The notes under the pieces: generated by a model
Seen by the model: only the letters and a program-made list of their open reading frames with translations
Databases searched by the model: none
What the model was told of the DNA's origin: nothing
DNA from: an uncultured Actinomycetes bacterium
GTDB lineage: Bacteria; Actinomycetota; Thermoleophilia; Gaiellales; Gaiellaceae
Direction of reading: 5' to 3'
DNA: 64,000 nt
Assembly (NCBI GenBank): GCA_963830035.1
Contig: CAWHKX010000004.1
Span: 412,860 to 476,859, forward strand
In this document: positions 1-64,000 of the stretch, in pieces
Numbering within the stretch: position 1 is the stretch's first letter
How the letters are laid out: each line of letters opens with the position of its first letter
Position numbers and translations under genes: made by a program

Positions 1-570
1 CCCGCCGAGGCGCGGCGGCTGCTCGAGCAGGCGGGCTGCCGACGGGGCGCCGACGGCATCTACTCTGCGCCGGGGAGCGGCTCCGCTTCGCTTCGTGACG
101 ACGTCGCTGCCGGCGGGTTTCGGCCGCGGGTGACTCGAGCTCGCCCAGGCGCAGCTCCGGCAGGTCGGGTATCGAGGTCGTGCCGATCTACGCCCCGCCA
201 CCGGCGTTCTTCGGTCAGATCCTCGCGAGCGGCGACTTCGACGTCGCGCTCTTCGCGTGGATCTCCGTGCTGAACGCGGCGGCTGCCAAGTCGCATCTTC
301 GGCTGCGCAGCGACTCAGAACTACACGGGCTACTGCCAGCGGCTGGTCACGCGCGACCTCGAGCAGGCCGAGCGGATCCTCGACGCCGACCAGCAGGCGC
401 GGGTCCTGAACAGAGCCGACGTCAGATGGCGAAGGCCGTGCCGGTGATCCCGCTCTTTCAGCGGCGCAGTCCGTCTGCGCTCCGATCGACGGTACGGAAC
501 TCGGCTTGTCCCGCGACTCGCACGTCCAGCGTCACTCTGGAACGCGGAGGACTGGTGGCTCGAGCGCTAG
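1..570 (+). pseudogene. 3' part of an ABC-transporter substrate-binding protein gene (family 5, peptide/nickel type), multiply frameshifted; 5' end outside window
   Basis: Family-typical peptides lie in different + frames: PAEARRLLEQAGC..ADGIY (frame 1), GIEVVPIYAPPPAFFGQILASGDFDVALFAWIS (ORF 180..), AKAVPVIPLFQ, and the typical ending WNAEDWWLER-TAG at 568-570. No single frame is open throughout. Confidence 0.5.
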
Positions 571-2451
571 CCTGAGCCGCCGCGGGCGCGCTCCGCGTAC
601 TCGAACGCCTTCGGCAGATTCCCTGCCTGCGCGTGGTAGTGAGCGAGCCGCTCGGCGTGGTCGTCGAGCGAGTCGGCATAGAGGGACTCGAAAACCGACG
701 CCACGCGCGCGTAGAGCTCGCGCTTTCGCGTCGGCGTGACCGTCGAGAGCGCGGCGTCGTGCAGCAGGCCATGGGTGAACGAGCACTCGAAGACGGGATA
801 CCTGCGAACCTCGCGCACGATCTCGGCGCGGAGGAGCGCGGTGAGAGCTCTCGCCGATGTCGTCTCCGGCGATCTCCTCGAGCGCGGCGACCGGGAACGT
901 GCGGCCGATCGCAGCCGCGACCGGAGCGAGCTGTCGAGCTGCCGGGGACAGGCGGTCGATCCGGGCGACGAGGAGATTCTCGAGCGCGGGCGGGAGGAGA
1001 TCCGCGCGCACGGTGATCGTCCACGTCCTCCCGCGCGGCTCCAGGCCTCCCTCGAGCAGGGCCCGCGAGAGCTCCTCGAGATAGAGGGGGTTCCCCTCCG
1101 CCTCCCGCACGAGTCCCATCCGCGTGACGGCGTCGACCTCGCCCTCGAGGATTCCCGTCAGCATCTGCTCGGCTGCGTCGTCCGGCAGGGGGCCGAGGGC
1201 GATCTGGGTGGTTCGGTGGCCGTGGTCGCCGAGGGCACGCAGGCGAAGCGCCGCGCCCTCCGAGCCGGGGGCGAGCTCCTCGGTGAGCACCAGTGCGACC
1301 GGCGCACGCTCGGCGAGGTCGAGAACCGCCTCGGCAAGCTCCCGCGTGGCGGTGTCCGCCCAGTGCACGTCCTCGAGCGCGACGACGACCGGCTGCTGCC
1401 GCGCAAGCGCTTCCAGCCAGCGGATGTACGCCTCCCGGATCCGCTCGGCGCTTCCTGCGTCCTCCGTCGCTGTCGACTCGAAGGCGCAGGAGCCGGCCGA
1501 GGCTGGGAAGCACGTCGTCGAGCTCGGTGCCGAAGAGCGCACCGAGCTTCGCCCGAGCCTTCGTCCGAACAGCGATCTCTGCCTCGCCGACTTCGGCGCC
1601 GAGCCAGCCGAGCAGCGCTTCCACGAACGGCCAGGCGGCGAGGCCGCCGTACGAGAGACAGTGGCCTTCGAGCCACGCGACCCGGTCTTCGGCGAGCCCG
1701 CGGAGCTCGTTGAGCAGGCGCGTCTTGCCCATTCCCGGGGCACCGACGAGCAGCACGACCCGGCCGCGGCCCGCGACGAGCTCCCCGAGCGCACCCATGA
1801 GCTGGGCCATCTCCCCGTCGCGCCCGACGACCGGCGTCGCTCCGGCAACGGGCTCTCGCGCCTTGGGGCCGACGAGCCGGGAGACCGAGACCGGCGCCGC
1901 ACGGCCCTTCACCTCGAACTCGCCGAGCGGGCTCGAAGACGAAGCGATCGCCGAGGCGACGGGCGGTCGCCTCTCCGACGACGATCGTGCCCGGCTCGGC
2001 GAGGGACTGGATTCGTGCCGCGACGTTGGTCGCATCTCCGAGAGCGACGGCTCCAGGCTCTGCCGCACCGACGAGCCCGACTGCGGCCTGCCCGCTGTTG
2101 ATCGCCGACTCTGACGGCGAAGACGTGCGAGCCCCCAGGCGGCTTCGACGTCGCGCGCGTACTCGGCGACGACCTCGAGGATGCGCAGGCCGGCCCGGGC
2201 CGCGCGCTCGGGATCGTCGTCGTGGGCGGCCGGCACGCCGAAGTACGCGCAGATCCCGTCTCCCTCGTAGGCCTGCACCATGCCGCCGTACTCCTCGACG
2301 GCGCGGCTCATCATCGTCACGCACTCGCCGACGAGCGCCTTCACCTCGTCGAGCTGCAAGCCGCTCGCCCGAGCGCGGTCGAGCCGACGATGTCCGCGAA
2401 GAGGATGGTGACGGGACGGACCTCGTCTCCGGACATCGGCGCGTCGGTCAT
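567..2451 (-). pseudogene. Class III adenylate/guanylate cyclase fused to AAA/NTPase and helical-repeat domains; broken by at least 4 frameshifts
   Basis: One protein is spread over three minus frames. N-terminus MTDAPMSGDEVRPVTILFADIVGSTALG (ATG 2451). Cyclase core EYGGMVQAYEGDGICAYFGVPAAHDDDPERA and INSGQAAVGLVG..GDATNVAARIQSLAEPG. Walker A LLVGAPGMGKTRL. Walker B VVALEDVHWAD. GNPLYLEEL. C-terminus ..HYHAQAGNLPKAFEYAERA ends at 567. Confidence 0.75.
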
Positions 2452-2514
2452 GAGCGGAAGTATCGCGAGGCGACGTTGCGAATGTCACGTCTCGTGGTCG
2501 AGACTTGGAGCGCC

Positions 2515-3178
2515 ATGGAGTGGCCGCTGCTCGCCGACCTGCCCGCCGAGGACGTGCGTGAGCTGCTCGCGATCGCGCGCCGGCGGACGTTCGACAAGGG
2601 CGAGGTCGTCTTCCATCGGGACGACCCGGCCGAGTCGCTGCACCTGATCGTCCGCGGCCGCTTCGCGGCGCGCGTCGCGTCGCAGGTCGGAGACAGCGTC
2701 CTGCTCGACGTGCTCGGGCCGGGACAGGCGTTCGGGGAGCTCGCGCTGCTTCTTCCGGGCGAGCGTCGCTCCGCGACGGTGTCGGCGCTCGAGGAGCGGA
2801 GAGACGCGCTCGGTCTTCCGCGACGACTTCGCGCGCCTGCAACGAAGCCATCCGGGCGTGAAGGACGTGCTCCTGCGCTTGCTCGCCGAGCAAGTTCGCC
2901 GGACGAGCGACCGGATCGTCGAGGCGCACCATGTCGACGCGGACACGCGCGTGCGCCGGCGGCTCTGCGAGCTCGCCGAGACGTACGGCGGTGGCGATGC
3001 CGAGCCGGTCGTCCCGCTGACCCAGGAGGATCTCGCCGCGATCGCCGGGACCTCGCGGGCGACCGTGAACCGGGTTCTGCGGGAGGAGGAGAAGCGTGGA
3101 CTCGTCGCGCTCGAGCGCGGACGTGTGACGCTGCGTGACATCGAGGCGCTCGCCGGCCGTTGTCGCTGGCCGGGCTAG
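2515..3178 (+). pseudogene. Crp/Fnr-family transcriptional regulator with one frameshift near 2795
   Basis: MEWPLLADLPAEDVRELLAIARRRTFDKGEVVFH..FGELALL..RRSATVSALEE in one frame, then ..FRDDFARLQRSHPGVKDVLLRLL..LTQEDLAAIAGTSRATVNRVLREEEKRGLV (HTH) in ORF 2858..3178. Divergent from the cyclase pseudogene. Confidence 0.7.
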
Positions 3179-4626
3179 CGCGAAAGATCGTCGAGCAACG
3201 CGCCGAGCAGACGGTAGAAGCGCTGCGTGGCCGGGATGCTGAGCCGCTCCCCGGGTGCGTGCGGGCCGACGATCTCGGGGCCGAGCGAGATCATCTCGAC
3301 ACCGGGGAGCTTGCCTCCGATCACGGCACATTCGAGGCCGCCGTGAACCACTTCGAGCGCCGGCGCTACGCCGAACAGACGCTCGAAGGTCGCTCGCGCG
3401 CGCTCGAGCAGCGTGGAATCGAGGTCGGGTCGCCAGGGTGGATACGACCTGAGAATCTCGACATCTGCTCCTGCGAGTCGCGCGGCGGCCTCGATTCCGG
3501 CGACCACCTCCTCGAGCCCGGGCGCATTGGCGCTCCGTGTCATCGAGGCGAGCGTGAGCACGCCGTCCTCGGTGCTAGCAACGTTGAGGCTCGTGCTCGT
3601 CTCGACCGTGCCTACGAGATTCGGGTTCATGGCGACGACGCCGCTCGGAGTCGTCGTGAGCAGGTCGAGCACGCGGGAGGTCGTGGATTCGCCGGCCGTG
3701 GTGGCTGCTCTCGAGTCCGTCACCGCAACTGACAGCGCATCGTCGGAGCCGGCGTACTGCTCGCGAACCGAGTGGAGCTCTTGCTCCACGGCGTCGCGAA
3801 ACGCCACGTCCTCTCCGCTCGGGAGTGTGATCACGGCGCGCGCTTCGCGGGGGAGGGCGTTGCGACTCACGCCGCCCTCGAGGAGCGCGAGGCGGAACGG
3901 TGCCGCGCGGAACCCCGCGCCGAGAGCACGACCGAGCGCCTTGATCGCGTTGGCCCGCCCGCGGGCGATGTCTCCGCCCGAGTGACCGCCTCGCGCGCCG
4001 GACACGACGACCTCCCGTACGGCGTGATCCGCCGGGACCGCCTCGAGGTCGAGCCGGAGCCGCGTGAAGGTGTGCCAGCTGCCCGCGCAGCCGATGGTGA
4101 TCGCCTGGTCGCTCGTCCCGTCCAGATTGAGAAGCAGTCGCCCGGAGACGAGCGAGGGGTCGAGGTTCTTGGCGCCGTCGAGACCTTGCTCCTCCGAGAC
4201 AGTGAAGAGCAGCTCGAGCGGGCCGTGGGCGATCTGGCGGTCCTCGGCGGCCGCCATCGCAGCCGCGACACCGATCCCGTTGTCCGCACCGAGCGTCGTT
4301 CCTTCGGCAGCGACCCAGTCTCCGTCGAGGACGAGGTGGATCCTTCCCGCCCGAGGGTCGTACGGGCTGTCAGGATCGCGCTCGCACACCATGTCCAGGT
4401 GCGCCTGGACCACAACCGTCGGCGCGGCGTCACGTCCAGCGGAGGCGGGCACTCGCACCACGACGTTGCCCTCCTCGTCGACAGCTGCCTCGTAGCCGCG
4501 CTCGCGCGCCCAGTCGAGCACGTGCTCCCGAGCTGCGGCCTCTTCCTTCGGCGGACGCGCGATCCGTGTCAGCTCTGCGAAGCGCATCCAGACTCCGACC
4601 GGCTCGAGACCCTCGAGGACGCTCAT
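3175..4626 (-). CDS. pepD: Xaa-His (aminoacyl-histidine) dipeptidase, peptidase M20C
   Basis: Intact 484-aa reading from MSVLEGLEP (ATG 4626) within ORF 3175..4857. Motifs QAHLDMVCE, GADNGIGVAA, SEEQGLDGA, GGLECAVIG. Confidence 0.9.
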   Translation of the reverse strand: MSVLEGLEPVGVWMRFAELTRIARPPKEEAAAREHVLDWARERGYEAAVDEEGNVVVRVPASAGRDAAPTVVVQAHLDMVCERDPDSPYDPRAGRIHLVLDGDWVAAEGTTLGADNGIGVAAAMAAAEDRQIAHGPLELLFTVSEEQGLDGAKNLDPSLVSGRLLLNLDGTSDQAITIGCAGSWHTFTRLRLDLEAVPADHAVREVVVSGARGGHSGGDIARGRANAIKALGRALGAGFRAAPFRLALLEGGVSRNALPREARAVITLPSGEDVAFRDAVEQELHSVREQYAGSDDALSVAVTDSRAATTAGESTTSRVLDLLTTTPSGVVAMNPNLVGTVETSTSLNVASTEDGVLTLASMTRSANAPGLEEVVAGIEAAARLAGADVEILRSYPPWRPDLDSTLLERARATFERLFGVAPALEVVHGGLECAVIGGKLPGVEMISLGPEIVGPHAPGERLSIPATQRFYRLLGALLDDLSR

Positions 4627-5099
4627 CTCCGCAGGGACAACGCTGCGCCGACGAACAAGAGGGCGAGACCCGCGAGTCGTGGCCAGCTGATCGCAATGCG
4701 CTCGACGCCGAACCAGCCGTTGCGATCGATCACGGTAGCGAGCGTGAACTGCGCGGCGATCAGCACCGCGGTCGTCGCGACGATGCCGATGCGCGGCCCG
4801 GCGACCGTGATCGCGAGGATGATCAACGCGCTCATGACCCCGCCCAGCAGCATCCACTTCGGAGCGCCGAACGCGTCGCCGACTCCTCCGAGAGAACGTC
4901 GCACGACCAGCAGCACGGTGAGCGCTACGAGAGCTCCTATGAGCGAGGCTGTCGCGACCGCCTCGACGCTCCCGACACGGTCGCCGAGCCTGCCCTGGAC
5001 GGCGATCTGCACCGCTCCGCCGAAGCCCGCGACGACCGCGAGCAGGGCGGCGACTCCGGTCGAGCTCACCGTGCGGACGCTATACGCTCCCCGCGTCAT
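4623..5099 (-). CDS. DMT-superfamily small membrane transporter (YdcZ/DUF606-like)
   Basis: 158 aa from MTRGAYSV.. within ORF 4623..5240. Five hydrophobic helices. ATGA stop/start overlap with pepD. Confidence 0.7.
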   Translation of the reverse strand: MTRGAYSVRTVSSTGVAALLAVVAGFGGAVQIAVQGRLGDRVGSVEAVATASLIGALVALTVLLVVRRSLGGVGDAFGAPKWMLLGGVMSALIILAITVAGPRIGIVATTAVLIAAQFTLATVIDRNGWFGVERIAISWPRLAGLALLFVGAALSLRR

Positions 5100-5116
5100 C
5101 GGATGAAGGGAGCGGC

Positions 5117-5398
5117 ATGGTCCGCGCGATCGTCCAGTACGAGTCCGAGCCGGATCCCGTCCGGTATCAGCAGCACCTCGACGAGTTCGTCCCGCCGGTC
5201 GAATGCTCGGCGTTCCGGCACGGGAAGATCTTCGGCTCACCGTTCGGCGAGCCGTCGTACCGCTACTACGCCGAGTTCGAGTGGGACGACATGGAGTCGT
5301 TCAAGTCCGCGGTGAGCTCCGAGGCGTTCGCCGCTTCAGGTAAGGACGCGATGGCCATGGGAATCCCGTTCGTCGTGCACTTCGCGTCGATCGAGTGA
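5117..5398 (+). CDS. EthD-family / dimeric alpha-beta-barrel small protein
   Basis: 93-aa ORF with normal composition. GTGA overlap with the next gene. Confidence 0.55.
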   Translation: MVRAIVQYESEPDPVRYQQHLDEFVPPVECSAFRHGKIFGSPFGEPSYRYYAEFEWDDMESFKSAVSSEAFAASGKDAMAMGIPFVVHFASIE

Positions 5399-6210
5399 CC
5401 GAGCCGACGCATCCGCGGCCGCGCGATCCGGCGGAGCTCGGCCTCGAGACGATCGTCTACGAGAAAGCGCCGCCGCGTGCCACCGTCCGGCTCAACCGAC
5501 CGGACGTCCTCAACGCCTTCGATTTCCAGATGCTGCGCGAGATCGGGCGGGCGTGCGAGGACGCGTCGTGGGACGACGACATCCGTGCGGTCGTCGTCAC
5601 GGGCACCGGCCGCGCGTTCTGCGTCGGTGCCGATCTGCGCTCCTGGGGCGAGGATCTGCTCGGAAACTCCAGGGAGTACTGGAAGTGGTTCGGAGCCTTC
5701 AAGGACATGCACGACCGGCTGCGCGAGATCGGCAAGCCGACGATCGCGCGCATCAACGGGATCGCGGTCGGCGGCGGCAACGAGCTGCAGATGGCGTGCG
5801 ATCTCTCGGTCATGGTCGACACCGCCTTCATCCGGCACGTCGGCCTCCAGCACGGATCGGTGCCGGCGGGGGGCGCCACGCAATGGCTCCAGCTGATGGT
5901 CGGCGACCGGCGGGCGCGCGAGATCGTCTTCCTCTGCGACGAGATCCCCGCGGCGCAGGCGGAGGAGTGGGGGCTCGTGAACAAGGTCGTACCGGAGTCC
6001 GAGCTCGACGCTGCCGTGGACGAGTGGGTCGAGAAGCTCGCCGCGAAGCTCCCCCAGACCACGCGCTACGCGAAGCAGCAGCTGAACGTCTGGCGCGACC
6101 TCGCCTGGCACCAGACCGTCGGCCACGCGCGCGACTGGCTCGCGATGTCGATGCTGGGCGACGAGGCGCAGGACGCCGTGCGCGCGTTCCTGGACCGCGA
6201 GAAGACGTGA
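5395..6210 (+). CDS. Enoyl-CoA hydratase/isomerase (crotonase) family protein
   Basis: 271 aa. RLNRPDVLNAFD, VVVTGTGRAFCVGADL, INGIAVGGGNELQMACD. Confidence 0.9.
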   Translation: MTEPTHPRPRDPAELGLETIVYEKAPPRATVRLNRPDVLNAFDFQMLREIGRACEDASWDDDIRAVVVTGTGRAFCVGADLRSWGEDLLGNSREYWKWFGAFKDMHDRLREIGKPTIARINGIAVGGGNELQMACDLSVMVDTAFIRHVGLQHGSVPAGGATQWLQLMVGDRRAREIVFLCDEIPAAQAEEWGLVNKVVPESELDAAVDEWVEKLAAKLPQTTRYAKQQLNVWRDLAWHQTVGHARDWLAMSMLGDEAQDAVRAFLDREKT

Positions 6211-6263
6211 ATCGCGACGCCCTGCTGCGCGCCAATTCCTGACCAAGCATCTAGGCTGCCGTC

Positions 6264-7034
6264 GTGTCCGAAGTGCTCACCGACCGGGCGGGCGCAGTGC
6301 TCACGATCACGCTCAACCGGCCGGAGGTCTTCAACGCCTTCAACCGCGCGCTCCACGCCGCGCTCCGAGAGGCGCTCGCCGAAGCAGCCGACCCGGAGGT
6401 GCGCGCCGTCGTCATCACGGGTGCCGGTCGGGGGTTCTGCTCCGGCCAGGATCTGAAGGAGTTCTCCGAGCTTCCCGGCGGCATCCGCGATGCGCTCGAG
6501 GGGACGTATCACCCGAATATCCGCGCGATCCGGGCGCTCGAGAAGCCCGTGCTCGCCGCGATCAACGGTCCCGTTGCCGGCGCCGGGCTCTCGCTCGCCT
6601 GCGCCTGCGACGTACGGATCGCCTCCGCGCACGCGACGTTCGTGCCCGGGTTCATCGGGATCGGCCTGATTCCCGACGCCGGCGGCTCCTGGTTCATCCA
6701 TCGGCTGCTCGGCTTCGCGCGCGCGTTCGAGTGGATGGTCTCGAACCGGCGACTGGACGCCGATCAGGCGCTCGCGTTGGGCCTGGTCTCCGAGGTGGCC
6801 GCGGCGGAGGACTTCTCGCCTCGGGTCGAGGAGCTCGCGGCCTGGTACGCGGCGCTCCCGACGCGCGGAGTCGCGATGACGAAGCAGCTCTTCGAGCACG
6901 CGTACACGGCGACGCTCGAGGAGCAGCTCGAGCTGGAGGCTGAGTTGCAGCAGGCCGCAACCGGGACGGAGGACTTCGCCGAGGGCGTGCAGGCGTTCCT
7001 GGGCAAGCGCCCGGCCGCGTTCCGCGGGCGCTAG
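6264..7034 (+). CDS. Enoyl-CoA hydratase/isomerase family protein (PaaG-like)
   Basis: 256 aa. TLNRPEVFNAFN, VVITGAGRGFCSGQDL, INGPVAGAGLSLACACD, EGVQAFLGKRPAAF. Confidence 0.9.
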   Translation: MSEVLTDRAGAVLTITLNRPEVFNAFNRALHAALREALAEAADPEVRAVVITGAGRGFCSGQDLKEFSELPGGIRDALEGTYHPNIRAIRALEKPVLAAINGPVAGAGLSLACACDVRIASAHATFVPGFIGIGLIPDAGGSWFIHRLLGFARAFEWMVSNRRLDADQALALGLVSEVAAAEDFSPRVEELAAWYAALPTRGVAMTKQLFEHAYTATLEEQLELEAELQQAATGTEDFAEGVQAFLGKRPAAFRGR

Positions 7035-7036
7035 AG

Positions 7037-8002
7037 GTGCGGATCGAAGCCGTCGACTACCACACGGGCGGGGAGCCGTTTCGCATCGTCACCGGCGGGG
7101 TCGAGGCGCCGCGCGGAGCGACCATCCTGGACAAGCGCCGCGACGCTCGCGCGCGTCTCGACCACATCCGGCGCCTGCTGGTCTTCGAACCTCGAGGCCA
7201 CGCGGACATGTACGGCTGCTTCGTCGTCGAGCCGAACGACGAAGAGGCGGATCTCGGCGTCGTGTTCTTCCACAACGAGGGCTACTCGACTGCGTGCGGG
7301 CACGGCACGATCGCGCTCGTCACCTGGGCGCTCGACGAGGGAATCGTCGAGCGACGCGAGGGTGAGAACCACCTCGTCGTGGACGTACCGTCCGGGCGCC
7401 TGCAAACCTGGGCCCAGGTGGAGGACGGCCGCGTACGCTCCGTGCGCTTCCGAAACGTCCCGGCGTTCGTGTGGGCCGAAGGAGTGGAGGCGGGTGACCA
7501 CACCGTGGATATCGCCTTCGGCGGCGCGTTCTACGCCTCGCTTGGGGAGACGGTGGAACCGGGTGAGCTGCCGCGACTCATCGCGCTCGGACGAGAGCTC
7601 AAGCACGCGCTCGAGGCCGCGCACGAGATCGTCCATCCGCTCGAGCCCGAGCTCCGCGACGTGTACGGCGTCACCTTCTGGCAGGAGGAGGTCGGTGACC
7701 CACTGACGCAGCGCAACGTGACGGTCTTCGCCGACGGCGAGGTCGACCGCTCGCCGTGCGGGAGCGGAACCACCGCCCGGCTCGCGCTGCTCGACCGGTC
7801 CGGAAGGCTGCCCCGTGGCGAGGAGCTACGGCATCTGAGCATCGTCGGCTCCGAGTTCAGTGGGCGGGTTGTCGGGGACGCCGACGTGGCCGGCACACCG
7901 GCAGTCGTGACCGAAGTGGAGGGCAGCGCCTACCGGACGGGAGAGCACGTCTTCACGCTGGACGAAGACGATCCGCTGGGCGAGGGGTTTCTCCTGCGCT
8001 GA
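7037..8002 (+). CDS. Proline racemase family enzyme (Cys/Cys type: proline racemase or 4-hydroxyproline 2-epimerase)
   Basis: 321 aa. DYHTGGEPFRIV, FEPRGHADMYG, first catalytic Cys in STACGHGTIA, second in DRSPCGSGTTA. Confidence 0.85.
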   Translation: MRIEAVDYHTGGEPFRIVTGGVEAPRGATILDKRRDARARLDHIRRLLVFEPRGHADMYGCFVVEPNDEEADLGVVFFHNEGYSTACGHGTIALVTWALDEGIVERREGENHLVVDVPSGRLQTWAQVEDGRVRSVRFRNVPAFVWAEGVEAGDHTVDIAFGGAFYASLGETVEPGELPRLIALGRELKHALEAAHEIVHPLEPELRDVYGVTFWQEEVGDPLTQRNVTVFADGEVDRSPCGSGTTARLALLDRSGRLPRGEELRHLSIVGSEFSGRVVGDADVAGTPAVVTEVEGSAYRTGEHVFTLDEDDPLGEGFLLR

Positions 8003-8010
8003 CCCGGTGA

Positions 8011-9567
8011 CTGCCACCGTGCGTTTCCGAGTCGGCGGCGCATGTTTTCGAGTCCGGTCGGGTAGACCAGAGCATCATCACGGCTAGCGAGGCTCTTCCC
8101 AAGCGATACACGTCGGCAACGCTCATCGCCCGTGGCGGGATGGGTGAGGTTTACCGCGCGGTCGACTCCGTGCTCGAGCGGAGGGTCGCCGTCAAGCTCC
8201 TTTCCGAGCGCCACGCTCGCGACGAGGACGCCCACGCGCGTTTTCGACGAGAGGCATTGTCGGCCGCACGGCTTTCCGGGGCGCCGTATGTGATCACGAT
8301 CTTCGACGTCGGCGAGCACGGCACGCAGCCCTACATCGTCATGGAGTACCTGGAAGGAGGTTCCGTCTTCGATCGGCTCCGTGAGGGCCGAGTCAGCCCC
8401 GGATTGGCGCTGGACTGGCTCGACCAGGCAGGGCAGGCGCTCGATCGCGCTCACGCCGAGGGCATCGTCCACCGCGACGTCAAGCCGGCAAACCTCCTCC
8501 TCGACCGCGACGGAACCATCGTCGTCTCGGACTTCGGCATCGCCTCGACGTCGGGATTCGACACCCTGACGCTTCCCGGCACCGTGCTCGGCACTGCCGG
8601 CTACCTCTCGCCTGAACAAGCTCGAGGAGAGGTCGCGACCGCGGCGAGCGACCGCTACGGGCTCGGCGTGGTCGCGTTCGAGCTCCTGACCGATCGGCGG
8701 CCGTTCGAGGGCGAAACCGCTGCGACCGAGGCATTCGCTCACGTCACCGCGCCCGTGCCGAGTGCCGAGCAGATCAAGCCGAGCCTCCCCGAGGGGGTAG
8801 ACGAGATCCTCGAACGAGCGCTCGCGAAGCACCCCGCCGATCGGCCCGCGACGTGCGCCGAGCTTGTCTCGGACCTGCGACGGACGTTCAGAGAGGCGGA
8901 GGCGACCACGCGCGTATTCAAAGCCGAACGTCCGACGTTTGCGATTCCGACACTGCCTCCACAACCCGTTCATCGGTCGAAGAGCCGGCGTACTCGGAGT
9001 TTCGTCGCAGGGGCTGTCGTTCTCGCTCTCGCGGGGCTTGGCCTGGCCGCGCTTCTGGGATCGACGCTCGACTCCGGTGAGCGCGCGCAATCCACGACTC
9101 GACCGCGTGCCTCGACGCTGACGGAGACGACGCCTCCGACGACGATCACGGAGACGACGACGGCGACTCAAACCACGCAGTCGACCGCGACGACCGAGAC
9201 CACTGAACCGACCACCACGACGCCTCCAACCACGCAGTCGACCGCGACGACGCCGGAGACGACGTCACCGCCGGTAGACGGGATAGCCCTCAACAACGAG
9301 GGCTTCGCCCTGATGCAGAACGGGGAGTACGCGGCCGCGCTGCCACTCCTCGAGCGGGCGGTTGCCGACCTCGCCGGCTCGGACTCGATCAGTGAGGCAT
9401 ACGCGAGCTACAACCTCGCGTTCACCCGTCGCACGCTTGGTCGATGCGACGGAGTCCTTGCCTTGCTCGCGCGGTCAGAGCAGGTTCAGGGAAAGCGCCG
9501 CGAGATCGACCGCCTCTACCGCCAGGCGTCCAGGGATTGCGGTGACGGTGACGAAAGCGACGACTGA
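8011..9567 (+). CDS. Ser/Thr protein kinase with one TM helix, a Thr/Pro-rich linker and a TPR-like extracytoplasmic tail
   Basis: ARGGMGEVYRA glycine loop, VAVKLL, HRDVKPANLL, DFGIA, GTAGYLSPEQ. The first ATG (8140) lies inside the glycine loop, so the start must be upstream. The frame opens at 8011 with CTG and has no ATG/GTG/TTG before 8140. Confidence 0.8.
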   Translation: MPPCVSESAAHVFESGRVDQSIITASEALPKRYTSATLIARGGMGEVYRAVDSVLERRVAVKLLSERHARDEDAHARFRREALSAARLSGAPYVITIFDVGEHGTQPYIVMEYLEGGSVFDRLREGRVSPGLALDWLDQAGQALDRAHAEGIVHRDVKPANLLLDRDGTIVVSDFGIASTSGFDTLTLPGTVLGTAGYLSPEQARGEVATAASDRYGLGVVAFELLTDRRPFEGETAATEAFAHVTAPVPSAEQIKPSLPEGVDEILERALAKHPADRPATCAELVSDLRRTFREAEATTRVFKAERPTFAIPTLPPQPVHRSKSRRTRSFVAGAVVLALAGLGLAALLGSTLDSGERAQSTTRPRASTLTETTPPTTITETTTATQTTQSTATTETTEPTTTTPPTTQSTATTPETTSPPVDGIALNNEGFALMQNGEYAAALPLLERAVADLAGSDSISEAYASYNLAFTRRTLGRCDGVLALLARSEQVQGKRREIDRLYRQASRDCGDGDESDD

Positions 9568-9568
9568 T

Positions 9569-9787
9569 CTACGACAACTGCGAGAGGATCTCGGCGTGCT
9601 CGGGGAAGCGACCTTCGGTCTGCTTCGAGAAGATCAGCTGTCCGTCCGTCAGAACGTCGAACTGTGATTTCTTACCGGGAGTGGCCGTGGCGGCGAGCCC
9701 GGTCTTCGACGTGATCTCGGTCGCGAGACTCGCGGCCCGTTTGTCGTAGCCGCTTCAGGTCGGGCAGTACAGGATCTCGACGCTCAT
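9569..9787 (-). CDS. SelW-like (Rdx family) selenoprotein; in-frame TGA (9755-9757) read as selenocysteine
   Basis: Hand translation gives MSVEILYCPT-U-SGYDKRAASLATEITSKTGLAATATPGKKSQFDVLTDGQLIFSKQTEGRFPEHAEILSQLS-TAG, 72 codons. It has the CxxU redox motif and the family-typical G..G.F.V..DG.LIFSK...GRFP. GC-rich stem-loops (GCGGC..GCCGC, CGCGA..TCGCG) start just after the TGA. Confidence 0.8.
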
Positions 9788-9810
9788 CCCTCGAGACTCT
9801 ACCGGTGACG

Positions 9811-10296
9811 TTAGATCGTCTTGAACTGCTCGAACGGCTGGCGGCAGCTGTCGCAGTAGCGGATCGAGCGACAGGGAGTCGGGCCGAAGAGGTTCTCGAG
9901 GCGAGTCTCCGCGGAGCCGCAGTACGGACAGCGAAATCCGCCACGCTGGAGCTCGACCAGCTTCAGGGCACCGGGCGCGCGCGGGGCAGGTGGTGCAAAA
10001 CCCGCGACCCGCAGCTTCTCTCGCCCTGCCGGCGTGATCTTGTCGGTCGACCACGAGTCGTCGAGTACGACGCGAACGTCAGCCGTCGACCCGAGCTCGT
10101 CCACGCTCTTCTCCATCGCCCGCTGCATCACCTCGAGCGCCGGGCAGCCGAGGAACGTCGGAGTGAAGTCGATGCGCACGCTGCCGTCCTCGACCTCGAC
10201 GTTCTTTATCACCCCGAGATCGACCAGGGAGATGACCGGGATCTCGGGATCGGGGATCTCCGCGAGCGCGGCCCAGACGTCGTCGACGGTTACCAC
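9811..10296 (-). CDS. paaD: Phenylacetate-CoA oxygenase subunit PaaD (PaaJ)
   Basis: GTG at 10296 overlaps the paaC stop. ..VWAALAEIPDPEIPVISLVDLGV.., C-terminal CPYCGS..C..C zinc-ribbon-like cysteines. Confidence 0.85.
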   Translation of the reverse strand: MVTVDDVWAALAEIPDPEIPVISLVDLGVIKNVEVEDGSVRIDFTPTFLGCPALEVMQRAMEKSVDELGSTADVRVVLDDSWSTDKITPAGREKLRVAGFAPPAPRAPGALKLVELQRGGFRCPYCGSAETRLENLFGPTPCRSIRYCDSCRQPFEQFKTI

Positions 10297-10961
10297 TGCG
10301 TACCTGCCGGGGCGGAGCGGCGAACCATCGTCATCTCCTCCCAGAGAGCGGCCAACTCGGCCTCGTGAACACCACGCGACACGGGCTCGACATCCGGGAG
10401 CTCGCGTCCCAATCGCTCCTCGGCACGGCGCCGAAGCTCCGGACGCAGCTCGTCGTCGAGAACACCCAGCGCATAAGGCCAGAGCTCGTCGAGCGCCTCG
10501 TCCAGTCGCGTCCGCCCCTCCTCGGTGGAGAGGAGGCGATCCAGCCACATCTCGGCATGCATGCGGTGATAGGTCTCCTCGCGATCCATCTTCGCGGCGA
10601 TGCCTGCGATCTCGGGATCGTCGGACGTCATGAGCGCGCCGAGCCGGATCTCGTCCGCCGTCTCGTACAGCCAGTGCCGCGCGATCGTCCGTGCCCATTC
10701 GAGTCGACGGAGCTGCACGAACGGCGCGCAGCGGTACTCCTCGGGGGCGCGGTCGAATGCGAGCTCGTCAGCGGTCGTGCCGAGCTCGGCCGCTGCGAGC
10801 TCGTACAGCGCGCGCGCATGGCCGATCTCGTTCTGGGCGATGGAGGAGAACGCGACGTCCTCCTCGAGGAACGGCGCGATGCCGGTCCACTCCGAGTTGC
10901 GCCAACCGAGGAAGAGCTCGTCGTCGGCGATCGCGAGCAGGAGGTCGCTTCGATCGCTCAT
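10290..10961 (-). CDS. paaC: Phenylacetate-CoA oxygenase subunit PaaC (PaaI)
   Basis: 223-aa intact ORF. ..LLAIADDELFLGWRNSEWTGIAPFLEEDVAFSSIAQNEIGHA.. Confidence 0.9.
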   Translation of the reverse strand: MSDRSDLLLAIADDELFLGWRNSEWTGIAPFLEEDVAFSSIAQNEIGHARALYELAAAELGTTADELAFDRAPEEYRCAPFVQLRRLEWARTIARHWLYETADEIRLGALMTSDDPEIAGIAAKMDREETYHRMHAEMWLDRLLSTEEGRTRLDEALDELWPYALGVLDDELRPELRRRAEERLGRELPDVEPVSRGVHEAELAALWEEMTMVRRSAPAGTQW

Positions 10962-11263
10962 TCGGCAGTGGCCACCCCTGGAGCCGCCTCGAGTGTCCCC
11001 GCTCGTTCGCGCGCCTCGCGCAGCCGCGCCTTGATCGAGTACCCGTCCACGCGGCGGTACTTCATCTCGAACTCGTCGGGAAACTCGTCGATCTCGCTCA
11101 CTGCTTCGCGCGGCACGAGCCAGAGAGCGACCGACTCCTGCCGCCGCCCGTACTGCTCGCGCGCGTAGATCTCGGCGAAGCGCTCGTTCGGCGCGTCCAC
11201 CGTGCCCGCGTGCTGTAGCGGCTGCCCCTTACGTTCCTGCCTGAACACCTCGAAGATGCTCAT
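10958..11263 (-). CDS. paaB: Phenylacetate-CoA oxygenase subunit PaaB
   Basis: 101 aa from MSIFEVFRQERKGQPLQHAGTV.. (ATG 11263) within ORF 10958..11521. Confidence 0.9.
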   Translation of the reverse strand: MSIFEVFRQERKGQPLQHAGTVDAPNERFAEIYAREQYGRRQESVALWLVPREAVSEIDEFPDEFEMKYRRVDGYSIKARLREARERAGTLEAAPGVATAE

Positions 11264-11273
11264 GGGCGAGCGT

Positions 11274-12176
11274 TCACGCGGCCTCGGCGAGGACCACCCG
11301 CTCGACCCAGGCCACGTCCTCGCGCGAAAGCCGCCGGAAGGAGAGCCGCTCCTGCGAGGCGGGCCCGTGACCGGTGACGACCGAACGAAGCTTCTCCCAG
11401 TCGGGCTCGGTGTAGCTCCACACGCCCGTCTCCTCGTCCTTCGCGAGCGCCTGGTCCGGGATCTCCAGGCCGAGCTCCCGAATCTGCGGCACGTATCCGT
11501 CGAGGAACTCCTGACGCGCATCCTCGTTCGCCTGGCTCTTGATCCGCCAGACGTACATCGGATCCTCCTCGGCGGGGATCGGGTTGCCGTGGAAGTGCAT
11601 GAGCGGCTCCCACCAGCGGTCGACCGCCTCCTGCACGAGCTCGAACTGCTCCGGTGTCCCGGTGACCATCGCGAGGATCACGTCGCGGCCGTGGAGGATG
11701 TGGAACGACTCCTCCCAGCAGATCTTCTTCATGATCCGCGCGTACGGGGCGTACGAGCACTTGAGAAGCGCCTTCTGCGAGACGATCGCGGCCGCGTCGA
11801 CGAGCCACGCGATGACGCCGACGTCGCCCCAGGTCTTCGTCGGATAGTGGAAGACGTTGTGGAACTTGGCCTTGCCCGAGACGAGATCGTCGAGGCTGGC
11901 GCTCCGCGGCTTGCCGAGATCCTCGACGACGCGATAGATCAGCTGCGCGTGCCCGACCTCGTCCTGGATCTTCGCGGTGAGCGCGAGCTTTCGCTGAAGC
12001 GTCGGCGCGCGCAGGATCCAGTCGCGCTCGGGGAGCACCCCCATGAGCTCGGAGTTGCCGTGCATCTCGATGAACTTGACCAGCTTCGAGCGGTACTCGT
12101 CCGGCATCCAGTCGCCGGTCTCCACCTGCCCGCCCGCCTGGACGTACTCGAGGAACTCCTGGGTGCGCGTTTCCAC
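11274..12176 (-). CDS. paaA: Phenylacetate-CoA oxygenase catalytic subunit PaaA
   Basis: GTG 12176 preceded by AGGAGG. DWMPDEYR, di-iron ligand segments IQDEVGHAQL and WEESFHILHG. Confidence 0.9.
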   Translation of the reverse strand: METRTQEFLEYVQAGGQVETGDWMPDEYRSKLVKFIEMHGNSELMGVLPERDWILRAPTLQRKLALTAKIQDEVGHAQLIYRVVEDLGKPRSASLDDLVSGKAKFHNVFHYPTKTWGDVGVIAWLVDAAAIVSQKALLKCSYAPYARIMKKICWEESFHILHGRDVILAMVTGTPEQFELVQEAVDRWWEPLMHFHGNPIPAEEDPMYVWRIKSQANEDARQEFLDGYVPQIRELGLEIPDQALAKDEETGVWSYTEPDWEKLRSVVTGHGPASQERLSFRRLSREDVAWVERVVLAEAA

Positions 12177-12191
12177 GATTTGGCCTCCTAC

Positions 12192-12205
12192 CGAACGGTC
12201 GTTAG
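12192..12205. promoter_or_regulatory. Candidate PaaR operator CGAACGGTCGTTAG (AACG-N2-CGTT dyad) in the 42-bp paaA / TetR divergent gap
   Basis: Perfect dyad seen in sequence. It fits the CNAACGNNCGTTNG pattern I recall for Thermus PaaR (recollection, unverified). Confidence 0.4.
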
Positions 12206-12218
12206 CATGGGAGTATAG

Positions 12219-12794
12219 ATGACCACCCGCAGGGATCAGCTGACGCGAGAGGCAGCGAGGCTCTTCGCCGAGCGCGGCTTTCACGGCACGTCCATGGGGG
12301 ACCTGGCGGAAGCTCTAGGGGTTCAGAAGGGCTCGCTCTACTCGCTGACGGGCTCGAAGCAGCAGTTGCTGCTCGACACGATGCGGGAGGGGGCGCGCGC
12401 ATTTCATGCCGCACTCGACGAGGTTTCGGAGCGGGGTCCGGCGGCCGAGCGCGTCCGCCTCGCTCTGCGGGGCCATCTCCGCGTCGTCTCGGAGCAGCTC
12501 GACGTCGCGACGGTGTTCACCCGGGAGTGGCGCTATCTCGAGGGTGCAGATCGCGAGGAGATCCTCGCCGAGCGCCGGCGCTACGAGGAACGCTGGCGTG
12601 CGCTGTTCCAGGAGGGTCTCGACTCGGGAGGTCTGCGCACCGATCTCGACGCGGGAGCAGCCGCGCTCCTCGTCCTCTCGGCCGCGAACTGGGCGTACAC
12701 CTGGCTCATGCCGGGCCGGGACACCGACGAGCTCGCGGACCGTTTCACGGCCATCCTCGTCGACGGCATCCGCGGCTACGCCACGTCCGCGTAG
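12219..12794 (+). CDS. TetR-family transcriptional regulator, PaaR-like
   Basis: 191 aa. N-terminal HTH LFAERGFHGTSMGDLAEALGVQKGSLYS. Divergent from paaABCD. Confidence 0.8.
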   Translation: MTTRRDQLTREAARLFAERGFHGTSMGDLAEALGVQKGSLYSLTGSKQQLLLDTMREGARAFHAALDEVSERGPAAERVRLALRGHLRVVSEQLDVATVFTREWRYLEGADREEILAERRRYEERWRALFQEGLDSGGLRTDLDAGAAALLVLSAANWAYTWLMPGRDTDELADRFTAILVDGIRGYATSA

Positions 12795-12863
12795 GCCAGT
12801 ACCACTGTGGACACGTTGTCGCGATGTTGACGCTCGTGCAGTGCCAGGCACTGTAAAGAGACG

Positions 12864-13745
12864 ATGGCCAGGCTCCTCATCGCAAACCCCTGGGCTTCGG
12901 GCGTCGACGAGCACCGGCTCGCCGGCGTTCGCGAAGCGCTTCCCGCGGACACCGAGCTTCGGCTGACGAGCGCTCGCGACGAGGCGACCGCGATCGCGCG
13001 CGAGGTCTCCGGCCAGGTCGAGGCGCTCTACGTCTTCGGTGGCGACGGAACGTTCAACGAGGTGCTGAACGGCATCGACGAAACGACGCCGCTCGGGCTC
13101 ATCCCCGGTGGCGGCACGAGCGTGCTTCCCCGTGCGCTCGGTCTCCCGCGCGCCTCGGCCGCGGCGGCCCGGCGCCTGGCAGGGAGCGCGCGATCCCGCC
13201 GGATCGGGCTCGGACGGGTGAACGGACGGCGCTTCGGCTTCGCGTGCGGCGTCGGCCTCGACGCCGAGATCGTGCGCGCGGTCGACGAGCTCGGCCGCCG
13301 CTCGGACGGTCGGCGTCCGGGGAACGTCGTCTTCGCGTGGACGGGCCTTCGCACGCTGGCGCGGCACCGCTATCGGCTCGATCCCGCGCTCGAGGTGAAC
13401 GGGCACGGGAGGGCTGCCTTCGCGCTCGTCTCCAACGGCCCCTTGTACAGCTACGCGGGACCGATTCCCCTGCATGCATCGCCGAGCGCGACGTTCGAGG
13501 GGGGCCTCGACCTCGTCGCGCCGATGTCGGTGCGAGCGCGCGACATCCCGCGGATCGCCCGCTACGCCGTCGGTCGGAGCGACCGCGCGACTGCCCGCGA
13601 TCTCGTCTACCTGCACGACGCCGACCGCATCGAGATCGTGTGCGACCGCCCGCTCGCGCTGCAGGCCGACGGGGAGGACCTGGGCGACGTCGAGGAGGTC
13701 GTCTTCGAGGCCGAACGCGATGCCGTGACCGTGCTCGCGCCTTAG
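12864..13745 (+). CDS. Diacylglycerol/lipid kinase family protein (YegS/BmrU-like)
   Basis: 293 aa. VFGGDGTFNEVLNG, LGLIPGGGTSVLPRALG. Confidence 0.85.
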   Translation: MARLLIANPWASGVDEHRLAGVREALPADTELRLTSARDEATAIAREVSGQVEALYVFGGDGTFNEVLNGIDETTPLGLIPGGGTSVLPRALGLPRASAAAARRLAGSARSRRIGLGRVNGRRFGFACGVGLDAEIVRAVDELGRRSDGRRPGNVVFAWTGLRTLARHRYRLDPALEVNGHGRAAFALVSNGPLYSYAGPIPLHASPSATFEGGLDLVAPMSVRARDIPRIARYAVGRSDRATARDLVYLHDADRIEIVCDRPLALQADGEDLGDVEEVVFEAERDAVTVLAP

Positions 13746-13765
13746 TTCTCACGAACAACTTAGAA

Positions 13766-13799
13766 ATAGTCCGAAGCGGACTAAGCCGCTTCGGACTAT
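13766..13799. terminator. Perfect 14-bp-stem hairpin (ATAGTCCGAAGCGG-actaag-CCGCTTCGGACTAT) in an AT-rich gap
   Basis: Inverted repeat read directly. It lies 20 nt after the lipid-kinase stop. No clear U-tract, so the terminator role is inferred. Confidence 0.5.
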
Positions 13800-13831
13800 G
13801 GTCAAGACGTCGAGCGCAACTCGAACGCTGA

Positions 13832-14149
13832 CGAGGTCGGCTCGTCCTCCTGACCGGCCGCGTCACGTTCTCGGCCGGCGGCAACTTCGTCGCCGAGGTG
13901 GACGCGTTCACCCGCGCGCGGATCGTCGGCGAGGCAGCCGGCGGCAGCCCGCACAACTACGGCGATGCCGAGCAGGTCGAGCTCGACGCGCTCGGCTGGA
14001 CGGTCTACGTGCCACCACAGTACGTCGAGGTTCTCGGCCGTCCTGACGAACGGGTGGCGATCGAGCCGGACGTTCCGGTGCGGATCGGCGCCGAAGACCA
14101 CTTCGTCGGGCGCGATCCGGTGCTCGCCAAGGCGCTCGCGCTCCGCTGA
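13832..14149 (+). pseudogene. C-terminal remnant of an S41-type (C-terminal processing / tricorn-like) peptidase
   Basis: The frame opens at 13832 with no start codon. ..VLLTGRVTFSAGGNFVAEVDAFTRARIVGEAAGG.. resembles the catalytic-Ser segment and tail of S41 peptidases. The N-terminal ~300 aa are absent. Confidence 0.45.
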
Positions 14150-14190
14150 AGCCCGTCCGCGAGGCCCGTTCCAAATACACTGAGACCCGA

Positions 14191-15258
14191 ATGAGCCAGG
14201 TGCTGCCGGCGGAGGGAGGCTTGCGCCGCGTCATCGGCGACGGTGAGTCGCTCCCCGACGGCGAGGTGGACGGCCTCGGATCCGATCAGCTGCTCGCGCT
14301 CTACCGCGATCTCGTGCTCCTGCGTACGTACGACGAGCGCTCGGTCGTGTATCACCGGCAGGGGCGGATCGGGACGTACGCCATCTTCTGGAACCACGAG
14401 GCCATGCAGGCCGGTGGGGTCTTCGCGCTCGAGGAGCGCGACTGGATCTTCCCGGCGTACCGCGAGTCCGCGATCGGGCTCCTGCGCGGAATGCCGGTGT
14501 CGACCGTGCTCTCCTGGTGGAGAGGGCATCCGGCGGGGTGGTGGAATCCGGCGGAGTTCAACGTCGCGTCGATCTGTGTCCCGATCGCGACGCAGATCCC
14601 CCATGCGGTCGGGTTTGCCTGGGGATCCGCTCTCAAGGGCGAGGATCGAGTCGCACTCACCTTCTTCGGCGACGGTGCGACCTCGGAAGGGTCGTTTCAC
14701 GAGGGTGCGACCTTTGCCGGCGTCATGAAGGCGCCGGTCGTCCTGTTCTGCAACAACAACCAGTGGGCGATCTCGACTCCGCTCTCGGCGCAGACCGCCG
14801 CGCCCACGCTCGCCGACAAGGCCATCGGCTACGGGATGCCGGGAGTCCGGGTCGACGGCGGTGACGTCCTCGCCGTCTTCGAGGCGACGCGCGAGGCGGT
14901 GACTCGAGCACGCGCCGGCGAGGGACCGACCTTCATCGAAGCGGTGACCTATCGTGCGGCGCCTCATGCGACCGCCGACGACCCGTCGATCTACATCGAT
15001 TCGGAACGCGTGGAAGAAGAGAGGGAGAACGAGTGCGTCGGCCGCTTCGAGCGCTATCTGCTCCGCACCGGAGTCCTCACCGATTCGCGCGCGGCGGAGA
15101 TCAAGCAGGAAGCGCTCGAGCTCATGCGAACCGGAATCGCGGAAGCAGAGGCCGAGCCGCCCGCCGACCCAGGGCTCGTCTTCGAGCACGCCTATGCGAA
15201 TCCGCCGCCGTCGCTCGCGGACGACCTCGCCGAGCTGAGGAGAGTTCTCGGTGAGTGA
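14191..15258 (+). CDS. 2-oxoacid (pyruvate/branched-chain) dehydrogenase E1 alpha subunit, ThDP-dependent
   Basis: 355 aa. YRESAIG, FFGDGATSEGSFHEG, NNQWAISTP. Confidence 0.9.
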   Translation: MSQVLPAEGGLRRVIGDGESLPDGEVDGLGSDQLLALYRDLVLLRTYDERSVVYHRQGRIGTYAIFWNHEAMQAGGVFALEERDWIFPAYRESAIGLLRGMPVSTVLSWWRGHPAGWWNPAEFNVASICVPIATQIPHAVGFAWGSALKGEDRVALTFFGDGATSEGSFHEGATFAGVMKAPVVLFCNNNQWAISTPLSAQTAAPTLADKAIGYGMPGVRVDGGDVLAVFEATREAVTRARAGEGPTFIEAVTYRAAPHATADDPSIYIDSERVEEERENECVGRFERYLLRTGVLTDSRAAEIKQEALELMRTGIAEAEAEPPADPGLVFEHAYANPPPSLADDLAELRRVLGE

Positions 15259-16225
15259 GCGCTTCCTGGTGGAGGCGGTCAACGACGCGCTCCACGTCGA
15301 GCTCGAGCGGGATCCCTCCGTGCTCGTCATGGGCGAGGACGTCGGGCGCCTCGGCGGCGTCTTCCGTGCGACGGCAGGGCTCCAGGAGCGCTTCGGCCCC
15401 GACCGCTGCGTGGACACTCCACTGGCGGAGGCCGGAATCCTCGGAACGGCCGTCGGGCTCTGCATGGCGGGCTGGCGGCCGGTCTGCGAGATGCAGTACG
15501 ACGCCTTCAGCTACCCCGCGCTCGACCAGCTGATCAACCACGTCGGCAGGTACCGCTGGCGCACGCGCGGGACGATGTCCTTCCCGCTCGTGATCCGCAT
15601 GCCGTACGGAGGAGGTGTGCGTGCGCCCGAGCTGCACGACGACTCTCCCGAGACCTACTACGTGCACACGCCGGGCGTGAAGGTCGCGATCCCGTCCACA
15701 CCGGCCGATGCGAAGGGCCTGCTCGCCGCGGCCATTCGCGATCCGGACCCGGTCGTGATCCTCGAGCCGAAGCTCATCTATCGCACCGCGCGAGGCTCCG
15801 TGCCGGACGGGGAACACGTCGTGCCGCTCGGCAAGGCGCGGATCGCCCGCGAAGGCTCGGACGTCACGCTGGTCGCCTACGGCGCCATGGTTCCCCTCGC
15901 CGAACGAGCCGCGGACGCGCTCGAGGACGAGGCGTCGTGCGAGGTGCTCGACCTGCGGAGCCTGAAGCCGCTCGACGAGGATGCGCTGCTCGCGTCCGTC
16001 GGCAAGACCGGGCGTGCCGTCATCGTGCAGGAAGCGCCGCGTGTGTGCGGGTTCGCCGCCGAGGTCGCCGCCGTGCTCGCCGAGAAGGCGATCTTCGACC
16101 TGCGCGGGCCGGTGCTCCGGGTGACGGGCTACGACGTGCCGTATCCCTACTGGCAGATCGAGGACGCGTACATGCCGTCGGTCGAGCGCGTCCGAGATGC
16201 CGTGCGGCGACTGCTCGCGGCCTAG
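15251..16225 (+). CDS. 2-oxoacid dehydrogenase E1 beta subunit
   Basis: 324 aa. VMGEDVGRLGGVFRAT, DTPLAEAGI, ILEPK. Overlaps E1 alpha by 8 nt. Confidence 0.9.
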   Translation: MSERFLVEAVNDALHVELERDPSVLVMGEDVGRLGGVFRATAGLQERFGPDRCVDTPLAEAGILGTAVGLCMAGWRPVCEMQYDAFSYPALDQLINHVGRYRWRTRGTMSFPLVIRMPYGGGVRAPELHDDSPETYYVHTPGVKVAIPSTPADAKGLLAAAIRDPDPVVILEPKLIYRTARGSVPDGEHVVPLGKARIAREGSDVTLVAYGAMVPLAERAADALEDEASCEVLDLRSLKPLDEDALLASVGKTGRAVIVQEAPRVCGFAAEVAAVLAEKAIFDLRGPVLRVTGYDVPYPYWQIEDAYMPSVERVRDAVRRLLAA

Positions 16226-16239
16226 AGGCTCTTGGAGAG

Positions 16240-16626
16240 GTGGCGGACCGGCTCCGCCTGTGGCTCGAACGAGGTGATCGCGGCTACCACCTGCGCGATG
16301 CCGAGACCGAGGCACCCGTGCGCTGGGAAGACCCTCGGATCCGTGTCGTCCCCGTGGCCGGCGTCTCCTACAGGCAGGAGGTGCTCGACGATTCGTCGTT
16401 CGACCCCGGCCGTCGCCTGGCGCTCGTTCCCGAGCCCGACAATCCCCATGACCAGCACGCGGTAGCGATCTTCAACGCGGAGCGGACCCTGCAGCTCGGC
16501 TACGTCCCGGCGGCCGTCGCTCCCGAGCTGGCGGGAGACGAGCTAGCGGTCTCGCTGTGGCGGGTCGACGGCGGCTTGCGCGTCCTCATCGCGACGGCAG
16601 ATACCTGGATCGGAACGCCTCGCTAG
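16240..16626 (+). CDS. HIRAN-domain protein
   Basis: VVPVAGVSYRQEVL..LVPEPDNPHDQHAVAIF...LGYVP is the HIRAN signature. GTG 16240 is the first start after the E1 beta stop, so the start is uncertain. Confidence 0.65.
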   Translation: MADRLRLWLERGDRGYHLRDAETEAPVRWEDPRIRVVPVAGVSYRQEVLDDSSFDPGRRLALVPEPDNPHDQHAVAIFNAERTLQLGYVPAAVAPELAGDELAVSLWRVDGGLRVLIATADTWIGTPR

Positions 16627-16657
16627 TGTCGGCGGTCGTGAGGGGAGGCGCAGGCTC

Positions 16658-17278
16658 GTGATCGACCCGCCGTACCGGATCGTCTCCGAGCGCCTCGTAA
16701 TCCGTTGCTGGGAGCCTCGGGACGCACCGGGTCTCAAGGAGGCCGTCGACTCGAGCCTGGACGAGCTGCGACCGTGGATGCCGTGGGCGCGCGCGGAGCC
16801 GCAGGAGCTCTCCGAGAAGGTCGCGTTGCTCCGCAGGTTCCGTGGGGCGTTCGACCTGGGTACCGATTTCGTCATGGGAATCTTCGACCTCGACGACGGC
16901 CACGTTCTGGGCGGCACGGGGTTGCACCGGCGCCGGAGCGCGGAGGCGCTCGAGATCGGCTACTGGATCAGGTCGAGCCATGTCGGTCGTGGGCTGGCAA
17001 CCGAGTCGAGCGCCGCGCTGACGCGGGTGGCCTTCGAGCTGTGCGATGTCGACCGGGTCGAGATCCGAGTCGACCCTGCGAATGAGGCCAGCCTGACGAT
17101 CCCCCGAAAGCTTGGCTATGTCGAGGAGGGGATCTTGCGACGCCGCCTCCCACCCGACGAAGACGGTGTGCCGCGCGACGTGATCGTCTTCAGCCTCTTC
17201 CGGGACGGGTTTGCAGACTCCTACGCCTCGTCGACACCCGTCCAGGCCTTCGCTGCCGGTGGCGAGCGCGTCCTGTGA
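16658..17278 (+). CDS. GNAT-family N-acetyltransferase (RimJ/RimL-like)
   Basis: 206 aa. ..LEIGYWIRSSHVGRGLATES..RVEIRVDPANEASLTIPRKLGY. Confidence 0.85.
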   Translation: MIDPPYRIVSERLVIRCWEPRDAPGLKEAVDSSLDELRPWMPWARAEPQELSEKVALLRRFRGAFDLGTDFVMGIFDLDDGHVLGGTGLHRRRSAEALEIGYWIRSSHVGRGLATESSAALTRVAFELCDVDRVEIRVDPANEASLTIPRKLGYVEEGILRRRLPPDEDGVPRDVIVFSLFRDGFADSYASSTPVQAFAAGGERVL

Positions 17279-17604
17279 GGGACGCCTGGCTCGTCTACCT
17301 CGCGCTCGGGGCGCTGTTCGTGCTCGTGTGCGGCTTGCTGGCCGGCGCCTGGGCTCGGGGACGCCTGGGCACCGCCTCCGTCATCCTGTTCGTCGCCGCG
17401 GCCTGTGTATGGGTGCTCGACTTCGCGGCGATCTCGTCGGACTACCGCGATGCCGACGGCTTCTTCGACTGTGGAGAGGACTGCACGGGCGTGCACTTCT
17501 CTACGGCTGTCGGCTTTCTCGCTCCTCCGCTCCTGATCGCGATGTCGGCGTTGGCGGCGCTGATCACGCTGATGCGCCGCCGCCGCGCGCGTCTTGCCGG
17601 ATAG
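17275..17604 (+). CDS. Hypothetical membrane protein (3 predicted TM helices)
   Basis: 109-aa ORF. GTGA overlap with the GNAT gene. Hydrophobic helices, basic C-terminus. Confidence 0.55.
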   Translation: MRDAWLVYLALGALFVLVCGLLAGAWARGRLGTASVILFVAAACVWVLDFAAISSDYRDADGFFDCGEDCTGVHFSTAVGFLAPPLLIAMSALAALITLMRRRRARLAG

Positions 17605-17622
17605 ACGAGAATCGCGAGAGCG

Positions 17623-18756
17623 ATGGCGAACGCATTCAAGCTGCCCGATCTCGGCGAAGGCCTCACCGAAGGGGAGGTCGCAAGATGGCTCGTCGCGGAG
17701 GGACAGACCGTGGACGAGGACGAGCCGCTCGTCGAGATCCAGACGGACAAGGCGACGGTCGAAATTCCCTCTCCCTATGCGGGAACGGTGCTCAAGATCT
17801 ACGTTCCCGAGGGGGAGGTGGCGCCCGTTGGAACCGTGCTCGTGGCGATCGGGGAGCCCGGCGAGACTGTGGAGTCCGGAAAGTCCGGGAAGACCCTCGA
17901 CGCGTCGCCGGCGTCCGCACCCGCTCCAAGCAACAGTCTGTTACAAGACGGCGCAGCGACGACTGGTGTATCCGGGTTGGATCGTGTTCAGGCAACGCCG
18001 CTGGTGCGAAAGGTCGCCGCGGAGCTCGGCGTCGACCTGGGGACGCTCTCGGCCACGGGTTCAGGCGGGCGCATCAGCGAGGACGACGTGCGCGCGGCAG
18101 CCGGTCGCGCGGACACGACCGAAGGGCGACGCGAGCCACTGCGTGGCGTCCGGCGGCTCGTGGCGGAGCACATGACCCGCGCGCACCGGGAGATCCCGGC
18201 GGTCACCTGGGTCGAGGAGTGTGACTTCGAGCACGTCGAGCGGGAGCGGTTGCTCGCGACGGTGGTCTTCGCGGTAGCGAGGTCGCTGGTCGAGTTTCCC
18301 GAGCTCAACGCGCGACTCGAGGACGACGCGATCGTCTACCTCGACCGGTACGACATCGGGGTCGCCGTCCAGACCGACCAGGGACTCGTCGTCCCCGTCG
18401 TCCGCAGCGCGAACACGAGCACGCTCGACGAGCTCGACGTCGAGATCCGCCGGCTCGCCGAAGGTGCGCGGACGGGAGCGTTGAAGCCCGAGGAGGTACG
18501 GGGCTCGACCTTCACGATCACGAGCGCCGGAAAGCTGGCCGGCCTGTTCCAGACCCCGATCGTCAACCACCCCGAGGTCGCGATCCTCAGCCTCGGGCGG
18601 ATCGGGGAGACCCCGGTCGTACGCGAGGGTGAGGTCGTTGTGCGTCGCATGGGAACGATCGCGATCTCGTTCGACCATCGCGTGGTCGACGGCGCGCGGG
18701 CCGCGGAGTTCGGCCTCGCAGTCATCGCTCGGCTCGAGGCGACGACTAGTAGCTAG
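17623..18756 (+). CDS. 2-oxoacid dehydrogenase E2 (dihydrolipoamide acyltransferase)
   Basis: 377 aa. Lipoyl domain VEIQTDKATVEIPSP, E3-binding ATPLVRKVAAELGVDL, catalytic DHRVVDGA. Confidence 0.9.
   Translation: MANAFKLPDLGEGLTEGEVARWLVAEGQTVDEDEPLVEIQTDKATVEIPSPYAGTVLKIYVPEGEVAPVGTVLVAIGEPGETVESGKSGKTLDASPASAPAPSNSLLQDGAATTGVSGLDRVQATPLVRKVAAELGVDLGTLSATGSGGRISEDDVRAAAGRADTTEGRREPLRGVRRLVAEHMTRAHREIPAVTWVEECDFEHVERERLLATVVFAVARSLVEFPELNARLEDDAIVYLDRYDIGVAVQTDQGLVVPVVRSANTSTLDELDVEIRRLAEGARTGALKPEEVRGSTFTITSAGKLAGLFQTPIVNHPEVAILSLGRIGETPVVREGEVVVRRMGTIAISFDHRVVDGARAAEFGLAVIARLEATTSS
17926..17948. repeat. AT-rich 23-mer CCAAGCAACAGTCTGTTACAAGA, degenerate copy of the 23-bp palindrome family; in frame in the E2 linker (PSNSLLQ)
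   Basis: 19/23 identical to 45196-45218. Same reading frame. About 40% GC in ~70% GC DNA. Confidence 0.6.
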
Positions 18757-19959
18757 GGAACGGGAGCCGTCGCCGCGGAAACGGCTCCGCCCGAGCCTGA
18801 CGCGTTGGTTGCGACGACGTGCGCGCGGAGCGTCGAGCGCGAGTCGTTGGCTGCGACCGTGTACGTCGAGGCCGTTGCGCCGGCGACGTCCAGGCAGGCA
18901 CTCCCCGCTGCGTTGCAACGCCGCCACTGGTAGGCGAACGAGATTGGGCTGCCAGTCCAGGCGCCGGTGTCCACGGTCAACGTCGCGCCGACCTGGGCCG
19001 TACCCGAGAGCAACGGCGTCGCCGTCGAGGTGGGAGAGCCCGGCGGGCCGGCGACGACCGAGGTGGAGCCGGAGCTCGTCGCGATCGAGCCGAGCCGGTT
19101 TCGCCCGACCACGGTCACGCGCAGCGTAGAGGCCAGATCGCCGGAGGTGACCGTGTACGTCGCCGACGTCGCTCCCGGAAGGGGTGTGCACCCGGCGCCC
19201 GCGGCGTCGCAGCGCTCCCACTGGAAGGAGAATGCGAGCTGGTCTCCGGTCCAGGTGCCGCGGGTGGCGGAAAGGCCTTGGCCTGGTTGGGGGGTACCTG
19301 AAACGAGCGGCGGCGCCTTCGACACGGGCACGAGGCCGGCTTTCATGCGCGCCGCGCCGGCACGGGCGAGCCGATCGACGTCTGCGTTGTAGATCTTGCG
19401 TTCTGGAAAACCGTAGAACGCGAGGCTGTTCAGGACTCGGTCGACGTGCATGAACGTCAGAACGACCGGGAACCCGAGACCGTCTGTCTCGATCCGCAAC
19501 GGCAGTGACGTCGCCCCGTCGCCGATGCGAAGCGCACGCGGCCGGCCGACGGTGACGTCGTTGCTCGACACCTCGAATACCGTGGACAGCTCTCGCGCGA
19601 GCGCTTCTCGAAACCGCCTGGTTCCGACGAGCACGCGCAGGGTCTGGAACGTCGCTCGCGTGGCGGCTTCGGTGCGCCCGACGTTGAGCTCTGCGAAGAC
19701 GAAGAGCAGACTCGAGCGGCCGACACGTCGTCCGCCGACGGTGAGATCACGCTCGTACGATGCTACGAAGTCCGGATCTCGCCTGTATCCCTGGCGGTCG
19801 ACTTTCGAGCCGCGCAGGGAGATCGGAGACCGCCAGCGCCATGGCTGCGAGATCCGGCGAGCCCGCGGGACGCCCGGCCGTGACCGCTGCACCCGCGGTG
19901 ACGGAGACGATGCCCGCGGCGAGCGCGACGGCGGAGAGGAGCCAGGCGAGGCGACGCAC
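18753..19959 (-). pseudogene. Secreted protein with two C-terminal Ig-like repeats; one frameshift near 19790
   Basis: The signal peptide MRRLAWLLSAVALAAGIVSVTAGAA (ORF 19747..19959) is in a different frame from the body (ORF 18753..20129: ..KVDRQGYRRDPDFVASYE...). Two ~75-aa repeats G..L....G.WTG....F.YQW.RC...G..C..V.GATS.TYTV. Confidence 0.6.
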
Positions 19960-19998
19960 CTCCTGAGTATCCCGGTATCCCCGGCGAGTGCAAGAGGC

Positions 19999-20036
19999 AG
20001 GGGCGGGGTCTGACCAACGGGTCTGACCCCGCCCCT
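19999..20036 (-). terminator. Strong hairpin AGGGGCGGGGTC-N14-GACCCCGCCCCT downstream of the CHRD gene
   Basis: 12-bp GC-rich stem read directly, 14 nt after the stop at 20050. Confidence 0.55.
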
Positions 20037-20049
20037 TCCTCGACGGCTC

Positions 20050-20601
20050 TCAGTCGTCGCGTTGATCCGGATCGTTGATCTGGCCGCGGACCTCGCCGCC
20101 GCCGAACTTCGACGAGTGGACGTTGGCATACGTCCTCCCCGCCCGAATCGCGGCGATCAACTCGGCAAACTCGAGCGGAGCGATTCCCTGTCCGGTCGGG
20201 CCGATGACGTCCGCCGCCACGATCGTGTCGGAGATCGTTCCGGATCGAGCGCCGGGACAGCGCGGAGTCCCTGTCGGTCCCGGCAATGCTTCCGTTCCGC
20301 AGAGCCAGGCCGAGATGCCACCGTTCACGCTGCGTTGACCGAAGTGGATGTGTGCCTGCGTCACGTCCCCCTCGAGGCCCGAGTACTCGAGTGTGTAATC
20401 GAGGCTGCTCGACTCGATCCGGCCTTCGAACGAGCCGTTTGCGCCGCTCGAGACGGGTCCTCCTGGTGCACCTTCCAGGTACCCGCTCATCGGGCCCGTG
20501 TCGACGTTCTTCTTTCCACTGTCCGCCGTCGCATACGAGCCGATCGCCAGCACCGCGATCGCACCCAGCAGCAGCACCGCCAGCGTCGTGCGCTTCCGCA
20601 T
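20050..20601 (-). CDS. CHRD-domain secreted protein
   Basis: 183 aa. Signal peptide MRKRTTLAVLLLGAIAVL. ..DVTQAHIHFGQRSVNGGI.. and ..RTYANVHSSKFGGGEVRGQI are CHRD signatures. Confidence 0.85.
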   Translation of the reverse strand: MRKRTTLAVLLLGAIAVLAIGSYATADSGKKNVDTGPMSGYLEGAPGGPVSSGANGSFEGRIESSSLDYTLEYSGLEGDVTQAHIHFGQRSVNGGISAWLCGTEALPGPTGTPRCPGARSGTISDTIVAADVIGPTGQGIAPLEFAELIAAIRAGRTYANVHSSKFGGGEVRGQINDPDQRDD

Positions 20602-20687
20602 ACCGAACCTCCCCTCTCGTGGGCTTGCACGAAGAGGTACGCGGAGCGGCGTGGTTCGGTTTTCCGTCCTCTCTACACTGGACGGCG

Positions 20688-21107
20688 ATGGGACTCTGGT
20701 ACACGCTCGGGCTCTCGCTCGGTCTCGGGCTCGGATTCGGCGTCATCCTGTCCGGGCTCCTCGGCGTCAACGCGGTGGGCACCGGAGTCGCGGCCCTCGT
20801 CGGTGCGGCGGCCGGCGCTGCTTTTGGATTCGCCGTCGTCGGGGACCTCCCCGAGACGGTTGCGGGTGGCATCGCAGGGCTCATCGGAGCCCTCTCTGCG
20901 GCCGCGGTCGTGCGCGGGGCGATGCGGCGCGGGGCAACTCGCATGGGAATCGCCGCGTACGTGTCGATGGTCGGGCTTCTCGTCTGCCTTCTTGCCCTGA
21001 TCCCTCTCGTCGGCTACATCGTGACGGTGGCGGTGCCGGTGCTCGCCGCACGCATGCGCGGGAAGCAGGCGGCGCGCTATGCCGGCCTGCGAACCCTGGC
21101 CAAGTGA
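20688..21107 (+). CDS. Hypothetical Gly/Ala-rich integral membrane protein
   Basis: 139 aa from MGLWYTLGLSLGLGLGFGV.. inside ORF 20286..21107. Four hydrophobic segments. Confidence 0.55.
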   Translation: MGLWYTLGLSLGLGLGFGVILSGLLGVNAVGTGVAALVGAAAGAAFGFAVVGDLPETVAGGIAGLIGALSAAAVVRGAMRRGATRMGIAAYVSMVGLLVCLLALIPLVGYIVTVAVPVLAARMRGKQAARYAGLRTLAK

Positions 21108-21787
21108 GCTCGGCCGAGCAGACGACACCGCTCGGCCGCGGCGCGGCCGAGGCGCGCGAGCACATGGTCGAGCACCAGCTCCGTCGTCGTGGAAGCTTCG
21201 ACGAACGCGTGCTCGGAGCGATGTCGCGGGTTCGGCGCGAGCGCTTCCTTCCCGAGGAGCTTCGCCATCTCGCCTACGAGGACGGTGCTCTCCCGATCGG
21301 AGGTGGTCAGACGATCTCCCAGCCGTTCATGGTGGCGACGATCTGCCAGCTGCTCGGGCTCACCGGAGACGAGCGGGTGCTCGATGTCGGCACCGGCTCG
21401 GGCTACCAGGCGGCGGTGCTCGCCGAGCTGGCGGCGCAGGTCGTGACCATCGAACGTATCCCCGCACTCGCCGAGCGCGCACGTGCGGCCCTCGAGAAGG
21501 AGGGCTACGCCGACATCGAGGTTCTCGTCGGGGACGGCTCGCTGGGAGCATCCGACTGGGCACCTTTCGACGGCATCGCGGTCGCTGCGGCCGCCCCGAC
21601 GATTCCGCCCGCGCTTACCGAGCAGCTGGGGGAGAGAGGTCGACTCGTCGTCCCCCGCGGAGGCCGGTGGGGTCAGCGTCTCGTGCTCGTCGAGCGCATC
21701 GGGGGTGGTCACCGCGAGCGCGCGGGCGTGCCGTGCAGGTTCGTGCCGCTCGTCGGCGCAGAGGGGTTTTCGGGTGGCCGCACCTAG
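21104..21787 (+). CDS. pcm: Protein-L-isoaspartate O-methyltransferase
   Basis: GTG 21104 (GTGA overlap). ..GQTISQPFMVA.., SAM motif VLDVGTGSGYQAAVLA, DGIAVAAAAP. Confidence 0.9.
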   Translation: MSSAEQTTPLGRGAAEAREHMVEHQLRRRGSFDERVLGAMSRVRRERFLPEELRHLAYEDGALPIGGGQTISQPFMVATICQLLGLTGDERVLDVGTGSGYQAAVLAELAAQVVTIERIPALAERARAALEKEGYADIEVLVGDGSLGASDWAPFDGIAVAAAAPTIPPALTEQLGERGRLVVPRGGRWGQRLVLVERIGGGHRERAGVPCRFVPLVGAEGFSGGRT

Positions 21788-21837
21788 CCCAATGGGGGGT
21801 CGACGCGACCGCTGCTCCCGGCTACTCTGCGACAGTC

Positions 21838-22296
21838 GTGGAGACCTCGGCTGCGGACGTGCGGGTCGGGCTTCGGCGCACCCGCGTGCGCGCCGCGCTC
21901 GGCCGCCGTGGGAACTGGGAGCAACTCGTCAAGTTCTGCTTCGTCGGCGCGACCGGATACCTCGTCAATCTGTGGGTGTTCTCGCTGCTCGTGCTCGTGT
22001 TCGGCGTCCACTACATCCCGGCCGCCGTCGGCTCGTTCCTGGTCGCGGTGACGAACAACTACACGTGGAACCGCCTCTGGACGTTCCGTGAGCAGCGAGG
22101 GAGCGTCGCCTACCAGGGCATGCGGTTCTTCGTCGTTTCGACGCTCGCACTCGTCGCGAACCTCCTGGTTCTGTACGTGCTCGTCGAGATCGGGCTGCCG
22201 GAGATCGTTGCCCAGGCGATCGCGATCGTGCTGGTCACGCCGATCAACTTCGTCGGCAATAAGCTCTGGTCGTTCGGGCCCACTCGCACCCGCTGA
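21838..22296 (+). CDS. GtrA-family membrane protein
   Basis: ..QLVKFCFVGATGYLVNL....NNYTWNRLWTF... NFVGNKLWSF. The start (GTG 21838) is approximate. Confidence 0.75.
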   Translation: METSAADVRVGLRRTRVRAALGRRGNWEQLVKFCFVGATGYLVNLWVFSLLVLVFGVHYIPAAVGSFLVAVTNNYTWNRLWTFREQRGSVAYQGMRFFVVSTLALVANLLVLYVLVEIGLPEIVAQAIAIVLVTPINFVGNKLWSFGPTRTR

Positions 22297-24050
22297 GAGT
22301 CTTTCTCGCAGTCGCGGCCGCCGTCCTGGCCGGCGGGGTCTTCGCATTTCCCACTGCGGCTGCGCCCGGCCAGGAGCCCGCGCGCTTGACCGAGGAGCGG
22401 GCGATCGCCCTCGCGCTCGCCCAGGTCCGAGTCGCAAGCTGGCTCGAGCGCTACCCGCCGGATCCGACGACCTCCGCGACCTTCCGTGACGAGAGCAGAA
22501 CGTGGCTCGTCAAGGTCTGGTCCGGCGAGGCCGGCCAGATCGCGCAGGCGGTCGTCCATGACACGACGGAGAGCGCGAGTGAGGTGCGAACGGGCCCGCA
22601 GGTCGCCTGGGGGATGGCGCGAGGAGGAGAGGGGTCGTTCGGCGGCAAGACGCTCCTGAAGCCGTACGTCTGGCTCGTGTTCTGCCTGGTCTTCTTCGTC
22701 GGGCTCGCCGACCTGCGGCGGCCGTTCTCCCTGCGAAACGCCGACGTACTCGTCCTGCTCTCGTTCTCCGTCTCGCTCGCCTTCTTCGGTCGCGGGGACA
22801 TCTTCACGAGCGTCCCGCTCGTCTATCCGGTCCTCGCGTACCTGCTCGTGCGAAGTATCTGGGTGGGCATTCTCAAGCGAGAGAGCGCGCTCCGACCGGT
22901 CTGGCCCACGTGGGTCTTCGCGGCGGCGGCGATCTTTCTCCTCGGATTCCGGATCGGCCTGAACGTCGAGGCGCCGCGGGGGGTGATCGACGTCGGGCTC
23001 GCCGGCGTCGTCGGCGCGAGCCGCATCCTCGACGGCGAGGCTCCGTACGGGAACATGCCGCAGCGAGGCGACCTCGAGGAGTGCGGACCCGAGGACGCGG
23101 ACGGCGACGTCCGGCAGCGGATTCAGACCAACGGGCGCTGCGAGGCGGCGATCGAGCGCGGGGACACGTACGGGCCGATCGCCTACGCCGCCTACGTTCC
23201 CGCGACGCTCGTCTTTCCGTGGAGCGGAAAGTGGGATTCGCTCCCGGGCGCGCACGCGACGTCGATCCTGTTCGACCTCCTGACCATCCTCGGGCTCGGA
23301 CTCGTCGGGTTCCGCTTCGGGGGTGTGCGGCTTGCAGCCATCCTGGCATTCGCCTGGTGCGCCTACCCGTTCACGGCGTACACCCTGAACGCGAACACCA
23401 ACGACACGATCATGCCCGCGTTCCTCGTCTTCGGCTTCTGGCTCGCCTCGTCGGTCTGGGCGCGCGGCACGGCCGTCGCGCTCGCAGGCTGGACGAAGTT
23501 CGGCGGACTGCTCCTGGCGCCGCTCTGGGCCAGCTACCCCGCGTTCGAGCTGCGGCGCCTCGTACGCTTCGCCCTCGCGTTCGGTCTGGCGACCCTCGTC
23601 TCGTTCGCGATCCTCCTGCTGGAGCCCGATCTCCAGGACGCGATTCGCACCTTCTGGAGCCGCACCGTCGGCTTCCAGGCCGGACGCGACTCCCCGTTCT
23701 CGCTCTGGGGGTGGGGCCAGTACCACGCGGAAGGCATCCCCGATCTGGGATTCCTGCAGCCGGTCTTCGCGGTTCTCGCCGTCGTCCTCGCAGTCGTCGT
23801 GGCGTTCGTGCCGCGGGAGAAGGGCCCGATCGAGCTCGCGGCGCTGACCACGGCGGTCCTCGTCGCCTTCCAGCTCACGCTGACCCACTGGTTCTATCTC
23901 TACCTGCCCTGGTTTCTCCCCTTCGTACTGCTCTGGCTCCTATTACCGCGCGATCACGAGAACGGAATGCGGACGGCCTCGATGGCAGACGCCTTGCCGG
24001 ACCCGGAGTCGCAGTCGATCACGGCGCCTTCGATCCGCACGTCCCCCTGA
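22293..24050 (+). CDS. Polytopic membrane glycosyltransferase (GT87/DUF2029-like) with an N-terminal anchor and PepSY-like domain
   Basis: ORF-track start is TTG 22386. The same frame is open upstream and encodes a signal/anchor RVFLAVAAAVLAGGVFAFPTAAAP, beginning with CTG 22293 in a CTGA overlap with the gtrA-like stop. More than 10 TM helices follow. Confidence 0.75.
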   Translation: MRVFLAVAAAVLAGGVFAFPTAAAPGQEPARLTEERAIALALAQVRVASWLERYPPDPTTSATFRDESRTWLVKVWSGEAGQIAQAVVHDTTESASEVRTGPQVAWGMARGGEGSFGGKTLLKPYVWLVFCLVFFVGLADLRRPFSLRNADVLVLLSFSVSLAFFGRGDIFTSVPLVYPVLAYLLVRSIWVGILKRESALRPVWPTWVFAAAAIFLLGFRIGLNVEAPRGVIDVGLAGVVGASRILDGEAPYGNMPQRGDLEECGPEDADGDVRQRIQTNGRCEAAIERGDTYGPIAYAAYVPATLVFPWSGKWDSLPGAHATSILFDLLTILGLGLVGFRFGGVRLAAILAFAWCAYPFTAYTLNANTNDTIMPAFLVFGFWLASSVWARGTAVALAGWTKFGGLLLAPLWASYPAFELRRLVRFALAFGLATLVSFAILLLEPDLQDAIRTFWSRTVGFQAGRDSPFSLWGWGQYHAEGIPDLGFLQPVFAVLAVVLAVVVAFVPREKGPIELAALTTAVLVAFQLTLTHWFYLYLPWFLPFVLLWLLLPRDHENGMRTASMADALPDPESQSITAPSIRTSP

Positions 24051-24736
24051 GCCGTCTCGAAGCGCACTGGGAGACCCGTACGCATTCGCCTGATCGCGAG
24101 CTCGGCCTCGACGCCGATCACGGAGTCGTGCGGGCCGGTCATGCCTGCGTCCGTGATGAAGGCAGTGCCGTTCGCAAGCACCCGCGCATCGGATGTCTGG
24201 ACGTGCGTGTGGGTACCGACGACCGCCGTCACGCGGCCGTCGAGCCAGCGCGCGAGCGCGGCCTTCTCGCTCGTCGCCTCGGCATGCACGTCCACGAGGA
24301 CGAGCGGCGTCTGCGAGACGGCCTCGTCGACCAGCTCGTCCACGACCTCGAACATGGAGGTCGCCGGATCGAGGAACAAGGACCCGAGGACGTTGATCAC
24401 CGCGAGCCGGGCGCCGTTTCCCGTGGACACGATCGTGACGCCGCGGCCCGGCGTGTTCCGCGAGGCGTTGGCGGGACGGATAAGCCGATCCGAGCCTTCC
24501 AGGTAGGGGCCGATCTCCGAGCGCCGGAAGGCGTGGTTCCCGAGCGTGATGGCATCCGCGCCCGCAGCTAGCAGCCGGTCCGCGAGGCGAGGCGTGATCC
24601 CGATCCCGTCGGCGGCGTTCTCCCCGTTCACGACGCAGACGTCGATCTCGAGATCGCTGCGCAGCGTGGGGAGCAGCGCTTCGAGGGCACTCCGGCCGGG
24701 AGCGCCCACGACGTCGGCGATGAACAGGATGCGCAG
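23954..24736 (-). CDS. YmdB-like metallophosphoesterase (TIGR00282 family)
   Basis: (L/M)RILFIADVVG..VNGENAADGIGIT..GNHAF...DVHAEATSEK..GTHTHVQT. The canonical N-terminus starts at CTG 24736. The only canonical start is TTG 24823, which adds 29 aa. Confidence 0.85.
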   Translation of the reverse strand: MRILFIADVVGAPGRSALEALLPTLRSDLEIDVCVVNGENAADGIGITPRLADRLLAAGADAITLGNHAFRRSEIGPYLEGSDRLIRPANASRNTPGRGVTIVSTGNGARLAVINVLGSLFLDPATSMFEVVDELVDEAVSQTPLVLVDVHAEATSEKAALARWLDGRVTAVVGTHTHVQTSDARVLANGTAFITDAGMTGPHDSVIGVEAELAIRRMRTGLPVRFETAQGDVRIEGAVIDCDSGSGKASAIEAVRIPFS

Positions 24737-24832
24737 GGCTTGGAGGTTAGCCGCCGCGAAGCGGACGCCTTCAGGGATCCTGCGCGACCGGAAGTCCGCG
24801 CGAGCGGATTGCAGTCTGCGCAAGTACGCGGG

Positions 24833-25600
24833 CTACGGGACGCCGAGCGTCGCGGACAGGTACACCTGAATCGCGACGTTGTTGCCACCATCGGCTGCGA
24901 AACGGGCGAGCGCCTGCCGCTCGAGCCTGCTGATGTCCGCGACCCGCCCGAGCTTCGAGGAACCGGCGGCCACGTTCGCCCCCACTGTCAGGCCCGTGTC
25001 AGGCCGCACGTTCTGGAGGGAGACGACGAGCGACGGCGCTGATGTCGGCCTCAACTCGATCTCCGCCCCGACCTTGCGGCCCGAGACGAGCTGGTCTCGG
25101 ATCGCGATCACGGTTCCGTCCACGGGCGAATAGACGTCGGTTCCCGCGACTGCTCCGACGTCCAGCGTACGGAGTGCTCCGCCTTCGAGCTGATACCAGC
25201 CGAGCCCCTCCCGCGAGTAGCCGGTGATCTTGCGCCAGAGCCGCGCGACCAATCCCTCGTTCGCCTGCGGTCCGACGGGATGGAGCTCGAGCGCGCCTTC
25301 GTCCGATCCGTGGAATCCGACGGCTGTCACACCGCCCTGGGCGACGGGCGATTGCACCCGGAGGTTGCCAACGGTGGCGAGCACCTGTGGCTCGGGCGGA
25401 GCCGAGGTGACGGGCAGCGGAGCCGGAACGGGAGCTCCTGCGGAGCTCGGCACGGCATTGTCGTCGAACGCCGTCAGGAGCAGCGTCGCGACGGCGACCA
25501 CGCCGACCACCATGGCGACCGCAAACCACCGTGCTCTCGCCTGAGCCCGCCGCCTGTTGGCACGCAGCCTGGCGGCATGCCGTGAGCGCGGAGTTGCCAT
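24833..25600 (-). CDS. Membrane-anchored hypothetical protein (possible degenerate M23/LytM-like barrel)
   Basis: 255-aa ORF. Basic N-terminus plus TM helix WFAVAMVVGVVAVATLLL. Normal composition. No metal-ligand motif recognised. Confidence 0.55.
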   Translation of the reverse strand: MATPRSRHAARLRANRRRAQARARWFAVAMVVGVVAVATLLLTAFDDNAVPSSAGAPVPAPLPVTSAPPEPQVLATVGNLRVQSPVAQGGVTAVGFHGSDEGALELHPVGPQANEGLVARLWRKITGYSREGLGWYQLEGGALRTLDVGAVAGTDVYSPVDGTVIAIRDQLVSGRKVGAEIELRPTSAPSLVVSLQNVRPDTGLTVGANVAAGSSKLGRVADISRLERQALARFAADGGNNVAIQVYLSATLGVP

Positions 25601-25689
25601 TTCCCGGACCGTAGCAAGGTCGGCGGCAGGACACGAAGCCTCCCGTACACACCTGAAGATTCCGGGAACGGCCGCGATACGATCCGGCC

Positions 25690-26889
25690 ATGGCCGGCCC
25701 CGGCCCGACGATCCAGATTCCGCGATGGATTCAGCTCGTGGGCCTGCCCGTGCTGCTCGTGCTCGCGTTCTTCCTGGCGAGCACGCTCGGCCACGTCCTC
25801 TTCCTCTTTCTCACCGCTTCCGTGATCGCGTTCATGCTGAACCCGCTGGTACGTGACCTGAGCAAGCTAAGAGTCCCGCGCGCGCTCTCGGTGATCATCG
25901 TGTACGCGATCTTCGCGGCGATCGTCGTCGCGCTCCTGATCGCGATCGGCGTCGTCGCATTCGATCAGGCTCGGAACGCCGCCGAGCGCGTGGACGACTA
26001 CGTGACCGACGTCGACTCGGCGACCGGTCAGACCGCGGCCGAGCTGGACATCGACGGCCTACAGGTCTGGCTCGACGACCATGGCCTCGAGAGCATCGAG
26101 GTTCGGGAGCAGGTCAACGAGTGGATCGACTCGCTCGGGACCGGCGAGATCTCCGGATACGTGCAGGACGGGATCGAGTTCGCCCAGGGAGCCGCGATCT
26201 CCGTGCTGTTGCTGCTCTTCTCGGCGATCCTGATCGTCGTCATCTCCATCTACATGCTGCTCGACATGCCCCGGCTCGAACGCTCCATCGACCTGCGCTT
26301 CCCACCCCACGGCGGCCCGCCGCTGACCAACCAGATCGAGTCCGCGCTCTGGGGCTACGTGAAGGGCCAGGCGATCCTCTCGACCGTCATCGGCACGAGT
26401 GCCGGGGTCGGGATGTGGATTCTCGGCAAGACCGGGTTGGTCGAAGGTGCGGACGAGTACGCACTGCTCTTCGGGCTCTGGACTGCGTTCATCGAGGTGA
26501 TCCCGTACATCGGACCGTGGCTTTCCGCGGTGCCGCCCGTGATCTACGCGCTGTTCGTCGACCCGATCGGGGTGATCTGGGTCGGCCTGCTCTTCCTGTT
26601 CATCTACCAGGTGGAAGGGCACATCGTGGTCCCGAACGTCATGGCGAGCGCGCTTCGCCTGCATCCGCTACTCGTGATCTTCGGCCTGCTCGCCGGAGGC
26701 GAGCTGTACGGGATCGCCGGCGTGCTGGTCGCCCTGCCGACGATGGCCGGGCTGCGGGCCGTGTGGGGATTCTTCCGGCCGAGGATCCGTCTCCAGCCTT
26801 GGGACGAGGGGCCGACCGACATTCCGGTGGAGGTGCAGCTCGAGCCTCCCCAGGTGGAGCCGCCGCGCGCGGCCAGCCGTTCGGGATAG
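25690..26889 (+). CDS. AI-2E family transporter (PerM/UPF0118)
   Basis: 399 aa, 7-8 TM helices, family-typical ..FIEVIPYIGPW.. and ..VEGHIVVPNVM.. Confidence 0.9.
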   Translation: MAGPGPTIQIPRWIQLVGLPVLLVLAFFLASTLGHVLFLFLTASVIAFMLNPLVRDLSKLRVPRALSVIIVYAIFAAIVVALLIAIGVVAFDQARNAAERVDDYVTDVDSATGQTAAELDIDGLQVWLDDHGLESIEVREQVNEWIDSLGTGEISGYVQDGIEFAQGAAISVLLLLFSAILIVVISIYMLLDMPRLERSIDLRFPPHGGPPLTNQIESALWGYVKGQAILSTVIGTSAGVGMWILGKTGLVEGADEYALLFGLWTAFIEVIPYIGPWLSAVPPVIYALFVDPIGVIWVGLLFLFIYQVEGHIVVPNVMASALRLHPLLVIFGLLAGGELYGIAGVLVALPTMAGLRAVWGFFRPRIRLQPWDEGPTDIPVEVQLEPPQVEPPRAASRSG

Positions 26890-26898
26890 CTTCCCGTC

Positions 26899-27414
26899 GT
26901 GTGGGAAGAGATCGCGGCCGACGCGGCCTCCGAGAGCCCGCTCTGGGCTGACGCGCTGCTTCCGGTCGCGGAGCGTCGTCTTGAGCCGGTCTTCTCGCCC
27001 CTGGCTCCTCCGGAGCTCGGGCTCGGGCTGGAGACGATCTACGAGGGATATCTCGTGCACTACGGACGGTCACGGCTGTTCAGGTCGGCGCGAGCGGACA
27101 CCGCCCTGCTCCTCGGCGACTACCTGTACGCGCACGGGCTCGTCCGTGTCGCTGCGACCGGAAACGTCGCTGCAGTGCTGGATCTCTCCGAGCTCATCGC
27201 CATGTGCTCGCAGGTCAGAGCGGAGGGTCGCAGCGGCGACGGGATCGCCTGGGCAGCGACCGCGGCTCGCCTCGGGTCGGGAGGCCTCGACGCTGCGCGC
27301 GACGCGCTCAGGCTCGACACGAACCCGGCGCCGCTCGACGAGGCCGCACGCGAGTCTGCCGGTGCCGAGCCGGTCGAGCGCGCGCTCGCTGCACATGCCG
27401 TGTTGGTCGGCTAG
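26899..27414 (+). CDS. Hypothetical protein
   Basis: 171-aa ORF (GTG start) with normal, non-Arg-biased composition. No family recognised. Confidence 0.5.
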   Translation: MWEEIAADAASESPLWADALLPVAERRLEPVFSPLAPPELGLGLETIYEGYLVHYGRSRLFRSARADTALLLGDYLYAHGLVRVAATGNVAAVLDLSELIAMCSQVRAEGRSGDGIAWAATAARLGSGGLDAARDALRLDTNPAPLDEAARESAGAEPVERALAAHAVLVG

Positions 27415-27425
27415 AGTCGCGCCCG

Positions 27426-27584
27426 ATGAGCGGCCTCTATGCACCGGTCCTCGCGGACGCGGCCGAAGAGGGACTCAACATCATCCTCTCGATGCTCGTC
27501 GTCGGGCTCGTCTTTCTCGCGGTGATTCTCCTCGGCGACCTGAACGAGTGGTTCGCCCGCCGCCGCCACCGGCGCCACGGCTAG
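27426..27584 (+). CDS. Small single-pass membrane protein (hypothetical)
   Basis: 52 aa MSGLYAPVLADAAEEGLNIILSMLVVGLVFLAVILLGDL..RRRHRRHG inside ORF 27204..27584. Confidence 0.4.
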   Translation: MSGLYAPVLADAAEEGLNIILSMLVVGLVFLAVILLGDLNEWFARRRHRRHG

Positions 27585-27838
27585 GGCAGATCGGGAAAGC
27601 CTTCATGACGCGTCGCAAGTGCGGGTCGCTCACCGCGCGTGACGACAGGCGTCGACTCAGGCCTTCCTCGCTTGCGGCGAGCTGAAAACGCGTCGGCTGT
27701 TCGGCGCGACACGGGCGTGTGGGAGATCGTGCTCGCGACCCTGGAAGCGGAAATCGCTCCTCCGGAATGAAACGGGCTTGGTTGACATGTCTGAAGGTGA
27801 CATGCTCGCGGCGAGCACGATGGAGAACCAGGGGAGGG

Positions 27839-30800
27839 ATGAGCGCCGAGGACGAGGACGTGCCACAGCCGCACTCCTCGTCGCGCTGATTCTCGTCGGC
27901 GCGGGCTCCGGCGGGGCGGGAAGGTCGGCACGCGACGTCGACGTGGGTTTCCAGCAATTCACGATCTGGAAGACGAGAACCTCCATCCTCGCTGCCTACA
28001 GGTCAACTGGGCGCGCCACGAGTTCAGCAAGGGGACTGACCTTCTCGCTGGGTATGGAGGTCGGTTCAGCGCCGCCCGTCGGGGGGAGCACCCGAGCACC
28101 CGAAGGGGTCACGGTTCGGCACACTTTGCCCGCGGGACTGCGGTGGCGCGCCATCCCGCCCGAGCCCAGAACGACGGCGCGCGCAGTGTGGCCTCCATGG
28201 GGATAGGTCGATCTGAGCGTGCGCATCGGCGTGAACACCGGTGAGGTGATGGTGACTCTCGATGCGTCGCCGGAGAGCGGCGAGGCAGCCGTCCTGGGTG
28301 ATGCTGTGAGCCGGCGGCTCGCATCAAACGGCGGCGCTCGTGAACGGGGTGGCCGTCGGCGAGGGCACATACGAGCGACGAAGCTCGTATTCGAGTACGA
28401 GCCTCTCGAGCCGGTCACAGCAAAGGGAAAGTCTGCGCCGCTCGAGTTGTGGCGTGCTACCGGCGCGTGCGCGCTTCGGCTCGGACGTGATCCGCTCGAT
28501 GGCAAGTCCGCTCGTGGGCAGAGAGACCGATCTCCGCTCTGCGCGGTGACCTCGACAAGTCCGTTCGAGAGCGCTCGACGCAGCTCGTGACCGTTGTCGG
28601 CGAGCCCGGTCTCGGGAAGAGCCGATTGGTCGCTGAGCTGTTCGCCTACATCGACGAGCTCCCGGATCTCATCACCTGGCGGCAGGGCCGCTGCCTTCCG
28701 TATGGCGACGGAATCACGTTTCGGCCTTGGGCGAGACGTCAAGGCCGATGACGGGCATCTACGAGTCCGATTCGCCGGACGAAGCAGAGCGAAAGCTCGA
28801 CGTCGTTCTACCCGAGGGTGACGGAGCACCGAGTGGCTGCGCGCGAGGGTTCTCCCCTTGCTCGGAGTCGACTCGGGCGTCTCGGCTTCGAGGGAAGAGT
28901 CGTTCACGGCCTGGAGGCGTCTTCTCGAGGCGATGCGAAAGCGGGCCTTGCGTTCTCGTCTTCGAGGACGTCCATTGGGCGGACGAGGAGCTGCTCGCCT
29001 TCGTCGAGTACCTCGCGGATTGGGCGCACGGCGTGCCTTGCTTCTCGTCTGCACAGCTCGGCCCGAGCTGTACGAGCGACATCCGTCGTGGGCCGCGGGG
29101 CTCCGCAATGCGACGACCATCGCGCAGACCCCACTGTCGGAGGTCGAGACGGCTCAGCTCATCGCAGCGCTCCTCGACCAGGCGGTTCTCCCGGTCGAGA
29201 CGCAACGGCTAATCCTCGAGCGAGCCGGCGGGAATCCGCTCTACGCCGAGGAGTTCGTGAGGATGCTGCGCGATCGCGATCTCGTCGATACGCGCGGAAC
29301 GCTCCGTGTCGACGCGGAGGTGCGTTTCCGGACTCCATCCAGGCACTGATCGCCGCACGTCTCGACACGCTCGCGCCGGACCGAAAGGCGCTGCTCCAGG
29401 ACGCCTCCGTGGTCGGGAAGGTGCTTCTGGGCAGGTGCGATCTCGGCGATGAGCGGACACGACCTCGGGTCTGTCGAGCGGGCGCTCCACGAGCTCGCTC
29501 GCAAGGAGCTCATCCGTCCGGCGCGTCAGTCCTCCATGCGAGCCGAACAGGAGTTTGCGTTCTGGCACATCTTGGTGCGCGACGTTGCCTACGGGCAAAT
29601 CCGCGCGCTCAGCGGGCTGGGAAGCACGTCAAGGCGGCCACCTGGCTCGAGGAGAAGGCTCGGGATCGAATTGAAGATCTGGCGGACGTGCTCGCTGTAT
29701 CACACCGGCGAGGCACTGGCGCTCGCCGTGGCCGCCAACGACCGCGAAACGGCTGCGGTGCTTGCCCCATCCGCGCGCCGCTACGCGCTCCTCGCCGGGG
29801 AGCGGGCGCTGGGGCTCGACACGAAGAAGGCGTTGCCGCTGCTCGAAGAGGGCGCTCGAGCTCACCCCAGAGCAGGACAGCGAGTACGCCGTGGTGCAGG
29901 CGCGGTGGGCCATGGCCGCTCGCGACGCTGGGCGCGTACGCGAGGCCACAGCCGCCCTGGAGCGGGCAAGCTCGGTGTTCAGCGAGCGCGGTGAGTTCGC
30001 TTCGGCGGCGGAGGCGCTGATTGCGCTGTCGCTCACGATCCAATACGGCGGCGCGGATCGATCAGAAATCGCCACTGTGGAGGAGGCTGTCTCACTGGCG
30101 GAGAGGGCAGGCTCGAGCGCCGTGCTCGTAGAAGCACTCTCGAGGCTGGCGACGCTTCTCTGGCTTCGAGCCGACTACGACAGCGCCCTCGCCACCGCGC
30201 AGAGCGCGGTCGAGCTCGCGGAGGAGAGCGGCGGATCATCGGCAGTCGCGCGGAGTTGCCGAGGCCTCGTGCGGTGCGAGCTCGGCGATCGCGGCGGTGT
30301 CTCCGACATCGAGGAGGCTCTCGCCGAGCTGATTGCCGAAGGCAGGGGGAGAGAGGCGGCGATGCTCCAGAACAACCTCGGCTACGCGCGATGGGCGTAC
30401 GAAGGTCCTCGCATCGCACTCGGCGTGTTCGCCGGTGGAGCCGACTTCGCCACTCGCCGGGGCATTACGTCAATCGCGCAAGTTACCGCGTCCAGTCGTC
30501 TCAGCGCGTTGGTCGAGCTGGGTCTGCTCCACGACGCGGTTGCCGGTGCGGACGAGCTATTCGCGGCGCACGAGGGCGACCAGAACCTTCTAGAATATGG
30601 TTCCGCATCGGCAAGCCGCGCTCGAGCGCTGGCCGAGCTGGGAAGGACGGAGGAGGCACGCGGGAGCGCCGAGATCGCGCTGACTACGGCCCGACAGCTC
30701 GATCGGCTCGACGAGTTCGTCAATGCCGCTCTCGCGGGATCGATCGTCTACATCGACGTCGCGAGCTTCCGCGAAGCACGTCAGCTCCTCGACGAAGTCT

Positions 30801-31225
30801 TGCAGCTGCCCAACGTCAAAGCGTGCGCCGAGTACCCATATCGCGTGCCTGCGCTCGTCCGCGCTGCACTGGCGACGGGCGACTCGCGGCTCGCTCGAAC
30901 CTTCGCGGAAGGCGTCGACGCTGTGCTCCCCATCGGTGCGCATGCACTCGCCACGGCCTCGGCGCTCCTGGCGGAGGCGGACGGCGAACGTGTTGCGGCA
31001 GCCGAGCGTTTCGCGGACGCCGCATCACGTTGGAAAACCTTCGAAGGTCGGCTCGAGCAAGCCTACGCGCTCCTCGGCCGAGGGCGGTGTTTGTCTGAGG
31101 TCGGTGGCGCCGGCGCCGACGCACCTCTCCTTGAAGCGCGTGTGCTGTTCTCCGAGATGGGAGCACGGCCCTGCGTGGCCGAGTGCGACGCGCTGATTGC
31201 CCGCGCAAGCGCGATCGGATCGTAG
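27839..31225 (+). pseudogene. Second adenylate-cyclase / AAA-ATPase / TPR-like regulator gene, heavily decayed (in-frame stop and about 10 frameshifts); only the last 487 codons form one ORF
   Basis: Degenerate cyclase domain with TAG at 28204-28206 just before VDLSVRIGVNTGEVMV. Then, in alternating frames: PLVGRETDL, VTVVGEPGLGKSRLVAELF (Walker A), VLVFEDVHWADEELL (Walker B), RAGGNPLYAEEFVRML, LIAARLDTLAPDRKALLQDASVVGK, and the helical repeats of ORF 29762..31225. Confidence 0.75.
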
Positions 31226-31242
31226 GGACGGCTTGTGCGCGG

Positions 31243-31258
31243 TGTCACAGCGGTGACA
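31243..31258. promoter_or_regulatory. Perfect CRP/FNR-like dyad TGTCAC-AGCG-GTGACA (TGTCA-N6-TGACA) about 95 nt upstream of the small EVEG-repeat gene
   Basis: 16-bp perfect palindrome read directly. 5-6-5 geometry as in TGTGA-N6-TCACA sites. A second dyad TGTCGCT-N6-AGCGACA follows about 7 nt downstream. Confidence 0.35.
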
Positions 31259-31350
31259 GAATCGCTGTCGCTGCGGCGAGCGACAATGGGCTGTTCGCGG
31301 GAGAGACTGCAGCGGGCAGTCAACCACCACGAACAAGAAGGAGGAGCACC

Positions 31351-31680
31351 ATGACCGACAAGCAGAAAGAGCCGAAGGACGCCGAGGTCGAGGGGCAGGG
31401 CATCCGCTGGGAAGCGGATGACGGCGAGCCTTCGGACGCCGGCAGCGAAGTCGCCGAGGACGCGACTGAGCGCACAAGCCAGGTCGAGGGTCACCCGTGG
31501 AGATACGAGCCGACCAAGGACGTGGATGGGCAAAGCTTCAAGCTCAAGGGCGAGCTGGCCAAGGATGTCGAGGGCCACCCGCTCAAGTGGGGCGACAAGG
31601 CCGAGCCGGCCCAGGAGGTCGAGGGTCACCCGCTCAGGTTCGGCGACGAAGCCGAGCCGGCCGAGGACGTCTCCAAGTAG
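31351..31680 (+). CDS. Acidic 109-aa protein with five (E/D)V(E/D)G(H/Q) repeats; no family recognised
   Basis: ATG 31351 preceded by AAGGAGG. MTDKQKEPKDAEVEGQGIRWE..SQVEGHPWRYEP..DVDGQSFKLKG..DVEGHPLKWGD..EVEGHPLRFGD. Confidence 0.7.
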   Translation: MTDKQKEPKDAEVEGQGIRWEADDGEPSDAGSEVAEDATERTSQVEGHPWRYEPTKDVDGQSFKLKGELAKDVEGHPLKWGDKAEPAQEVEGHPLRFGDEAEPAEDVSK

Positions 31681-31809
31681 AACGCGCGAGGTCGAGGGAC
31701 AAGGGCGAAGTGGATCTAGCGTCCATGCGGGCGAGGGTTAGCGACGGGCGGTTTTCCGCCGCCCGTCGCCTTGAACCGAGACGCCCTCTGACCTAAAAGG
31801 GCTGGTCGT

Positions 31810-33480
31810 ATGCGGCGACTGCTCGATCGGCTCGGAACTCCCGTGACCGCTCTCCGCGGTCTCGCGGGCAATCGCGACCTTCGCCTTATCCAGCTCGCCT
31901 ACGCGGCTCGGAGGTCGGGAGCTGGATCGCCGTCGTCGCGCTGAGCGTCGTCTCCTTCTCCGACGGCGGTCTTACCGGTGTCGGGCTCGTGCTGGGGCTC
32001 AGAATGCTTGCGCCGACGCTGGCCGCTCCCTTCATGGGCGTGCTTGCGGACCGCCTCCCGAGGCGGCAGGTGATGATCGCCGCCGACCTCGTGCGGTTCG
32101 TTCTCGTCGGCCTCGCCGCCGTAATTGTCTGGGCAGACGGCCCGCTCCTCGTCGTCTACGCGATCACGAGCCTCGTCTCGGTTGCGACCACCGCCTTCCG
32201 CCCGGCGCAGGCGGCGCTCCTGCCGTCGCTGGCGCGGACGCCGGATAGACTGACTGCGTCAGCGATCTCATCGACCATCGAGAGCGTGATGTCGTTCGGC
32301 GGCCCGGCGCTCGGTGGAGTCATCGTCGCCAGCGCGGATGCCGGAACTGCGTTCGCAGTCACCGCAGCCATGTTCCTCTGGTCGGCTCTCCTGCTCCTCG
32401 GCGTCCACGAGCCGAAACGCCAGGCGCGCGAGGACGACGAAGCTCAGGAGGCGAGCGGCATCGTGGCCGAGCTGGGCGTGGGCGCTAGGACGCTTGTCGC
32501 CGACCGTCGGGTCGGATTGCTGGTCGGGCTGATCGGAGCGCAGGTGCTCGTGGCCGGCGCGTTCCTCGTGCTCGTCACGGGAGTAGCGTTCGAGACCCTC
32601 GAAGGCGGCGAGAAACAGCTCGGACTCCTGCTCTCGGCGCTCGGTGTGGGTGGTGTGCTCGGTGCCGGCGTCTCGCTCGGCCTCATCGGGTCACGTCTCA
32701 CAAGGAGCTTCGCGGTCGGGGTGGTTCTCTGGGGTGTCCCGATCGCGCTCCTCGCCATCTGGCAATCGTCCTTCGGCGCGTTCGTCCTCGTCGCCCTCGT
32801 CGGCTTCGCGAACACGCTCGTCGACGTGGCGGCGTTCACGCTTCTGCAGCGCGCGGTTCCGGACGACGTTCTCGCGCGCGTGTTCGGGATCCTCGAGAGC
32901 ATCATGTACGGGGCGACCGTGGCAGGTGCGCTCGCGGCTCCGGCGCTCATCGGAGTGGTCGGGCTCGACGCTTCGCTCGTCGTGACCGGTCTCTTCCTAC
33001 TCGTCGTTGTCGCCCTGACGTGGCCGTTGCTTCGCGGGCTCGACATCGCGCCGAAGCCCTCCGAGGAGACCCTCGCCCTGCTCGGCAGCGTTCCCTTCCT
33101 CGCGTCGGCTTCCGCCGACCGCGCTCGAGCATCTGGCCGGGGCACTCCGCTCGTCGAGGGTCGCTGGCGGCCAGGTCGTCTTCGAGGAAGGGGAAGCAGG
33201 CGATCGCTTCTATCTCGTCGCAGATGGCCGGGTCTCGGTGGCCGCAGACGGCCAGCTGATCCACGAGGGCGAGCGCGGGTACTTCTTCGGCGAGATCGCG
33301 CTGCTGCGGGACGAGCCCCGCATGGCGACCGTGACCGCGACGACCGACTTGGAGCTGCTCGCGCTCGAGCGCGACGAGTTCCTCGGCGCGGTCACGGGCT
33401 ACTCCGAGAGCTCCACGGCGGCGGATGCCGTGGTTGCGTCGCGGTTGCGTGCCTCCCGACCGGCGTTGCTCGAGCTGTAG
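31810..33480 (+). pseudogene. MFS transporter fused to a C-terminal cyclic-nucleotide-binding domain; two frameshifts (about 31900 and 33105)
   Basis: MRRLLDRLGTPVTALRGLAGNRDLRLIQLAYA (ATG 31810) in one frame. MFS body in ORF 31989... cNMP domain ..VVFEEGEAGDRFYLVADGRVSV..GYFFGEIALLRDEPRMATV in ORF 33238..33480. Confidence 0.7.
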
Positions 33481-33483
33481 AGA

Positions 33484-34134
33484 ATGTCGCCTGCGATGGA
33501 TGACCTCTTCCGAGCGGCTGCCGCCGCGGCGGCGCTGGGTACGGACGAGCGGCACGGCGCGTTGCTCCAATCGATCACCGATGTCGCCCGGGCGCTCTTT
33601 CGCGCAGAAGCGTCGACGATCTTCCTCCGTGATGAGCTCACGGACGAGCTCGTGTTCGCCGCGGTCTCGGGGACGGGCGAGAAGAGCCTCATCGGGTCGC
33701 GACTGCCGCCGAACACCGGCATTGCGGGTTGGACGCTGACGACGAAGCAGCCGCTCGCAATCGACGATCTCAAACGAGACCCGCGTTTCGCACACGACTC
33801 CGCCGAGTCGATCGGTTACGTGCCGAACGCGTTGATCGCCGTGCCCATCCTGCTCCAGGACACGGGCGTCGGCGTTCTGGAAGTGCTCGACCCGAATCTC
33901 GGTCGTACCGTGGGCCAGGGTGACCTCGCGCTGCTGGGGCTCTTCGCGGAGCAGGCGGCGATCGCGCTCGACATTGTGCGGCACGCGCGAGAGGCGCAGA
34001 GCGCACTCGACGGGCTGGAGGGGCCGGCCGCCAGCGCCGCACGTCTGGCGTCACTCGTTTCGGACCGCGACGACGCCGTCGCTTGGACGCGCGCTCTCGA
34101 TGCTCTTTCCGACGCTCTCGGGGGAGATCGCTGA
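33484..34134 (+). CDS. GAF-domain protein
   Basis: Intact 216-aa ORF. ..ASTIFLRDELTDELVFAAVSG..GIAGWTLTTKQPLAIDDL..PRF..ALIAVPIL..GVLEVLD. Confidence 0.8.
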   Translation: MSPAMDDLFRAAAAAAALGTDERHGALLQSITDVARALFRAEASTIFLRDELTDELVFAAVSGTGEKSLIGSRLPPNTGIAGWTLTTKQPLAIDDLKRDPRFAHDSAESIGYVPNALIAVPILLQDTGVGVLEVLDPNLGRTVGQGDLALLGLFAEQAAIALDIVRHAREAQSALDGLEGPAASAARLASLVSDRDDAVAWTRALDALSDALGGDR

Positions 34135-34993
34135 CAGCGGACGAGACGACTGGGTGGGCGCACGACGTCCTGCCCGCCTGGGGTCTGACGGCGGGCGAGG
34201 GAGAAGCCCTCACCCCGAGCCACTCCGGGAGCCGTTACCAGGGAATGGGCGTTCGGCGGAGCTACGGGAAAGGGAGTTCGCGTCTGCATCCTCGACTCCG
34301 GGATCGACACCGGACATCCCCTGGTCGGTGACGTCGAGCGCTCCGTGACGGTGCTCGAGGACGACGAGCGGCCGGTGATCGTGGACGATGACGAGGGAGA
34401 TGTCAGCGGCCACGGAACGGCCTGTGCGGGGATCATCCGCTCGCTCGCTCCGGAGGTGACCCTGGGCAGCGCGCGAGTGCTCGGGTCGGACGTGAACGGG
34501 CGCTTCGCAACCCTTGAGGCCGGCATCGCGTGGGCGATCGAAGACCGCTGGGACATCGTCAACCTGAGCCTGTCCGTACGCAGCCGCGAGTTCGCGCTCG
34601 ACCTCGCGGAGCTCGCGGATCGAGCGTCGCACGCGGGCACGGTGCTCGTCTGCTCCGCCCACAACCTGCCTGTGGAGAGCTATCCATGGCGCTTCGCCTC
34701 CGTCGTGTCGGTGGGAAGCCACGATGCGGACGACCGGAGCTCCTCTACTACAACCCGAACCGCCCGTGGAGTTCTATGCGCGCGGCGTCAACGTGCCCAT
34801 CGCGTGGCCGGGTGGCGGAACTGCGACGGCAACCGGGAACAGCTTCGCGGCGCCGCACGTCAGCGGGTTTCTGGCGCTCATCCGCTCGAAGCATCCGGCC
34901 TGACGCCTTCGACCTCAAGGCGGTCCTCATCGAGTGGCCGCGAACGTACGCGACGATCTCGTCGAGGAGTCGGCGTACCGTGCGCCTCTGTGA
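34131..34993 (+). pseudogene. Subtilisin-like serine peptidase (S8), about 5 frameshifts
   Basis: Catalytic triad segments lie in different frames: GKGVRVCILDSGID (Asp), DVSGHGTACAG (His), GNSFAAPHVSGFLALIRS (Ser). A possible CTG start at 34131 sits in a CTGA overlap with the GAF stop. The reconstructed stop is TGA 34991-34993. Confidence 0.7.
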
Positions 34994-34996
34994 CCG

Positions 34997-35513
34997 CTAT
35001 CCGTTGAATCTCGAGGCTTGGCCCTCGACTTCGCCGGCTCGAACTTGACCAGAGTCGCGGCCCCCTCGACCTCGGGCGCGAACGTGACCTTGAGGCCGCG
35101 CTCCTCGACCTCCACGTGCGGCCTCCAGTTGACGCGAGCGCCTGGCCCTCGATCTCGGCGGGGGGCTCGCAACTGATCCTTACTCCATGACCCTCGACCT
35201 CGGACACGGGCTCGAGCCTGATCTTGCTCGCATGCCACACCTCGGCATCGGGCTCGAACCTGACCTTGCTTACCTGCCCCTCGACTTCGGCAGGCGGCTC
35301 GGCCTTGATCTTGAAACCCTGGCCCTCGACCTCGGCCGGCTCGAACTTGATCCTGAGGCTCGCGCCCTCGACCTCGGTGGGCTCGAACCTGACCTTTGAG
35401 AACTGCCCCTCGACCTCCGCCACCTCGAACCTGATCTTCACAACATGGCCCTCGACCTCGAACCTGACCTTGGACGCGTGGCCTTCGACCTCGAACGTGT
35501 GCTCCTCGCCCAT
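34997..35513 (-). pseudogene. Tandem-repeat protein: about 12 units of FEPxEVEG(H/Q)xxK(V/I)(R/K); two frameshifts in the last third
   Basis: ATG 35513 preceded by GAGGAGG. MGEEHT FEVEGHASKVR FEVEGHVVKIR FEVAEVEGQFSKVR FEPTEVEGASLRIK FEPAEVEGQGFKIK AEPPAEVEGQVSKVR FEPDAEVWHASKIR LEPVSEVEGHGVRIS CEPPAEIEGQ. The repeats then continue in other frames (..HVEVEERGLKVT FAPEVEGAATLVK FEPA / EVEGQASRFNG-TAG 34997). The uninterrupted frame (to 34878) turns into Arg/Ser-rich junk. Confidence 0.65.
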
Positions 35514-35602
35514 CGGGATGCCTCCTCTGCCCGTTGCCGCTACGCGCCGCTGAGTCTGGATGCCGCGGCGTGATGTGTCCAGCCCACTGGCGACAGCGCT
35601 TG

Positions 35603-35618
35603 TGTCACCGCGGGCACA
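35603..35618. promoter_or_regulatory. Imperfect copy of the dyad, TGTCAC-CGCG-GGCACA, between the EVEG-repeat gene and the second crp-like gene
   Basis: The left half and the spacing are identical to 31243-31258. The right half has 2 mismatches. It lies 90 nt upstream of ATG 35513 (minus strand) and 18 nt upstream of ATG 35636 (plus strand). Confidence 0.25.
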
Positions 35619-35635
35619 CTTCGTAGGCCTGCGCA

Positions 35636-36292
35636 ATGGAGTTCGAGGTGTTCAGGGATGTTCCGGCCGACCACGTTCGCGAGCTTCTCTCGATCGCGCG
35701 GCGGCGCAGGTTCAAGCGCGAGGAGGTCGTCTTCCACCATGGAGACCCGCGGACTCCCTGCAGCTGATCGTCAAGGGGCACTTCGCTTCGAAGCTTGTAA
35801 CCCCGCTCGGGCAGTCGGCGATGATCGCAGTCCACGGGCCGGGCGATGCGTTCGGCGAGCTGGCTCTGCTGGCCACGGGATCGCGCCGGTCGGCGACCGT
35901 CTCCGCGCTCGAGGACGCCGAGACGTTCAGCGTCGTCCGGGACGAGTTCTTCCGCCTCAGCGCGCGACATCCGGGCGTGAAGGACTGCCTGCTCGCGGTA
36001 CTGGCCGAGCAGATCCGTCGAGCCAACGAGCGGATCATGGTCGCGCTTACTGCGACGCGGACGAGCGCGTTCGCTGGGCGCTCCTCAGCTCGCTCGGGCG
36101 TACGGCGGCGAGGACATCGCGATCCCGCTTACGCGGAGCAGCTGGCCGAATACGCCGGCACCGCTCGCGGGCCCTCACCGCGTCCTGCAGGAGGAGGCGG
36201 CGCGCGGGGCCATCACCCTCGAGCGCGGTCGCGTGCGCGTTGTCGCGCTTGGCGAGCTCCGAACGCCGTGTCGCAGCGTGCCGCGCCTCTGA
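35636..36292 (+). pseudogene. Second Crp/Fnr-family regulator, paralog of 2515..3178; at least 3 frameshifts
   Basis: MEFEVFRDVPADHVRELLSIARRRRFKREEVVFH.. / ..LIVKGHFASKLVTPLGQSAMIAVHGPGDAFGELALLATGSRRSATVSALED..HPGVKDCLLAVLAEQIRRANERI.. / ..ERGRVRVVALGEL.. lie in three frames. Confidence 0.65.
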
Positions 36293-36374
36293 GAGGCGAG
36301 CCGACCTACCCTCCGGAACCGTCACCTTTTCTGTCACCGACGTCGAGGGCTCGACCAAGCTCGTGGAGGAGTGA
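36291..36374 (+). pseudogene. 27-codon N-terminal stub of a third cyclase/ATPase-type regulator
   Basis: ..DLPSGTVTFSVTDVEGSTKLVEE-TGA matches the characteristic N-terminus (PSGTVTFLFTD.EGST) of this regulator class. Nothing homologous follows. Confidence 0.4.
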
Positions 36375-36559
36375 CGTCCGTGTGTGCGTGTCCGGGACGA
36401 ACACTCTTGCCGCGATACAAACGTGCGAGAACCGCTTCAATATCGCATGCACGCTCCCCTGGCGCGGCCGAGGGATGCGTGAGCGGAGTGTCCTTGACTG
36501 GCGCAAAGCCGCCTGCACGTCGACACGGAGCGTTAGCGTAGCGCTCGGCGAGACGACTT

Positions 36560-38059
36560 ATGCGTATGACCAGTGCCATAGCGAAAGTGCCGTCGCCTCC
36601 CCGAGACCTCCGAGCGTGGATCGCGCTCCTCGAGCGTGAGGGCGAGCTTCGGCGCATCTCCACTGAGGTCGACCCCGACCTCGAGATCACCGAGATCGTC
36701 GACCGCGTCGTCAAGTCCGGCGGGCCGGCGCTCCTGTTCGAGAACCCGAAGGGATCGAAGCATCCGCTCCTGATCAATCAGTTCGGCAGCGAGCGGCGCA
36801 TGTGCCTCGCGTTCGGCGTCGAGAAGCTCGACGACGTCGGGGAAAAGCTCGGCGACGTCCTCGATATGCAGCCCCCGAAGGGCCTCAGGGAGAAGGTCAA
36901 GGGTCTGCTCAAGCTGAAGTCGGTCGCGGACTCGATGCCGAAGACTGTCTCCAAGGGGTCGTGCCAGGAGATCGTCCTCCAGGGCGACGACATCGATCTC
37001 GGGAACCTTCCGATCCAGCGCTGCTGGCCGGGCGACCCCGCGCCGTTCATCACGCTGCCCGCCGTGATCACGCAGGACCCGAACACGGGCGTGCGCAACG
37101 TCGGCATGTACCGGATGCAGGTCAACGACAGGAGCTCGACCTTCATGCACTGGCAGATGCACAAAGACGGTCGTGCCGACCTGCTCGCGGCCGAGGATGG
37201 CCGCATCCCGGTCGCGGTCGCGATCGGGCTCGACCCCATCACCGCTTACTCGGCGTCGGCGCCGCTCCCGAAGCATCTCGACGAATTCATGCTCGCAGGT
37301 TTCCTCCGCGGCTCCCCGGTCGAGCTCGTTCGCTGCAAGACGATCGACCTCGAGGTGCCCGCGAACGCCGAGATCGTCCTGGAGGGACACGTCTCGAAGG
37401 ACGACGTAGGCATCGAGGGCCCGTTCGGGGATCACACGGGCTACTACTCGCACGCCGAGCCGTTCCCGATCTTCCGGATCTCAGCGCTGACCATGCGGCG
37501 CGACGCGATCTACTCCTCGATCGTCGTCGGCAAGCCACCCGCGGAGGACGCCTGGCTCGGGAAAGCGACCGAGCGGATCTTCCTGCCCGCGGTCAAGATG
37601 ACGCTGCCCGAGCTCGTCGACTACGACCTTCCGGTCGCCGGCGCGTTCCACAACTGCGCGATCGTCTCGATCCGTAAGACGTTTCCCGGACATGCGCAGA
37701 AGGTCATGCACGCGCTCTGGGGGCTCGGGATGCTGTCGCTTACGAAGTCGATCGTGGTCGTGGACGAGCACGTGAACGTGCACGACTACAACGACGTGTT
37801 CTTCCGCGTGACCGCGAACGTCGACCCCAAGCGTGACGTCCTCATCTCGGAGGGCCCGCTCGATCACCTGGATCACGCGCCCGGGCGACAGTTCTACGGC
37901 GGAAAGATCGGCATCGACGCCACGCACAAGCTTCCGGAGGAGGACGCTCGTGTCTGGCCCGAGGAGATCGTCATGTCCGACGACATCCGGCAACGGGTTT
38001 CCCAACGCTGGGCCGAGTACGGAATCGCCTCTCCTGACGCGCGCCCCCACGACCAGTAA
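36560..38059 (+). CDS. UbiD-family (prFMN-dependent) decarboxylase, likely menaquinone-pathway decarboxylase
   Basis: Intact 499 aa. ..GPALLFENPKGS..,..VGMYRMQV..STFMHWQMHKDG.., FGDHTGYY. Confidence 0.9.
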   Translation: MRMTSAIAKVPSPPRDLRAWIALLEREGELRRISTEVDPDLEITEIVDRVVKSGGPALLFENPKGSKHPLLINQFGSERRMCLAFGVEKLDDVGEKLGDVLDMQPPKGLREKVKGLLKLKSVADSMPKTVSKGSCQEIVLQGDDIDLGNLPIQRCWPGDPAPFITLPAVITQDPNTGVRNVGMYRMQVNDRSSTFMHWQMHKDGRADLLAAEDGRIPVAVAIGLDPITAYSASAPLPKHLDEFMLAGFLRGSPVELVRCKTIDLEVPANAEIVLEGHVSKDDVGIEGPFGDHTGYYSHAEPFPIFRISALTMRRDAIYSSIVVGKPPAEDAWLGKATERIFLPAVKMTLPELVDYDLPVAGAFHNCAIVSIRKTFPGHAQKVMHALWGLGMLSLTKSIVVVDEHVNVHDYNDVFFRVTANVDPKRDVLISEGPLDHLDHAPGRQFYGGKIGIDATHKLPEEDARVWPEEIVMSDDIRQRVSQRWAEYGIASPDARPHDQ

Positions 38060-38131
38060 GAATCCATGCGTCAGCCGATACGTCGTTGACAGCGGCGACG
38101 GCCGAGAGATTGAATCCAGACCTGGTCTGCG

Positions 38132-39061
38132 TTGAGCACTAACGGTCCCGACACCCCACACGTTCCCGGGCCTAGCCTCTGGCCGATCGGGTTCGCGATC
38201 GGGGTGGCCTGCCTCCTGCTCGGCCTCGTCATCAGCTGGATCGTGGCGGCGATCGGCGCCATCCTCGCGGTCGTCTTCGGGATCCTCTGGGCGCTCGACG
38301 TCACACGTGACGTGCGCGGCGACGTGCCCGCGATCCCGCCGGAGTCCCGCGCGGCGGCGGCGGTTCAGGTCGCGCCCGAGGTCGAAGGGCCGGAGGAGCC
38401 GCTTCCGGCGTACACCCGATCTCGCTTCCTGGAGGCGTCGCTGATCGGGCTCTCGGCCGGCATGGGCGCGGTTCTCACGCTCCCCGTGCTCGGCTTCATG
38501 GTGCTCCCGTCCTTCACGAACGTCGACGAGGACGAGGTCGACCTCGGCCCGATCGACAACTTCCCCGAGGGGGAGTACGTGATCGCGACGTATCTCTCGA
38601 AGCCGGAGCAGGGCGAGGTCTCCCGCCGGACCGCATTCGTGCGCAGAAACGAGGACACGGACGCGGGCGAGCCCAGCTTCACGATCCTCTACAGCCGCTG
38701 CGTCCATCTCGGCTGCCCCGTCCAGCCGAACGGGCCGATCGACGAGGACGCGATGACGAAGGTGAAGGACGTCGAGCTCAGGCCGGTGCTCGCCCAGTCC
38801 TTCGGCTGCCCGTGCCATGGCGGGCAGTACAACTCGGAAGGCAACCGCACCGCCGGGCCGCCGGTGCGCTCGCTCGATCGCTACGCGTTCTCGATCCGCA
38901 ACGGCAACCTCGTCCTCGGCGATCTGTTCGCGGTCGGGAACGTCTCCGGGACGGGTGCGACCGCGACCATTGCCAGATACCCGTGGTCGGTGCCAGGCAC
39001 GCACGTCGACGGGCTCGAGGCGTGGCTCTATCCGATCGTTCCGAGCCAGGTGACGGGCTGA
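38132..39061 (+). CDS. qcrA: Rieske [2Fe-2S] subunit of menaquinol:cytochrome c reductase
   Basis: 309 aa. N-terminal TM helices. Rieske boxes CVHLGCP and CPCHGGQY. Confidence 0.85.
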   Translation: MSTNGPDTPHVPGPSLWPIGFAIGVACLLLGLVISWIVAAIGAILAVVFGILWALDVTRDVRGDVPAIPPESRAAAAVQVAPEVEGPEEPLPAYTRSRFLEASLIGLSAGMGAVLTLPVLGFMVLPSFTNVDEDEVDLGPIDNFPEGEYVIATYLSKPEQGEVSRRTAFVRRNEDTDAGEPSFTILYSRCVHLGCPVQPNGPIDEDAMTKVKDVELRPVLAQSFGCPCHGGQYNSEGNRTAGPPVRSLDRYAFSIRNGNLVLGDLFAVGNVSGTGATATIARYPWSVPGTHVDGLEAWLYPIVPSQVTG

Positions 39062-39867
39062 TGGCCTACAAGCGCAGGACGAGGAAACAGACCGCCGTCG
39101 ACCTGGCCGTGCTTGCACCGCTCGACTGGGTCGACGAGCGCACCGGAGCCGTTCGCGGCACGAAGTGGTTCCTCTTCCGCAACGTCCCTCGGGACATCAG
39201 CTGGGCGCAGACTCTCGGTTTCGGCACCTTGATCGCATTCGCCGTCCAGGCGCTGACCGGAGCGATCCTGGCGATGTACTACAAGCCGGCGTCCGAGATC
39301 GATCCGACGACGGGCAAGCCGCTCGCCTACACGTCGATCCAGCACATCACCAACGACCTGACGCTCGGCTGGCTCGTGCGCGGGATGCACCGCTGGGGCG
39401 CGAGCGTCTTCGTGATCCTCCTCTTCATGCACATGGGCCGCGTCTTCCTGTTCGGTGCGTACAAGTACCCCCGCGAGCTGCAGTGGATCACCGGCGTTCT
39501 GATCCTCGTCATGGGGATGCTCATGGGCTTCACCGGCTACCTGCTGCCCTGGGACCAGACCGCGTACTGGGCGACTGTCGTCGGCATCAACCTGAACGGC
39601 ACCGCGCCCTTCGCCGGCCCCTGGCTCTCGCAGTTCCTGGCCGGCGGCCCCGAGATCGGCTCGGACACGCTCGCCAAGTGGTACGCGCTGCACATGCTGC
39701 TCATTCCCGGTGCGCTGATCGCGCTCATCGGCATCCATCTCTACCTCGTCGCGCGGCTCGGGATCACGTCGCCTCCGTGGTCACGTGAGGCCGCTGGGCG
39801 CGAGCGCCCGCTGCGCAAGCCGACCGGCGCCCGGGCAGGACTCGTCCGGCGGGGGAGCGACAAGTAA
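39061..39867 (+). CDS. qcrB: Cytochrome b (b6-like, N-terminal four-helix half)
   Basis: ATG 39061 (TGATG overlap). ..GMHRWGASVFVILLFMHM.. and ..LPWDQTAYWAT...YALHMLLIP heme-ligand histidines. Confidence 0.9.
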   Translation: MAYKRRTRKQTAVDLAVLAPLDWVDERTGAVRGTKWFLFRNVPRDISWAQTLGFGTLIAFAVQALTGAILAMYYKPASEIDPTTGKPLAYTSIQHITNDLTLGWLVRGMHRWGASVFVILLFMHMGRVFLFGAYKYPRELQWITGVLILVMGMLMGFTGYLLPWDQTAYWATVVGINLNGTAPFAGPWLSQFLAGGPEIGSDTLAKWYALHMLLIPGALIALIGIHLYLVARLGITSPPWSREAAGRERPLRKPTGARAGLVRRGSDK

Positions 39868-40718
39868 TGGCCAAGGGACTCGGCGAGCAGAATCGCGAGT
39901 GGTTCGCTCGTTACAAGGACGACGTCAAGAAGGAGGGCAAGGCCTTCTTCCCGAGGGCCATGCTGCACGACACCGTCATGGGGTTCGTGGTCGTCGGCGT
40001 GATCATCGGCCTTGCGGTCATCTGGTACTACGGCGCCGGCGACTCGCCCGAAGGCGAGGTCGGTCTCGAGCCGGGGATTCTCGGACCGTTGTACGCCGAG
40101 CCTGCGGAGCCCGGGACGACGGACTTCATCCCGCGTCCGGACTGGTACTTCTACTTCCTCTTCTACCTCCTCCGGATCTTCGAATGGCCCGAGACGGTGG
40201 TCATCGCGACGGTCGGAATCCCGACGGTCCTCCTCGTGCTCCTCCTCGGCCTGCCGTTCTACGATCGGCGGCGCGAGCGGCGTCCGTCCCGGCGCCCGGT
40301 CGCGATGGTCGCTGCGCTGTTGACCGTCCTCTCGATGGGAGTGCTGACGTACAAGGGAGCAACCGCGGAGGAGTCGCTGGGCTCGACGTTGATCGCCGAC
40401 GGCGTTCCGGCCGAGTGGGCAGAAGAGCAGGGGTTCGCAGGCAACGAGCAAGCGGAGGCGGGCGCGACGCTCTTCGCCCAGGCCGGGTGCCTGCAGTGCC
40501 ACATCTATCTCGGTTTCGGAGCCGGGGCCTTGGGCGCCCCCGATCTCTCCGAGATCGGTCAGACCAACGACGCCGAGTACTTCGTGCAGTACCTCGCAAA
40601 TCCGTCGCGCTTCGGGAACAACGTGATGGGCTCGTACTCGTACCTCGGAGAGGAGAACCTCGCCGCGCTCGGCGCCTTCCTGGAAGCCTCGAAGGGCGGC
40701 GAGTCCGAATCGCCGTAG
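39867..40718 (+). CDS. qcrC: Cytochrome b C-terminal half (subunit IV-like) fused to a mono-heme cytochrome c
   Basis: 283 aa. ..IPRPDWYFYFLFYLLRIF.. (subunit IV signature), three TM helices, then CLQCH heme-c motif. Confidence 0.85.
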   Translation: MAKGLGEQNREWFARYKDDVKKEGKAFFPRAMLHDTVMGFVVVGVIIGLAVIWYYGAGDSPEGEVGLEPGILGPLYAEPAEPGTTDFIPRPDWYFYFLFYLLRIFEWPETVVIATVGIPTVLLVLLLGLPFYDRRRERRPSRRPVAMVAALLTVLSMGVLTYKGATAEESLGSTLIADGVPAEWAEEQGFAGNEQAEAGATLFAQAGCLQCHIYLGFGAGALGAPDLSEIGQTNDAEYFVQYLANPSRFGNNVMGSYSYLGEENLAALGAFLEASKGGESESP

Positions 40719-40768
40719 TGCGAGGCATGCCTCGTCCTGGTCCCGCAGCGCCCGGATACCCTTGAACC

Positions 40769-41359
40769 GTGCGCATTTTCCTCGGCGTGACCGGCGCCTC
40801 GGGCGCTCCGTACGCCGAGCGCTTGCTTCGCGCTCTCGTCGCCGCTGACTGCGAGGTCGGGCTCTCGGCGTCGCGCTCCGGGATCGAGGTCATCGCCACC
40901 GAGCTCTATGGCGATCCTTCCATCTCGCGCGAGGAGGTGCTCGAGCGCTTCGTCGGAGATGCGGGATCGAGCGTCAGGATCTACGGCGAAGGCGACTTCA
41001 AGAGCCCCTACGCGAGCGGGTCGGCGAAGGTCGACGGGTACGTGATCTGTCCCTGCTCGATGGCGACAGTGGGCACCCTCGCCTCCGGCGCGATGCAGAA
41101 CCTCATCCACCGCGCTGCCTCGGTCGCTCTCAAGGAGCGCCGTAAGCTCGTGCTCGTTCCACGCGAGACGCCGCTGTCCTCGATTCATCTCCGCGGGCTC
41201 GCGACGCTGAACGAGGCCGGTGCCGTCATCCTCTTCGCCGCGCCGGGCTTCTACCACGCTCCCGAGACGATCGACGATCTCGTGGACTTCCTCGTGGCGC
41301 GCTGCCTCGACCAGTTGGGAATCGACAACGTGCTCGCAAAGCGTTGGGGCGAGTCGTGA
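40769..41359 (+). CDS. ubiX: Flavin prenyltransferase UbiX
   Basis: 196 aa. GVTGASGAPYA, ICPCSMATVG, RKLVLVPRETPLS. Confidence 0.9.
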   Translation: MRIFLGVTGASGAPYAERLLRALVAADCEVGLSASRSGIEVIATELYGDPSISREEVLERFVGDAGSSVRIYGEGDFKSPYASGSAKVDGYVICPCSMATVGTLASGAMQNLIHRAASVALKERRKLVLVPRETPLSSIHLRGLATLNEAGAVILFAAPGFYHAPETIDDLVDFLVARCLDQLGIDNVLAKRWGES

Positions 41360-42039
41360 CCCACGAGACCGGACGGCTCCCTTCCGACGAGGTGCGCGGG
41401 ATGTTCGACCGCATCGCGCCGGTCTACGACGTGATGAACCGGGTGATGACGGTCGGGCTCGACGGGCGCTGGCGTCGCCTCGCAGCGCGTCAGGTCGTGT
41501 GGCCCGGAGACCGGGTGCTCGATGCCTGCTGTGGCACCGGAGACCTCGCGATCGAGGCCGAACGCCGCGGAGGGAAGGTGGTCGGCGTCGACTTCTCCGG
41601 GCACATGCTCGAGCGCGCGCGGCGCAAGTCGGGAACGATCGAATGGATTCAGGGGGACGCACTCGCGCTGCCGTTTCCGGACGGGGACTTCGACGTGGTG
41701 ACCGTCGGCTTCGGGGTGCGCAACCTCGACGATCTCGAGAGCGGCCTCCGCGAGCTTCATCGCGTTCTCCGACCGGGGGGCAGGGTGGCCGTGCTGGAGA
41801 TCACGCGCCCGCGTGGGCTCCTGCGCCCGTTCTTTCGGCTCTGGTTCGACGTCCTCGTGCCGTTCGCCGGCAAGGTGCTTCCGGGCGGCAAGGCCTACAC
41901 GTATCTCCCCGCGAGCGTTCGCCGCTTTCCAGGTCCCGGCGATCTTGCCCAGCTGTTCGTCTCGGCCGGCTTCGAGGACGTGCGCTACCGGCTGCTCGGC
42001 GGAGGGAGCGTGGCTCTGCACACGGCGATGCGGCTATGA
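41344..42039 (+). CDS. ubiE: Demethylmenaquinone/ubiquinone C-methyltransferase
   Basis: MFDRIAPVYDVMN, VLDACCGTGDLA, GFGVRN. GTG 41356 (GTGA overlap with the ubiX stop) is an equally good start. Confidence 0.9.
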   Translation: MGRVVTHETGRLPSDEVRGMFDRIAPVYDVMNRVMTVGLDGRWRRLAARQVVWPGDRVLDACCGTGDLAIEAERRGGKVVGVDFSGHMLERARRKSGTIEWIQGDALALPFPDGDFDVVTVGFGVRNLDDLESGLRELHRVLRPGGRVAVLEITRPRGLLRPFFRLWFDVLVPFAGKVLPGGKAYTYLPASVRRFPGPGDLAQLFVSAGFEDVRYRLLGGGSVALHTAMRL

Positions 42040-42041
42040 GC

Positions 42042-42136
42042 ATCGTTCGCCTTCGGCAAACGATCGTGGGGGAAACCATGTTTCCCCCACGGGCCCCCTT
42101 CTTCTTGAAAGCGTGGGGAACCTCCCGGTTCCCCAC
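42042..42136. repeat. Three consecutive hairpins in the ubiE / polyprenyl-synthase gap; the last two have related stems (GTGGGGGAAAC/GTTTCCCCCAC and GTGGGGAAC/GTTCCCCAC)
   Basis: 42042-42064 ATCGTT-c-GCC-ttc-GGC-a-AACGAT (C(UUCG)G-type loop). 42065-42091 12-bp stem, 3-nt loop. 42113-42136 9-bp stem, 6-nt loop. Confidence 0.5.
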
Positions 42137-42169
42137 ACCCCTCCACGCTCATAGACGCGGAGCGGGTCC

Positions 42170-43060
42170 ATGAGCACGCAGGCTCTCCTCCAGGAGGCAA
42201 AGCCGTACCTCGAGGAGCTCGAGCAGCGACTCGAGCTCGCGGTCGAGCGGTACCCCGGGCTCGTGGCGAGGGTCGGCAGGGACGCCGTCGCCTCGGGCGG
42301 CAAGCGCCTGCGGCCGCTACTCGTCCACCTCACCTCGCCGGACCGGGAGCGTGCGCTTCGCTGCGGCGTCGCGGTCGAGCTTGCCCACGTGGCGACACTC
42401 GTCCACGACGACGTGATCGACGGAGCGGAGCTCAGGCGTGGGCACTCCTCCGCGTGGCACGCGCACGGTGAGCTTGCGGCGCGTGCGGGGGGCGACTATC
42501 TGTTCTCGCGCGCGTTTGCCGAGCTCGCGGGCGGCGGCGATCTCGAAGGTGTCGACATCCTTGCGCGCGCCTGCCTCGCGATCGCGCGCGGCGAGGCGAT
42601 GCAGCAGCGACAGGCGCACGACCCCGAGACGCCGATCGACGCCTACCTCGAGCGGATATCCCTGAAGACCGGGAAGCTCTTCGAGGCATCGTGCTTCCTC
42701 GGCTCGCGAGACGAACGGCTCGGGGAGTTCGGGCTGGCGCTCGGCATCGCCTTCCAGATCGCAGACGACATCCTCGACTGCGTCGGCGACACCATCGAGA
42801 CCGGAAAGATCCCGGGCGCCGATCTGCGGGAGGGTGTGCCTACCCTTCCGCTGATTCTCGCTGCGCGGGAGGACGATGTCGTGCGGCGCGCGCTTGAAGG
42901 GGGCCCGCTCGAGGGCGCGCTCGTGCGCGTTGCCGGGACCAGCGCCCTCGACCGGTCCAGGGCAATGGCCTTGGACTACGCTAGGAAGGCGCGGGAGCTC
43001 CTACGGGACGAGCCCGAACTGGAGGCCCTCACGCACATCGTCATCGACCGAGAGCGGTGA
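42170..43060 (+). CDS. Long-chain polyprenyl diphosphate synthase (hepta/octaprenyl)
   Basis: 296 aa. First DDxxD LVHDDVIDGAELRRG, second FQIADDILD. Confidence 0.9.
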   Translation: MSTQALLQEAKPYLEELEQRLELAVERYPGLVARVGRDAVASGGKRLRPLLVHLTSPDRERALRCGVAVELAHVATLVHDDVIDGAELRRGHSSAWHAHGELAARAGGDYLFSRAFAELAGGGDLEGVDILARACLAIARGEAMQQRQAHDPETPIDAYLERISLKTGKLFEASCFLGSRDERLGEFGLALGIAFQIADDILDCVGDTIETGKIPGADLREGVPTLPLILAAREDDVVRRALEGGPLEGALVRVAGTSALDRSRAMALDYARKARELLRDEPELEALTHIVIDRER

Positions 43061-43063
43061 GAA

Positions 43064-44167
43064 GTGGCTGTCGCCGAGCTGAGGACTCTGGAGCCGATCC
43101 GCGAGAAGATCGGGGTCGGTGAACGTCTCGGATTCGAGGACGGGCTCGCACTCCTCGAGTCGGATGACCTGCTCGCCCTCGGCGAGCTCGCGGATCTCGC
43201 GCGCCGCGTCCGGGGAGGAACCGACGAGGTCTTCTTCGTGCAGAACCTCTACCTGAACCAGACGAACGTCTGCCGCGTGAAGTGCAAGTTCTGCGCGTTC
43301 GCAGCGACGCAGAAGCAGGCGCAGGCCTACACGATCACGGCCGAGGAGCTCGTCGAGGACGTCCTCCACCAGCGCGAGGCAACCGGCTTCACCGAGATCC
43401 ACATGGTCAACGGCGAGAACCCGCACGTCGACTTCGAGTTCTACCGGGGTACGATCGCCTCGCTGCACGAGGCGCTTCCCGACGTGCATCTCAAGTGCTT
43501 CACGGCCTCCGAGATCCACCACATGACCACGCTCTCCGGTCTCACCCACGAGGAGGTCCTCCGGGAGCTCAAGGATGCGGGACTGGGGTCACTTCCGGGC
43601 GGGGGAGCGGAGGTGTTCGCCGATCGCGTACGTCGTCTCGTCGCCCCGGGCAAGGAGCACCCGGACATCTGGTTCCACGTCCACGACACCGCGCACTCAC
43701 TCGGCATCCCGACGCACTGCACCATGCTCTACGGACACGTCGAGACGTACGAGGAACGGGTCGACCACTTCATTCGGCTGCGCGAGCAGCAGGACAAGAC
43801 GGGCGGCTTCCTCGCGTTCATTCCACTCGCCTTCCACCCCGAGAACACGGTCTTCGAGCGGCGCGGCTGGCGGCACACGACCGGCTCCGACGACCTGAAG
43901 ATGCTCGCAGTCGCACGCCTCCTGCTCGACAACATCGCGAACATCAAGGCGTACTGGATCATGATGGGGATGCCGCTGGCGGCGGTTGCCCTCCACTTCG
44001 GCGCGAACGACGTGCAGGGAACGGTCGTGCGCGAGGAGATCTTCCATGCCGCCGGGGCCGTGACCGAGACCGAGCAGAAGGTCGACGAGCTCGTGCGCTT
44101 CGTGCGCGAGGCAGGACGGATTCCGGTGCAGCGTGACACGCTCTACCGCGAGCTCCGGCGGTGGTGA
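43064..44167 (+). CDS. mqnE: Radical-SAM futalosine-pathway enzyme, probably aminofutalosine synthase MqnE
   Basis: 367 aa. NQTNVCRVKCKFCAF CxxxCxxC. The MqnE versus MqnC assignment rests on the N(L/I)xLNxTN versus NLNYTN context and is uncertain. Confidence 0.75.
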   Translation: MAVAELRTLEPIREKIGVGERLGFEDGLALLESDDLLALGELADLARRVRGGTDEVFFVQNLYLNQTNVCRVKCKFCAFAATQKQAQAYTITAEELVEDVLHQREATGFTEIHMVNGENPHVDFEFYRGTIASLHEALPDVHLKCFTASEIHHMTTLSGLTHEEVLRELKDAGLGSLPGGGAEVFADRVRRLVAPGKEHPDIWFHVHDTAHSLGIPTHCTMLYGHVETYEERVDHFIRLREQQDKTGGFLAFIPLAFHPENTVFERRGWRHTTGSDDLKMLAVARLLLDNIANIKAYWIMMGMPLAAVALHFGANDVQGTVVREEIFHAAGAVTETEQKVDELVRFVREAGRIPVQRDTLYRELRRW

Positions 44168-44171
44168 ACGA

Positions 44172-44423
44172 ATGAGCCGCTCGGCCAAGAAGGCTCCCGC
44201 CACCGAGATCGTCGAGAAGCGGCCTCTGTACGTCATGACTGCCTACGGCCTCGGGATTCTGGGCGCCCTCGTCCTGATTGCGTCCGCCCTCTTCACGCTC
44301 GGTGGCTCCCTGAACTCGGAGGACACAGCCGTGAGCATCTCGCCGCTCGCGATCGTCGTCTGGGGCGGGCTCGTCGTGATCGCCGTTGCGACCTGGCTCT
44401 TGCGCCGATCGGGCCGGCTGTGA
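44172..44423 (+). CDS. Small two-TM membrane protein (hypothetical)
   Basis: 83 aa from MSRSAKKAP.. inside ORF 44133..44423. Its stop overlaps the mqnA start. Confidence 0.45.
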   Translation: MSRSAKKAPATEIVEKRPLYVMTAYGLGILGALVLIASALFTLGGSLNSEDTAVSISPLAIVVWGGLVVIAVATWLLRRSGRL

Positions 44424-45181
44424 TCCGTCTCGGCCGCATCAGCTACGTGAACATGGCGCCGGTCTTCTACGGCCTCGAGGCCGAGGTCGAGGAGGTCGTC
44501 GGCGTCCCCACCGAGCTCAACCGGATGCTGCTCGACGGCGAGATCGACATCGCGCCGATCCCGTCCATCGAGTACGCGCGGAACCATGACCGGCTGCGGA
44601 TCCTGCCACGTCTCTGCGTCTCCTCCGAGGGCGCCATCGACTCGATCCAACTCGTGACCCGCCTGCCCTTCGGCCAGGTGAGGTCGGTGGCCGTCACGCC
44701 GGAGAGCGCAACTTCGGTCGTGCTCGTCCGCATCTTGCTCCCGAAAGCGGAGATCCTCCCCCTGGGAATGGACGCGGACGCGACGCTCCTGATCGGGGAT
44801 GCGGCCCTCAAGAGCGCCTTCGAGAATCCCACGCCGCACTTCGACCTCGGGCGCCTCTGGCTCGAGCGGACAGGACTACCGATGGTGTTCGCCGTCTGGG
44901 CCGCGCCCGAGCCGCTCGCCGACGGGCTCGCCGATCTCGAGCACGCGCTGGTTGCGTCCGTACGGCTCGCCCGTTCGGAGCCGGAGCGCCTCGCGCAGCA
45001 AGCGAGCAAGACATACGGCTATCCGCCCGGCTTCATGGCCCGCTACTTCGAGAAGCTTCGCTACAGCTTCGGCCCGCGCGAGCGCGCCGGGCTCTTCACG
45101 TTCCTCGAGATGGCCCGGGATGCCGGCGAGCTCGCGCACGTCCCCGAGCTTCGCTTCGTGCGCGAGGAGGTCCCCGCGTGA
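44420..45181 (+). CDS. mqnA: Chorismate dehydratase MqnA (futalosine pathway, periplasmic-binding-protein fold)
   Basis: 253 aa. RLGRISYVNMAPVFYGL..ELNRMLLDGEIDIAPIPSIEY. Confidence 0.85.
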   Translation: MIRLGRISYVNMAPVFYGLEAEVEEVVGVPTELNRMLLDGEIDIAPIPSIEYARNHDRLRILPRLCVSSEGAIDSIQLVTRLPFGQVRSVAVTPESATSVVLVRILLPKAEILPLGMDADATLLIGDAALKSAFENPTPHFDLGRLWLERTGLPMVFAVWAAPEPLADGLADLEHALVASVRLARSEPERLAQQASKTYGYPPGFMARYFEKLRYSFGPRERAGLFTFLEMARDAGELAHVPELRFVREEVPA

Positions 45182-46293
45182 CGGTCGCGACGACGCCAAG
45201 TAACAGTCTGTTACTTGGCGAGATCCTCGAGAAGGCACTCGACGGCGAGCGGATCTCGGACGAGGAGGCGAGCAGGCTTCTTCGCTCGCGCGACCTCGTT
45301 GCGATCGGCCGCGTCGCGAACGAGCTCCGCAACCGCGTCACCGACCCCACGAAGGTGACGTTCATCGTCGATCGGAACCTCAACTACACGAATGTCTGTG
45401 TCACCGACTGTGACTTCTGCGCGTTCTACCGGCGCCCCGGCGATCAGCGCGAGTCGTATCTCCTCCCCAAGCCGGTCATCTACAAGAAGGTCGAGGAGAC
45501 GCTCGCGATCGGCGGCACCGGGCTGCTCATGCAGGGGGGGCATCACCCCGATCTCGGGATCGACTACTACGAGGATCTGTTCCGCTCGATCAAGGCGCGC
45601 TACAAGATCCACCTGCACGCGCTCTCGCCGCCCGAGATCCAGCACGTCGCGAGGCGCTCCAAGCTCACCGTCGCCGAAACACTCGCGCGTCTGCGGGACG
45701 CGGGACTCGACTCGGTTCCCGGGGGCGGCGCGGAAGTCCTGGTCGACCGGGTCCGGGCGATCATCGCGCCCAAGAAGACGACGTCGGACGAATGGCTCGA
45801 CGTCATGCGCCAGGCGCATCGGCTCGGCATGTCGACGACGGCGACGATGATGTACGGACACGTGGAGACGCTCGAGGAGCGCGTCGAGCACATGCGCCGC
45901 ATCCGCGAGTTGCAGGACGAGACGCGTGGCTTCAGAGCGTTCATCTCGTGGACGTTCCAGCGGGACGGCAACCGGCTCGACGACGTCGTCTCCGACGACG
46001 ACCGGCCGACCTCGTTCGACTACCTGCTCACGCAGGCCGTCTCTCGCATCTACCTCGACAACGTGCAACACATCCAGTCGTCCTGGGTCACGCAGGGGCT
46101 GAAGATCGGCCAGGTCGCGCTCGGTTTCGGCGCGGACGACATGGGGTCCGTGATGATCGAGGAGAACGTCGTCTCGGCCGCCGGCACGACGTATCGCACG
46201 ACCACCGACGAGCTCGTCCACCTGATCCGCTCGCTCGGGAAGATCCCCGTCCAGCGCGACACGCTGTACCGCGAGGTGAAGGTCTTCGCCTAG
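45178..46293 (+). CDS. mqnC: Radical-SAM cyclic dehypoxanthinyl futalosine synthase MqnC (probable)
   Basis: 371 aa. NLNYTNVCVTDCDFCAFYR. GTG 45178 (GTGA overlap with mqnA). The conserved part starts at ..ILEKALDGERIS, so CTG 45208 inside the palindrome is an alternative start. Confidence 0.8.
   Translation: MTVATTPSNSLLLGEILEKALDGERISDEEASRLLRSRDLVAIGRVANELRNRVTDPTKVTFIVDRNLNYTNVCVTDCDFCAFYRRPGDQRESYLLPKPVIYKKVEETLAIGGTGLLMQGGHHPDLGIDYYEDLFRSIKARYKIHLHALSPPEIQHVARRSKLTVAETLARLRDAGLDSVPGGGAEVLVDRVRAIIAPKKTTSDEWLDVMRQAHRLGMSTTATMMYGHVETLEERVEHMRRIRELQDETRGFRAFISWTFQRDGNRLDDVVSDDDRPTSFDYLLTQAVSRIYLDNVQHIQSSWVTQGLKIGQVALGFGADDMGSVMIEENVVSAAGTTYRTTTDELVHLIRSLGKIPVQRDTLYREVKVFA
45195..45219. repeat. 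Perfect AT-rich palindrome G-CCAAGTAACAG-T-CTGTTACTTGG-C inside the 5' end of mqnC (codons PSNSLLLG)
   Basis: 12-bp arms around a single central T, read directly. About 44% GC. Confidence 0.7.
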
Positions 46294-46329
46294 GGCCGGG
46301 CATGCCCGGGCCTTACAGTCCTCGGGCGC

Positions 46330-46980
46330 ATGGAGACGGACCACACCGCGGTTGAACGCCGACTTCTCGACGAAGCGCTCCGGCCGGACGCCGTTGCGCT
46401 CGACGCGGGTTGCGGCCGAACGACCCGGCTACGCCACTATCGCGACCGCATCGCCCGGCTCGTCGGGGTCGATGCGGACGAAGAGGCAGGGCGTGCGAAT
46501 CCGTACCTCGACGAGTTTCTCCGGGCCGACCTCGACGACTCGTTGCCGTTCGACGACGCGAGCTTCGATCTGGTCTACGCCAACTTCGTGGTCGAGCATC
46601 TTGCGTCTCCGGATCGGGCGTTCACCGAATGGCGTCGTGTCCTGCGCCCTGGCGGAAGCCTCGTCCTGTTGACGAGCAACCGCGCGAGCCCGCTGATGGC
46701 GGCCGCGGACCGGCTGCCGGAGCGCGTGCGGTTGACGATCAAGCGACGCGGAGCGGGAGCAGCCGAGCGCGACGTGTACCCGACGCAGTACCTCGCGAAC
46801 ACTCCGAAGCGGCTCGCACAGGCCACGACTGCGGCCGGCTTCGAGGCCGTCGCGGTCGAGTACGTGGGCACCCTGCATCGCTACGGAGCACGCGTGCCGG
46901 GTGCTGCGCCGCTTCTCGAGACCGTCGAGGGACTCCTGCCGGCCGAGCGTCGCTCGACGATCGTCGCGGCCTACCGCTAG
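46330..46980 (+). CDS. Class I SAM-dependent methyltransferase
   Basis: 216 aa. ALDAGCGRTT (motif I), FDLVYANFVVEHL, LRPGGSLVLLT. Confidence 0.85.
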   Translation: METDHTAVERRLLDEALRPDAVALDAGCGRTTRLRHYRDRIARLVGVDADEEAGRANPYLDEFLRADLDDSLPFDDASFDLVYANFVVEHLASPDRAFTEWRRVLRPGGSLVLLTSNRASPLMAAADRLPERVRLTIKRRGAGAAERDVYPTQYLANTPKRLAQATTAAGFEAVAVEYVGTLHRYGARVPGAAPLLETVEGLLPAERRSTIVAAYR

Positions 46981-47052
46981 CGACCGGCGCTGTTCGGGTC
47001 CTGTAAGAGCCTGCAAATCGCGGCATTGAGTTGAGGTACCCTCGACCGCGCC

Positions 47053-48831
47053 GTGCTTCGCCTCCTGGTGTCCTCCGCGGTCGTCGCTCTCGCCGCGGCT
47101 CTGCTCGTCGCTCCTGCCGCCGCGCAGCCCGCACAGCTCTTCCCCGGAACGAGCTACGAGAGCGGAGTCCAGTTCACGCCGCACGGGCCGGTCGCGATCC
47201 ACGTCGTCCGCGGCCCGCGGCCCGTCGGTCTCTACCGGCTCCGCCCGGTTCTCTCGAACGAGTCCGTCGTGCGGCGCGAGACGCTCTCGGCGATGCAGCG
47301 GAGAGTCGGGACCCAGGGCACCGTCGTGGGCGTCAACGGCGATCTCTTTGCCTGGGCCGACGGGAGGCCGAGCGGCATCCTCATGCGCGACGGTGTCCTC
47401 GTCAGCCCCCCCAACGGCCAGCGCTCGAGCGCCGGCATCACGCTCGACGGCATGCTCGACGTGAGACGCATCAAGTTCTTCGGGACCTGGCGTGGAGGTG
47501 GTCAGCGCCGCGCTCTCAACGAGTTCAACAAGGCGCCTGGAAAGAACGGCATCGCACTCTTCACGTCCGACTACGGGACTTCCACCCCGCGGATCTCCGG
47601 CTCGTTTGCGGCGGTTCTCTCCGGCTTTCCGGCTTCGACGCCCAACACCGACATCGCTTCCACGGTGGCGAGCACCTCACAGAGCGGATCGGTGGGGATC
47701 GCACCCGGAACGGCCGTGCTCGTCGCCCGCGGAATTGCGGCGGCGAAGCTCCAGGCGGAGGCTCCGGTCGGCACGCCCGTGGCGCTCCGGCTCATCCTCC
47801 AGCCGGGGTGGGACACGGTCGGCGACGCCATCGGCGGCGGACCCGTGCTCGTCCGCAACGGCAGGCCGGTGTACCGCGCAAACGAGGCATTCGAGACCTC
47901 GCTCTTGGCACCGAGACATCCCCGCACGGCAATCGGACAGACGGCAGACGGGCGCATTCTCCTCGTCGCGGTCGACGGTCGCCAGTCCGGGTACTCGGTG
48001 GGCATGACGACGTTCGAGATGGCCCAGACCCTCGTCCGGCTCGGAGCCGTCCGGGGGATGCAGCTCGACGGCGGAGGATCGACGACCCTCGCGTTCGACG
48101 GGAAGATCCTGAACCGGCCTTCCGACAAGTCCGAGCGCCCGATCTCGAACGCGCTGATGCTCTTCTACTACGGCGTCTACGCCTTGCCGCCGCTCGTATC
48201 CGTTGTCTCTCCGAACGGAGACGGCGTCGCGGAGGAGCAGGCGCTCTCGTTCAAGGTCGTGCGACCGTCGAACGTCACCGTCACGCTCACGGCGCCGGAC
48301 GGCACCGTCGCACTTTCCGAGACCGCCGCGCGGGTGCCTGGCACCTACCAGGTGCCGTTTCCGCCGGCGCCGACGCCCGCACCCCCGCCGGACCCGAGCC
48401 TCCCGCCGCCGCCCACGCCCGAGCCGCTTCCACCGATCGAGGGCCGCTGGACGCTCAGCGTGAACTCCGTCGACGACCAGGGTCTGACGTCGTCGGCGGT
48501 CCGGCGCTTCGCGGTGAACTCCACGCTCGGGTTCCCGAAGCTGGAACCCGTGCGCCTGGCGCTGCCGCCGCGAGGCGCAAACGCCACCGTCCGCTGGACG
48601 CAGACACGGGCGGCTCGGGTCAAGGTCACGGTGGAGACGATCGAGGGTGTCCTCATCCGCGTGACCGCGCTCCGCCGTTTCGAGCCAGGAGCGCAGGCGG
48701 TGGTCTGGAACGGCCGGCAGGCGAACGGAAAGCTCGCCGCGGGTGGTCGCTACCTCGTTCGCGTCACGGCGGAGAACGACCTCGGGAGCGTCTCGCTCGA
48801 GCAGCCGCTCACGGTTCGTCGAGTCCGATAA
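47053..48831 (+). CDS. Secreted phosphodiester glycosidase (DUF2233/NAGPA-like) with C-terminal FlgD-Ig-like domains
   Basis: 592 aa intact. Signal peptide. GVNGDLF, IGGGPVLVRNG, PRTAIGQTADGRILLVAVDGRQ, MQLDGGGSTTL. Confidence 0.8.
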   Translation: MLRLLVSSAVVALAAALLVAPAAAQPAQLFPGTSYESGVQFTPHGPVAIHVVRGPRPVGLYRLRPVLSNESVVRRETLSAMQRRVGTQGTVVGVNGDLFAWADGRPSGILMRDGVLVSPPNGQRSSAGITLDGMLDVRRIKFFGTWRGGGQRRALNEFNKAPGKNGIALFTSDYGTSTPRISGSFAAVLSGFPASTPNTDIASTVASTSQSGSVGIAPGTAVLVARGIAAAKLQAEAPVGTPVALRLILQPGWDTVGDAIGGGPVLVRNGRPVYRANEAFETSLLAPRHPRTAIGQTADGRILLVAVDGRQSGYSVGMTTFEMAQTLVRLGAVRGMQLDGGGSTTLAFDGKILNRPSDKSERPISNALMLFYYGVYALPPLVSVVSPNGDGVAEEQALSFKVVRPSNVTVTLTAPDGTVALSETAARVPGTYQVPFPPAPTPAPPPDPSLPPPPTPEPLPPIEGRWTLSVNSVDDQGLTSSAVRRFAVNSTLGFPKLEPVRLALPPRGANATVRWTQTRAARVKVTVETIEGVLIRVTALRRFEPGAQAVVWNGRQANGKLAAGGRYLVRVTAENDLGSVSLEQPLTVRRVR

Positions 48832-48859
48832 CCGCGGGTCCGATCCATACACTCCTGCG

Positions 48860-49552
48860 GTGCTCGTCGCCTCCATCCTGAGCGAGATCACGGAGGCGAT
48901 CACCTCCACCATCGGCGACTACGGCCTCTACGCCGTATTCCTCCTGATGCTGATCGACGCCGTCCTGCCGGCGGCGAGCGAAGTGGTGATGGTCTACGGG
49001 GGCGCGGTCGCTGCCGGAGCCTTCGCGGATCAGGAGGTCGTGCTCTTCGGACGCACGATCGAGGAGGGATTTCCGGCCTACGTCGCAATCGCGCTGGCGG
49101 GAACGATCGGCTACACGATCGGCGCCGCCGGAGGGTGGGCGATCGGGCTCTACGGTGGGCGCCCTACCTCGAGCGTCACGGACGCTGGCTGCACCTGGAC
49201 AAGAAGCGGCTCGACCGCGCCGAGCGCTGGTTCGAGCGCTGGGAGGACTGGGCGGTCTTCCTCGGTCGGCTGACTCCGGTCGTCCGGTCGTTCGTCTCCA
49301 TTCCCGCGGGGGTCATGGAGACGCCGTTCGTCCGCTACATCCTGCTGACGCTGGCAGGTTCGGCGATCTGGTGCTTCGCCTTCGCGGGCGCGGGGCTGGC
49401 CGCGGGCGAGAGCTGGGAGGACTTCCACCATGCGTTCCGCTATCTCGAGTACCTCGTGGCAGCGGCGATCGTGGTCGTCGATCGTCTGGCTCGTCGTGCA
49501 CGTGCTCCGGCGCCGGCGAGAGCGTTCCGCCGAGGAGCCTCCCGGCGTCTGA
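48860..49552 (+). pseudogene. DedA/SNARE-associated family membrane protein with two frameshifts (about 49160 and 49478)
   Basis: VLVASILSEI..YGLYAVFLLMLIDAVLPAASEVVMVYGG..GLYGGRP / YLERHGRWLHL..RAERWFERWEDWAVFLGRLTPVVRSFVSIPAG.. / IVWLVVHVLRRRRERSAEEPPGV-TGA lie in three frames. Confidence 0.65.
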
Positions 49553-49591
49553 GGAAGAGAAGGGCGACTCCCCCGAGCTACACTCGCGCGC

Positions 49592-50677
49592 GTGACGCAG
49601 CAGATCCCCCTCATCGACGTGAAGGCGCAGTACGCGCCGCTGATCCCCCAGATCAAGCAGGCGATCGACGACGTTCTCGAGAGCGGACAGTTCGTCTTCG
49701 GGCCGAACGTCAGTGCGTTCGAGGAGGAGGCAGCACGCTATCTCGGTGTCCGCGAGACGATCGGTGTCGGGAACGGCACGGACGCGATCATCCTCGTGCT
49801 GAACGCGCTCGAGATCGGCGCCGGGGACGAGGTGATCTGTCCGGCGTTCACGTTCTACGCCACCGCAGAGGCGATCGCGCGTGTCGGTGCGACGCCGGTG
49901 TTCGCAGACATCGATCCGCACACGCTCAACCTCGACCCGGACCGCGTCGCACAACGCGTGACGAGCCGCACGAAGGCGATCATGCCGGTGCACCTGTTCG
50001 GGCGGCCCGCGCCACTTGCCGAGCTGGCCGAGCTCGGGCTGCCGTTGATCGAAGACGCCGCGCAGGCCTTCGGCTCCTCGGAGATCGCGGGAGCGGGCAT
50101 CGCGTCGACCTTCAGCTTCTATCCCACGAAGAACCTCTTCGGCCTCGGCGACGGAGGACTCGTCGCGACCGACGATGCAGAGCTCGCGGAGCGCGTCCGC
50201 ATGCTGCGCTTCCATGGCTCGAAGGCGAAGCGCATCTTCGAGTACATCGGAACCAATTCGAGGCTGGACGAGATCCAGGCGGCAGCGCTCCGCATCTTCC
50301 TGCGCGAGCTCGATCGCTGGACCGTGTTGCGTCGGGAAGCTGCCGAGCGGTATCGAAGCCTCGGTCTCGGTGAGGCCTGCGAGGTTCCGGCCGACGAGCC
50401 TGGCCACGTATATCACCTCTTCGTGTCGCGATCGCCTCAACGGGACGAGATCCGCGCCGCGCTCACGGAGGCCGAGATCGGAAGCGCCGACTACTACTTG
50501 CCTCCGCTCCACCTCCAGCCGGCGCTTCGCTACCTCGGATATTCGGAAGGCGACCTTCCCGAGACCGAGCGTGCGGCGAACGAGAACTTCTCGGTCCCGC
50601 TCTGGGCCGGGATCACCGCGGAGCAACAGGAGCGGGTCGTCGACAGGGTTCGCTCGGCGGTCGGCGTTCCGGCGTAG
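49592..50677 (+). CDS. DegT/DnrJ/EryC1/StrS-family sugar aminotransferase (PLP)
   Basis: 361 aa intact. ..GNGTDAIILVL.., FSFYPTKNL (Lys of the internal aldimine), FHG. Confidence 0.9.
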   Translation: MTQQIPLIDVKAQYAPLIPQIKQAIDDVLESGQFVFGPNVSAFEEEAARYLGVRETIGVGNGTDAIILVLNALEIGAGDEVICPAFTFYATAEAIARVGATPVFADIDPHTLNLDPDRVAQRVTSRTKAIMPVHLFGRPAPLAELAELGLPLIEDAAQAFGSSEIAGAGIASTFSFYPTKNLFGLGDGGLVATDDAELAERVRMLRFHGSKAKRIFEYIGTNSRLDEIQAAALRIFLRELDRWTVLRREAAERYRSLGLGEACEVPADEPGHVYHLFVSRSPQRDEIRAALTEAEIGSADYYLPPLHLQPALRYLGYSEGDLPETERAANENFSVPLWAGITAEQQERVVDRVRSAVGVPA

Positions 50678-50680
50678 TCG

Positions 50681-52591
50681 ATGCGCTCTCCGATCAACCG
50701 ACACCGACTCTGGCAGGTTGCCGCCGACGCCCTGCTGGTCGCCGCCGCCTGGACGGTCGCGTGGTACGTCCGCTTCGACGGCGACACCGGCCCCGTCTAC
50801 TACGACCGCTATCTCGACTGGGACGTCTTCGCGCTGATCCTCGCGATCAAGCTGCCGATGTTCTTCGCGTTCGGGTTCTACAACCGCTGGTGGCGCTACG
50901 TCTCGACCCAGGACATGTGGGGGGTCGTCCGCGGGGTCGCTGCTGCTTCGGTCGCAGCCTTTCTCGTCTTCACCCTGCTCGACTTCCACCCCGCGAGCGT
51001 CCCGCGTGGCATCTGGTTCGTCGATCTCCTCGTGCTGCTCGCATTCGTGGCAGGAGCGCGCCTGCTCGCGCGCACCCTGATCGAGCGGCCGTCGGCCGGG
51101 ACTCTCGTGGCGCGCGGCAAGGAGGTCGTGCTCGTCGGCGCCGGAGATGCCTCACAGCTGATCCTGCGAGAGATGCTGAAGAACCCGGCGCTCGGCTACA
51201 CGCCGATCGGCCTGGTCGACGACGACCCGCGCAAGAAGAACCTGCGTTTGCATGGAATTCGGGTGCTCGGCACCACCGCCGAGCTCCCCCAGCTGCTCCG
51301 GGACCGCCGCCCGGACGAGCTCCTCATAGCGATTCCTTCCGCTTCGGGTGAGGTGCGCGAGCGCATCGTGGAGATCGCACGCAAGGAGAACGTGCCGGTC
51401 AATACGCTTCCCGGCCTGCCGGAGCTGATCACCGGCGACTTCAACCTGACGGGGCAGATCCGCCCGGTCGAGGTCGAGGACCTGCTCGGCCGCGAGCCGG
51501 TGGAGGTCGACATCGACTCCATCGCCGACTATCTCACCGGCGAGGTCGTGCTCGTCACCGGGGCGGGAGGCTCGATCGGGTCCGAGCTTTGCCGCCAGAT
51601 CGCGCGGATCGGCCCGACCCGTCTCGTGCTCGTCGACAACTCCGAGTCCGGGCTGTTCGAGATCGAGCGAGAGCTGGTCGACGAACGCGGGTTCCGCGCG
51701 ACCGCCGCCGTTCTCGCAGATGCCGGCAACGCGACGAAGATCAGGCAGGTCTTCGAGAAGTACCGGCCGGCCGTCGTCTTCCACGCAGCGGCGTACAAGC
51801 ACGTCGCGCTCGTCGAGGCGAACCCGGTCGAGGCCGTCCGCAACAACACGCTGATGACCAGGACGGTGGCCGATGTCGCCGTCGAGTTCGAGGCGAAGCG
51901 CTTCGTGCTCGTGTCCACGGACAAGGCGGTGAATCCTCGAGGCGTCATGGGCCAGACGAAGGCACTCTGCGAGTGGATCGTCGAGGGCTGGGGGCATCGG
52001 GAGGACACGTCCACGCGTTTCTGCGGAGTCCGCTTCGGCAACGTGCTCGGCTCGTCCGGCAGCCTCATCCCGATCTTTCGAAAGCAGATTGCGCGCGGCG
52101 GCCCGGTCACCGTGACGCATCCGGAGATGACGCGCTACTTCATGACGATTCCCGAGGCGGTTCAGCTCGTGATCCAGGCCGGGGCGATCGGTGGGCGCGG
52201 CCAGGTCTACGTGCTCGACATGGGCGAGCCGGTGAAGATCGCCGACCTCGCGGACACGATGATCCGGCTGTCGGGGAAGGAGCCAGGCCGAGACATCGCT
52301 GTCGAGCTCGTCGGCGCGCGTCCCGGCGAGAAGCTGCACGAGGAGCTCTGGTCGACATCCGAGACCGTCACGCCTTCGAGTCATGAGGCGATCCTGCTCG
52401 TGACCAGGCCTCCGATCGACGCCGCCTGGCTCGAGGAGCAGCTCGACGCGCTCGAGGGCCTCGTCGAGGAAGGCGAGACGCTCGAGCTCGTCGGACGCCT
52501 GAACACGCTCGTCGGAGCCCCGCGCCGTGCGCTCGTCTCCGGAGACGGAGCGGGCGCCGTAAGGACGGCGCCCGCATCCGAGTCGTTCTAG
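50681..52591 (+). CDS. Membrane-anchored nucleotide-sugar 4,6-dehydratase (CapD/PglF/WbpM family)
   Basis: 636 aa intact. 4 N-terminal TM helices. VTGAGGSIGSEL Rossmann motif, YKHV, STDKAVNP. Confidence 0.9.
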   Translation: MRSPINRHRLWQVAADALLVAAAWTVAWYVRFDGDTGPVYYDRYLDWDVFALILAIKLPMFFAFGFYNRWWRYVSTQDMWGVVRGVAAASVAAFLVFTLLDFHPASVPRGIWFVDLLVLLAFVAGARLLARTLIERPSAGTLVARGKEVVLVGAGDASQLILREMLKNPALGYTPIGLVDDDPRKKNLRLHGIRVLGTTAELPQLLRDRRPDELLIAIPSASGEVRERIVEIARKENVPVNTLPGLPELITGDFNLTGQIRPVEVEDLLGREPVEVDIDSIADYLTGEVVLVTGAGGSIGSELCRQIARIGPTRLVLVDNSESGLFEIERELVDERGFRATAAVLADAGNATKIRQVFEKYRPAVVFHAAAYKHVALVEANPVEAVRNNTLMTRTVADVAVEFEAKRFVLVSTDKAVNPRGVMGQTKALCEWIVEGWGHREDTSTRFCGVRFGNVLGSSGSLIPIFRKQIARGGPVTVTHPEMTRYFMTIPEAVQLVIQAGAIGGRGQVYVLDMGEPVKIADLADTMIRLSGKEPGRDIAVELVGARPGEKLHEELWSTSETVTPSSHEAILLVTRPPIDAAWLEEQLDALEGLVEEGETLELVGRLNTLVGAPRRALVSGDGAGAVRTAPASESF

Positions 52592-52600
52592 CTCTTCTAC

Positions 52601-54272
52601 CTACGAGCCCGGAGCTCGCAGCAGTAGCAGCTGTCCGTTCTCGCGCTTCTGGATCGCTGGTGGATCGTTGCCACCGGGAATCTCCGTGTCCCAGCCGTGC
52701 GCCTGGACGTCCACGAGAAACGCGCCGGGGCCGAACACCGCCGAGGCGTCCACGATGCCGCTCGACTCCCACGCGCCTCGGTTGAAGGTCGGAGCGCCCG
52801 GAATCGCCTGGTTCACCTCGGCGACCACCTGCTCCACGCCCGTGGAGAACGGATATCGCCAGATCCGGGCGTTCGTCGCGTCCGGGAATGCGGCCGACTG
52901 CGCGTTGTGCGAGCCGGTGTCCTCCTGGATGTAGAGACCTTCGGTCGTCGTCTCGAGGTTGTCCGGCTGATGAACGGCTGCCGTGCTGTTGTAGCCGAGC
53001 GCGTCGAAGTTCGCGCCCGGAAGAATGTCGAGGGTCGCTCCTTCGAGCGGATTCGAGCCCAGCGTGAGCTTGAAGATGCGGCCGTTCATGTACGGGCCTC
53101 CACCGGTAGCGCTCCGTTCGAGCCGAGTCCAGCCGGCGATCGCCGACGGCTTCGCGCGCGGCTCTCCGGTGTCCGCGAGGTAGACGACCTTCGACATTCC
53201 GGGTCGCCGGTCGTAGGCGATGTCCTCGACCCGGATGAACTGGAACACGTTGTTGCTCGTTGCTCCAGTGCTCGAGCACCCACTGCGGGCCGTCGGGCAT
53301 GGCTGCCGTCGCAGGCTTCGGGTACGGCGGCATCGTGGTCGGGGAGGCCGAGGGGAGCGGGTAGCCGAAGTCCGCCGACGTCACTTCGCTGCCGTCGTCG
53401 GCGTCCTTGCCCGTCGCGATCTCGCGCGGCACCTCGATGAAGCGACCGGGGATCGGATCCATCGCTTCGGTCACGTCGCCGTAGTCGTTGATCGCCGGGT
53501 TGTCGGCGACGAACGCATAGAGCTTGCCTCTGTCATCCCACACGTCCGCGCCGCTCGCGGCCTTGTACATGTAGAGCTGCGACGCCGGAGCATCGAAGGT
53601 GTCGTCACCCGAAAGGACGACCGGGTAGCCGTAGCTCGGGATGCCAACCGAGTTCTCGTGGTTGTGCCGGCCCATGCCGTAGATCGACTTGTACGCGCCG
53701 CTCCTCACGTCGTACGCGACGACGACCCCGGCCTGCTCGGTGTTGGGAGTCGCGAGCGTCAACCCGGGTTCCCAGGAGTCCGTCTGCCGGAGGACGATGT
53801 CGCGAGCCTCTTCGTTCGTGAGCAGCAGCTCACGCTCGAAGCCGTGTTCGGCGCCGACCAGGAAGTTCGAGCAGAAACGCTGGTATCCGGCGCTCTGCGG
53901 GATCACGTACTCGCCTCTGAGCACGCCGGCACTGTTCTGGTTCAGGCGCAGCTTGCTGATCGTCGAGTTGATGTGATCCTGCCGCGTGGCAGGAAACGGC
54001 ACGAGGGACGTCTCGTGGTTCACCAGGATGTCGGCCGTCCCCTGGCCGTTGATCCTCTCGATGGCGATCCCGTCCGGGAGCGCCTCGAACGTGTAGCCGC
54101 TTCCGAGCGTGTCACCGACGGAGATGATCGCCTCCGTCGTCCACCCGTTACGCCCGTCGAGCATCTCGTCGACGCTCGTCGTGAAGCCGCCGTTTGCCGC
54201 CGCGGCTGTTGTCGCGAGCACGGCTACGAGCGCGATCGCGCCCATCGCCAATGTGATTCCAAGTCGTCTCAT
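52601..54272 (-). pseudogene. Secreted beta-propeller protein of the PhoX/DUF839 type; single frameshift near 53250
   Basis: ATG 54272 with GGGAGGGGAGA upstream. Signal peptide MRRLGITLAMGAIALVAVLATTAAA. The body reads through ..PDGPQWVLEHWSNEQQ, then continues in ORF 52601..53248 (NVFQFIRVEDIAYD...). Confidence 0.65.
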
Positions 54273-54344
54273 TCTCCCCTCCCGAGAAGTCGTTGCGCCC
54301 ATGGACCTAAGCAGATCGTGCGCGTGCCACCAAGTGACAAAGGG

Positions 54345-55355
54345 TCACAAAGCGGTGAGCATGAGGTCGACCAGCAGCGCAGGGTCTCGAACGACGCGTT
54401 GCTGCGTCTGACCGCGCTTGCGTACCGGCAATGCGTCCGCCGAGGTGAGGACTCCGAGTCTGCCGTCATGGATGAGCATCTCGTCTACCGCACCCGGCCG
54501 ACCCGCAAACGTCGTGTACACCGGCACGCCCAGGGCGACTGCCTCACGGTTCATCGTCCCTCCTGCCGAGACGACCAGATCGGCGCACGCGACGAGGCTC
54601 TGAGCATCGATCGCGTGCTGAGGCACTACGAGCGACGGGAGATCCAGCTCCGCGATCGCCTTTCGTTGCGCGGTCGTGCGGGGAAGCACGACGGTTTGCA
54701 CGGAAGGATCCGAGCCGAGTCGATCTGCGAGCAAGGCGCCGAAGAGAGGATTGTCGTGTAGGTGGTACAGGGAGACGTCGGGCGGCGTGCGTGCGACGAC
54801 GAGAATTCTCTGCTCGTCCAAGCCGAGCTGCGTGAGGACCGAGCGGTCCGGCTCGAAGCCTGCGAGGTAGTACTCCTCCTTCAATCCCGGGTAGCGGCGC
54901 ACCTTGCGCTCGCGTGCGCCCAGGGAGTCGAGCCGATCCTGCGGTATCGCCTCCGGCACCACGACGCGATTCGCAGCACGACACCCGAGCCCGTGCTGCA
55001 CGCGGGCGAACTCGTAGTCGAAGACATATGCGGCTGGGATTCCGAGTGAGCGGGCGGCGAGCGGAAGCTCGTGCGACGCGTGCGAAAGGGCAATGTCGAA
55101 CCTTCGCGGCTTCGCGAAGCTCCGAAGGGCCGGAAGCCGCGAGGCCATCGCACGCGCCTTTCCCCAGGCACCTGCGCCGCCGTGGGGCGGCCCGACGACC
55201 TCATGTCGGATCCCGTGCAGCCGGAGGAGCTCGATCGTCTGCGCGTAGTCGCGGGTGGTCACGTCGACGTCGTGCCCGCGGCTCTCGAGAATCGCGATCA
55301 GAGGACGAAAGAACGGCACCTGGGGAGAGTTCGAGACGTCGATCCAGACGCGCAC
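54345..55355 (-). CDS. DUF354-family protein (GT-B / UDP-GlcNAc-2-epimerase-like fold)
   Basis: 336 aa intact. MRVWIDVSNSPQVPFFRPLI..., ..VSAGGTMNREAVALGVP. Confidence 0.75.
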   Translation of the reverse strand: MRVWIDVSNSPQVPFFRPLIAILESRGHDVDVTTRDYAQTIELLRLHGIRHEVVGPPHGGAGAWGKARAMASRLPALRSFAKPRRFDIALSHASHELPLAARSLGIPAAYVFDYEFARVQHGLGCRAANRVVVPEAIPQDRLDSLGARERKVRRYPGLKEEYYLAGFEPDRSVLTQLGLDEQRILVVARTPPDVSLYHLHDNPLFGALLADRLGSDPSVQTVVLPRTTAQRKAIAELDLPSLVVPQHAIDAQSLVACADLVVSAGGTMNREAVALGVPVYTTFAGRPGAVDEMLIHDGRLGVLTSADALPVRKRGQTQQRVVRDPALLVDLMLTAL

Positions 55356-55470
55356 GGACTGACCCTAGATGCTCGCCGGCCCTTCGAACGCAACGGTGTG
55401 GTCTACAACTGGCAGTCGCATTCGACTACTTGGTGTAGACAAGAGCTCATACCTCGTGCAGACTCGAGTG

Positions 55471-56592
55471 ATGCCGATGATCGAGGCGAATCCCTTTCGC
55501 ATCGCCGGTGAGCTGCTCCCCGAGGAGATGATCGATCGAGAGGACACGGCCCTGCGTCTGCTCGCACTGGCGGCAGGAGGTCACTCGTCGCGGCTGGTGG
55601 CGCCGCGACGCTACGGAAAGACGAGTCTGCTTCGCCGTGTGCTCTCGCACGCGTCGGGCGACGGATGGGCGACGGCTCTGGTCGACCTGGAGGGCGTTCT
55701 TTCGCTTTCGAGCGTCGTCGTCCGCATCGAGCGCGCGTACGACCGCGAGCTGAAGGGAACGCTGAGGCGGACCGTCGACTCCCTCTTCCGCGCCTGGCAG
55801 GTCGGGTTGTCGCTGGGTGCCGGCGGGTTCACGGCGACCCTGCAGTCGAATCCGCGGGTCGATGTCGAGAGCGTCCTTCTCCGTCTTCTCGACCTTCCCG
55901 CGAAGCTCCACGACCGAACCGGCGCTCGCAGCCTCGTCGCCTTCGACGAGTTCCAGGACCTGCTTCGCGTCGACGGCGCGGACGGAATCCTGCGGAGCGT
56001 GCTCCAGCACCAGACGTCGGTCGCGTCGTACGCGTTCTCCGGCTCCGCCCCCACGTTGATGGAGCGACTGTTCCAAGATCCCTCGCGTCCGTTGCTCGAG
56101 CACGCGGTCTCCGTCGAGCTCGGGCCGTTGCGGTTGGATCCGACGGCGATGTACCTGGAGGAGCGCTTCCGGCGAACCGAGCGCGACGTCGGCAACGCCC
56201 TCGACCCGTTGCTGGCCTTCACCCGAGGACACCCGCAACGGACGATGCTCGTCGCGCACCACCTCTGGGAGCTCGTGCCACGCCAGTCGATCGCCGACGA
56301 GGCAGCGTTCGTCGACGCGCGCGAGCGGGCGCTCGCCCATGCCGAGACCGCACTGCGCGCCCGTTGGGAGTCGCTGGCGGTCAACGAGCAGCGAGTCTCG
56401 CTCGCGCTCGCGACCAGAGCTCAGAATCTGTACGCGGAGGACACCCTGCGCGTTCTCGGCCTCAAGAAGGGCAGCGTCGACCGCGCGCTGGCCGGCCTCA
56501 TCGGGAAAGCCGAGGCGCACCGAACGCCGCATGGGCCGGAGCTCACGGATCCCCTGCTCGAGCACTGGCTCGCCGAACGCGGCCTCTACTGA
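55471..56592 (+). CDS. AAA-type ATPase (archaeal-ATPase/PF01637-like)
   Basis: 373 aa from MPMIEANPF... Walker A APRRYGKTSLL, Walker B LVAFDEFQ. Confidence 0.7.
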   Translation: MPMIEANPFRIAGELLPEEMIDREDTALRLLALAAGGHSSRLVAPRRYGKTSLLRRVLSHASGDGWATALVDLEGVLSLSSVVVRIERAYDRELKGTLRRTVDSLFRAWQVGLSLGAGGFTATLQSNPRVDVESVLLRLLDLPAKLHDRTGARSLVAFDEFQDLLRVDGADGILRSVLQHQTSVASYAFSGSAPTLMERLFQDPSRPLLEHAVSVELGPLRLDPTAMYLEERFRRTERDVGNALDPLLAFTRGHPQRTMLVAHHLWELVPRQSIADEAAFVDARERALAHAETALRARWESLAVNEQRVSLALATRAQNLYAEDTLRVLGLKKGSVDRALAGLIGKAEAHRTPHGPELTDPLLEHWLAERGLY

Positions 56593-56613
56593 GCTGCCGG
56601 ATAAGCTTTCCTT

Positions 56614-57507
56614 ATGGATACGCGACAGCTTGCGGCGTTCTGCACGGTCGTCGAGCGACGCAGCTTCTCTCAGGCGGCCGAGCGGCTCGGCGTCACGCAG
56701 CCGGCGGTCTCCCTGCAGATACGCGCGCTCGAGAAGCGGGTCGGTACGCAGCTCCTCGACCGCTCCGGGCGGCGTGTAGAGCCGACCGAGGCAGGCTGGC
56801 GTCTCTATCGCGGGGCGCAGCGCATGCTGGCGCTCGAAGACCAGCTGGTCTCGGAGCTCGCGGCGACGGCCGAGGGGGAGATCGCGGGCGACCTCGTGCT
56901 CGGCGCATCCACCGGACCCGCCGCGATCGTCGTCCCGGTGCTGCTCGGCGAGTTCCAGCGCGAGCATCCCGACGTGCGCGTGTTTCTCACGGTGTCCGAC
57001 ACCCACACCGTCATCGAGCGGGTCGCCGACCGCGAGCTCGAGCTCGGTATCGTCGGCGCGTCGCGGCGGCACCGGGGCGTTCGCTTCGAGCCGTTCTTCT
57101 CCGACCAGGTGATCCTCGCCTGCCCGCCGGGACACCGCTTCGCAGGACGCACCGTGACCCTCGACGAGCTGCGCGAGGAGACGCTGATCCTGATGCAGGA
57201 GGGCGCCGGCGTGCGGCAGATCGTCGAGGACGCGCTCCGGCGTCTCGGAGTTCGCCTACGTGACCTCGACGTCCGGCTCGAGCTCGGTCTTCAGGAGTCC
57301 GTGCGCCGTGCCGTCGAGGCGGGATTCGGCGTGACGTTCATCTCGCGCACGGCTGTCGAGTCAGAGCTGGCCGACGGCCGCCTCGCCGAAGCCAGGGTCG
57401 AGGGTCTCGAAGCGACCCGAGTGATCTCGCTTGCCTCGGCTGCCGGGAGGACGCGCACGCGGGTCGCAGAGGCGTTCGTCGAGTTTGCAGAGAAGCGCGT
57501 CTCGTGA
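56614..57507 (+). CDS. LysR-family transcriptional regulator
   Basis: 297 aa. MDTRQLAAFCTVVERRSFSQAAERLGVTQPAVSLQIRALE. Confidence 0.9.
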   Translation: MDTRQLAAFCTVVERRSFSQAAERLGVTQPAVSLQIRALEKRVGTQLLDRSGRRVEPTEAGWRLYRGAQRMLALEDQLVSELAATAEGEIAGDLVLGASTGPAAIVVPVLLGEFQREHPDVRVFLTVSDTHTVIERVADRELELGIVGASRRHRGVRFEPFFSDQVILACPPGHRFAGRTVTLDELREETLILMQEGAGVRQIVEDALRRLGVRLRDLDVRLELGLQESVRRAVEAGFGVTFISRTAVESELADGRLAEARVEGLEATRVISLASAAGRTRTRVAEAFVEFAEKRVS

Positions 57508-57555
57508 TCGTCTTCGAACTCGCAGGTTGACTCACGACGTCTTCGGACGGACGAT

Positions 57556-57978
57556 GTGGTGATGCTGGTCGAGTACGCGAGCTTGGTCGCTGCGATGGCG
57601 GTGCTGACCGCCTCGCTGACCGGTGCCTTCGGCCAGAAGCTGTCGGTGCTTCCGACCTCGAGCGGAGCTGCCATCTCCGGCTTGAATGCCGCAGCCGGCG
57701 CACAGAAAGTGCCTGCAGGAGGCGCGCGGACGGCTTACAAGAAGGCCCCGTACTCCAAGCCGGTGTTGAAGTACCTCTACGCCGTGGGCTGGATCGGAGG
57801 CAAGAAGAGCCCGCTCTCCTGCCTGTTCGCACGAACCCAGCCGAAGGAGACGGAGCAGGAGGCGCTGGGGGAGATCAAGAAGAACCCGAAGCTCGTGAAG
57901 CAGCTCGGTCGTGTCCACGTCGGCCAGAAGCTCGCGGCCTCGGTCGTGGTGAAGGGGATCGCCTCGGCGTGTAGCTGA
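57556..57978 (+). CDS. Hypothetical Lys-rich protein with an Flp-pilin-like hydrophobic N-terminus (..LVEYASLVAAMAVL..)
   Basis: 140-aa ORF. Lys-rich composition is unusual for this DNA. No G/xxxxEY cleavage site is visible, so a pilin call is not supported. Confidence 0.45.
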   Translation: MVMLVEYASLVAAMAVLTASLTGAFGQKLSVLPTSSGAAISGLNAAAGAQKVPAGGARTAYKKAPYSKPVLKYLYAVGWIGGKKSPLSCLFARTQPKETEQEALGEIKKNPKLVKQLGRVHVGQKLAASVVVKGIASACS

Positions 57979-58012
57979 GCAGCTCAGCCCCAAGTTACAA
58001 CTTGTAACTTGG
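57974..58012. repeat. Two back-to-back palindromes between convergent genes: GCTGAGC-A-GCTCAGC and the 23-bp CCAAGTTACAA-C-TTGTAACTTGG
   Basis: Both are perfect. The second (57990-58012) shares 9/11 arm positions with 45196-45218. Possible bidirectional terminator. Confidence 0.65.
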
Positions 58013-58016
58013 TGGA

Positions 58017-58406
58017 TTACGCGGCTTCGGGCGCAGGCTGCCGCCGGCCGCCCATCACCCGGCGCAGGCTGACGACACCGAGCACGTTCGAGCCCTCGAC
58101 CACGGGCAGGTGGCGGAAGCCGTTGTCGAGCATCACCTGGGCGGCGTCGTCGAGCGTCATGTCGGCCGTCGCCGTCATCGGATCCGGGGTCATCCATCCG
58201 CGCACGCGGGCGTCGCTCGTGTGCACGCGAGCGGCCATCGCCCGGAGCATGTCGCGCTCGGTGAGGATGCCGATCAGCCGGCCGAAGTCCTTGACGACGA
58301 CCGCGCCGGTGTTCTGACTGGTCATGCGCTCGGCCACCTCGCCGAGCGTGTCTTCAGGAGCGACGGTGATGAAGTTCGACCTGAGGATGTCGGCCAGCGT
58401 GCCCAT
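58017..58406 (-). CDS. CBS-domain pair protein
   Basis: 129 aa intact. ..FITVAPEDTLGEVAERM...GAVVV......GILTERD.. twice. Confidence 0.85.
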   Translation of the reverse strand: MGTLADILRSNFITVAPEDTLGEVAERMTSQNTGAVVVKDFGRLIGILTERDMLRAMAARVHTSDARVRGWMTPDPMTATADMTLDDAAQVMLDNGFRHLPVVEGSNVLGVVSLRRVMGGRRQPAPEAA

Positions 58407-58456
58407 GGATCGGGCGAGTGTACAGCCCTTGCGCGGCAGCGACCTTCGAATAACAC

Positions 58457-59707
58457 TTGGTAATGACAGGAATAAGGAAATCGGCTAGGATCCAGCTTGT
58501 GCGAAGCCGCGATCCCTTCGACGTGCTCGTGATCGGCAGCGGTGCCTCCGGTCTTGCGGCGGCCGTCTCGGCCGAGCGAGCGGGAGCGTGCGTGGCGCTC
58601 GCAACCAAGACCACGCTGCAAGCGTGCAACTCCGCGAAGGCGCAGGGCGGGATCCAGGCTGCGTTCGGCGCCGACGACTCGCCCGAGATCCACGCCGAGG
58701 ACGTCATGCGAAGCTCGCACCAGACAGCCGATCCGAGACTCGTCGAAGTCTTGACGAGCGAGGCTCCGTCCGCGATTCACTGGCTGGAGGAGGTTGGAGT
58801 CGAGTTCACTCGGTCGAACGGCGGATATCGGCTCGCGCGCTGTGGCGGCGCCACACGACACCGTCTGCTGCAGGTCGGCGATCGCACGGGGCACGCGATC
58901 ACGAAGGCTTTGCGTGAGGCATACGAGTCCAGCGGCGGAACCGAGCTCCCCCAGCACGCGCTCATGAGCCTTCGAGAGCGAGAGAACGGCTGGACGGCAA
59001 CGTTCGAGACGAAGGACGACACGACGGTCGACATCGATGCGGCATCGATCGTCCTCGCCGCGGGCGGGCGCTGTTACCTCGAGGCCGAGACGCGGGGCGA
59101 GCTTTCGACGAACCATCCGAACGCGACGGGCGAGGTGACCCGGATCGCGCTCGAGGCGGGCGCAGAGGCGCGAGATCTCGACGCGCTCCAGTATCACCCG
59201 AACGGCGGCGCGTGGCCGAGCACGATGCAGGGGTACTCCATCCCCGAGACGACCCGCGCCTACGGCGCCGTGCTCCTGAACGCCGATGGCGAGGAGTTCA
59301 CGGACTCGCTCGGTGCACGCGATACCGTCTCGCAGGCGATCGTCGACGAGGTCGACAAGGGGAAGGGCGTCTTGACCCCGGACGGCCGCCCCGCCGTCTG
59401 GCTCGACACGACGCGTATTTCCGAGGAAGACGCCGAGATCTCGCTGCCGTACATGCTCCGCCGCTATCGCGGAGCCGGCATCGACCCGCTCGAGGAGAAG
59501 ATCTACACCTACCCCGTTCTCCACTACCAGAACGGCGGGCTCGTGATCGACGAGCACGGCGAGACGACGCTCCAGGGCGTCTTCGCCTGCGGCGAGATCG
59601 CGGGCGGGACGCACGGGAGGAACCGCATGATGGGAAATTCGCTCCTCGAGTGCACCGTCTTCGGGCGGCGCGCGGGGAAAGCCGCGGCCGAGCGGGCGCA
59701 AGCATGA
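58457..59707 (+). CDS. FAD flavoprotein of the fumarate reductase / succinate dehydrogenase / L-aspartate oxidase class, short form (no C-terminal helical domain)
   Basis: 416 aa. DVLVIGSGASGLAAA, AQGGI, DRTGHAI, LQYHPNG, GEIAGGTHGRNRMMGNSLLEC. The start is uncertain (TTG 58457, ATG 58463 or GTG 58499). Confidence 0.85.
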   Translation: MVMTGIRKSARIQLVRSRDPFDVLVIGSGASGLAAAVSAERAGACVALATKTTLQACNSAKAQGGIQAAFGADDSPEIHAEDVMRSSHQTADPRLVEVLTSEAPSAIHWLEEVGVEFTRSNGGYRLARCGGATRHRLLQVGDRTGHAITKALREAYESSGGTELPQHALMSLRERENGWTATFETKDDTTVDIDAASIVLAAGGRCYLEAETRGELSTNHPNATGEVTRIALEAGAEARDLDALQYHPNGGAWPSTMQGYSIPETTRAYGAVLLNADGEEFTDSLGARDTVSQAIVDEVDKGKGVLTPDGRPAVWLDTTRISEEDAEISLPYMLRRYRGAGIDPLEEKIYTYPVLHYQNGGLVIDEHGETTLQGVFACGEIAGGTHGRNRMMGNSLLECTVFGRRAGKAAAERAQA

Positions 59708-60603
59708 GCACGGTGACGACGACGGATCTGGACAGCGCAGTACGGGACGCGGCCGCGCACCTCTACGTCTGGGCACTCAAGGACATCCCGCAGGATCTGC
59801 GAGACGCTCTCGCCGCAGCGGCCAAGACGGAGACGTCGGTCCCCGGCCAGCGCGTCCTGCAGACCATCCTCCGCAACGTCAACGTCGCGGAGGAGGAGAA
59901 AAACCTCGTCTGCCAGGACACGGGTATCGCCGTCTACTACTGCCGCGTCGGGGAGCACTTTCCGTTACATCCCGCTCGGATCTACGCAGCGCTGAAGGAG
60001 GGCACGGAGCGCGCGACGATCGAGCATCCGCTCCGCTCCAACACCGTCCACACGCTCACGCGCGAGAACACCGGACAGAACGTCGGCTACCGCGTCCCGA
60101 TCGTGCACTGGGACTTCGTCCCGGACTGGGACGGCCTGGACGTGAAGTGCGTGCCAAAGGGGTCGGGCTCCGAGAACATGAGCTTCTTGAAGATGTGCGT
60201 CCCCGCGGACGGCGTTCGCGGGATCAAGGAGTTCGTCCTCGACTCGATCGTCGGCGCAGGCGGAAAGCCGTGTCCTCCCGGGATCGTCGGGGTCGGGATC
60301 GGCGGCTCGGCCGACTACGCGATGCACCTGGCGAAGGAAGCGATCGCGCGACCGGTCGGCACCCGCAACGAGGATCCTCTCGTCGCCGAGCTCGAGGACG
60401 ACCTGTACGGGCTTCTGAACGAGACCGGGATCGGCCCGATGGGCCTCGGTGGAGACGTGACCGTGCTCTCGGTGCACGTCGAGCACGCGGACACGCACAT
60501 GACGCTCAACCCTGTGGCCGTCAACTACCAGTGCTGGGCCGCACGCCGCGCCTCGGCGCACGTCGCCGCCGACGGTTCCATCGAGTACGAGCGAGACGCG
60601 TGA
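59704..60603 (+). CDS. Fe-S type hydro-lyase alpha subunit (class I fumarate hydratase / L-tartrate dehydratase family)
   Basis: 299 aa from MSTVTTTDL.. (ATGA overlap). CQDTGIAVYY, KGSGSENMS, GKPCPPGIVGVGIGGS. Confidence 0.85.
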   Translation: MSTVTTTDLDSAVRDAAAHLYVWALKDIPQDLRDALAAAAKTETSVPGQRVLQTILRNVNVAEEEKNLVCQDTGIAVYYCRVGEHFPLHPARIYAALKEGTERATIEHPLRSNTVHTLTRENTGQNVGYRVPIVHWDFVPDWDGLDVKCVPKGSGSENMSFLKMCVPADGVRGIKEFVLDSIVGAGGKPCPPGIVGVGIGGSADYAMHLAKEAIARPVGTRNEDPLVAELEDDLYGLLNETGIGPMGLGGDVTVLSVHVEHADTHMTLNPVAVNYQCWAARRASAHVAADGSIEYERDA

Positions 60604-61190
60604 TGGCGACGCACGAGGTCACGTTCCCCGTCACCGATCCCGCCGAGATCCTGAAGCTCCGCGCCGGGGACGAGGTCGTCGTCCAGGGCCACATCATCGG
60701 GATTCGCGACCGGACCCAGGTTCGGATCTTCGACCAGGGCGTGGAGCCGCCGATGGACCTTGCAGGCGCCTTCCTCCTCCACACTGCCCCGGGCGTGCGC
60801 AAGCTCGGCCCGGGTCGCTACGAGAAGATCTGCATCGGGACGACGACGAGCGCACGCATGGTGCGCTTCACCGAGCCGCTCGGCGAGCAGTACGGCGTGC
60901 GCGCGATCTGCGGCAAGGGCGGATTCCCGGACGACGCGATCGAGCCGATGCGACGCCTGGGGATGGTCTACTTCGCGATCGTCGGTGGCGCTGCGGCGCT
61001 CGAGACCACGCAGATCGAGGAGATCGAGGAGGTCGCCTGGGAAGAGCTCATGCCCGAGTGCCTCTGGAAGTTCCGGGTCAAGGACTTCGGCCCGCTCACC
61101 GTCGGCATCGACGCCCACGGGGGCTCCCTCTACCGCGACGTGCAGGAGCGCGCCCGCAAGAAGCTGGAGGAGATCTATGCACGACTATGA
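60603..61190 (+). CDS. Fe-S type hydro-lyase beta subunit
   Basis: 195 aa from MATHEVTFP.. (TGATG overlap). ..GIRDRTQ..,..ICGKGG..,..VYFAIVGGAAAL.. Confidence 0.85.
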   Translation: MATHEVTFPVTDPAEILKLRAGDEVVVQGHIIGIRDRTQVRIFDQGVEPPMDLAGAFLLHTAPGVRKLGPGRYEKICIGTTTSARMVRFTEPLGEQYGVRAICGKGGFPDDAIEPMRRLGMVYFAIVGGAAALETTQIEEIEEVAWEELMPECLWKFRVKDFGPLTVGIDAHGGSLYRDVQERARKKLEEIYARL

Positions 61191-61980
61191 CGGCAACTCG
61201 TTCCTCGAGATCCCCGCGCGCGAAGGCAAGCCACGCGAGCGCGGACTGACGCACGTGATGGACAAAGGGCTGAACCTGCGCGAGATCGAGGGGCTCTTCG
61301 ACACCGCGGGCGAGTACGTCGACATCGTCAAGCTCGGCTGGGGCACGAGCTACGTGACCAACAACCTGGAGAAGAAGGTCGCCCTCTATCGCTCCTTCTC
61401 CACTCCCGTCGTCTGCGGCGGAACGCTGTTCGAGGCCGTCTACGGCAAGGACAAGATGGACGACTTCAAGCGCTGGCTCGAGCACTACCGCTTCTCGCAC
61501 GTCGAGATCTCGGACGGGACGCTCGACATCCCGCGCGACCAGAAGCTCGAGCTCATCGCCGACTTCGCGCGCGACTTCGTCGTGCTCTCCGAGGTCGGGT
61601 CGAAGGACTCCGACGTCAATATCGCGCCGTACCTATGGGTGCAGTGGATGCGCGAGGAGCTCGATGCAGGTGCGTGGAAGGTGATCGCCGAGGGTCGCGA
61701 GGCGGGCACCGCGGGCATCTACCGCCCGACCGGTGAGCTCCGGACGGGCCTCGTGGACGAGATCGAGCACTCGATCAGCTTCCACGACCTGATCTGGGAG
61801 ACGCCGACGAAGACTTCACAAGCCTGGTTCGTGCGGCACTTCGGTCCCGAGGTCAACCTCGGGAACATCCCGCCCGACGAGGTCATCGCGCTCGAGACGC
61901 TTCGCCTCGGGCTCCGCGCCGACACGTTGAAGGAGGTGCTTCTTGGCCGTCAGAGTGTCGAGCCCGCCCCGGCTCCCTGA
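61177..61980 (+). CDS. comA: (2R)-phospho-3-sulfolactate synthase (ComA family)
   Basis: 267 aa. ..REGKPRERGLTHVMDKGL..YVDIVKLGWGTSY..F..VEISDGT..VLSEVG.K are ComA-family hallmarks as I recall them. 14-nt overlap with the upstream gene. Confidence 0.8.
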   Translation: MHDYDGNSFLEIPAREGKPRERGLTHVMDKGLNLREIEGLFDTAGEYVDIVKLGWGTSYVTNNLEKKVALYRSFSTPVVCGGTLFEAVYGKDKMDDFKRWLEHYRFSHVEISDGTLDIPRDQKLELIADFARDFVVLSEVGSKDSDVNIAPYLWVQWMREELDAGAWKVIAEGREAGTAGIYRPTGELRTGLVDEIEHSISFHDLIWETPTKTSQAWFVRHFGPEVNLGNIPPDEVIALETLRLGLRADTLKEVLLGRQSVEPAPAP

Positions 61981-62656
61981 CCTCGACTTCGAGGCCATGG
62001 CCGCCGAGGAGGTCATTGCCTGGACGCACCAGTTCTTCTGGCCGCGGGTCTGCCTTACCTGCTCCTGGCAGAAGCAGTCCTCCGTGCTCGTCCACATGGT
62101 CGCGGAGCTCGGCCTGCGCATGGACACGGTCGAGCTCGACACGCACCTCTTCTTCCGCGAGTCCTACGAGACCCGCGACCAGCTGGTCGAGCGCTACCAG
62201 CTGAAGCTGATCCAGCCCGAGATCCCGACGATCGCCGAGCAGCACCGCGCCGACGGCCCGAACCTGTGGGAGCGAGATCCCGACCGCTGCTGCCACATCC
62301 GGAAGGTCGAGCCGCTCGTGAACGCGCTCGCGCCCTACGACGCGTGGATCTCGGGGATCCGGCGCGACCAGTCGCCGAGCCGCGCGGACACCCCGAAGGT
62401 GCAGTGGTCCGAGCGCTACCAGGTCTTCAAGATCCATCCGCTCGCCGACTGGGACGAGCAGCGGATCTGGTCCTATGTCAACGAGAACGACATCCCCTAC
62501 AACCCCTTGCACGATGCGGGGTACCGTTCGATCGGCTGCATTCCCTGCACGCGGCCGACGCGCCCGGACGAGGAGGAGCGCGCAGGCCGCTGGGCCGGCT
62601 CCGACAAGCTGGAGTGCGGCATTCACGAAAACGCGAGATTGGAGAGAACTGCATGA
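61943..62656 (+). CDS. cysH: Adenylylsulfate/phosphoadenylylsulfate reductase, Fe-S cluster type
   Basis: CCHIRKVEPL and SIGCIPCT cluster cysteines, C-terminal catalytic ECGIH. Start TTG 61943 (overlaps comA) or ATG 61997. Confidence 0.85.
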   Translation: MAVRVSSPPRLPDLDFEAMAAEEVIAWTHQFFWPRVCLTCSWQKQSSVLVHMVAELGLRMDTVELDTHLFFRESYETRDQLVERYQLKLIQPEIPTIAEQHRADGPNLWERDPDRCCHIRKVEPLVNALAPYDAWISGIRRDQSPSRADTPKVQWSERYQVFKIHPLADWDEQRIWSYVNENDIPYNPLHDAGYRSIGCIPCTRPTRPDEEERAGRWAGSDKLECGIHENARLERTA

Positions 62657-63252
62657 GTCAGCACATCTATGCGCACGAGCATCCCGAGTCGGAGACCGAC
62701 CGGGGAGGAGGGTTCACCCTCTGGTTCACGGGTCTTTCGGGTTCGGGGAAGACGACCATCGCTCACCACGTCGGCCCGGAGATGGACCGCCGCGGGCTGG
62801 TCGTCGAGTACCTCGACGGAGACACGGTGCGGACGCACCTCTCGAAGGGCCTGGGCTTCTCGAAGGAGGATCGCGACGCGCACGTCGAGCGCCTCGGCTG
62901 GGTCGCCTCGCGCATCACGCGCCACGGCGGCGCGGTGATCGTCGCAGCGATCTCCCCCTACGAGCAGGCGCGGATCAATGCCCGCGCACTGGTCGAGGAG
63001 CATGGCCCGTTCGTCGAGATCCACGTGCAGACCTCGCTCGACGAGTGCGCCCGCCGCGACGTGAACGGCCTCTATGCGAAGGCGTTCGCCGGTGAGATCA
63101 AGGGCTTCACCGGGGTCGATGACCCGTACGAGGCGCCGGCGTCTCCGGAGATCGTGGTCGACACGGAGGGAATCGATCCGGAGGAGTCCGCTGCCATCGT
63201 CATCGCGAAGCTGGAAGAGCTGGGGCTCGTGCCGGCCAAGGTGACGGCGTGA
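62653..63252 (+). CDS. cysC: Adenylylsulfate (APS) kinase
   Basis: 199 aa from MSQHIYA.. (ATGA overlap). FTGLSGSGKTT, LDGD..R, ISPY. Confidence 0.9.
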   Translation: MSQHIYAHEHPESETDRGGGFTLWFTGLSGSGKTTIAHHVGPEMDRRGLVVEYLDGDTVRTHLSKGLGFSKEDRDAHVERLGWVASRITRHGGAVIVAAISPYEQARINARALVEEHGPFVEIHVQTSLDECARRDVNGLYAKAFAGEIKGFTGVDDPYEAPASPEIVVDTEGIDPEESAAIVIAKLEELGLVPAKVTA

Positions 63253-64000
63253 CTGTCGCCGCGAGCGAGCGCCTGATCGCGCCGCACGGCGGTGTGCTCG
63301 TCGACCGCACCGGAGAGCGCCCCGACGATCTCGACGGGCTCGAGCAGGTCACGCTCACCTCGCGCGAGCTGTCGGACCTGGACATGCTTGCGTCGGGCGC
63401 GCTTTCACCGCTCGAGGGGTTCATGGGCAAGGCCGACTACGAGCGGGTCGTCGAGGAGATGCACCTCGCGAGCGGGCTTCCCTGGGCGCTCCCCGTCTGC
63501 CTTGCCGTCGAAGCCGCTCCGAGTGGTGAGCGCGTGGCGCTGACGGACGAGAGTGGAAAGCCGGTGGCGGTCCTCGATGTCGAGGAGACGTTCGAGTACG
63601 ACAAGGAGCGCGAGGCGGAGAACTGCTTCCGGACGACGGACGAGGCACATCCGGGTGTCGCCCGCTTGTACTCGCAGAAGCCGCTCTATCTCGCGGGGAA
63701 AGTCACCGTCTTCGAGCGCTCGCAGCCCGAGTTCCCCGAGCTGGCCCGCGATCCCGCGGAGACGCGGCGTATCTTCGCGGAGCGCGGCTGGAAGCGCGTC
63801 GTCGGCTTCCAGACTCGCAATCCGATCCACCGAGCGCACGAGTACCTGACGAAGGTCGCACTCGAGACGGTCGACGGCCTCCTCGTCCACCCTTTGGTGG
63901 GCGACACGAAGTCGGACGACGTTCCCGTCGACGTGCGGGTCGAGTGCTACGAGACCCTGCTGGACGGCTACTACCCGGAGGACCGGGTGCTCCTCTCGGC
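63249..64000 (+). CDS. sat: Sulfate adenylyltransferase (ATP sulfurylase), 3' end outside window
   Basis: Not in the ORF track because no stop lies in the window. Hand translation from GTG 63249 (GTGA overlap): VTVAASERLIAPHGG..LSDLDMLASGALSPLEGFM..GFQTRNPIHRAHEYL..HPLVGDTKSDD. Confidence 0.85.
   Translation, partial: MTVAASERLIAPHGGVLVDRTGERPDDLDGLEQVTLTSRELSDLDMLASGALSPLEGFMGKADYERVVEEMHLASGLPWALPVCLAVEAAPSGERVALTDESGKPVAVLDVEETFEYDKEREAENCFRTTDEAHPGVARLYSQKPLYLAGKVTVFERSQPEFPELARDPAETRRIFAERGWKRVVGFQTRNPIHRAHEYLTKVALETVDGLLVHPLVGDTKSDDVPVDVRVECYETLLDGYYPEDRVLLS

Follow-up and report, generated by a model that had tools for sequence, protein, structure and literature searches.

We sought to determine what kind of protein is encoded by a short minus-strand gene of tandem 11- to 15-residue units that lies next to a subtilisin-like peptidase gene, and what the two genes might do together. 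This gene, here termed VEGH-1, occupies positions 34997 to 35513 of the window, by which we mean the whole 64,000-nucleotide stretch of DNA that was analyzed. It begins with an ATG at 35513-35511, located 7 nt downstream of a Shine-Dalgarno sequence, GAGGAGG (35521-35527, minus strand), which could be read directly, and it ends with a TAG at 34999-34997. Three frames are traversed between the two, through frameshifts at ∼35136 and ∼35032 that each behave as a 1-nt deletion, and the frame-corrected product of 172 aa carries 12 units arranged around EVEG(H/Q) (for example, FEVEGHASKVR, FEVEGHVVKIR, FEVAEVEGQFSKVR, FEPTEVEGASLRIK, and FEPAEVEGQGFKIK). An earlier, sequence-only reading had placed a gene of about 12 units here, with the same start and with two frameshifts before the TAG, all of which was confirmed. 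Its further statement that every unit contains a His or Gln was incorrect, as units 4 and 11 read EVEGA, unit 10 reads EVEER, and unit 7 reads EVWH. Tandem Repeats Finder detected arrays in VEGH-1 with a period of 42 nt (4.9 to 7.3 copies, 68 to 72% matches) and one with a period of 33 nt (2.3 copies, 83% matches). Across the 64-kb window, the string GARGTSGARGG was found 16 times compared to 0.46 expected from shuffles, with 10 of the 16 occurrences in VEGH-1 and 3 in a second, shorter repeat gene, VEGH-2. The GC content by codon position in the proposed frame was 0.90/0.33/0.68, a profile that matches expectation for a coding gene on the minus strand. VEGH-1 and the peptidase gene are convergent and, since the latter ends with its stop at 34993, they do not overlap but are separated by a 3-nt gap. 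A promoter and terminator scan near VEGH-1 yielded nothing useful.

A Pfam search with VEGH-1 gave nothing above the cut-off (the best match was Filamin, E 0.06), and Peptidase_S74 (PF13884) was absent from the protein in the same search. NCBIfam returned zero matches for VEGH-1, for its relative P0001 (41% identical, E 7e-21), and for three short family members. The database relatives of VEGH-1 are all named 'hypothetical' and have no Pfam domain, in agreement with the original suggestion of an unrecognized repeat-protein type, and a literature search produced nothing relevant for the motif strings or for the combination of neighboring genes described below. No stretch is conserved enough for an alignment-based locus search, so we retrieved further loci with a hand-made DNA pattern that was based on the motif only and was blind to neighboring genes. 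We defined the family as small ORFs with at least two tandem (D/E)-E-V-E-G-(H/Q) motifs spaced 11 to 20 residues apart. The scans returned 16 loci from genomes and 87 from metagenomes, from which eight motif matches were excluded as chance or unrelated low-complexity sequence (L013, L032, L041, L051, L072, L082, L100, and L103). The motif search suggested in the sequence-only reading thus showed that the gene is not an orphan: approximately 95 family loci were recovered, nearly all of them from soil Actinomycetota (Gaiellaceae, Thermoleophilia). VEGH-1 is a member of an undescribed and unannotated family of small cytoplasmic proteins that match no Pfam or NCBIfam model.

With a median GRAVY of −1.57, the family proteins are strongly hydrophilic; most are acidic (pI <5 in 72 of 76 proteins), and they carry 2 to 12 copies of the motif. 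Among 306 distinct units, the V, E, and G were invariant, H was present in 92% and Q in 8%, position −1 was E or D in 98%, and a K or R was located three residues past the H in 57%. In the subtype found in the window, Gln replaces His in most units. Spacers are near-identical within one protein and unrelated between lineages, ranging in composition from acidic to Lys/Pro-rich, and the EVEG(H/Q) block is the sole common part. The anatomy of the family is therefore that of short-linear-motif arrays, (D/E)-E-V-E-G-(H/Q)-x-x-(K/R), with lineage-specific linkers. The proteins have no long leader, as the first motif begins after about 12 residues. Near-identical orthologues differ in copy number (2 to 5), and the C terminus falls exactly 5 residues past the last H/Q in 65 of 105 proteins. 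In the L108 locus, the repeat is followed by a full Peptidase_S74 domain (51.6 bits), and P0002 and P0009 carry S74 sequence in part; the cleavage Ser of this self-cleaving domain is located 4 to 5 residues past the H/Q in the fused relatives. VEGH-1 shares the family features in that its 12 units have a spacing of 11 to 15 residues (family range, 11 to 20), its frame-corrected C terminus (EVEGQ-ASRFNG*) extends 6 residues past the Q (family mode, 5; range accepted for the family, 4 to 6), and genes for an S8 peptidase, a GAF protein, an MFS-cNMP protein, and a Crp-type regulator are all adjacent. It is also atypical in being the longest (172 aa) and least hydrophilic (GRAVY −0.47) member and in carrying several degenerate motifs. 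Its K-V/I-R-F-E-P alternation of hydrophobic and polar residues is common to P0005, P0007, P0012, and P0013.

The adjacent genes form a module whose operon order, i.e., repeat gene, hairpin, MFS-cNMP, GAF, and S8, is common to the window and to its closest relative, locus L107. The first gene of the operon in the window is VEGH-2 (31351-31680, plus strand, 109 aa), which has the motifs EVEGQ, QVEGH, DVDGQ, DVEGH, and EVEGH and the ribosome site AAGGAGGAG. A vestigial, out-of-frame EVEGQ unit is found 3′ of VEGH-2 at 31688-31702. The gap before the exporter gene contains a perfect 12-bp GC-rich hairpin (31741-31769, plus strand, z = −3.98), which is possibly an attenuator or terminator; a comparable hairpin is present at the same place in L107. 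The next three genes, all on the plus strand, encode an MFS_3/MFS_1 exporter with a C-terminal cNMP-binding domain (31810-33480, frameshifts at ∼31915 and ∼33100), an intact stand-alone GAF-domain protein of 216 aa (33484-34134), and the subtilisin-like S8 peptidase (34140-34993, start approximate, at least six frameshifts). Divergent from VEGH-1 is a plus-strand gene for a Crp-type regulator with a cNMP-binding domain and an HTH_Crp_2 domain (35636-36290, end approximate, at least two frameshifts), which is followed by an N-terminal remnant of a class III nucleotide cyclase gene, 21 codons long (PSGTVTFSVTDVEGSTKLVEE; 36309-36371, plus strand) and truncated before ubiD. Class III cyclases are also found near the module in L107; by tblastn, the large cyclase/NB-ARC/TPR regulators of that locus had no counterpart in the window.

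Both repeat genes in the window are preceded by a Crp-box-like palindrome, TGTGCCCGCGGTGACA at 35603-35618 in the VEGH-1/Crp intergenic region, ∼90 to 105 nt upstream of the VEGH-1 ATG, and TGTGCGCGGTGTCACA at 31234-31249, ∼100 to 117 nt upstream of VEGH-2. Similar Crp-like boxes precede the VEGH genes of L107, and the window and L107 together contain seven TGTG-N8-CACA-like sites, five of which lie within ∼120 nt upstream of repeat genes, an enrichment noticed post hoc. When TGTGA-N6-TCACA with up to two mismatches was counted in all upstream regions of the family, enrichment was weak (7 sites compared to ∼4.4 expected), so the operator assignment draws on the window and L107 only. Rfam detected no RNA family in the window.

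Linkage of these genes to the repeat gene was conserved across loci that had been retrieved without regard to neighbors, as the sequence-only reading had anticipated for S8, MFS-cNMP, and Crp. At least one module gene (S8, GAF, MFS_3-cNMP, or Crp) was present at 78 of 95 family loci, although most of the contigs are only 1 to 3 kb long, and none of the eight chance-like motif matches had any. Where at least 4 kb of flanking sequence was available, both S8 and GAF were found at 20 of 29 loci. The MFS gene was the closest neighbor of the repeat gene, at a median distance of 75 bp. Gene order differs by lineage, with the gene set retained. Clustering of neighboring ORFs at the 37 loci with at least 5 kb showed that the only neighbors shared across lineages were MFS/cNMP/Crp, S8, and GAF; in this set, neither a YcaO heterocyclase or other tailoring enzyme nor any metal-homeostasis gene was conserved. 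Since no tailoring enzyme is conserved, the module is not a classical RiPP cluster.

We compared the S8 peptidase and its partners with characterized systems. The module S8 consists of a catalytic domain alone (in an intact homologue, PF00082 at E 1e-26), with neither a signal peptide nor a propeptide, and its best match among solved structures is subtilisin BPN′ (E 1e-28). All 15 homologues examined carry the Asp-His-Ser triad motifs, as does the window copy (VCILDSGID, GHGT, and GNSFAAPH). A cyanobactin-type protease was rejected, as the S8 scored 29.5 bits with the PatA/PatG model TIGR03895 (cut-off, 421). Short ORFs of tandem units with a conserved block nevertheless resemble cyanobactin PatE, processed by PatA/PatG, and the Kex2-processed alpha-factor precursors of yeast, and as in other multi-core precursors with subtilisin-like proteases, copy number varies and an S8 and an exporter are encoded alongside. 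The EVEGH family differs from these in having no long leader, heterocyclase, macrocyclase, or other tailoring gene, and the part that does not vary is an acidic block of 5 residues, which may be recognition site or product. The cNMP and GAF sensors of the EVEGH module are, to our knowledge, not known from cyanobactin- or Kex2-type multi-core systems. QhpE, which removes the leader of QhpC during maturation of quinohemoprotein amine dehydrogenase, is likewise a bare, signal-less, cytoplasmic subtilisin of ∼220 to 280 aa. Its model NF049966 was the second-best NCBIfam match at 91.1 bits (E 6e-26) but this is below the equivalog cut-off of 165, and genes for a QhpC-like protein, the radical-SAM protein QhpD, and the ABC protein QhpF were not among the conserved neighbors. 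The best NCBIfam match was to the type VII mycosins, which are also actinobacterial S8 peptidases (TIGR03921, 97.9 bits, E 6e-28), again below the cut-off (278.75). Unlike mycosins, the module S8 lacks both a signal peptide and a C-terminal membrane anchor, and T7SS genes were absent from the conserved neighbor clusters.

The exporter has the architecture of the actinobacterial MFS-cNMP fusions, presumably including the uncharacterized Rv3728/Rv3239c type of M. tuberculosis, which we liken to it by domain architecture alone. We know of no assigned substrate for the latter proteins and of no link between them and S8, GAF, or repeat genes. In Pfam, the module exporter falls in MFS_3 (PF05977, 'transmembrane secretion effector'), a family that includes the enterobactin exporter EntS. 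PADLOC gave domain-level matches only (generic subtilase, and the cNMP domain to PycTIR, E 2e-11) and none for the GAF or repeat protein, and we rejected a known defense system. The module resembles Pycsar in that its cNMP-binding domain matches Pycsar effectors and class III cyclases are near it in L107. This likeness is at the domain level, however, the effector would be a 12-helix MFS protein, and there was no whole-system match.

Taken together, these data suggest that the VEGH array serves the S8 peptidase as a multi-site substrate or multi-copy propeptide and that cNMP controls expression and export, a reading to which we assign a probability of roughly 45%. Of the three options raised in the sequence-only reading, namely, a precursor processed by the adjacent subtilisin, a β-sheet or solenoid scaffold, and a His/Glu metal-binding protein, the first is the best supported because of the S8/MFS-cNMP/Crp neighborhood conserved over ∼95 independent loci. 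The S8 would cut the array, with the EVEG(H/Q) block serving as the processing site or as the product itself, and the MFS exporter would then carry the short peptides out of the cell. Cyclic nucleotide might act on transcription through the Crp boxes upstream of the repeat genes and on export through the cNMP domain of the MFS protein, and the GAF protein perhaps controls protease activity. Tight linkage, the intact triad, the fixed 5-residue tail, hydrophilicity, the lack of an AlphaFold2 fold (see below), and the position of the cleavage Ser in the S74-fused relatives all argue for cleavage by S8. Arguing against it, the residues at the putative boundary 5 aa past the H are not uniform, Gly at P1 would be unusual for a subtilisin, some relatives have an S74 domain that could point to a structural role, the module lacks a conserved tailoring enzyme, and VEGH-1 itself is atypical for the family. 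Export is further questioned by the fact that MFS pumps usually carry small molecules, for which 14- to 18-mers would be large cargo. More tentatively, the whole module could be a cNMP-gated peptide release system, in which Crp switches on the propeptides, a GAF-controlled subtilisin cuts at EVEG(H/Q), and the cNMP-gated MFS protein exports the products as signals or metal ligands, with an S74-like self-cleaving linker in place of the protease in some lineages; we consider this possible but doubtful. If the propeptide reading is correct, the arrays would represent a class of ribosomally made multi-copy peptide precursors that has escaped annotation, has its own protease and exporter, and is wired directly to cAMP/cGMP sensing. 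The soil actinobacteria in which it occurs (Gaiellaceae, Thermoleophilia) are abundant and for the most part uncultured. A testable function would also be provided for very small repeat ORFs, which are often overlooked by gene callers, for bare signal-less subtilisins, and for MFS-cNMP fusions. Whether or not peptide release is the right model, the close linkage of the five genes identifies a functional unit that merits experimental study, and one regular expression or DNA pattern suffices to retrieve the family.

The same short-linear-motif anatomy (an invariant 5- to 8-residue block, variable linkers and copy number, extreme hydrophilicity) could instead belong to an uncleaved, disordered scaffold or regulator, in which each EVEG(H/Q)xx(K/R) motif binds a partner from the module, for instance GAF or the cNMP domain, or occupies the S8 active site as a decoy or inhibitor. 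Such an array would tune cAMP signaling or protease activity rather than supply exported peptides, consistent with the tight linkage to GAF, Crp, and cNMP domains and with the cyclases near L107, but it would leave unexplained a conserved active-type protease, an exporter that is the nearest neighbor, and the strict 5-residue tail, and we regard it as unlikely. We find it quite improbable that the Glu/Asp/His-rich repeats are a metal chelator, a fragment of which is exported by the EntS-like MFS_3 pump, or a desiccation-protective hydrophilin. Two or three carboxylates and an imidazole per motif, the acidic and highly hydrophilic composition, the soil origin, and the MFS_3 assignment would suit this role; against metal binding, Gln takes the place of His in 8% of all units and in the majority of those of the window subtype, three VEGH-1 units have Ala or Arg there, Lys/Pro-rich basic subtypes occur, and conserved metal-homeostasis neighbors were not found. 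The β-hairpin or solenoid scaffold is not supported. AlphaFold2 gave a mean pLDDT of 31.8 for P0001 (4 sequences) and 39.7 for the N-terminal part of VEGH-1 (12 sequences), both from shallow alignments and hence weak as negative evidence; hairpins were drawn, but no residue reached a pLDDT of 70. A fold common to the family is not plausible judging from its composition, as only the EVEG(H/Q) block is shared, the spacers vary, and most members are far too hydrophilic. We likewise give little credence to a version restricted to the amphipathic VEGH-1 subtype, a folded β-rich repeat or fiber of 14- to 15-residue strand-turn units, possibly trimeric. Its residue alternation and the modeled hairpins favor it, as does the S74 intramolecular chaperone domain after the L108 repeat (in phage tail proteins, Peptidase_S74 aids folding of trimeric fibers). 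The S74 domain directly follows the repeat unit in L108 and partly in P0002 and P0009, as in phage tailspikes and tail fibers, but VEGH-1 and most of the family lack it, the setting is not that of a phage, and no fold is predicted with confidence.

A separate issue is whether the S8-substrate reading applies to the window copy itself. Every module gene in the window except GAF is frameshifted, and the module may thus be inactive or mis-assembled here. The 5-kb module contains at least 12 frameshifts, which reflect a locally faulty assembly or recent decay, whereas the reading frames of ubiD and other long flanking genes are uninterrupted. The two VEGH-1 frameshifts are present in the given sequence and may stem from the assembly and not from the allele itself. 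It is a serious prospect, if short of even odds, that the VEGH-1 array is non-functional in this genome, either as a decayed pseudogene, in line with its degenerate motifs and the adjoining cyclase cut down to 21 codons, or as a product of mis-assembly. That the repeats themselves are an assembly artifact is ruled out by equivalent intact arrays on ∼95 independent contigs, including ones with k141_ and NODE_ names. Decay is disfavored, as most of the shifts act as single-base deletions, the reconstructed genes have no in-frame nonsense codons or large deletions, and the module retains 68 to 77% identity to L107 and a high GC3. L003 and L107, both on contigs named in the 'contig_NNN' style, have the same kind of repeat-gene frameshift, a pattern that fits consensus errors.

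VEGH-1, the 12-unit EVEG(H/Q) repeat gene on the minus strand of the window, starts with an ATG at 35513 that is preceded by GAGGAGG (35527-35521), and its frame consists of tandem units of 11 to 15 residues each (FEVEGHASKVR, FEVEGHVVKIR, FEVAEVEGQFSKVR, FEPTEVEGASLRIK, FEPAEVEGQGFKIK, etc.). The first frame runs up to EIEGQAL (~35136), a second then carries the repeat on as RVNWRPHVEVEERGLKVTFAPEVEGAATLVKFEPA, and a third, from ~35032, contributes EVEGQASRFNG before the TAG at 34999-34997; both frame changes look like 1-nt deletions. Tandem Repeats Finder returned periods of 42 and 33 nt at the gene, the DNA word GARGTSGARGG was found 16 times in the window compared to 0.46 expected, with 10 of the 16 copies inside VEGH-1, and GC by codon position (0.90/0.33/0.68) follows the pattern of a coding minus-strand gene. 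Frames, periods, and word counts thus bear out the tandem-repeat gene proposed in the sequence-only reading, but not its statement that every unit carries His or Gln, as 4 of the 12 have no clean H/Q (EVEGA twice, EVEER and EVWH once each). The frame-corrected protein has 172 aa, a GRAVY of -0.47, and a tail of 6 residues past the last H/Q; it was the longest and least hydrophilic of the proteins compared.

VEGH-1 matched no Pfam and no NCBIfam model, and only three relatives turned up when 5.8 billion proteins were searched with a word index. The best of these, P0001 (162 aa, 41% identity, E 7e-21), lies on a 1.5-kb contig with two tandem paralogues, both intact. Public DNA was searched with a pattern whose sole requirement was three EVEG(H/Q) codon blocks 16-46 nt apart. 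This pattern matched 16 loci in GTDB species genomes, chiefly MAGs of Gaiellaceae, Thermoleophilia, and unclassified Actinomycetota/Actinomycetes, and 87 metagenome stretches; leaving out 8 matches that resembled chance low-complexity sequence gave ∼95 family loci. They encode small, frequently paired ORFs, typically of the form MSEEQRKDEETEVEGHGAFPPKYGANDEPGDEVEGH...EVEGHVHRRS, ...DDDEVEGHKKHLGLDDDEVEGHKKHLG..., ...KPAAKPAAKPEVEGHVLKPAAKP..., or ...DVEGHAIRIKFEKMDPSDDVEGHVLKVKY.... A small-profile HMMER pass over 1.84 billion representatives added 37 matches, among them four amphipathic proteins near the VEGH-1 type (P0005, P0007, P0012, and P0013), and the 26 proteins of a second homologue search carried no functional name and no Pfam domain. 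As judged by sequence, VEGH-1 is a family member and no orphan. In the searchable literature, neither the motif nor the gene module around it was found described; both the protein family and the module are undescribed. With Pfam and NCBIfam empty and the relatives lacking a functional name, the original flag of an unrecognised repeat type was justified.

V, E, and G do not vary in any of the 306 distinct units. The residue before them is E (85%) or D (13%), the one further upstream is mostly D, the core is followed by H (92%) or Q (8%), and K/R occupies the third residue past H in 57%. Outside the motif, residues are lineage-specific, with linkers that range from strongly acidic to Lys/Pro-rich between lineages and are nearly identical inside any one protein. 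Motif spacing in the family is 13-20 residues, and copy number varies from 2 to 5 among near-identical orthologues. The C-terminus lies exactly five residues past the last H/Q in 65 of 105 proteins. For 76 clean family proteins, median length was 63.5 aa and median GRAVY -1.57.

We scored neighbour genes at the motif-only loci by tblastn with reference proteins. Since these loci were picked by motif alone, their neighbourhood is our strongest result. A constant set recurs: an S8 peptidase of ∼280 aa, a GAF protein of ∼210 aa, and either or both of an exporter (MFS-cNMP: an MFS_1/MFS_3 transporter that ends in a cNMP-binding domain) and a Crp-type regulator (cNMP_binding plus HTH_Crp_2). At least one module gene was present at 78 of the 95 loci, most of them on contigs of just 1-3 kb, which confirms the S8/MFS-cNMP/Crp neighbourhood predicted earlier; none was present at the 8 chance-like loci. 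Of the 29 loci with 4 kb or more of sequence to one side, 20 had both S8 and GAF. The gene set is kept while gene order varies by lineage: the repeat gene may precede the other genes, follow them, or diverge from them, at a median of 75 bp from the MFS gene, and S8 and GAF are adjacent or overlapping at all loci. No further gene family near the module was shared between lineages, and no peptide-tailoring enzyme was seen among the neighbours. In one lineage (L069, L022, L027, and 10 other Gaiellaceae-type loci), the surroundings repeatedly include genes for an ECF-type sigma-70 factor and for a fusion of phosphotransferase and class III aminotransferase, probably as lineage synteny and not as part of the module.

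The window holds a second repeat gene, VEGH-2 (31351-31680, plus strand, 109 aa), that the sequence-only reading did not list. It has a strong AAGGAGGAG ribosome site and lies directly upstream of MFS-cNMP (31810-33480). An out-of-frame EVEGQ unit just past its TAG (31688-31702), followed by in-frame AKWI*, hints that a terminal unit has been lost or mis-called. GAF (33484-34134) and S8 (∼34140-34993) follow; VEGH-1 and S8 converge and are separated by 3 nt, and the Crp gene (35636 to ∼36290) is divergent from VEGH-1. Beyond it, the N-terminus of a class III nucleotide cyclase survives as a stump of 21 codons (PSGTVTFSVTDVEGSTKLVEE, 36309-36371), cut off before ubiD (36560-38059). The closest relative of this module, L107, is a 31-kb metagenome contig with the same gene order and identities of 77% (S8), 73% (GAF), 68-71% (MFS-cNMP), and 61-74% (Crp). 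It carries four repeat genes (7303-7893, 10001 to ∼10480, 13802-14035, and 14972-15181) and several class III cyclases; within 1-20747, five genes have Guanylate_cyc domains, two of them large cyclase/NB-ARC/TPR/HTH regulators; full-length cyclases stand at the place matching the stump.

A scan for TGTG-N8-CACA that allowed no more than one mismatch found just four sites in the entire window, and two of them (31234-31249 and 35603-35618) lie ∼100 nt upstream of VEGH-2 and VEGH-1, respectively. In L107, all three such sites (14105-14120, 15251-15266, and 15274-15289) fall within two intergenic regions immediately upstream of repeat genes. The repeat-gene palindromes of both stretches fit TGTGC-N6-YGACA, 70-120 nt upstream. 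This pattern, spotted post hoc and with weak enrichment in a family-wide scan, points to putative control of the repeat genes by a Crp/FNR-type regulator, which would plausibly be the module's own. A perfect 12-13-bp GC-rich hairpin separates the small repeat gene from the exporter gene at the same position in the window (12 bp, 31741-31769) and in L107 (∼13740-13790, minus strand), with differing sequences; it may be an attenuator setting the precursor:exporter transcript ratio.

The S8 protein is a bare subtilisin catalytic domain without signal peptide or propeptide. Among solved structures, subtilisin BPN' is its best match (E 1e-28), all 15 homologues examined have the Asp/His/Ser motifs, and the nearest NCBIfam models, mycosin and QhpE, score far under cut-off. 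The simplest account of the module is that the repeat array is a multi-site substrate of this protease, i.e., a multi-copy propeptide. This account rests on small proteins, disordered and otherwise free to evolve, that repeat a short invariant block, on the fixed C-terminal tail, on a signal-less protease predicted to be active, on the adjoining EntS-like exporter, and on the hairpin past the small gene together with the Crp-like operators. S8 would cut the array at several sites, either inside EVEG|H, where Hxx(K/R) would serve for prime-side recognition, or ∼5 residues past H, and the conserved block would be either signal or product. We infer that fragments might then be exported through the MFS pump, with a cyclic nucleotide controlling expression, export, and, via GAF, perhaps proteolysis.

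Alternatively, the array could stay uncleaved and act as a multivalent motif scaffold or regulator. A role in metal binding, or as a protein of the hydrophilin type, is weakened by the replacement of H by Q or A. A beta-rich fibre would be closest to the hairpin/solenoid structure first proposed, which fared poorly: AlphaFold2 models of P0001 (mean pLDDT 31.8, 4-sequence alignment) and of the 124 in-frame residues of VEGH-1 (mean 39.7, no residue at or above 70, 12-sequence alignment) show hairpins without confidence. Given the low pLDDT, the extreme hydrophilicity, and linkers unrelated between members, a solenoid fold common to the family is not supported. In L108 (122-1263; P0007 and the next ORF), the repeat leads on to a Peptidase_S74 intramolecular-chaperone domain (51.6 bits) that is complete but split by a stop codon, and in P0002 and P0009 the inter-unit linker is the N-terminal S74 helix including the Ser...Lys dyad. 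As the Peptidase_S74 domain assists trimeric fibres in phage proteins, the amphipathic subtype could conceivably play a structural part. The S74 self-cleavage Ser lies 4-5 residues past H/Q, the point where stand-alone family proteins end, which suggests that a free C-terminus just past the repeat unit matters. The module most resembles systems with a multi-core precursor, a protease, and an exporter (cyanobactins, for example, or Kex2-processed repeat precursors), but every membership test places it outside them. QhpE, mycosin, and Pycsar systems were likewise rejected on every membership test.

The VEGH-1 copy in the window could also be a dead relic. Clustered in the 5-kb module (31810-36290) are 12 or more frameshifts, most of them deletions of one base: two in MFS-cNMP, at least six in S8, two in VEGH-1, and at least two in Crp, leaving GAF as the only unshifted gene of this stretch. 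A Crp paralogue at 2515-3166 has one frameshift, and adjacent long genes are intact (ubiD, 499 aa; others, ∼550-640 aa). The shifts reflect either local consensus error or real, recent decay. That the cyclase is truncated and the shifts cluster locally favors decay. Consensus error is favored by the predominance of single-base deletions, the absence of nonsense codons and large deletions from the reconstructed genes, undiminished identity to L107 with GC3 still high, and the same repeat-gene defect in L003 and L107, both on 'contig_NNN' contigs; with its frame restored, the L107 repeat gene reaches a canonical end, EVEGQCIRVK*. Repeat genes are mostly intact on contigs named k141_, NODE_, or Ga.... 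We suspect that the latter are short-read and the 'contig_NNN' loci long-read assemblies, which would fit an error-prone consensus. The identity of the VEGH-1 gene is unaffected by this choice. Upstream of VEGH-2, at 27400-31200, the coding signal is weak and ORFs overlap in several frames; a weak TPR_12 match at 29762-31225 is the sole match there, and the region may be another degraded or mis-assembled one.
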